A stretch of 27,791 nucleotides of DNA from Bdellovibrionia bacterium (lineage in GTDB: Bacteria > Bdellovibrionota > UBA1018). Below the pieces are notes generated by a model. It worked only from the letters and a program-made list of their open reading frames with translations. It was not told the DNA's origin and made no database searches. The translations under genes were made by a program, and so were the position numbers. Where the stretch lies: contig JBJMMA010000068.1 in assembly GCA_045805065.1 (NCBI GenBank), positions 1-27,791 of the forward strand. Direction: 5' to 3'. Numbering within the stretch: position 1 is the stretch's first letter; every line of letters begins with the position of its first letter. Shown here piece by piece: positions 1 to 27,791 of this stretch.

Positions 1-336
1 AGGTTCATCATACTGAAGGCCAAAGAGCTGGCCTTGGGTCTGAAGGGCCATATAAAGCGGCTCATCCCCTTTATGGAGGGCGATCTTGGGTGCGCTAGAA
101 AGCTTCTCCCGGACTGGGCGCGCGGCGCCGACATGATCCAAATGTCCATGAGTATGAAGGAGATAGCGAATTTCGATCGGAGCCCCACTTGGGGTCTTGG
201 CCTGGGAAACTGCCTTGAGAATGGTCTCGGCCTCATCACCTGGATCGACCAAAAGCCCGTGGCCGGTCTTTGGGCACACGATCAGCCGGCAATTGCACTG
301 GAAAGGTCCTACGACCAAGTTTTTCTCGAGATACAT
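1..336 (-). CDS. MBL-fold metallo-hydrolase, YcbL/GloC (glyoxalase II)-like. Only the N-terminal 112 aa are present; the gene continues past the left edge of the window.
   Basis: Reverse-strand translation from the ATG at 334-336 gives MYLEKNLVVGPFQCNCRLIVCPKTGHGLLVDPGDEAETI...LLHTHGHLDHVGAARP. This contains the HxHxDH zinc-binding motif and an N-terminus closely resembling E. coli YcbL. The tracked + ORF at 34-339 is the antisense of this gene. Confidence 0.8.
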   Translation of the reverse strand, partial: MYLEKNLVVGPFQCNCRLIVCPKTGHGLLVDPGDEAETILKAVSQAKTPSGAPIEIRYLLHTHGHLDHVGAARPVREKLSSAPKIALHKGDEPLYMALQTQGQLFGLQYDEP

Positions 337-455
337 TGATATGACTCTATAGCCCAAAACGCAGTCGAAGTCTGAAAATTTACTTGAATTTGACGCACGG
401 CCGATATCTATAGCCGCTAGGCATTGTTCGTAAGATTTGAAGTGGGGTTTAGGGT

Positions 456-3020
456 ATGAGAATTCGTTCTATTTCGGCCTCTTTGGTCCTCGTTTCGTTG
501 GTTGTTCTAGCCGCAGGTTGCGGAGAGGCAGTCAAGCCACCTGCTGACACTCCAATCATCCGAAAAAGCACTCAAACTTTGGTCAGCACCAACAAGTGCT
601 CTGCCACTTCCACCGAGTGCACCGGCCAAGCCGTTGAAGTCGTCATGACTTTGGACAAGACTCGCATCTTAGGCCGCGAGTTCATGTACAATCTCGACCT
701 TCAGTACTCTTCCCAATTTGATGAAGGTTACAACCTCTACACTCAGAGCGAAGTGATTGGAAACACGCCAGTCGTTTTCCGAATCATGGGCAACACGCTG
801 GAACTCGTCACCGACAACAAGCTGAAATTCCCAAGCGACAATAATCATCCGGAAGACATCATCGGCCGCTTCAGAATCTTGAGTCAGACAGACTCAACCC
901 TCACCGTGTCCGGATTGAACTCGGCTCCTTATCTTGCGACTCAAATGGCCGCGGCCTCTGGCAGCGAGAGCGATAGCGACGAAAAGGCAGCCAAGCCTTC
1001 GATCACGTATCTGGATCATTGGATTCGCAGCTTTGAGTTTGATCCGAACGGAAACTATCTCCTCCAGGAAACCTCGCTCAAGCTCAGCGATGGCAAGACG
1101 ATTGTCGAGTTTATGGAATCGATCTACCCACGCGAGACGCTGAAGCCCGGCGCAAACTTCGAGAAATTTGAAATGGATCCGGAAGATCCAGTGGGCGCAG
1201 CCGAAGGAACTGTCGCGCGTTTCCGCTTCCTTCCAGCCGACACCATCACTCTTCACGACAAGACCAGCGAGAAGAAACTCGCCTTCGCCGAGCACTATGA
1301 CATCTCCGGCGCTGATACGACCATCGATTGGTATGTCACTCCGAACATCCCTGACGAATACATCGCGCCAGTCAAGCAAGCTGTCGAAGGCTGGAATCGC
1401 TACTTCGTGAAGATGAAGGGCATTGAGCGCCCTGTGATGCGCTTCATGGGAAAACTCCCAGCCAACATCCACATCGGCGATCCACGCTACAACGTGATCA
1501 ACTGGGATAGCCGACTCATCGCCGGCGCAGCTTACGAAAGTCAGGCTGCAGACCCTGAGACCGGCCGCCAAAGCCACAGCGTGATCTATATGCCAGCAGC
1601 ATGGCTGAAGATCGGCACCGATTACTGGGCCAAGGGAATTGGATCAGACACGCAGTCTGGACCAGCTCCTGCGCCAGGTGCAGGCGTTCGCGCTTCCCGC
1701 AATGTGCGTTGCTCTCGCGATCTTGCGGATGCAGCAAGACTTCTCGCTTCCGGACGGGTTCTTGAAGATGATCTCAAGAACTTCGGCGTTGAGCTTCTCA
1801 AGCAAACCCTCTTCCACGAAGTGGGTCACGCCCTGGGATTCGCCCACAACTTCAAGGGCTCACTCTCTTATGATCCAGCTGATTCCAAGTCGATGTTCTC
1901 GACCTCGATCATGGATTACAACGATTATGAAATCGAGCGCGGTGCCTTCTTTGACGTCAACTCAGAAGACGGACCTCTGCTCGAATATGATCGCCAGCTC
2001 ATGAGCGCTCTTTACAACAAGGGACAAGACATCTCCGCCAAGGACGTTGTCCTTCCTGCTTGTAACGATGCGGAAGCCGATAACGAAGACAAGGGAGTTG
2101 ACCCTCTCTGCATTCGTTACGACATCGAGAAAGATCCAACCGCATCGATTGCCATGGCAATTCATCGCGTTGAAGACGCTCAGGTCGATTCACGCAATGT
2201 CTCGCTTTCTCAGGCTCTGAGCAGAATCGCAGCGCTGACTCTCTCAGACGAGAAGCTTCAGTCTGCAAAGAAGAAAGAAGACGTTCAAGCTCTCACCAAG
2301 AAGTTCGCAGGCTCGCTCAAGGGCTCGCTCGACTTCTACATTGTCTCGGACGTTGCAGCTCTCGCTCGCACGGTTCGCACGAACGTGAAGGCTCTCCTTG
2401 AGATCGGCGGAACCCTGCCTGAAGGCTACGATGCTCAAAAGATGCGCGAGAGCGTGTTTACTGGCATCCAGAAGGTTCTCTCCATGACGGATCTTCCAGC
2501 GGCGCCGAAGAAGGCCTATGAAGATGCGGCTCAAGCCGGACTTGCTCGCCTTGCTTTGACTCCATTTGCTCAAAGCCAGCCTGAAGCAGAACGTCCAAAG
2601 CTTTCGGCCGAAGCTTCCAAGGCTATCGCTCAAGAGATGGATGCTTTCTTGAAGGATACCGACAAGGGTCTTCCTGCTGCGCGCGCTAAGCTGATCACCG
2701 CGCTTGCTCGTCACAAGAAAGTCGATTTCTTTGCTGGTAAGTTGGAAGATAAGAAGGACAGTGCATCCCAACAGGATTACGAGACTGCCATCGTCAGCCT
2801 GCTTGCGGATATCACTTCGTCTGTCACCCGCACATCCGTTGAAAGAATCGCTGCAGCAAAAGCATTGGCGACTTACAAAGATCGCGGAACTGGCGAAAAG
2901 GCAATTGACGCGATTCGCGCAGGCCTTCTTGCTGAGCGTGACGCAAGCCCCGCATCCAACGATGCGCGTCGCACGATTGAGTCTGTAGTCAAAGCGCTCG
3001 GCTTAAAGAAGTCGCACTAA
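456..3020 (+). CDS. Secreted lipoprotein zinc metalloprotease of the metzincin superfamily, with a long C-terminal Ala/Lys-rich helical region.
   Basis: The N-terminus MRIRSISASLVLVSLVVLAAGC carries a signal peptide and a lipobox Cys. The zinc-binding motif HEVGHALGFAH is HExxHxxGxxH. A downstream SIMDY is a candidate Met-turn. The ORF is 854 aa. Confidence 0.85.
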   Translation: MRIRSISASLVLVSLVVLAAGCGEAVKPPADTPIIRKSTQTLVSTNKCSATSTECTGQAVEVVMTLDKTRILGREFMYNLDLQYSSQFDEGYNLYTQSEVIGNTPVVFRIMGNTLELVTDNKLKFPSDNNHPEDIIGRFRILSQTDSTLTVSGLNSAPYLATQMAAASGSESDSDEKAAKPSITYLDHWIRSFEFDPNGNYLLQETSLKLSDGKTIVEFMESIYPRETLKPGANFEKFEMDPEDPVGAAEGTVARFRFLPADTITLHDKTSEKKLAFAEHYDISGADTTIDWYVTPNIPDEYIAPVKQAVEGWNRYFVKMKGIERPVMRFMGKLPANIHIGDPRYNVINWDSRLIAGAAYESQAADPETGRQSHSVIYMPAAWLKIGTDYWAKGIGSDTQSGPAPAPGAGVRASRNVRCSRDLADAARLLASGRVLEDDLKNFGVELLKQTLFHEVGHALGFAHNFKGSLSYDPADSKSMFSTSIMDYNDYEIERGAFFDVNSEDGPLLEYDRQLMSALYNKGQDISAKDVVLPACNDAEADNEDKGVDPLCIRYDIEKDPTASIAMAIHRVEDAQVDSRNVSLSQALSRIAALTLSDEKLQSAKKKEDVQALTKKFAGSLKGSLDFYIVSDVAALARTVRTNVKALLEIGGTLPEGYDAQKMRESVFTGIQKVLSMTDLPAAPKKAYEDAAQAGLARLALTPFAQSQPEAERPKLSAEASKAIAQEMDAFLKDTDKGLPAARAKLITALARHKKVDFFAGKLEDKKDSASQQDYETAIVSLLADITSSVTRTSVERIAAAKALATYKDRGTGEKAIDAIRAGLLAERDASPASNDARRTIESVVKALGLKKSH

Positions 3021-3063
3021 GACGTCGCAATCAGAATGGTATCGAGATTGCTCGAGCGAAGGT

Positions 3064-4977
3064 ATGCAACAACCTTCGCTCGACGATCTTTCGGCCATTG
3101 CTAATCAACTTCGTATTCTCTCCATCGAATCCACGACCGCCGCAGGAAGCGGGCACCCGACTTCTTGCTGCTCGGCAGCGGACCTCGTTGCAGGCCTTTT
3201 CTTTGGCCAGATGCGCCTCAATCCGTCGCAACCCCGCGCCAAAGAGAACGACCGATTTATTCTCTCAAAAGGCCATGCAGCTCCCCTGCTCTACGCGGTT
3301 TGGGCAGAGCTTGGACATATCAAGCGCGAGGATCTGAAAGAGCTCAGAAAAATCAATTCACCTCTGGAAGGACATCCCACCCCACGACTGGATTTCGTGG
3401 ATGTGGCGACAGGCTCTCTGGGCCAGGGTCTGAGCGCAGGCGTTGGGATGGCCATCGATGCGCGCATGGATGGACTGGACACTCACACTTACGTTTTGCT
3501 GGGCGATGGCGAGATGGCAGAAGGAAGTGTTTGGGAGGCCGCATCTTTTGCAGGCCTTCGAAAACTTGAGAATCTTGTCGCCATCGTCGACGTCAATCGT
3601 CTGGGGCAAAACTCAGCCACCGCGTTTGGGTGGGATCTCGATGTTTATCGCAAACGCTTTGAAGCCTTTGGCTGGGACGCCATTGAGATTGATGGCCACG
3701 AGATGGACGCCATCATGAAGGCTTATGCTGAAGCTGGAAAAACCGGAAAGCCTCTCGCCATCATTGCCCGCACCCTCAAAGGGAAAGGCATTCCTGATGT
3801 GGAAGGAAAACTCGATTGGCACGGAAAGCCCTTGAAGCCTGATATGGCAAAGCGTGCGATCGATGCCCTCTCGCCTCACGCAAAATCCGCCTGGGGCTGG
3901 ATTGCTCCTCAAAAACCTATAGCTGTCTCAGGCAAGGCGCAAGCCTCTAAGCCTGCACAAGCTCCATCTGAGTCTTCTCAAAACCTGGCTTACAAAAAAG
4001 GCGATGAGGTCGCGCCTCGCAAAGCTTTTGGAAACGCCTTGGCGCGCTTGGGATCTCAAATTCCTGAAATGGTCGTTCTCGATGGCGACGTCGGCAACTC
4101 GACTCACACGGACGATTTTGCCAAGAAATACCCGGACCGCTTTGTCGAATGTTACATCGCCGAGCAGAACATGATCGGCATGGCGACAGGCTTTTCGGCT
4201 CGCGGAAAAATTCCCGTGGTCTCAACCTTTGCCGCATTCCTGTCACGCGCTTACGACCAGATCCGCATGGCTGCAGTATCGCAATCCGACCTTAAGATGG
4301 TTGGAACCCATACGGGCGTCAGCATCGGCGATGATGGCGCTTCGCAAATGGGACTTGAGGACATCGCGTCCTTCCGAGCCGTCCACGGAACCGTCGTCTT
4401 TGGACCATCCGACGCCGTGAGCACTGAACGTCTCATCGAAATCATGATGCGCGAAAAAGGGATGTTCTACCTGAGAGCGACTCGCGCGGCCTGCCCGGTT
4501 CTTTACTCCTCTGACGAGAAGTTTGAGATCGGCGGCGCAAAGATTCTCAAGCAAAGCGACAAGGACCAGGTCACTGTCATCGCTACGGGGATCACCGTTT
4601 TTGAAGCTTTAAAGGCTTGTGAAGAACTTTCTCAAAAGGGAATCGCCGTGACTGTGATTGATGCTTACAGCATCAAGCCACTGGCAAAAGATCTCATCAC
4701 CCAGTGCATGCGAAAAACCGGAAACGAGATCATCACCGTGGAAGACCATAATGCCGAAGGCGGTCTGGGTGACGCGGTTGCAGGAGAGCTCAGCCTCGAA
4801 GGCGCCCGGGTCACGAAGCTTGCGGTCCGAGATCTTCCGCACTCAGGCACTAAGGATGAGCTTCTGGAGAAATACCGAATTAATCACACAGCCATCATTG
4901 AGGCCGTCCAAAACGTTATTCAGAATAGAGGGCAGAATAAAGAGCAATCGAAAGATCGCAAAGCTTCTGCGGCGTAA
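3064..4977 (+). CDS. tkt: Transketolase, short single-chain form (N- and C-terminal halves joined by an Ala/Pro/Ser-rich linker).
   Basis: The N-terminal half has the TPP-binding motifs GHPTSCCSAADLVAGLFF, DRFILSKGHA and GDGEMAEGSVWEA. The C-terminal half has the pyrimidine-binding domain EQNMIGMATGFSARGKIPVVSTFAAFLSRAYDQIR and the C-terminal transketolase domain. The ORF is 637 aa. The start is preceded by GAAGGT. Confidence 0.85.
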   Translation: MQQPSLDDLSAIANQLRILSIESTTAAGSGHPTSCCSAADLVAGLFFGQMRLNPSQPRAKENDRFILSKGHAAPLLYAVWAELGHIKREDLKELRKINSPLEGHPTPRLDFVDVATGSLGQGLSAGVGMAIDARMDGLDTHTYVLLGDGEMAEGSVWEAASFAGLRKLENLVAIVDVNRLGQNSATAFGWDLDVYRKRFEAFGWDAIEIDGHEMDAIMKAYAEAGKTGKPLAIIARTLKGKGIPDVEGKLDWHGKPLKPDMAKRAIDALSPHAKSAWGWIAPQKPIAVSGKAQASKPAQAPSESSQNLAYKKGDEVAPRKAFGNALARLGSQIPEMVVLDGDVGNSTHTDDFAKKYPDRFVECYIAEQNMIGMATGFSARGKIPVVSTFAAFLSRAYDQIRMAAVSQSDLKMVGTHTGVSIGDDGASQMGLEDIASFRAVHGTVVFGPSDAVSTERLIEIMMREKGMFYLRATRAACPVLYSSDEKFEIGGAKILKQSDKDQVTVIATGITVFEALKACEELSQKGIAVTVIDAYSIKPLAKDLITQCMRKTGNEIITVEDHNAEGGLGDAVAGELSLEGARVTKLAVRDLPHSGTKDELLEKYRINHTAIIEAVQNVIQNRGQNKEQSKDRKASAA

Positions 4978-4985
4978 AGGGTCAG

Positions 4986-5711
4986 TTAGAGCTGCCAGTC
5001 GAGATAAGGATAAGTGCCGTCTTTTTCTTTTTCCTTTTTCTCTTCGATCAATTCTTTGATTTTCTGCGAATCATTGAACTCAGCTTCCAAATGCCTTGCA
5101 AGCTGCTCAATCGAGAAGTCCACATGGACTTCATCCCCATGGACCGCACGATCACTGAGCACTTCTAGGGCTGCCTTGTTCTGATCCGTGTTCATAAATT
5201 CGTCCACGATACGCCTTGTCATCGGCACCATTTGAGCCACGTTGACGCCCGATGAAACGACTTTAACGCCTGTGAGCGTCGCCTCTGTGCCAAACTTCTG
5301 GAAGAGCTTTTTCGTAACAAATGGCAGGATCTTCTCAGTCACCTTCAAGGTGAACTTTGCTCCTGCAACGCCACGAACAATCCCACTTCCAGGAAGCGCG
5401 ATCCATACGACCGGCGCAGCCACCTCATTGGAGTAATATTGATATTTTTCCTGATTCCTCAAGCCATCGATTTCTTCCGAGTCCAAATCGAGCTCAATCG
5501 GCCCCAGGACGCGGCACCCTTTGGGTCCGCAAAGCTCAAGAACCGTTCTGCCTTTGGCGACTTTGGAGTACCGAAGCGAGTAAGGATCTTTCGGATCCTT
5601 GGAGCGCACATCCGAGCGCGCCGATAGCGAGACAAAGCCAAAAACGAAAAACAGGGTGCTCAATGCTGCTTGCCAATACCAACGCTTTATCACTCGAATC
5701 CTTCTCTCCAT
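4986..5711 (-). CDS. Hypothetical membrane-anchored or secreted protein of unknown function.
   Basis: The ORF is 244 aa in the tracker. It has an N-terminal hydrophobic segment WYWQAALSTLFFVFGFVSLSA. The likely ATG is at 5709-5711, with GAGGG about 11 nt upstream. No recognisable domain. Confidence 0.55.
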   Translation of the reverse strand: MERRIRVIKRWYWQAALSTLFFVFGFVSLSARSDVRSKDPKDPYSLRYSKVAKGRTVLELCGPKGCRVLGPIELDLDSEEIDGLRNQEKYQYYSNEVAAPVVWIALPGSGIVRGVAGAKFTLKVTEKILPFVTKKLFQKFGTEATLTGVKVVSSGVNVAQMVPMTRRIVDEFMNTDQNKAALEVLSDRAVHGDEVHVDFSIEQLARHLEAEFNDSQKIKELIEEKKEKEKDGTYPYLDWQL

Positions 5712-5716
5712 AAAAA

Positions 5717-5742
5717 GCAAACCCTCAACAAAGAGGGCTTGC
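5717..5742 (-). terminator. Stem-loop (GCAAGCCCUC / GAGGGUUUGC) followed by a U-run, downstream of gene 5771-6688. It overlaps the RBS of the next gene.
   Basis: Inverted repeat gcaaaccctc-aacaaa-gagggcttgc with one G-U pair. The A5 run at 5712-5716 becomes a U-run on the minus strand. Confidence 0.35.
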
Positions 5743-5770
5743 TCCTTACGGTGTACAGAGTGCTTTCAGA

Positions 5771-6688
5771 TTATTGTGCCAAACCCGAACTCAATCCCGG
5801 GCTGTCCACGAAAGTAGCGGTCACGGACTTCTCCGCTTTCTTAACTTGAGTGGACGCAATGGCTCGCTCAGCAAGCTTAGGCGCCGAATGAATCACAGAA
5901 TCAACGCTCTCCAGTTTGGAAAAGACGTCGCTTTCTTTCAGCATTTTCTTTTCCTTGATCACGCGATTGATGAGTCCCAGGACGTCATCTTTAAAGACGG
6001 TGCAACCACTATCAGAAATCCGGTCACGATCTGCATAAGTGCGCTCGGAACCGTCTGGCTTTTGACTATACGGAAGAAACCACCCAAGCTTTTCATAATC
6101 TGGTGTGAGAATGAAAAGCGTATTAACGCTATTATGCTTAGAAATGTATTCAAGACTTTCGCTGTCAAAGTACCCTCCAATTGCAACCGAGAAAGTCCCC
6201 ATCACCTTTTCCAACTCAGCTAAGGCAGAACTGATTTCTGGATCCTGCTTGAAGTCTTTTATCGTCTTGAGCAATTGGCTTGCGCAATTATCATCGCTTT
6301 TTGCGGCAGCCTCTACGAATTCTTTACGCATTTCAGGCCCAAGAGTGGATTTAATTCTAGAGTATTCTCGAGCAAGGACAAAGGGTGGCATTTTTCCTTC
6401 AAAGTGCATAGGCCGACAGACCACTTTCCAAGTCGTCTGCGTCACCATACGTTCGTATCCGTTCCAATTGGAGTAAACACTGGACCGATAGCCGCTCTCG
6501 TAGCTCTCTACCACCTCGTTATTTTTGTTCATCACGCATTCGTCTTCGGCTAGTTTTTGCACATTGGAAACATCACCGGTTTTCTCAATTACGAAAGACT
6601 GTCTCTCTGCTGAGTAAGCACTCTGAGCAAAAAGACCAAAGACAAGCGAAACAAACAAAGCTCCTGTAACATTGCGGCTCTTTTTCAT
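5771..6688 (-). CDS. Hypothetical secreted protein.
   Basis: Start chosen at MKKSRNVTGALFVSLVFGLFAQSAYSA, a classic Sec signal peptide with an AYS-A cleavage site. AGAGGAG lies about 9 nt upstream. About 305 aa. No domain recognised. Confidence 0.6.
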   Translation of the reverse strand: MKKSRNVTGALFVSLVFGLFAQSAYSAERQSFVIEKTGDVSNVQKLAEDECVMNKNNEVVESYESGYRSSVYSNWNGYERMVTQTTWKVVCRPMHFEGKMPPFVLAREYSRIKSTLGPEMRKEFVEAAAKSDDNCASQLLKTIKDFKQDPEISSALAELEKVMGTFSVAIGGYFDSESLEYISKHNSVNTLFILTPDYEKLGWFLPYSQKPDGSERTYADRDRISDSGCTVFKDDVLGLINRVIKEKKMLKESDVFSKLESVDSVIHSAPKLAERAIASTQVKKAEKSVTATFVDSPGLSSGLAQ

Positions 6689-6811
6689 ACGATCAAAACT
6701 CCTCTGATTCGGAACAAGATCTTCCGACGCCACATCTCATTGAGCAAGGGATGCGCCAGCAGTAGATGCCAGTTCTTCCGAGAGCTTAGAGAATGAACCG
6801 TGAATTTGAAC

Positions 6812-6828
6812 TGTCTAAACTTTAGACA
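6812..6828. promoter_or_regulatory. 17-bp near-perfect palindrome TGTCTAAAcTTTAGACA. It is a candidate operator, about 125 bp upstream of the secreted-protein gene and downstream of ppc.
   Basis: Read directly from the sequence. There is no U-run on either side, so it is unlikely to be a terminator. Confidence 0.3.
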
Positions 6829-6877
6829 AGTGCTGAAGGAAGTTGATAGTCAGTCCGGGTAGATACAGACTGCGCGC

Positions 6878-9238
6878 TTATCCCGTCGTGAGCATTCCGC
6901 TCGCGATGCCTGTTACTGTTTCACGAGTCAAAAGCACATCACGGCTTCCGCGATTGGCGATCTGAAGAAGGTTGAGCGGATGAATCATCGGGGATCGCAA
7001 TCGGATACTTTCTCCCAACCACTCGCGGTACCAGAGATAGTCTTTCTGACCGGACACCTGGCGAAAGAAGTCCTTCACAAGCTCAAGTTCAGAGACAAAA
7101 TTTTGATAAGCCATCTCCACTTGCCTTGCAGGCAAGCCACTCTGCTCCAGATAGATTCTCCAAACAGGAAGCTCGATCTTGGCGAGCGTAAACCCGAGAA
7201 GCTTCACATAAGAGCGAAACAAGGCATCCTCTTTAAAGACACGCTTGAGCTCGCGCTTATCCTGAGAAGAAAGCTCAGACCAGGCGCCCCCCACTCCCCA
7301 CCACGTCGGAAAAAGAGTACGCGTCTGAGTCCAGCAAAGTACCCAAGGGATTGCTCGGAGCGAAGATAACGAAAGCGTGGCGGCACGCTTGGTAGGTCTT
7401 GATCCAATGCGAAGCTTTTGAAGATCTGAATAAGGCGTGGCTCGCTGAACCATTTCCAAAAACTCAGGAGAGCTCACCTGCTTGCGATAATAATGAGAGA
7501 CTCGATCTGCAAATCGCTGAAGCGTTCGCGAGGATCCCGGCTGTGTTTTGGATTTTGCGCGCGTCCGGCTTTCCCACTGCCCGACCACAGCTTCCATCTG
7601 TCGCTCAGTGATCTCAGGCGTCGAGAAAGCTCGCTCAACCATCTCGCCTTGGACGGTCACCTTATAAAGAGACAGCGCGCTCTTTGGCCAGCCTGCGGTC
7701 TGCTCTTCGATCGATCCGCCGCCTCGGTCAACGCTTCCGCCTGCGCCATGAAAGAAAAGCGGCGAGACACCTTTACTTCGACAGAGCCGATCCAGCGCTC
7801 GAATCGTTCTTGAAATGGCCAGGCGGCTTGGGAGCACTCCCATTTCCTTGGCAGAGTCCGAATAGCCCAACATCACTTCTAGGTACCCATTCCAATATGC
7901 CGGAATGGCCTTACGGATCTGTCGATCCGCAAGCATCGCACTCACGATCTCCTGAGAATGCTCCAGAGCGGAGGCCTGCTCAAAGAGAGGGATCACTGGA
8001 AGCTCGAGGTCCCCAAAAACACGTGTAACCAAATCACATGCCGCGCGGATATCGGCCATGTCGCGAGTCATGCTGATGACCATTCCGCGGGCGTACCATC
8101 GCGGATTTCCACCGCGCGATACTTGTTGAACTTTTTTCAGCATCCGCTCAATCGCAAAGCCCCGCTTGCTTTGAGTCTCAATCAGAACATCAGACGATTC
8201 TCGAAGCTCGAGCGGAATCACAAGCGCCGGAAAGACATGAAAGAGCTTTCTCAGCATCCGAAAAGAAGGATGCATCACATGGACAATGTCCAGATAAGAG
8301 CTGGCAAACTGGCGAAGGGCTGTCCTTAGCTTTTGAATTCGCCCCCCATCCCCTGCTTCGATCGTCTTGAGCCGGGAAAAATCACGAAAAACCGTGCGAT
8401 ACTGCTGCATCAGATTTTTCGATAAGGGTGAATGAGGCAAAAGAAGAAGACTCTGCTCAATCTCCTTAAGAAGGCTTTGCGTAAAGCGATGCAATCGGAT
8501 GCGCGAGGCATTTAAGCTTTGCTGAGTGGCTTTTTCAGTCACACCCGGATGGCCATCTTTATCTCCGCCCACCCAGCTTCTAAAATAAAAAGGCACTCTG
8601 TCATTTGCCGCCAGAATGGCTCGCAGGATCTCGGGCTTTAACAGAATCGAGTAAAGGTAGACCGCCTCGTCTTCAACGCTGGGTTTTCGGTTTCGAGCGA
8701 TCGGAACGCGCCAGGCGAGCTCAAGCTCATGCTCAAGCCTTGCATGAATTTTCTCCCAACCCGATTCTCCCTTCTCAAAGCCTTCCAGCAGAAGCTCTTG
8801 AATGCGATGAAAGAGCGCAACGTTTTCAGGAGATCTTGCTTCCGTCGGGTGCGCAGTCAGAACGGATACGATTCCATCGGGCACGCTTTGAAAACGCTTC
8901 TCAGATTGATCGAGAGTTTGAAGCTTCCGTCTCAACCGGTAAGTGCGCCAGGCATTTTCACAAGCGTTCATGAGCTCAAGGAGCAGAGAGAACGCATGTC
9001 CCACCGCGCGTCTCTGATCACGATCCAGGCGCGACAGTACTTCATAACGTCGAACAAGTCGTCGATGAGCTTGATCCGTCGAAAGGCCGCGAAGCGAAGC
9101 CATCTCTCGTCGGGTTGCCTCGATGATCTGATACTCTTTTTCACCGCGCTCACGGCGAATAATCTCCCCGAGGAGAGCACCCGAAGCGCTGACCATATGA
9201 CGAAGTTCGGGCGTAAGCTCAACGCGGTGCTGCAGCAT
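6878..9238 (-). CDS. ppc: Phosphoenolpyruvate carboxylase.
   Basis: Carries the PEPC signature motifs VLTAHPTE and GYSDSAKEMG...FHGAGGSVDRGGG. The C-terminus ends ...GMLTTG, close to the canonical ...NTG end. 786 aa. Confidence 0.9.
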   Translation of the reverse strand: MLQHRVELTPELRHMVSASGALLGEIIRRERGEKEYQIIEATRREMASLRGLSTDQAHRRLVRRYEVLSRLDRDQRRAVGHAFSLLLELMNACENAWRTYRLRRKLQTLDQSEKRFQSVPDGIVSVLTAHPTEARSPENVALFHRIQELLLEGFEKGESGWEKIHARLEHELELAWRVPIARNRKPSVEDEAVYLYSILLKPEILRAILAANDRVPFYFRSWVGGDKDGHPGVTEKATQQSLNASRIRLHRFTQSLLKEIEQSLLLLPHSPLSKNLMQQYRTVFRDFSRLKTIEAGDGGRIQKLRTALRQFASSYLDIVHVMHPSFRMLRKLFHVFPALVIPLELRESSDVLIETQSKRGFAIERMLKKVQQVSRGGNPRWYARGMVISMTRDMADIRAACDLVTRVFGDLELPVIPLFEQASALEHSQEIVSAMLADRQIRKAIPAYWNGYLEVMLGYSDSAKEMGVLPSRLAISRTIRALDRLCRSKGVSPLFFHGAGGSVDRGGGSIEEQTAGWPKSALSLYKVTVQGEMVERAFSTPEITERQMEAVVGQWESRTRAKSKTQPGSSRTLQRFADRVSHYYRKQVSSPEFLEMVQRATPYSDLQKLRIGSRPTKRAATLSLSSLRAIPWVLCWTQTRTLFPTWWGVGGAWSELSSQDKRELKRVFKEDALFRSYVKLLGFTLAKIELPVWRIYLEQSGLPARQVEMAYQNFVSELELVKDFFRQVSGQKDYLWYREWLGESIRLRSPMIHPLNLLQIANRGSRDVLLTRETVTGIASGMLTTG

Positions 9239-9386
9239 GACCGTTCAGTTCTAGCACGTCGGCAAATCAAATCAATTCGCTGCGCGGCACGCTCTACTCG
9301 CCGCATCATGATCAAAGCAATGGACAGTGTTTTGAGCTTTTGCTAGTTACGCGATCCGTCCTTGGACGAAAGGGAAAGATATAATT

Positions 9387-10430
9387 ATGAACGATACTAT
9401 TAAAAAGTTACTTCAAAGCACCTTCGCGGTTGCTATCACTTTGGGTGCGGTCGGAGCACAAGCTCGCCAAAGCCACTGGATGGATCGCAATGACGATCGC
9501 ATTCGCAACGGCGAGATCGTGAATCTCGGCGAAGTCATGATCGGCAATTCCGACCACCACTTTGATGCCGACACCTTGGATCTTTTCAACAATCCACGCA
9601 TTCAATGCCGCCTGACGCACATCAAACTGAGCGCTTTCAGCGACAGCGTCATGATCACTCGTATTCAGGTTGAATACCGCGACGCCGATCAATACGGAAA
9701 GTACAGCGACTCCATCGAACTGAACGATGGACCTGGCTATGGTAATGGCCACGGAAATGGCATGTATCTCGATTCAGGCAAGTCCACGGGCTGGCTCGAT
9801 GTGGATGATGTTGTCGATGGTCACGCTGATGGTCGTTGCATCAAGAGCATCCGCGTTTATGGCATCGACACCCCAGACTATAACGATGGTCACGGTGGTT
9901 ACTATGGTCCGGGCCATGGACACGGTCATGGCGGCCCCGGTTATGGAAATGGACACGGTCATGGCGGCAATGGCGACAACTTCCGTCCGGCACGCGTTCG
10001 CGTCGATGGCTTGGTAGGTCGCGGCCATCATCACGAAGAGCCACCTCACCACGAACCTCCGTACCATCAGCCTTCCCACGGTAGCTATAAGTACTCGTTC
10101 CTTGGAACGACGGGATTGCTCCCAAAGCTCGTGCCTCAATTCCGCACCATCAACGTGGGCAGAAACCAAGGCCGCTTTGACGGGATCAAGTTGATTGCAA
10201 AAGATGACGCTTTTGAAGTCAAATCGGTGGAAATCATTTTCTCCAACGGCCAACGCATCCGTCAGGAAAACCTCCAACTCATGGAAGGCCAAGAAATCTA
10301 CATTGATTTCGACAACTACAGCCATGGACACTCGGATGGCGATCGTTTCGTCGACCAAGTCGTGGTCTTTGGCGATGCTTCGAATCCTTTCGGATCGAAG
10401 GCCCAGCTTGAGGTTTGGGGAGGACGTTAA
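9387..10430 (+). CDS. Secreted His/Gly-rich protein with an internal domain duplication. Possibly metal-binding.
   Basis: Signal peptide MNDTIKKLLQSTFAVAITLGAVGAQA. The central low-complexity region contains GYGNGHGNG...GPGHGHGHGGPGYGNGHGHGGNG...GHHHEEPPHHEPPYHQPSHG. The N- and C-terminal ~90-aa segments are homologous to each other. RBS AGGGAAAG. Confidence 0.7.
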   Translation: MNDTIKKLLQSTFAVAITLGAVGAQARQSHWMDRNDDRIRNGEIVNLGEVMIGNSDHHFDADTLDLFNNPRIQCRLTHIKLSAFSDSVMITRIQVEYRDADQYGKYSDSIELNDGPGYGNGHGNGMYLDSGKSTGWLDVDDVVDGHADGRCIKSIRVYGIDTPDYNDGHGGYYGPGHGHGHGGPGYGNGHGHGGNGDNFRPARVRVDGLVGRGHHHEEPPHHEPPYHQPSHGSYKYSFLGTTGLLPKLVPQFRTINVGRNQGRFDGIKLIAKDDAFEVKSVEIIFSNGQRIRQENLQLMEGQEIYIDFDNYSHGHSDGDRFVDQVVVFGDASNPFGSKAQLEVWGGR

Positions 10431-10464
10431 TTCCGTCTTTCTAATCAAGCTCTTATCCTTGAAA

Positions 10465-10507
10465 GGCCCCACCTCGATGATAAGCGAGGCGGGGCCTTTC
10501 CTTTTGG
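10465..10507 (+). terminator. Rho-independent terminator.
   Basis: GGCCCCACCTCG-atgataag-CGAGGCGGGGCC forms an 11/12-paired stem. It is followed by TTTCCTTTTGG. Confidence 0.7.
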
Positions 10508-10533
10508 ACCCCTTTCGGATATAACGCACTGCG

Positions 10534-11157
10534 ATGAAAACTAGCTCTCACTACCTATTCCACTCCCGCAATCCATTCATCGCCATCGCAATCATGGCAT
10601 CGGCAGCACTCTTTAGCGGATGCCATCCCAACTTTCACGAAGTGGACCCTGGGAAACTCTATCGCTCGGCCCAACTCTCCGGCGAGGAACTCGATCACGC
10701 CATTCACCAGCTCGGGATTCGCACCGTGATCAACCTGCGCGGCGAAGACCTCAACTCAGATTGGTATAAAGCTGAAGCTCAGGTCACGCAGACGGATGGA
10801 GTCAAACTCATCAACATTGCGATGAGCGCTAAACGTCTTCCTCATCGCAATGACTTGATTGCCCTTCTTGATGCTTTTGAAAAAGCAGAGCGCCCTATCC
10901 TTGTTCACTGTCAGGCAGGAGCAGATCGCACGGGAGAAGCCTCTGCCATTTACGAGATGGAATACATGGGAAAATCGCGTGAGGAAGCCCTCGAGATGCT
11001 GACCTTAAAATATGACCATCTCGAGCTTGCGGCCCCTGCCAAACGTTACTTCATCAACCTGTACGGCGGAAAAGATTGGGCCTATCACACCTATGATCCG
11101 TGCGTGCAGAGCTACAAGTATTACGACCAGCAGAAGTTCTGCAGCTCAAAGAATTAA
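10534..11157 (+). CDS. Lipoprotein protein-tyrosine or dual-specificity phosphatase (tyrosine phosphatase family, CX5R).
   Basis: Signal peptide plus lipobox ...AALFSGC. Active-site P-loop VHCQAGADRTGE matches HCx5R. The arrangement YRSAQL...TVINLR is typical of the SIW14-like PTP family. The 3' end overlaps queA by 12 bp in convergent orientation. Confidence 0.75.
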   Translation: MKTSSHYLFHSRNPFIAIAIMASAALFSGCHPNFHEVDPGKLYRSAQLSGEELDHAIHQLGIRTVINLRGEDLNSDWYKAEAQVTQTDGVKLINIAMSAKRLPHRNDLIALLDAFEKAERPILVHCQAGADRTGEASAIYEMEYMGKSREEALEMLTLKYDHLELAAPAKRYFINLYGGKDWAYHTYDPCVQSYKYYDQQKFCSSKN

Positions 11158-12252
11158 CATCGCATCGCCGTAACTGAAGAAGCGATACTCTTGCTTGACC
11201 GCATCTCGATACGCGTCCAGCACCAGATCACGTCCGGCAAACGACGACACAAGCATCAGAAGCGTTGATTTCGGCAGATGGAAATTAGTTAAAAGCCGAT
11301 CCACGACTTTCCATTGATGGATTCCAGGCCGGATGAAAATCGATGTGCGTCCGGGACCACTCTTGAGATGATCTCCTGACCAGGCGCTCTCGAGCGTGCG
11401 AACGGATGTAGTTCCCACGGCAAGGATTCTTTTTCCGGAGCGCTTGGCCTCGGTAATATGCGATGCAGCCTCAGGCGAAATCTCATATCGCTCTTCATGC
11501 ATCACATGCTTGCTGATATCGGGATCTTTGACGGGACGAAACGTACCTAAACCCACATGAAGCGTAAGCTCTTCCCAGGTGACTCCTTTGTCACGCAGGC
11601 CTGACATCACGCGGTCTGTGAAATGAAGGCCCGCGGTGGGAGCTGCGGCCGAACCGTAGTGGCGCGCGTACAGGGTCTGATAATTCTGCTCATCGCCTTG
11701 TTCAGGCTTCTCGCGCTGAATGTAATGAGGAAGCGGAAGTTCGCCTGCCCCGCTCTCAATCGGATCGCGATCAAAACGCGCAACGACGGTGCCGCTTGGG
11801 GACTCGGCCGATCCGCGAACGAGCTCACCCCTGAGTCCTTTACCGTCCGGAGTGGGAATCTCAAACCTGAGCCCTCGAACGTATTTTGCGCTGGCATGAA
11901 AGAGCCCTTCCCAGGTCAGAGACTCAAGCTCTTCCAGCATCACGAATTCGACTTTTCCGCCGAGGACCCACTTCCCTGGCTTTTCCTCGCGGAGGCGATG
12001 CCCGAGCAGACGCGCCTTCATCACGCGAGTATTGTTCGCCACAACGACATCCTTCGAATCCAGATAGTCGGGCAAGTCGGTGAAGCGACGATGCTCCCAG
12101 CGCTTCTCCGCGCGGTGAATGACCAGAAGGCGCGAGGAGTCGCGAGGTTCGGCTGGCTTCTGAGCAATCAGTCTTTCAGGAAGCTCATAATCGTAAGCAT
12201 CCAGAAGGGCATCCAACTGATCAGGCGACTTGGATTCGTTTGAATGAGTCAT
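11146..12252 (-). CDS. queA: S-adenosylmethionine:tRNA ribosyltransferase-isomerase.
   Basis: N-terminus YDYELPERLIAQKPAEPRDSSRLLV, C-terminus FFSYGDAMLI, 368 aa. Confidence 0.9.
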   Translation of the reverse strand: MTHSNESKSPDQLDALLDAYDYELPERLIAQKPAEPRDSSRLLVIHRAEKRWEHRRFTDLPDYLDSKDVVVANNTRVMKARLLGHRLREEKPGKWVLGGKVEFVMLEELESLTWEGLFHASAKYVRGLRFEIPTPDGKGLRGELVRGSAESPSGTVVARFDRDPIESGAGELPLPHYIQREKPEQGDEQNYQTLYARHYGSAAAPTAGLHFTDRVMSGLRDKGVTWEELTLHVGLGTFRPVKDPDISKHVMHEERYEISPEAASHITEAKRSGKRILAVGTTSVRTLESAWSGDHLKSGPGRTSIFIRPGIHQWKVVDRLLTNFHLPKSTLLMLVSSFAGRDLVLDAYRDAVKQEYRFFSYGDAMLIL

Positions 12253-12267
12253 AGGCGTGGCGCTGGT

Positions 12268-13557
12268 TTACCACAATTTCTGCAAGAGCGCGTCTGGGTA
12301 ATAGTGTTTTAAGATCGCAATGCTCGTATAGCCCTTCTCACCCATGAATTTGGCTCCAAGCTGGCACATTCCAACACCATGGCCATTGCCCCGTCCGCTC
12401 AATTGAAAGATCTGCGCCCCTTTTTCAAGTCCCAGGTAAATCTGAAAGGACGTGCTTTTGAGCCGTCCGGGCCCGATCCATTCGCGAAACTTAGGTGCGC
12501 TCAGCGGCAGCTCCATTCGATTGCCTGCCCAGAGCCAGACCGAGCGAACGGATAGCATACGAGAAAGGGAAACTGCGCCGGGCTTCAGATCGACAAGCTG
12601 CCCTTCCTGAATGATCCGCCGCCATTGCTTCGGCCATCCCGACTGCGCTCCATCTTCCAGGGCTCCCTGTCGAAGAAGTTTTTCGGCCTCAGTGGAAGTC
12701 AGGTTCAAGTTCCAGGCAAGCTTTGCATTGCCGGCGCAATAAGGACACGCCACGCGGTGCTTGAAGCCAGGAAACGAGTTGCCCCACACGTCCTGAGGCA
12801 ATTGGGTTTGCCCCGCACAGCTTGAGCTATAGAAGGCCTTGATCGGCGCAAGGCCTCCCGATCCATTCTTGGCAAGCAGGACCATGCCACGGGTTTTTTC
12901 GACGGCTCGCGAGCCACGATAATCCTCGCTGACATATCCATCGTAGACTTGATCTCTGACCGTTGCGTCGACGTCGTACCGGGGTTCCCTTCCCAAACGC
13001 CGCGCCTTCTCGTGGGCCTGGCGAATCTGATAGAGAGCATAGGTTCGCGCTGCAATGACCTGGGCCTGCACCGCTTCCGCGCTCCACTGAGAGGAGAACT
13101 CAGCGTTCACAAGTCCGCCTAAGTATTTTTCAATATCGAGCTCATTAACGACTTCGCAAAGTGATCCGACCGAGTGAATGCGGATCTCATCCCGATAAGG
13201 TTTTCCATGATAGTGAATCATGCCCGCGGGAGATTGAATGCTCACAGGCCCCTTGAGCGTGAGCGTTGCGCCCCCATCTGCTGGAATCGCACGGATGCGT
13301 CCGTCCTGGCAGCGAAACGTCCACTCACTGGACTGGGATGGCGCACTTGCCAGCGTGCGAGATGCGCTTTGGAAAATTCTCAGATCAAATCCACGAATCG
13401 CCACTTTTGAAGCAGACTCAGAGAGCCTGACGCGAATGCGTGCAGGCCCAGTGCTTTGACTCGGCGGAATAAGTGACGCCTCAGCGCTGCAAATGGACAA
13501 AAAAAATGGAATGACTGAAACAGTCTGGAAAATCAGCTTCCTGCCGATGTTTTTCAT
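12268..13557 (-). CDS. SpoIID/LytB-domain protein (amidase activator-like), secreted.
   Basis: Signal peptide. Contains the SpoIID motif AEAVQAQVIAARTYALYQ and the C-terminal GHGVGMCQLGA. It lies 15 bp upstream of queA on the same strand, so the two are probably an operon. Confidence 0.8.
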   Translation of the reverse strand: MKNIGRKLIFQTVSVIPFFLSICSAEASLIPPSQSTGPARIRVRLSESASKVAIRGFDLRIFQSASRTLASAPSQSSEWTFRCQDGRIRAIPADGGATLTLKGPVSIQSPAGMIHYHGKPYRDEIRIHSVGSLCEVVNELDIEKYLGGLVNAEFSSQWSAEAVQAQVIAARTYALYQIRQAHEKARRLGREPRYDVDATVRDQVYDGYVSEDYRGSRAVEKTRGMVLLAKNGSGGLAPIKAFYSSSCAGQTQLPQDVWGNSFPGFKHRVACPYCAGNAKLAWNLNLTSTEAEKLLRQGALEDGAQSGWPKQWRRIIQEGQLVDLKPGAVSLSRMLSVRSVWLWAGNRMELPLSAPKFREWIGPGRLKSTSFQIYLGLEKGAQIFQLSGRGNGHGVGMCQLGAKFMGEKGYTSIAILKHYYPDALLQKLW

Positions 13558-13702
13558 GAATTGTTCCCGAGGCTTCCTGCCTCTGTCCTATTATGGCGCA
13601 ATTTTCTCGGCGCATCATCTCCATTCTTACTGACTCAACTTAGTCAACGTTTTGACGAAATTCGCTTAACGAACTTAAATTCCCGTGATTCAATGGCAGC
13701 AG

Positions 13703-15406
13703 ATGAGACGGAACTCTTCGCTGGCAAACCTAGGATTGGCATTCATCGCTTCTCTGCTCATTCATGCGCCCTCTTCGCAAGCAGATGCAACTCCAGACGG
13801 TCCAAATTGGAGCGAAGGAGCTCCGGTTTCAGTCGAAGGAAACGCAAATCGCTACGGACTCGCACCTACTGAATACAATCAATCGGTCCGCGCAGGAAAA
13901 CTTCATACTCAGGTCTACCCTGTTGAGGTGACCGGAATTCTTCCCCCCTTCAAGCCATTTGCGGCTGCAATGAATGGGGATTCCGAAAATCCACTGAGCA
14001 AAATTTTCCACTCGCTGGTTGGCAGCGTCGGGAAATTGAAATCGCTTGAAGACGTCCTGGACTGGTTGGGTCTGCATCCTTATCCCACGTCCGAGGACAC
14101 TGGAGTTTACACTTTCCCGTCCGCCGAAGAAGCACGGATCCCGGCGCATCGTGTAGGATTTGGAACGATCTCGTCACCCAATGGCGATGGCGAAGGATTC
14201 TCCATCAGCTGCGCAGCCTGCCACTCTTCAAGACTTTTCGGAAAAACAGTTCTGGGAATGACCAATCGTTTTGTCAAAGCGAACGAAGTTTTTCTGCTCG
14301 CCAAAGTGGGTACTCATCTCGTTACTCCACATATGTTGAAAACATTTGCCGGCGCTGACGCTGGCGAGATGAAGCTCTACTCGCGCGTTCAGAAAAATCT
14401 CGCATACGTTGGAGCAAAGCAGCCGGTATCGCTTGGACTCGATACTTCGCTTGCTCAAGTCGCGCTCTCTCTGGACCATCGTGCGCCAGATGATTATGCT
14501 GAAAAAGACCCACGCTACAGCCTGCGTCCTCGTCCGGACATGCTCACCTCTCAAGTGGCTGACAGCAAGCCTGCCGTGTGGTGGAACCTCAAGTATAAAA
14601 ACCGCTGGCTTTCGGATGGATCCGTCATCTCCGGAAACCCGATCTACACCAATATTCTTTGGAATGAGATTGGGCGCGGAACGGATCTTCATGAACTAGA
14701 GCGATGGTTCGAACAAAACCAGAGCGTGATTCGAGATCTGACGAGCGCCGTCTTCTCAACGGAGGCGCCACGCTTTACGGATTTCTTCCCTGCTGAGCAA
14801 TTTGATATCGCTGCAGCCAAGCGCGGCGAAGGGGTCTATCGTCAACGCTGCGCTCGCTGCCACGGTAATTACGACAAGGTCTGGAGCCTGGATATTGCTC
14901 AGGGCTTGCCGCTAGTGGATCAGCTGAGAACCTGGCGCGTGCGCTATCACGATCAGACTCCTGTAGTGGATGTGGGCACAGATCCGGGTCGCAGGCTTGG
15001 GATGGCTCCGCTTGAGCGTCTGAACGATCTTGCGATCTCAAAGAAGATCGGTGTCGTGATTCAGAAGCAGGATGGCTATGTACCACCACCGCTCGTTGGA
15101 ATCTGGGCCCGCTGGCCTTACTTCCACAACAATTCGGTTCCCTCGCTCTGCGCGGTTCTCACTCGCCATGAGATGCGCCCCGAGAAATATTCCGCGGTTG
15201 AAGCAGATGATCCGGCACGCGACTTTGACAGCGACTGCAACGGCTATCCTGGTCAGCCGGTCAGCAAGGTTCGAAGTATTTTTGATACCTCACGGCCAGG
15301 GATGCGAAACACCGGCCATGATGAGGGAATCTTCCTGAAAAACGGGAAAGAGCTTTTGACTCGCGAAAACAAGGAAGACTTGATTCGTTTTCTTCAGACA
15401 CTCTAA
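13703..15406 (+). CDS. Secreted c-type cytochrome with two CxxCH heme-binding motifs, family unassigned.
   Basis: Signal peptide MRRNSSLANLGLAFIASLLIHAPSSQA. The motifs are CAACH and CARCH, about 215 aa apart. An alternative GTG start exists at 13685. About 567 aa. Confidence 0.7.
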   Translation: MRRNSSLANLGLAFIASLLIHAPSSQADATPDGPNWSEGAPVSVEGNANRYGLAPTEYNQSVRAGKLHTQVYPVEVTGILPPFKPFAAAMNGDSENPLSKIFHSLVGSVGKLKSLEDVLDWLGLHPYPTSEDTGVYTFPSAEEARIPAHRVGFGTISSPNGDGEGFSISCAACHSSRLFGKTVLGMTNRFVKANEVFLLAKVGTHLVTPHMLKTFAGADAGEMKLYSRVQKNLAYVGAKQPVSLGLDTSLAQVALSLDHRAPDDYAEKDPRYSLRPRPDMLTSQVADSKPAVWWNLKYKNRWLSDGSVISGNPIYTNILWNEIGRGTDLHELERWFEQNQSVIRDLTSAVFSTEAPRFTDFFPAEQFDIAAAKRGEGVYRQRCARCHGNYDKVWSLDIAQGLPLVDQLRTWRVRYHDQTPVVDVGTDPGRRLGMAPLERLNDLAISKKIGVVIQKQDGYVPPPLVGIWARWPYFHNNSVPSLCAVLTRHEMRPEKYSAVEADDPARDFDSDCNGYPGQPVSKVRSIFDTSRPGMRNTGHDEGIFLKNGKELLTRENKEDLIRFLQTL

Positions 15407-15414
15407 TTGGCACT

Positions 15415-16020
15415 TTAATTTGCGTAAGCAAGTTCCTGAGCTTCGCGACGGATCTGATAGACGCCCGAGTGGATGTTCTTCACATAGCGCTTCACGGAAG
15501 CCGGATTTGGCTTATGCTTGCGGCTCATACGATTGAACTTGGTCGGGCCCATGTTGTAAGCAGCCAGGTAAGAGTGCGACTTGGTGTATTTGCCGCGAAG
15601 ATAAGAAAGATATGCAATGCCTACGGAGAGATTCACCGTCGGATTGTGAAGGTCCTGCGCGTGATGGTAGGTGCGGATGCCTTCTTTCTTTGCAATGAAT
15701 CCGGCTGTTTTCGGCATGATCTGCATCAAGCCAACCGCGCCCACAGAAGAGGTCGCGTCCTTATCGAAGCTGCTTTCAGTTGCGATCAGGGAAAGAACTG
15801 AAGAGACAGAGAAACCATATTTGCGGCAAAGCTTGAAGAGATGAGTCGTCAAGCCATGGACCTGGACTGAATTCATTCCATCCATGCGCTCTGAGAGAAG
15901 CGCTTCGACTTCGCGAACATTCATGTCTTCGGCATTAGCGTTGAGGTTCGTTGCATGGAAGCTCGAGATCGCCATGCCGATTGCCAAGCTGAGAATCGAG
16001 ATCGATTGGATGTACTTCAT
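15415..16020 (-). CDS. Lytic transglycosylase (SLT domain, MltE/EmtA-like).
   Basis: Start at MKYIQSISILSLAIG, with AGGAGA about 8 nt upstream. The SLT motifs are ESSFDKDATSSVGAVGLMQIMPKTA and AAYNMG. The tracker ORF extends to 16203, but the upstream part has no RBS or signal logic. Confidence 0.8.
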   Translation of the reverse strand: MKYIQSISILSLAIGMAISSFHATNLNANAEDMNVREVEALLSERMDGMNSVQVHGLTTHLFKLCRKYGFSVSSVLSLIATESSFDKDATSSVGAVGLMQIMPKTAGFIAKKEGIRTYHHAQDLHNPTVNLSVGIAYLSYLRGKYTKSHSYLAAYNMGPTKFNRMSRKHKPNPASVKRYVKNIHSGVYQIRREAQELAYAN

Positions 16021-16064
16021 AATTCGGGTTCTCCTGCTATCGAATGCTTTTCTGCATCCGACAC

Positions 16065-16092
16065 TTACTAGATAGAGCACCGAACGTGCCAA
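16065..16092 (-). promoter_or_regulatory. Candidate sigma70-type promoter for the SLT gene (TTGGCA-N16-TAGTAA on the minus strand).
   Basis: Reverse complement of 16087-16092 is TTGGCA. There is a 16-nt spacer. Reverse complement of 16065-16070 is TAGTAA. This sits about 45 bp upstream of the ATG. Confidence 0.3.
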
Positions 16093-16458
16093 ACGACCCC
16101 CCAACAACCATCGATTCTCATTGGTGAATTGATACTGGAGCGCAATTGACACATTGAATATACGTGCAGTGCCGTCAAAAAGTTGTCCAGTTTTTCCACT
16201 CACGTCGTTTAATTATGAGTTCTCTCATCTCGCTGAGCTCGTTTTTATCGATGCGTCAGTGCCGATTTAAAAGAAAACAGTGAATAGAATGTCGAAAATC
16301 GAGGCATCTTCGCATCACCGTGTCTTTCACGACACAGTCAGAGTGCCCTCTACAGACACCGGCAAAACATTCCCGTTCAGAAGATCCGTGATCTTCCGAA
16401 AGGCTTAGTGAGGCCACAACCACACTGGCCCCCGAGAGAAAACACGGAGGATTTCAAA

Positions 16459-16698
16459 ATGGACAAGACGACCAACGCAACTCAGAACGAAATGGAAAAT
16501 TCGGAAGAAAGCGTCTCGACGAATCCGTTCTTTGGTACCGCAAAGAATGTCATGGAACGTTACAATCACTGCACTCTCTGCGGTGCCAACCTCCACTTCA
16601 CCCACGTCACCGACTTCAGCCGCAATCTCACTCAAGAGATCGCCCGCTGCCCTGAGTGCGGCGTGAAGAACCGCCAAGTGCTGCACAAGCTTCAATAA
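16459..16698 (+). CDS. Small zinc-ribbon protein (CxxC...CxxC), 79 aa.
   Basis: Strong RBS ACGGAGGA 8 nt before the ATG at 16459. The protein begins MDKTTNATQNEMENSEE and contains HCTLCG...CPECG. The tracker's GTG start at 16408 is less likely. Confidence 0.6.
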   Translation: MDKTTNATQNEMENSEESVSTNPFFGTAKNVMERYNHCTLCGANLHFTHVTDFSRNLTQEIARCPECGVKNRQVLHKLQ

Positions 16699-16730
16699 AA
16701 ACTTTCTGTCCCACAACCACACAATAAAAA

Positions 16731-16770
16731 GGCCCTGCACTTCAATGAAATGCAGGGCCTTTCTTATTTC
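16731..16770. terminator. Bidirectional Rho-independent terminator between the zinc-ribbon gene (+) and paralog 1 (-).
   Basis: GGCCCTGCA-cttcaatgaaa-TGCAGGGCC with TTTCTTATTT downstream on the + strand. A5 lies upstream, which reads as a T-run on the - strand. Confidence 0.75.
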
Positions 16771-16797
16771 TAGTGGTCTATACTGCTGATCGAGCGA

Positions 16798-19551
16798 TCA
16801 ATTGCCGGGGACGATGTCCCAGGTAGGATCAACGGAGTAATCAGGCTTCACGGTGCGAGCCATGAACCGATTCCACGCCGCCTGAGCATTGGGTGCTCCA
16901 TCATCCACAATGACGGCAAGAGCTGGCTGAGAGTTTGATGGCATCCCCTCGGTAGAGGAAGAAGCTCCCACCATCTCGCCCACCTGAAGTCCAAGCTGTG
17001 TTGCCATGGCTTGGCTGCCACACGCAAGGCCTGCCGTTGCTGCATCGACCGTGTTCTTGTAAACATCACCAAAGCTTGTGAAGTACGGCGCCGTTGAGGA
17101 CGTGCGGATCGTCATATTGTAAGACGAGGCCTCAATCCAGCAGTAGCTAGGATCAGTCATGATCGAGGTTTGATACTTCGAGAGAAACATCAGGAAGTTC
17201 TTGCTCGTCGTAAAACCCATTCTGTACGCGTTGCCAATGGCCCAGGTAAAGAAATGCTGCTGCCAAGGCGCCATCCCCACACCATTGTCATAGGCCATTG
17301 CGTTGTCAGTGATCACACCTAAGACATTGTCCGTGTGTTGAACATACTTATTGTCATACCAGGCAATGTTTTTTAAGAGCTTATCCGTAAAGTAAGCCTT
17401 GTACGGATGAGCATCCGGCATGATGTAGGCGTTCTCCTCCAGAGTTCTCAAACTCCAGGCCTGACCCCGCACCTGATCAGGGGTGACCAAGCCATCCGAA
17501 AAACTGCGATAAGCCGGGAGATACTTAAACAAGTCGTAAGCCCCCCAGAACATCATCTCCTCAAGAAGGAAATAGTCTCCCGAGATGAGATAAGGATAAT
17601 AGACGAGAGATGGTGCATGAGCGGTGTCCTCCGTGTACGGAGTGTTGCAGTCGGAGGCACACGCTGGAAAACCCTCATATTTGCCGGTGGCAGGATTGAC
17701 CTTGTCACCGTAATTTCCCAAAAGTGCTGCATAAGGATATCGATCAATACTGACGGGAAGATCAGTATCCACATCGCGATAGTGGATGGACCAGGAGCCA
17801 GACTGAATCCCATTCCCTACCGCCACAGGGTACATGCGCGGATCTTGAGAGATGACATGGATTGCGTTCCAAGACGGCAGAGGTCCAATGTCAGGGCGCC
17901 CGCCTGTGGTTGGCATATAGGCCACAACAGTTCCCACCTGCATCAGGCCATTTTTCGTGCTCCATTGATTGACCCAATCTGCGATTGCGCTGTCGGCAAT
18001 CTTGAGATTTGGATCGTAGTGTGGAACAGCTGGTGAGCTTAAGAGGAACTGGGGATTGAGTCCTACCGTCACATTCGACTGCGTTCCATAATTGAAAGTA
18101 CGGTACCAGCGAGAGTGCGCATAGTGTGGCACGGCTGCTTGTGAGAGTACCGTTTGTCCCCCCACCTGCACCTGCAAATCATAGGTGACGTTGGCAGGAG
18201 CCGTATACGCGTTCGAGTTTTCCACAGCAACGCCTACTCGCGCACTTGTTCCGCCCTGATAAGCACGCACATAAAAGCGTGCATGAAGAAGCGGGTGTGC
18301 TGTACCATTTGCCGTCAGAGGAACTTTAAAAAGTCCTTCCGTCGCCAGTGCACCCTGAAGCCAAGTGCCCTTTTGCATCGATGCGTAGTTACTTGCATTC
18401 AGAGTCGCCTGATAAGCAGTGCCGCTGATCGTGACGCTCACAGAGGTCGTAAAGCCCTTACTAAAGAGCGTTGCGATATCAACTGACGTTTGTGAAGCAG
18501 CTTGTGCCGCTACAACATCCAGGCTCATCATCGCCCCTGCTCCAATTTGAGGCAGAACTGCGGTTACGATTGCATGTCTTGCGGAGCCGTCGTCATGTTT
18601 GGCTTTGATTTCAAACTGGGTCGGAATGATGCTTTGGTTGCTTGAATCTCTTAAAATCGCAGAAGTTCCAGAAGGCAGCATGCCCTTAGGAAATGGAATG
18701 CCAAACGTGATCGGCACATTGCTTTGTGCGACCGTGCTTGAGGTTGCATAGACTTTGATGTCCGTGATTTTTGAGCCCACGGAAACGGGAGGCAACACCG
18801 TGGGTGACGGCATCGGTGAAGGTGAAACTGACGGTGATGCCGTTGGAGACGGAGATACTGTCACTGTTGGACTAGGTGATGGAGGTGGCGTCGCCGAACC
18901 CGACATATCCACGTCGCATTCTTTTGCAAAGCCTGCCGCTGGATCACCGAAGACTGCATTGGTACAGGCGATGCTGCTTGTAGCGGTTTTAGTGTACCAA
19001 CTTGAGCCCGCTCCGTAGCGAACAGTGTGCGTTCCGCTAAAAGCACAGGTGCCGTTTTCGATAGCGCATTTTACCCAGTTGGAACTTGGAGTTGGAGATA
19101 CGGTCACCGTTGGACTAGGTGACGGTGTCACGGGACTGGACATATCGACGTCGCATTCTTTCAAATAACCCGGCGCCGAATCACCAAATACGGAATTGTT
19201 GCAGCCAATACTGCCCGTTGCAGTCTTTGTGTACCAGCTTGAGCCCGTGCCGTAGCGAACAGTACGGGTTCCACTGATAGTACATGTGCCATTTTCGTCC
19301 GCGCACTTCACCCAATACGAACCTGGGACCAAGGTTGGCGTTGGAGACACGGTCACCGTTGGGCTGGGTGAAGGAGATGGGCGCGGTCTCCTGTTTTTCA
19401 CAACATCCGCAGTGGCCGAATCGCTCGCATCGCTATTCGAAAAAGCCCCAGTGAGCGAGGATTGATTGAAATTACATCCCGATGCCAAAGCTAGCAGCGG
19501 AGAAGTTAAAAGCAACGCAAGCGTGACTTTAACGTCACGATGGCTTTTCAT
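16798..19551 (-). CDS. Large secreted or lipoprotein-type protein, paralog 1 of a 3-gene tandem family. It has two extra N-terminal four-cysteine modules. Unknown function.
   Basis: Start chosen at MKSHRDVKVTLALLLTSPLLALASGC, with GAAGGGGG upstream. It has PSPSPT linkers. Two ~60-aa repeats follow: WVKCADENGTC...VRYG...WYTKTA...C...VFGD...KECDVD. A ~640-aa C-terminal region is shared with the genes at 19671 and 22377. Confidence 0.8.
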   Translation of the reverse strand: MKSHRDVKVTLALLLTSPLLALASGCNFNQSSLTGAFSNSDASDSATADVVKNRRPRPSPSPSPTVTVSPTPTLVPGSYWVKCADENGTCTISGTRTVRYGTGSSWYTKTATGSIGCNNSVFGDSAPGYLKECDVDMSSPVTPSPSPTVTVSPTPSSNWVKCAIENGTCAFSGTHTVRYGAGSSWYTKTATSSIACTNAVFGDPAAGFAKECDVDMSGSATPPPSPSPTVTVSPSPTASPSVSPSPMPSPTVLPPVSVGSKITDIKVYATSSTVAQSNVPITFGIPFPKGMLPSGTSAILRDSSNQSIIPTQFEIKAKHDDGSARHAIVTAVLPQIGAGAMMSLDVVAAQAASQTSVDIATLFSKGFTTSVSVTISGTAYQATLNASNYASMQKGTWLQGALATEGLFKVPLTANGTAHPLLHARFYVRAYQGGTSARVGVAVENSNAYTAPANVTYDLQVQVGGQTVLSQAAVPHYAHSRWYRTFNYGTQSNVTVGLNPQFLLSSPAVPHYDPNLKIADSAIADWVNQWSTKNGLMQVGTVVAYMPTTGGRPDIGPLPSWNAIHVISQDPRMYPVAVGNGIQSGSWSIHYRDVDTDLPVSIDRYPYAALLGNYGDKVNPATGKYEGFPACASDCNTPYTEDTAHAPSLVYYPYLISGDYFLLEEMMFWGAYDLFKYLPAYRSFSDGLVTPDQVRGQAWSLRTLEENAYIMPDAHPYKAYFTDKLLKNIAWYDNKYVQHTDNVLGVITDNAMAYDNGVGMAPWQQHFFTWAIGNAYRMGFTTSKNFLMFLSKYQTSIMTDPSYCWIEASSYNMTIRTSSTAPYFTSFGDVYKNTVDAATAGLACGSQAMATQLGLQVGEMVGASSSTEGMPSNSQPALAVIVDDGAPNAQAAWNRFMARTVKPDYSVDPTWDIVPGN

Positions 19552-19670
19552 AATACCCCCTTCATTCAAAACTGACTTTTGCAGAGTCCATCGGCGAGCA
19601 CTGGCGCAACCCCCGTTACGCGCAGTACTTCCCTTTTACATGACTTCTGTTAAGCCTTTCTTACGATCGA

Positions 19671-22019
19671 TTAATTGGCAGGCACAATAGCCCAAACAGG
19701 TTCCGTGCTGTAATCCGGCTTCACGCTGCGAGTCATGAACTTCGTCCATGTCGCTTGAGCGTTCGGCATTGCGGTATCCACAAGAATCGCAAGAGCCGGC
19801 TGAGAGTTAGATGGATAGCCTTCGGTCGAGGATGAGTAACCTACCATCTCCCCTACCTTGAGTCCCAGAGCCGTTGCCATCTCCTGACTTGCGCAAGCAA
19901 GGCTTGAGATATTTGAGGCTACTGTGTTTTTGTACACGTCTCCGAAACTCGTGTAGTACGGGGATGTCGAGGACGGACGGATATTCATGCTATAGGTAGA
20001 TGCTTCGATCCAGCAATAGTTTGGGTCCGTCATGAGCGAGATTTGATACTTCGAGAGGAACGTCAGGAAGTTCTTGCTCGTCGTAAAGCCCATTTTGTAC
20101 GCGTTCCCGATGGACCACGTGAAGAAGTGCTGCTGCCAAGGAGCTATCCCCGTCCCACTGTTGTACGCCATGGCAGAACCATTGGTAATAACGCCAAGAA
20201 CATTGTCCGTGTTTTGAACATACCTGGTGTCATACCAGGCAAGGTTCTTGAGAAGCTTATCCGTGAAGTACGCTTTGTACGGATGAGCATCGGGCAAGAT
20301 ATAAGCGTTATACGTCAAATCGCGTAAGCTCCATGCCTGACCACGAACTTGGTCACTTGCGACAAGTCCGTCTGCATGATTGCGATAGCCCGGATTGCTT
20401 TCAAACAACTCATACGATCCCCAGAACATCATTTCTTCGAGAAGATAATAATCTCCCGTGATCAGATAAGGATAGTAGGCTAGCGAAGGCTCGTGTGAGG
20501 TGTCATGCGAGTATGGAGTGCTGCAAGTGGATGCACACGCTGGAAACGCTTCATACTGCTTAGTCGTTGGATTATAGGTATCTCCATAGTTTCCATAGAT
20601 CGTCGCATAAGGATAACGATCAATGCTGAGCGGAAGATCGGTATTGACATCGCGATAGTGCATCGACCAAGTGCCCGACTGAATTCCAGTTCCCACGCTT
20701 ACATCGTAAGCACGTGGATCTTGCGAGAGCACATGGATTGCGCTCCAAGAAGGAAATGGTCCGATGTCTGGGCGCCCGCCCGTCGTTGGCATGTAGGCAT
20801 TGACTGGTCCGACCTGCATCAGCCCGCTGCTTGAGCTCCATTGGCTTGCCCAATTTGCGATTGCGCTGTCTGCGATCTTCAAAGCTGGATCGTAATGAGG
20901 TACGGCCGGAGAGCTCAACAGGAACTGAGAATTGAGCATTACAGTCAAATTAGGTTGCACGCCGTAATTGAACACGCGGTACCAGCGAGAGTGATGATAG
21001 TGAGGAACGGCTGCTTGCGAGAGAACGGTCCTTCCTCCCACTTGCACTTGCAGGTCATAAGTCACATTGGCAGGTGCCGTGTAAGCGTTTGTGTTTTCTA
21101 CCGACACGCCCACGCGAGCGCTCGTTCCGCCTTGAAAGGCCCGAACGTTGAATCGAGCATGAAGAAGCGGATGCGCGGACCCATTGGCAACGAGCGGTAC
21201 TCTAAAGAGCCCTTCTGTAGCGAGCGCGCCCTGAAGCCAGGTGCCCTTTTGCATCGACGCGTAGTTGCTTGCGTTCAACGTCGCTTGATAAACGACGCCA
21301 CTGATCGTGACACTCACCGAAGTCGTAAAACCTTTGCTAAAAAGCGTTGCGACATCAACTGGCGTCTGCACAGCAGCTTGTGCGGCTACGAGATCCAAGC
21401 TCATCGTTGCACCTGCACCAATTTGAGGCAGGACTGCGGTCACGATCGCATGTCTTGCTGAACCATCATCGTGCTTTGCTTTGATCTCAAATTGAGTCGG
21501 AATGATGCTTTGGTTGCTTGAATCTCTTAAGACCGCAGAAGTTCCAGATGGCAGCACGCCTTTCGGAAACGGAATGCCAAACGTGATCGGCACATTGCTT
21601 TGAGAAATTAAACTTGAGCTCGCGTTGACTTTGAGGTCAGTGATCTTTGAGCCAATGGAAGCAGGAGGCACCACCGAAGGCGAAGGCAGTGGAGTTGGAG
21701 AAACAGATGGTGACGACGTCGGACTTGGCGATGGTGAAACCGAAGGTGACACCGATGGTGACGCCGAAGGCGATGATGAAGGCGTTGGAGATGGCGATAC
21801 AGACGGCGACGGGGATGGAGACACCGATGGTGACGGGGATGGGTGTGGATGTGGCTTCTTCCTTGCCAAAGCATCCACAGAGGACGAACCGCTCGCATCG
21901 CGATTCGAATAATCTCCTGAGAGCGAGGACTGATTAAAATTACATCCCGATGCCAGAACCAGAAGCGGAGACGTCAGAAGCAAAGTAAGCGACACATTAA
22001 AACTTAATTGGCTCTTCAT
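19671..22019 (-). CDS. Large secreted or lipoprotein-type protein, paralog 2. Unknown function.
   Basis: Start chosen at MKSQLSFNVSLTLLLTSPLLVLASGC, with GGGGAATGGGG upstream. It has a long SPSPSV linker. The conserved C-terminal region is about 80% identical to paralog 3. Confidence 0.8.
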   Translation of the reverse strand: MKSQLSFNVSLTLLLTSPLLVLASGCNFNQSSLSGDYSNRDASGSSSVDALARKKPHPHPSPSPSVSPSPSPSVSPSPTPSSSPSASPSVSPSVSPSPSPTSSPSVSPTPLPSPSVVPPASIGSKITDLKVNASSSLISQSNVPITFGIPFPKGVLPSGTSAVLRDSSNQSIIPTQFEIKAKHDDGSARHAIVTAVLPQIGAGATMSLDLVAAQAAVQTPVDVATLFSKGFTTSVSVTISGVVYQATLNASNYASMQKGTWLQGALATEGLFRVPLVANGSAHPLLHARFNVRAFQGGTSARVGVSVENTNAYTAPANVTYDLQVQVGGRTVLSQAAVPHYHHSRWYRVFNYGVQPNLTVMLNSQFLLSSPAVPHYDPALKIADSAIANWASQWSSSSGLMQVGPVNAYMPTTGGRPDIGPFPSWSAIHVLSQDPRAYDVSVGTGIQSGTWSMHYRDVNTDLPLSIDRYPYATIYGNYGDTYNPTTKQYEAFPACASTCSTPYSHDTSHEPSLAYYPYLITGDYYLLEEMMFWGSYELFESNPGYRNHADGLVASDQVRGQAWSLRDLTYNAYILPDAHPYKAYFTDKLLKNLAWYDTRYVQNTDNVLGVITNGSAMAYNSGTGIAPWQQHFFTWSIGNAYKMGFTTSKNFLTFLSKYQISLMTDPNYCWIEASTYSMNIRPSSTSPYYTSFGDVYKNTVASNISSLACASQEMATALGLKVGEMVGYSSSTEGYPSNSQPALAILVDTAMPNAQATWTKFMTRSVKPDYSTEPVWAIVPAN

Positions 22020-22290
22020 AATACTACCCCATTCCCCAGACTGACTCGTTCGCCGCAGCAACCTTGCCAGCCTTGAAATAAAATTTAACTCTTACCCGAC
22101 TGTTTTGCTATGTTTATTTACAACTCGACAAATCTTGGACAGGTCAATTTGGACAGAGGCTTGGGAATTGATCTTAGAAAACGAAGCTCTCAACCAAGGC
22201 ATTCAATGTGTCCATCCCATGCTGTGTCGACATTAACAAAATCGCCAGAGTGAAGTGCTACGCGTGACAAGAGAAATTAGTTTCGCAAAA
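22020..22290 (-). repeat. Copy A of a duplicated 5' regulatory or leader region, upstream of paralog 2.
   Basis: Aligns base-for-base, with a few substitutions, to 24705-24930 and then more loosely out to about 25085. The shared 14-mer GAAATTAGTTTCGC occurs at 22274 and 25069. Contains TTGGACAG at 22135 and 22149. Confidence 0.75.
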
Positions 22291-22297
22291 GTTTCAA

Positions 22298-22343
22298 GGG
22301 CGCATCCCGGTGATTAAAAATCACCCGGATGCGCCCCCTTTTT
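22298..22343. terminator. Perfect 18-bp-arm hairpin with a flanking T-run, between the stop of paralog 3 and the paralog 2 promoter. Probable terminator, possibly bidirectional.
   Basis: GGGCGCATCCGGGTGATT-aaa-AATCACCCGGATGCGCCC. It is followed by CCTTTTTAA on the + strand and preceded by GTTTCAA. Confidence 0.6.
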
Positions 22344-22376
22344 AACTCCAGAGAACTCAGCCCATATTACGAGCTA

Positions 22377-24704
22377 TCAATTAGCAGGCACAATAGCCCA
22401 GACAGGCTCCGTGCTGTAATCAGGCTTCACGCTACGAGACATGTACTGATTCCATGCCGCTTGAGCGTTAGGCGCTCCACCATCGACAAGGACGGCAAGA
22501 GCTGGCTGAGAGTTTGATGGAAAGCCTTCGGTCGAGGAAGAGTATCCCACCATCTCCCCTACCTTGAGTCCCAAAGCCGTTGCCATCGCCTGACTTCCAC
22601 ACGCAAGACTTGAGATCGTCGGATCGACTGTGTTTTTGTACACGTCTCCGAAGCTCGTGTAGTACGAAGTCGTCGAGGATGCTCGAACATTCATGCTATA
22701 AGCGGATGCCTCAATCCAGCAATAATTTGGATCTGTCATGATCGAGGTTTGAAATTTCGAGAGGAACGTCAGGAAGTTCTTACTCGTAGTAAAGCCCATT
22801 CTGTACGCGTTCCCAATGGACCACGTAAAGAAGTGCTGCTGCCAGGGAGCCATGCCTATGCCGCTGTTGTAAACCATTGCAGCATCCGTGACGATGCCTA
22901 GGGCATTGTCCGTGTTCTTGACATACTTGTTGTCAAACCAGGCAAGATTCTTCAAAAGCTTGTCCGTAAAATATGCTTTGTAAGGGTGATCATCGGGCAA
23001 GATATAAGCGTTTTCCGAGAACGATCTGAGATCCCAGGCCTGACCGCGAACCTGCTGATGGAAAACGAGGCCATCGCTGAAGTTACGGTAATAGGGATTG
23101 AACTCGAACAAATTATAAGCTCCCCAGAACACTAATTCTTCCAAAAGATAGTAATCTCCCGTGATGAGATAAGGATAGTAAACCAGCGATGGCTCATGCG
23201 CGGGATCATGCCTGTACGGAGTCGTGCAATCCGAAGCGCATGCTGGGAAATCCTCATACTGCTTGGTGACCGGGTTATAGGTATCGCCATGAGTGGCGTA
23301 AATCCCAGAATACGGATAACGATCGATACTCAACGGAAGATCGGTAGCCGTATCGCGATAGTGCATCGACCACGAACCTGCCTGAATCCCCGTTCCAACA
23401 GTGACATCATACATGCGTGGATCCTGAGAAATCACATGCATTGCGCTCCAAGAAGGCAGTGGACCGATGTCCGGACGTCCACCCGTCGTTGGCATGTAGG
23501 CGACCACTGGACCAATCTGCATGAGACCAGAGCTTGTGCTCCATTTGCTTGCCCAATCGGCAATTGCACTCTCGGCAATTTTGAGACTTGGGTCATAGTG
23601 TGGAACAGCTGGCGAGCTTAAGAGGAACTGAGGATTCAGTCCCACTGTCACATTAGGCTGCGTTCCATAATTGAAAGTACGGTACCAGCGCGAGTGTGCA
23701 TAGTGTGGCACTGCCGCTTGCGAAAGAACGGTCCTTCCTCCCATCTGCACTTGCAGGTCATAGGTCACGTTAGAAGGAGCCGTGTAAGCGTCCGTGTTTT
23801 CCACCGCAACGCCCACGCGCGCGCTCGTTCCGCCCTGATAAGCACGCACATAAAAGCGCGCATGAAGAAGCGGATGAGAAGATCCATTTGCAGTCAAAGG
23901 TACTTTGAAGAGTCCTTCTGTTGCCAGTGCACCCTTAAGCCAGGTGCCCTTTTGCAGTGATGCGTAGTTGCTTGCGTTCAACGTCGCCTGATAAACGACG
24001 CCACTGATCGTGACACTCACCGAGGTCGTAAAACCTTTGCTAAAGAGAGTTGCGACATCGACTGGCGTCTGCACAGCCGTTTGGGCCGCTACAAGATCAA
24101 GATTCATCGTTGCACCTGCACCGATTTGAGGCAGGACCGCAGTCACGATCGCATGTCTTGCTGAACCATCATCGTGCTTAGCTTTGATCTCAAACTGAGT
24201 CGGAATGATGCTTTGATTGCTTGGATCTCTTAAAACCGCAGAAGTTCCAGAAGGCAGCACGCCTTTTGGAAATGGGATCCCAAACGTGATCGGCACATTG
24301 CTCTGAGCGACCGTACTTGAAGTTGCATAGACTTTGATGTCAGTGACCTTTGAGCCAATGGAAGCAGGAGGTATCACCGAAGGCGAAGGCATGGGAGATG
24401 GCGAAACGGATGGTGAAGGCGATGGTTTTGGCGACGGAGATACCGACGGCGAAGGACTTGGCGATGGTGACACTGAAGGCGAAGGTGAAGGCGTTGGAGA
24501 TGGAGAAACAGAAGGTGATGGTGACGGAGTTGGGCGTGGCTTCTTTCTATTTAAGGCATCCACCGGGGATGAACCGTTTGCGTCACTATTCGAAAAGGCC
24601 CCAGAGAGCGAGGACTGATTGAAATTACACCCCGTTGCCAGAACCAAAAGCGGAGACGTCAGAAGCAAAGTAAGCGAAACATTAAAACTCAGTTGGTTCT
24701 TCAT
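22377..24704 (-). CDS. Large secreted or lipoprotein-type protein, paralog 3. Unknown function.
   Basis: Begins MKNQLSFNVSLTLLLTSPLLVLATGC. Long SPSPSV linker. 775 aa. Same C-terminal region as the other two paralogs. Confidence 0.8.
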   Translation of the reverse strand: MKNQLSFNVSLTLLLTSPLLVLATGCNFNQSSLSGAFSNSDANGSSPVDALNRKKPRPTPSPSPSVSPSPTPSPSPSVSPSPSPSPSVSPSPKPSPSPSVSPSPMPSPSVIPPASIGSKVTDIKVYATSSTVAQSNVPITFGIPFPKGVLPSGTSAVLRDPSNQSIIPTQFEIKAKHDDGSARHAIVTAVLPQIGAGATMNLDLVAAQTAVQTPVDVATLFSKGFTTSVSVTISGVVYQATLNASNYASLQKGTWLKGALATEGLFKVPLTANGSSHPLLHARFYVRAYQGGTSARVGVAVENTDAYTAPSNVTYDLQVQMGGRTVLSQAAVPHYAHSRWYRTFNYGTQPNVTVGLNPQFLLSSPAVPHYDPSLKIAESAIADWASKWSTSSGLMQIGPVVAYMPTTGGRPDIGPLPSWSAMHVISQDPRMYDVTVGTGIQAGSWSMHYRDTATDLPLSIDRYPYSGIYATHGDTYNPVTKQYEDFPACASDCTTPYRHDPAHEPSLVYYPYLITGDYYLLEELVFWGAYNLFEFNPYYRNFSDGLVFHQQVRGQAWDLRSFSENAYILPDDHPYKAYFTDKLLKNLAWFDNKYVKNTDNALGIVTDAAMVYNSGIGMAPWQQHFFTWSIGNAYRMGFTTSKNFLTFLSKFQTSIMTDPNYCWIEASAYSMNVRASSTTSYYTSFGDVYKNTVDPTISSLACGSQAMATALGLKVGEMVGYSSSTEGFPSNSQPALAVLVDGGAPNAQAAWNQYMSRSVKPDYSTEPVWAIVPAN

Positions 24705-25085
24705 ACTACCCCATTCCCCGGACCGACCAGCTCACTGCAGCAACTTTGCCAGCCCTGAAATAAAATTTAACTCTTACCCGACCTTTCTGCTATGTTTTTT
24801 TTACAGCTCAACAAACCTTGGACAGGTCTATTTGGACAGAGACTTGGGAATTGATCATAGAAAACGAAGCTCTCAACCAAAGCATTCAATGTGTCCATCC
24901 AAAGCTGGGTCAAAACAAACAAAACGAGATTCATTACACTGCGCGAATGTAACTAGCCTTCAGCCTGGATATCTTCCAAGTAATCACTCATGAGTCATTC
25001 TCCGTAAAGTGCTGCCTGGCGTACGGGTTCGCGCAAAACGCCAGAAATGAGTACTACGGGCGATGGCGAAATTAGTTTCGCTCGC
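24705..25085 (-). repeat. Copy B of the duplicated 5' regulatory or leader region, upstream of paralog 3.
   Basis: See copy A. TTGGACAG at 24818 and 24832, with the same 14-bp spacing. Confidence 0.75.
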
Positions 25086-25218
25086 CATCCATGCTTTTCC
25101 GTTCCCGTCCAAGCCAGTCTTATCTAGTGTTGATACCGAGAGTGTTACTTCCGCGGTGGCAGCAAGAAAGTCTCTCAAACTGCTTGAAGAAATCTCAGAA
25201 ATGGGATGAAACCGGGGC

Positions 25219-26019
25219 ATGGGTTCATCATTTTTGCCGCGCCGCGCGATCATCATGGGTCGCCGCCGTTCCATTTCTTCATCCTCAGCTGACTCTCAGC
25301 AAGCCGCTCCGCAAGCTTCAAACAATGAGCCTTTGTTGATGGAAACTGAGCCAAGCTTGGCGCCAAACGTTGCGGCAGCAGCTCTTCAGACAGCCACAGC
25401 ACCAAATCCAGTCGCCGCTCCAGCAAATGATTCCCTGGAACTCATCGCAGCGGACCTTCTCTGCCCTCCAGAAGCTCCTGAAACCGGCTGCCCTCGCTGC
25501 AAGCTCTGTCAGAGCCGCAAGAACCTGGTCGTCGGCGAAGGAAGCCCAAATGCTGAGCTTGTCTTTGTCGGCGAATCCCCGGGCGAACAAGAAGATCAGC
25601 AAGGCCGCCCTTTCGTGGGCAAAGCAGGTCAGCTTCTGGATCGCATGATTCAGGCGATGGGTCTTCAACGCGAGCAAGTCTATCTCTGCAACGTGATCAA
25701 ATGTCACCCGCCCGGAAACAGAAACCCTGAGGCTGATGAGATTGCAGCCTGCTCTCCTTTCCTGGCGCGTCAGCTGGACGTCATTCGCCCGAAAGTTGTC
25801 GTAGCGCTCGGAAAGTTTGCCGCACAGACGCTACTTCAAACCGAGGCACCGATCTCCAAACTCAGAGGAAACTTCTTTCCTTATCGGAATGGCGCAAAGC
25901 TCATGGCAACTTTCCATCCGGCCTATCTGCTTCGTAATCCCGAGAGCAAACGAGAAGCCTGGGAAGACCTTCAGCAGGTTGCGGCAGAACTCGGCATCAA
26001 AATTCCAAAACGCAGCTAA
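25219..26019 (+). CDS. Uracil-DNA glycosylase, family 4 (Fe-S type). The start codon is uncertain.
   Basis: The core reads CPRCKLCQSRKNLVVGEGSPNAELVFVGESPGEQEDQQGRPFVGKAGQLLDRM...NVIKCHPPGNRNP. The first ~70 aa are low-complexity Ala/Pro/Ser with no good RBS. Alternative ATGs exist at 25252 and 25339. Confidence 0.8.
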   Translation: MGSSFLPRRAIIMGRRRSISSSSADSQQAAPQASNNEPLLMETEPSLAPNVAAAALQTATAPNPVAAPANDSLELIAADLLCPPEAPETGCPRCKLCQSRKNLVVGEGSPNAELVFVGESPGEQEDQQGRPFVGKAGQLLDRMIQAMGLQREQVYLCNVIKCHPPGNRNPEADEIAACSPFLARQLDVIRPKVVVALGKFAAQTLLQTEAPISKLRGNFFPYRNGAKLMATFHPAYLLRNPESKREAWEDLQQVAAELGIKIPKRS

Positions 26020-26136
26020 GACTCTTTGAATCCCTTCTGGGACTCCACTCTGGACTTGCTAGCTAGACACATCAAAGTTACCTTGATGGCGTAACTTCTG
26101 CTCGCCTGCTGGCGGAATCAAGAAAGGCAGACCTTT

Positions 26137-26913
26137 ATGGAAATCTTTTCCGGCGGTTTTATCTTTTTGCTCGTTCTTGTGTTCTTTGCGTTCCTCACTT
26201 GCGTGAAGGTTCTGAATGAATACGAGCGCGGAGTCGTCTTTCGCCTGGGCCGAATCATCGGAGCCAAAGGTCCGGGTCTCATCATTTTGATTCCAGTCGC
26301 CGATAAGATGGTCAGAATCGATATGCGTACCATCACGCTCGATGTCCCCCCGCAGGACGTGATCACCAAGGACAACATCACTCTTAAGGTGAACGCGGTC
26401 GTCTACTTCCGCGTACTGGATCCGAACCGCGCGGTTGTTGAAGTGGAGAACTATCTGCTTGCGACCTCAAAGCTTGCGCAAACCACCTTGCGCTCAGTTT
26501 TGGGACAGATTGATCTGGATGACCTTCTCTCCTCTCGCGAGAGCGTCAACCATCGCCTGCAAGAGATTCTCGACACTCAGACCGAGCCTTGGGGCGTAAA
26601 GGTCTCGAACGTCGAAGTGAAGCAGATCGACCTTCCGGTCGAGATGCAAAGAGCCATGGCAAGCCAGGCCGAAGCTGAGCGCGACCGTCGCGCTAAAGTG
26701 ATTGCAGCCGAAGGCGAGCTTCAGGCTTCGCAAAAACTTGCTGAAGCCGCTGCCGTCATGGAAAAGAGCCCGATTTCGCTTCAGCTTCGTTATCTGCAAA
26801 CGCTCAGAGAGATGTCGAGCGAGCACACAACGAACACGATCATTCCGCTGCCGATGGAATTGCTCCGACCTTTCCTGAGTTTAGCTGAAGGCAGACGCGA
26901 TAGCCAAAAATAG
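26137..26913 (+). CDS. SPFH/band-7 (stomatin/QmcA-like) membrane protein.
   Basis: N-terminal transmembrane segment followed by [11 protein letters not shown], a coiled-coil Ala/Glu-rich region and a C-terminal tail. 258 aa. Confidence 0.9.
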
Positions 26914-26916
26914 ATT

Positions 26917-26955
26917 ACAAAGCGAAGTTTCCAAGAAATTCGCTTTGTCATTTTC
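26917..26955 (+). terminator. Stem-loop downstream of the band-7 gene (10-bp stem, weak T-run).
   Basis: ACAAAGCGAA-gtttccaagaaa-TTCGCTTTGT, then CATTTTC. Confidence 0.45.
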
Positions 26956-27003
26956 AAGTCGATTGATACCTTTTGGGTACTTCAATTTTCAAAAGGAGAA
27001 CTC

Positions 27004-27540
27004 ATGAGACTTGCCAAAAGTTTTGCAGTGTCTGCAGCAGTGGCTCTGATTTTAGGAGTAGGATTCAGCTCGATCGCATCCGCTGATATGGATGTGATTG
27101 TAAAACCAGGGGAGACGAAATCTGTCTACGTCTCCAAGCCTCAAAGAGTGAACGTCGCGTGCATGCACGAAACACCACCGGAGCCTGCAACTCCGGTCGA
27201 GTTCAATATGCCTGAGGGAAAGACCAACACGTTCTGCAGCGATGCTGCTCAATTGCTGAACTATCTTGCACCTGAAGATCCTTCACAAGGAGTCAGCGGA
27301 GTTTCAGCCAGCTGTGACGCAAACACTCAACGAGTGTCAGCTAAATTCATGGGCATCCGCGTAGGCGTGGAAACCCGCCTCGTTGCGCACTTCAAGAGCG
27401 CAAACTGTACGGTTCTGAGCTGGGCCATGCATGACCTTCAGTCCCTCAAATCTCCTGATTCGATCGTTCGTATCTCGTATCAGTGCGACACCAACAATCC
27501 AGATATCTGGATCAAGGCATCCGTCTCCCGCTTTCAATAA
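27004..27540 (+). CDS. Secreted cysteine-rich hypothetical protein.
   Basis: RBS AAAGGAGA. Signal peptide MRLAKSFAVSAAVALILGVGFSSIASA. Six Cys residues. 178 aa. Confidence 0.65.
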   Translation: MRLAKSFAVSAAVALILGVGFSSIASADMDVIVKPGETKSVYVSKPQRVNVACMHETPPEPATPVEFNMPEGKTNTFCSDAAQLLNYLAPEDPSQGVSGVSASCDANTQRVSAKFMGIRVGVETRLVAHFKSANCTVLSWAMHDLQSLKSPDSIVRISYQCDTNNPDIWIKASVSRFQ

Positions 27541-27570
27541 AGCCGTAAAGATCATTTAGTCTCTAAACAG

Positions 27571-27612
27571 GCCCGATCTGAATCATACTCAGATCGGGCT
27601 TTCGCTTTTTTA
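27571..27612. terminator. Strong Rho-independent terminator, probably bidirectional for a convergent gene pair.
   Basis: GCCCGATCTGA-atcatac-TCAGATCGGGC followed by TTTCGCTTTTTTA. Confidence 0.8.
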
Positions 27613-27626
27613 CAGCTGTATACGTT

Positions 27627-27791
27627 TTAAACATCTTCAGCCTTCTCGGAACTTAATCGGAACTCAAAAAGACGAGCTTTATCAGCTCGTTGCCATCCCA
27701 CAGTCTCAGGCACGAATCTCGTAATGATCTCTGTCAAATAAGGCAGGGATTCATCGATGGGAATGTACTCAAAGCACTTCAGGCTTGGACT
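27627..27791 (-). CDS. C-terminal ~54 codons of an unidentified gene that enters from the right edge of the window.
   Basis: The reverse strand is open from the window edge to a TAA whose complement lies at 27627-27629 (...RADKARLFEFRLSSEKAEDV*). It shares the terminator at 27571-27612. Confidence 0.4.
   Translation of the reverse strand, partial: SPSLKCFEYIPIDESLPYLTEIITRFVPETVGWQRADKARLFEFRLSSEKAEDV

Follow-up and report, generated by a model that had tools for sequence, protein, structure and literature searches.

Three tandem lipoprotein genes in a Bdellovibrionia bacterium encode proteins with a predicted PL26-like fold

Introduction

What do three consecutive, closely similar genes for exported proteins contribute to a Bdellovibrionia bacterium? 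The question is raised by a stretch of 27,791 nucleotides (contig JBJMMA010000068.1, here called the window) from a Bdellovibrionia MAG, a predatory-type bacterium. A preliminary description of this DNA, made by a model from the letters and a list of open reading frames, suggested an exported protein of unrecognised family that had been amplified for predation or host interaction. We examined the genes, their predicted fold, their evolution and the distribution of their relatives. The best explanation as a whole, which we hold to be fairly probable, is that they encode surface-tethered, PL26-like lipoproteins that arose by an old triplication within the clade and cleave bacterial exopolysaccharide (EPS).

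Results

Gene array and sequence architecture

The ORF listing and translations confirmed three consecutive minus-strand ORFs, which we call paralogs A, B and C (Table 1), and a DNA repeat finder recovered the three copies with spacings of 2876 and 2703 bp. As first described, each product begins with a lipoprotein-type signal peptide, LLLTSPLL(V/A)LA(T/S)GC, with the lipobox L-A-(T/S)-G-C and Cys at residue 26. Read directly from the sequence, the lipobox pattern [LVI][ASTVI][GAS]C is satisfied in A-C and in their three orthologues on a related contig from a second genome (L002). The long Pro/Ser/Thr-rich linker that follows was also found; it is 89-95 aa long and 72-74% P/S/T/V in A and B, and 231 aa long in C, where the length counts both extra modules. 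The conserved body comprises 660 aa from (I/V)GSK(I/V)TD to the C-terminal IVP(A/G)N and contains every motif block listed in the preliminary description. Estimates made by eye had put A and B at about 80% identity in protein and about 85% in nucleotide sequence; the protein figure held (83%) and the nucleotide figure was too high (80%). Paralog C does carry extra modules, but in the conserved body it is only slightly more diverged, being 81% and 80% identical in protein to A and B.

Table 1. Positions of the genes, protein parts and upstream elements in the window
Feature	Position	Strand	Description
Upstream element of paralog A	24705..24924	minus	Conserved; presumed promoter and 5' leader
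Paralog A	22377..24704	minus	ORF, ATG at 24704, 775 aa, lipoprotein
Paralog A, parts	Cys26 at nt 24627-24629	minus	Signal peptide aa 1-25; PS-rich linker aa 27-115
Paralog A, domains		minus	Beta domain ~aa 118-357; alpha-toroid ~aa 358-775
N-terminal all-beta domain of paralog A	23634..24353	minus	Model residues 1-240; start matches PF19501, PcRGLX-like RIFT barrel
Alpha-helical toroid domain of paralog A	22380..23633	minus	Model residues 241-658
Upstream element of paralog B	22020..22241	minus	86-88% identical to the element of A
Paralog B	19671..22019	minus	ORF, ATG at 22019, 782 aa, architecture as in A
Paralog B, parts	Cys26 at nt 21942-21944	minus	Lipobox Cys; conserved body from aa 122 (nt 21656)
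Paralog C	16798..19551	minus	ORF, ATG at 19551, 917 aa, lipoprotein
Paralog C, parts	Cys26 at nt 19474-19476	minus	Two 4-Cys modules inside linker; conserved body from aa 258 (nt 18780)
First 4-Cys module of paralog C	19147..19314	minus	aa 80-135; candidate carbohydrate-binding module
Second 4-Cys module of paralog C	18910..19077	minus	aa 159-214; internal duplicate of the first
SLT lytic transglycosylase gene	15415-16203		Downstream of the array
SpoIID gene	12268-13557		Downstream of the array

The extra modules of paralog C are an internally duplicated 4-Cys unit of ~56 aa (nt 18887-19089 versus 19124-19326, 74% identical according to the repeat finder). A Pfam search with these modules returned no match. 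Compared with the SUEL/rhamnose-binding lectin 5H4S they aligned only in the C-terminal VFGDP..G..K motif, with a whole-sequence E of 2.9e-4 and every single stretch insignificant. The two small Cys-rich modules probably bind carbohydrate.

Paralogs A and B were, as proposed, duplicated together with their upstream region; they share ~215 bp at 86-88% ungapped identity, which exceeds their coding identity, and on the related contig, too, the element is conserved 5' of each of the three copies. The ends and upstream regions of the copies may have been homogenised by gene conversion. We dismissed a riboswitch or another structured RNA leader because RNAalifold on five copies of the upstream element gave no sign of covarying pairs, with a covariation term of +0.6 and compensatory changes in 1 of 37 pairs, and an Rfam scan of positions 16200-25300 yielded sub-threshold chance matches only. 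A sigma-54 promoter was also rejected: the upstream TGGCA-N5-TGCT is similar, but its GG-to-GC spacing, counted by hand, is 3 nt under the consensus. A scan for sigma-70 promoters detected none in front of the three genes.

Predicted fold and relation to PL26

The structure model and the fold searches agree with the early suggestion that the body might be a lyase or glycosidase built on an (alpha/alpha)-toroid. In the model, an N-terminal beta domain precedes a toroid of paired helices, as in the (alpha/alpha)6 class of glycan-active folds; toroid motifs in paralog A are MPTTGGRPDIG, HYRD, YYPYLITGDYYLLEE, VRGQAW.LR and APWQQHFF. The best fold match, and the sole one spanning both domains, was the lyase PcRGLX (5XQ3), the PL26 exo-rhamnogalacturonan lyase of Penicillium chrysogenum. 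By its predicted fold the conserved body would be a distant structural relative of this enzyme. The N-terminal RIFT barrel of PL26, represented by PF19501 (PcRGLX_1st), was detected over the first ~50 residues in the three window proteins at 21.1-22.2 bits, where the gathering threshold is 22.1. It was found at E<=0.1 in 36 of 37 family members (best 7.7e-7), with relatives scoring up to 38 bits.

This threshold-level PF19501 match was the only one in Pfam, and sequence searches of NCBIfam and the PDB were empty once matches to SslE/AcfD and PARP had been discarded as compositional, caused by the low-complexity linker; the body does lie outside characterised families, as the first reading had it. 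A profile of 37 family members found no matches among PDB sequences. CAZy families are defined by sequence, and no sequence or profile match to the PcRGLX PDB chain appeared even at E<=10. A confident profile match to a well-characterised family, which would have pointed to an ordinary paralog cluster, did not occur because the kinship with PL26 is remote and seen in structure only.

Several features separate the window proteins from PcRGLX. Identity over the structural alignment is 11%, and ~190 query and ~410 target residues are left unpaired. PcRGLX is ~880-900 aa long, whereas the window body has 658 aa and ends with the toroid. The former is a fungal pectin enzyme; the latter are bacterial lipoproteins of a family tied to bacterial EPS loci. 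The GH88/GH105 unsaturated glycuronyl hydrolases, GH76 mannanases and PL5/PL15/PL17/PL35-type lyases match the toroid alone (230-270 residues, 6-12% identity), with no sequence kinship to the window proteins and no common motifs identified.

Selection on the three copies

All three copies are under strong purifying selection, contrary to the diversifying selection first suggested. Pairwise dN/dS was 0.09-0.13, and the ratio was well under 1 in each 60-codon window with estimable dS. Family members only 43-49% identical share 80 invariant columns; many hold charged or aromatic residues and belong to short motifs. The invariant residues include R66/H67, H160, R166, R170, H217/R222, H331/R333, D383/H386, Y395, E406, R436, R443 and K459. 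Of the 80, 79 are preserved in each of the three copies, all of which look functional. Because dS among them is 0.86-1.5, the copies are old. The second genome has the same three copies, and the triplication is clade-specific, with 77-90% identity within the Bdellovibrionia clade versus ~47% to the nearest outgroup; we propose an old triplication confined to this clade. Divergence is greatest in the central third of the body, which stays different from copy to copy. These centres may have diverged and been held apart, probably for different substrate specificities.

Distribution and genomic context of the family

The family is not restricted to one lineage, a possibility raised at the outset. 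It is matched by 4,976 clusters at 50% identity, with at least 2,318 such clusters reaching E<=1e-30, and a survey of 185,579 species genomes turned up 383 loci; its members occur mainly in non-predatory soil and freshwater bacteria. Tandem copies are not peculiar to this lineage either, pairs being present in 5 of 80 related loci, and the tandem array by itself is ordinary. Homologues are all named "hypothetical" or "RIFT barrel domain-containing" in databases, and nothing on this family was found in the literature on PL26/PcRGLX, exosortase-associated hydrolases and the EBPR siphovirus.

Exosortase-A/PEP-CTERM clusters harbour homologues in 16 of the 80 related loci, and no markers of the exosortase A (XrtA) system were found in the 27.8-kb window. 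Because this setting is present at those 16 loci and absent here, it is a feature of part of the family. Each recurrent neighbour is likewise limited to part of it; no operon partner common to the whole family emerged, the top neighbour family occurring at no more than 24 of the 80 loci. AlgL, PslG, PelA and BcsZ are dedicated glycanases or lyases within EPS biosynthesis loci. The 16 loci have a similar arrangement, with a predicted polysaccharide-cleaving enzyme encoded among EPS synthesis genes. However, these four enzymes have no known homology to the window proteins, and in the window the genes are present in three copies that are not part of an EPS locus.

Phage genomes also carry family members (EBPR siphovirus 1 gp39; BFVD A0A6J5SAL0), and one bacterial or prophage relative is fused to a Peptidase_S74 tailspike chaperone. 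This recalls phage polysaccharide depolymerases, but the classical ones are trimeric beta-helix tailspikes, unlike this family, and gp39 lies between terminase and portal/head genes, outside any identifiable tail module. The SLT and SpoIID genes downstream of the array (Table 1) also occur in the related contig, and one distant relative has a PG_binding_1 domain.

Discussion

In the explanation that we favour, each protein would be exported, cleaved by signal peptidase II and acylated at Cys26. We infer a lipid anchor in a membrane (probably the outer membrane), from which a flexible Pro/Ser/Thr-rich tether (~90 aa; ~230 aa in C) would project an enzyme body of two domains, with a RIFT barrel and beta-sandwich forming the N-terminal beta domain and an (alpha/alpha)6-type toroid following it. 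The body would belong to a large uncharacterised extracytoplasmic family acting on bacterial exopolysaccharide, which most likely cuts bacterial slime polysaccharides. Most likely it would cleave an EPS or capsule that is probably acidic and contains uronate, either by beta-elimination (lyase) or by hydrolysis, and we lean slightly towards a lyase. Such enzymes might serve to breach prey or biofilm matrix, or to remodel the cell's own EPS.

Other readings have to be weighed against this one. The proteins might alter a polysaccharide but leave its chain intact, for instance as uronate C5-epimerases or sugar isomerases, in parallel with AlgG and dermatan-sulfate epimerase, both of which abstract a proton much as lyases do. 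Yet the top fold match, the sole one over both domains, is a lyase; the phage-encoded copies and the tailspike-chaperone fusion suit depolymerases better, and, as no EPS locus is visible beside the array, this predator has little obvious need for three epimerases. We regard modification without cleavage as distinctly unlikely. It is very improbable that the proteins are non-catalytic surface adhesins or glycan-binding proteins in which the toroid is a binding scaffold: so many invariant columns at such low identity are a pattern typical of an active site, purifying selection is strong, and the appended CBM-like modules would be redundant were the body itself a binder.

Peptidoglycan or cell-wall remodelling in concert with the SLT lytic transglycosylase and SpoIID encoded nearby, as in prey invasion, would account for the position of these genes in both contigs and for the PG_binding_1 domain of the distant relative. 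That setting occurs in the two Bdellovibrionia contigs only and in 0 of the other contexts examined, and no known muramidase, amidase or peptidase came near the top of the fold matches, making this the least probable reading. We give little credence to the original picture of amplified predation or host-interaction effectors under diversifying selection. The identity of the organism, the clade-specific triplication and the divergent central third, distinct in each copy, do fit it. Against it stand dN/dS values well below 1, both overall and by window, the age of the copies, their presence in a second genome and the occurrence of most family members in non-predatory soil and freshwater bacteria.

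Exosortase-A/PEP-CTERM loci underlie activated-sludge flocculation and, in many Proteobacteria of soil and fresh water, the formation of biofilms. It is conceivable, though unlikely, that the body represents a new family of polysaccharide lyases or glycoside hydrolases with the EPS made by these floc-forming loci as its native substrate, and that Bdellovibrionia triplicated, diversified and surface-tethered the enzyme to cut the EPS or floc matrix of prey. If true, this would link a predator's tool directly to an EPS system of its prey. Should the activity be confirmed, the family, none of whose at least 2,318 clusters is characterised, would probably become a new CAZy family and would offer the first candidate for an enzyme that degrades or processes the exosortase-A/PEP-CTERM polysaccharide. 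For predatory bacteria, such confirmation would mean that surface-tethered matrix-degrading enzymes may form part of their attack equipment.

Three old tandem copies of a lipoprotein gene

The window, one 27,791-bp contig from a Bdellovibrionia MAG, contains three consecutive minus-strand ORFs that we call A, B and C (Table). NCBI lists two of the array proteins, ACJ763_05025 and ACJ763_05030, both labelled hypothetical. Each of the three begins with a hydrophobic signal peptide ending in L-A-(T/S)-G-C, with the Cys at residue 26, followed by a linker that in A and B is 72-74% Pro/Ser/Thr/Val. A conserved body of 660 aa then runs from (I/V)GSK(I/V)TD to IVP(A/G)N and includes every motif block named in the preliminary description. 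A repeat finder placed the copies 2876 and 2703 bp apart. Across the body, A and B share 83.5% protein and 80.5% nucleotide identity, A and C 81% and 78%, and B and C 80% and 76%. The earlier estimate of about 85% nucleotide identity was thus slightly too high. C had also been described as more diverged and carrying extra modules; relative to A and B it does have two additional 4-Cys modules, formed by internal duplication, and the extra divergence of its body is only marginal.

Nei-Gojobori dN/dS between the copies in the window was 0.09-0.13 for the body; for the signal peptide and linker together it was 0.17-0.30. dS was 0.86-1.5. These values mark the copies as old and subject to purifying selection, not the diversifying selection suggested previously. 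A 37-sequence alignment of the family (homologues of the body) has 80 invariant columns, of which A, B and C all retain 79; the lone departure is Ala-to-Thr.

A related Bdellovibrionia metagenomic contig (L002) carries the same three-gene array followed, as in the window, by SLT, RoxA-like cytochrome c, SpoIID, QueA, and phosphatase genes. In a tree, the Bdellovibrionia copies fall into a single tight clade, with 77-90% mutual identity and about 47% to the nearest outgroup. A pairs with L002 gene 2 (89%), B with the clade proteins P0002/P0004 (90%) and L002 gene 1 (84%), and C is placed near L002 gene 3. This pairing of orthologues shows that the triplication is older than the divergence of the two genomes. 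The first two copies apparently stand in swapped order in the two arrays.

Segment-wise nucleotide identity across the bodies is a mosaic. From codons 220 to 550 each window copy is nearest its orthologue (A to L002 gene 2, 0.85-0.91; B to L002 gene 1, 0.79-0.82), and at codons 0-220 and 550-660 A and B are nearest each other (0.83-0.88). Together with the upstream region common to A and B, this indicates that gene conversion has acted at the ends of these genes, with the centers kept distinct. Among the best 80 of 383 family loci, tandem pairs occur in five; triplets were seen only in the window and L002. As a tandem paralogue cluster, the array is old and ordinary.

The approximately 215 bp before the start codons of A and B are alike (86-88% ungapped identity). 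Of the six genes in the two genomes, all but C have this element in front of them, and it is conserved above the level of coding sequence; C has only a weak remnant, in a 119-bp spacer. RNAalifold detected no covariation in the element and an Rfam scan gave no match, so a promoter/operator plus leader is more likely than a structured RNA. A TGGCA-N5-TGCT motif resembles a sigma-54 promoter, but by our count its spacing is 3 nt too short, and we rejected it.

Coordinates of the array, its upstream elements, and the other features discussed (A, B and C from the ORF listing)
Feature	Sequence	Position	Strand	Length or remark
Array	window	16798-24704	-	
A	window	22377-24704	-	775 aa
B	window	19671-22019	-	782 aa, counted from ATG
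C	window	16798-19551	-	917 aa
Upstream element of A	window	24705-24924		
Upstream element of B	window	22020-22241		
First 4-Cys module	C protein	aa 80-135		~56 aa
Second 4-Cys module	C protein	aa 159-214		~56 aa
4-Cys modules, coding region	window	18910-19314	-	
111-aa ORF	window	16405-16740	-	between C and SLT gene
RoxA-like dihaem cytochrome c	window	13685-15406	+	three ORFs downstream of array
244- and 320-aa ORFs	window	4986-6733	-	GC 0.46-0.49
854-aa protein	window	456-3020	+	
Array	L002	506-8530		
Upstream elements (three)	L002	about 318-508, 3098-3290, 5785-5971		~190 bp
Dihaem cytochrome c	L001 (Telluria)	8836-9774		
Beta-helix-like protein	L001 (Telluria)	15428-17230		three genes downstream of family gene
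Cluster c2 protein	L088	10358-11548		
Cluster c2 protein	L089	10184-11440		
gp39	L086 (EBPR siphovirus 1, JF412302.1)	8101-10440		

The conserved body as a probable remote structural relative of PL26

The only Pfam match to A, B and C was PF19501, the PcRGLX-like N-terminal RIFT barrel, over the first ~50 body residues, scoring 21-22 bits (cut-off 22.1). This model matches 36 of 37 family members, among which no second Pfam family recurs. Searches of NCBIfam and PDB sequences returned compositional linker matches only. An AlphaFold2 model from the 37-sequence alignment (pLDDT 90.6, pTM 0.92) is all-beta at residues 1-240 and helical at residues 241-658. Judged from this model, the body is probably a remote structural relative of PL26, the exo-rhamnogalacturonan lyase family. 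Compared with PL26, the body is about 220 residues shorter and its toroid has no detectable sequence similarity, so sequence does not place it within that family. The invariant residues are enriched in Arg, His, Tyr, and Lys, which would fit an anionic substrate. The most divergent stretch, body codons ~330-450 (dN 0.16-0.27), overlaps lower-confidence loops and the first toroid helices of the model, and may set substrate specificity. We consider the family a candidate new family of toroid carbohydrate-active enzymes and not a categorically new system.

Distribution and genomic context

An exhaustive search with the family profile matched 4,976 clusters (50% identity) at E≤0.001 and 2,318 at E≤1e-30, many of them multidomain proteins of 1,000-2,500 aa, some with two or three bodies. 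Fusions in distant relatives include Ig-like/PKD/Fn3, Laminin_G_3, right-handed beta-helix, Kelch, PG_binding_1, and the Peptidase_S74 tailspike chaperone. In 185,579 species genomes we confirmed 383 loci. Massilia, Telluria, Undibacterium, and Noviherbaspirillum account for most of the best 80, which also include other Burkholderiales, Myxococcota, Gammaproteobacteria, Anaerolineales, and one Bdellovibrio MAG. Phages also encode the family. EBPR siphovirus 1 gp39 is a full-length member (31% identical, with a PF19501 match) located between terminase and portal/head genes, adjoining gp40, an Fn3-domain protein with a glycosyl hydrolase annotation. The phage protein gp39 retains MP.TGGR.DIG, H.RD, D.AH.PS and YxPYLITGD, has no CxxxC pair, and carries a Cys where the HYRD motif otherwise always has Tyr. 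A second phage protein matched the toroid (Foldseek E 1.9e-19).

We clustered neighbors lying up to three genes away from the family gene in the loci. In Undibacterium, Noviherbaspirillum, and some other lineages the gene lies within exosortase-A/PEP-CTERM exopolysaccharide loci, following PrsR (TIGR02915), an acyl-CoA ligase (TIGR03098) and a PLP decarboxylase (TIGR03099), and preceding a GT4 glycosyltransferase and then a putative O-glycosylation ligase (TIGR03097); these named markers all exceed curated cut-offs. At least one specific exosortase-A marker occurs in 16 of the best 80 of 383 loci, and the others have lineage-specific neighbors or unrelated contexts only. Polysaccharide genes are again close by in some further loci: one gammaproteobacterial gene lies in a Wzx/DegT/acetyltransferase/asparagine-synthase cluster, the Telluria locus has UDP-glucose dehydrogenase, epimerase, and priming transferase genes nearby, and one Myxococcales gene follows a GT2 gene.

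In 17 loci a ~390-440-aa protein (cluster c2) is encoded no more than three genes from the family gene, mostly directly downstream on the same strand, in hosts as diverse as Anaerolineales, Myxococcota, Gammaproteobacteria, and Oxalobacteraceae. It has faint beta-helix or Kelch character, no confident Pfam or NCBIfam family, and no homologue in the window. Some family proteins themselves have Kelch or Beta_helix domains fused to the body.

Over 142 aa, the 4-Cys modules of C share 44% identity with the C-terminus of the Telluria beta-helix-like protein. The module is present as well on a GH5 protein and a fragment named alpha-L-rhamnosidase, and shares a VFGDP..G..K motif with a rhamnose-binding (SUEL) lectin. 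It has no Pfam model. From these sequence matches it behaves like a mobile, putatively carbohydrate-binding module.

The RoxA-like gene lies likewise in L002, and in 18 of 24 Oxalobacteraceae loci (L001 and 23 other Massilia/Telluria loci) the gene directly before the family gene encodes an unrelated dihaem cytochrome c. This adjacency may be fortuitous or may reflect a tie to redox chemistry. The 111-aa ORF has no family match, and is uncertain as a real gene because a 79-aa gene is called on the opposite strand at the corresponding place in L002. The 244- and 320-aa ORFs occupy the part of the window with the lowest GC (~0.52-0.55 elsewhere) and have no significant Pfam match (marginal, E about 0.1). 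Pfam matches the 854-aa protein only over a short stretch of DUF4953 (Met-zincin); this protein could be a further large secreted hydrolase of a predator-type genome.

Proposed function

We propose that A, B and C would be lipid-anchored at Cys26, with a flexible tether extending a two-domain enzyme body that would cleave bacterial, probably uronate-containing, exopolysaccharide. We lean to beta-elimination over hydrolysis because the sole two-domain structural relative is a lyase and the invariant residues are basic. We infer activity, substrate, localization, and biological role alike, and hold the mechanism as a whole to be moderately probable. That the body is instead a polysaccharide epimerase or isomerase seems unlikely, and that it is a non-catalytic binder or adhesin slightly more so. 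We give equally little credence to the earlier suggestion that amplification and divergence of an exported protein mark diversifying effectors, which the dN/dS values contradict. The SLT and SpoIID neighbors might point to a peptidoglycan-remodeling enzyme, but this synteny is found only in the two Bdellovibrionia contigs, and we regard such a role as the least probable.

For the Bdellovibrionia organism, exopolysaccharide cleavage could plausibly serve to breach a prey capsule or floc matrix, or to remodel its own EPS. If all three copies are functional, their divergent centers would widen the substrate range. The main interest lies in the family, which is widespread and uncharacterized, partially covered by Pfam, remotely PL26-like, and found repeatedly in exosortase-A EPS loci and phages.
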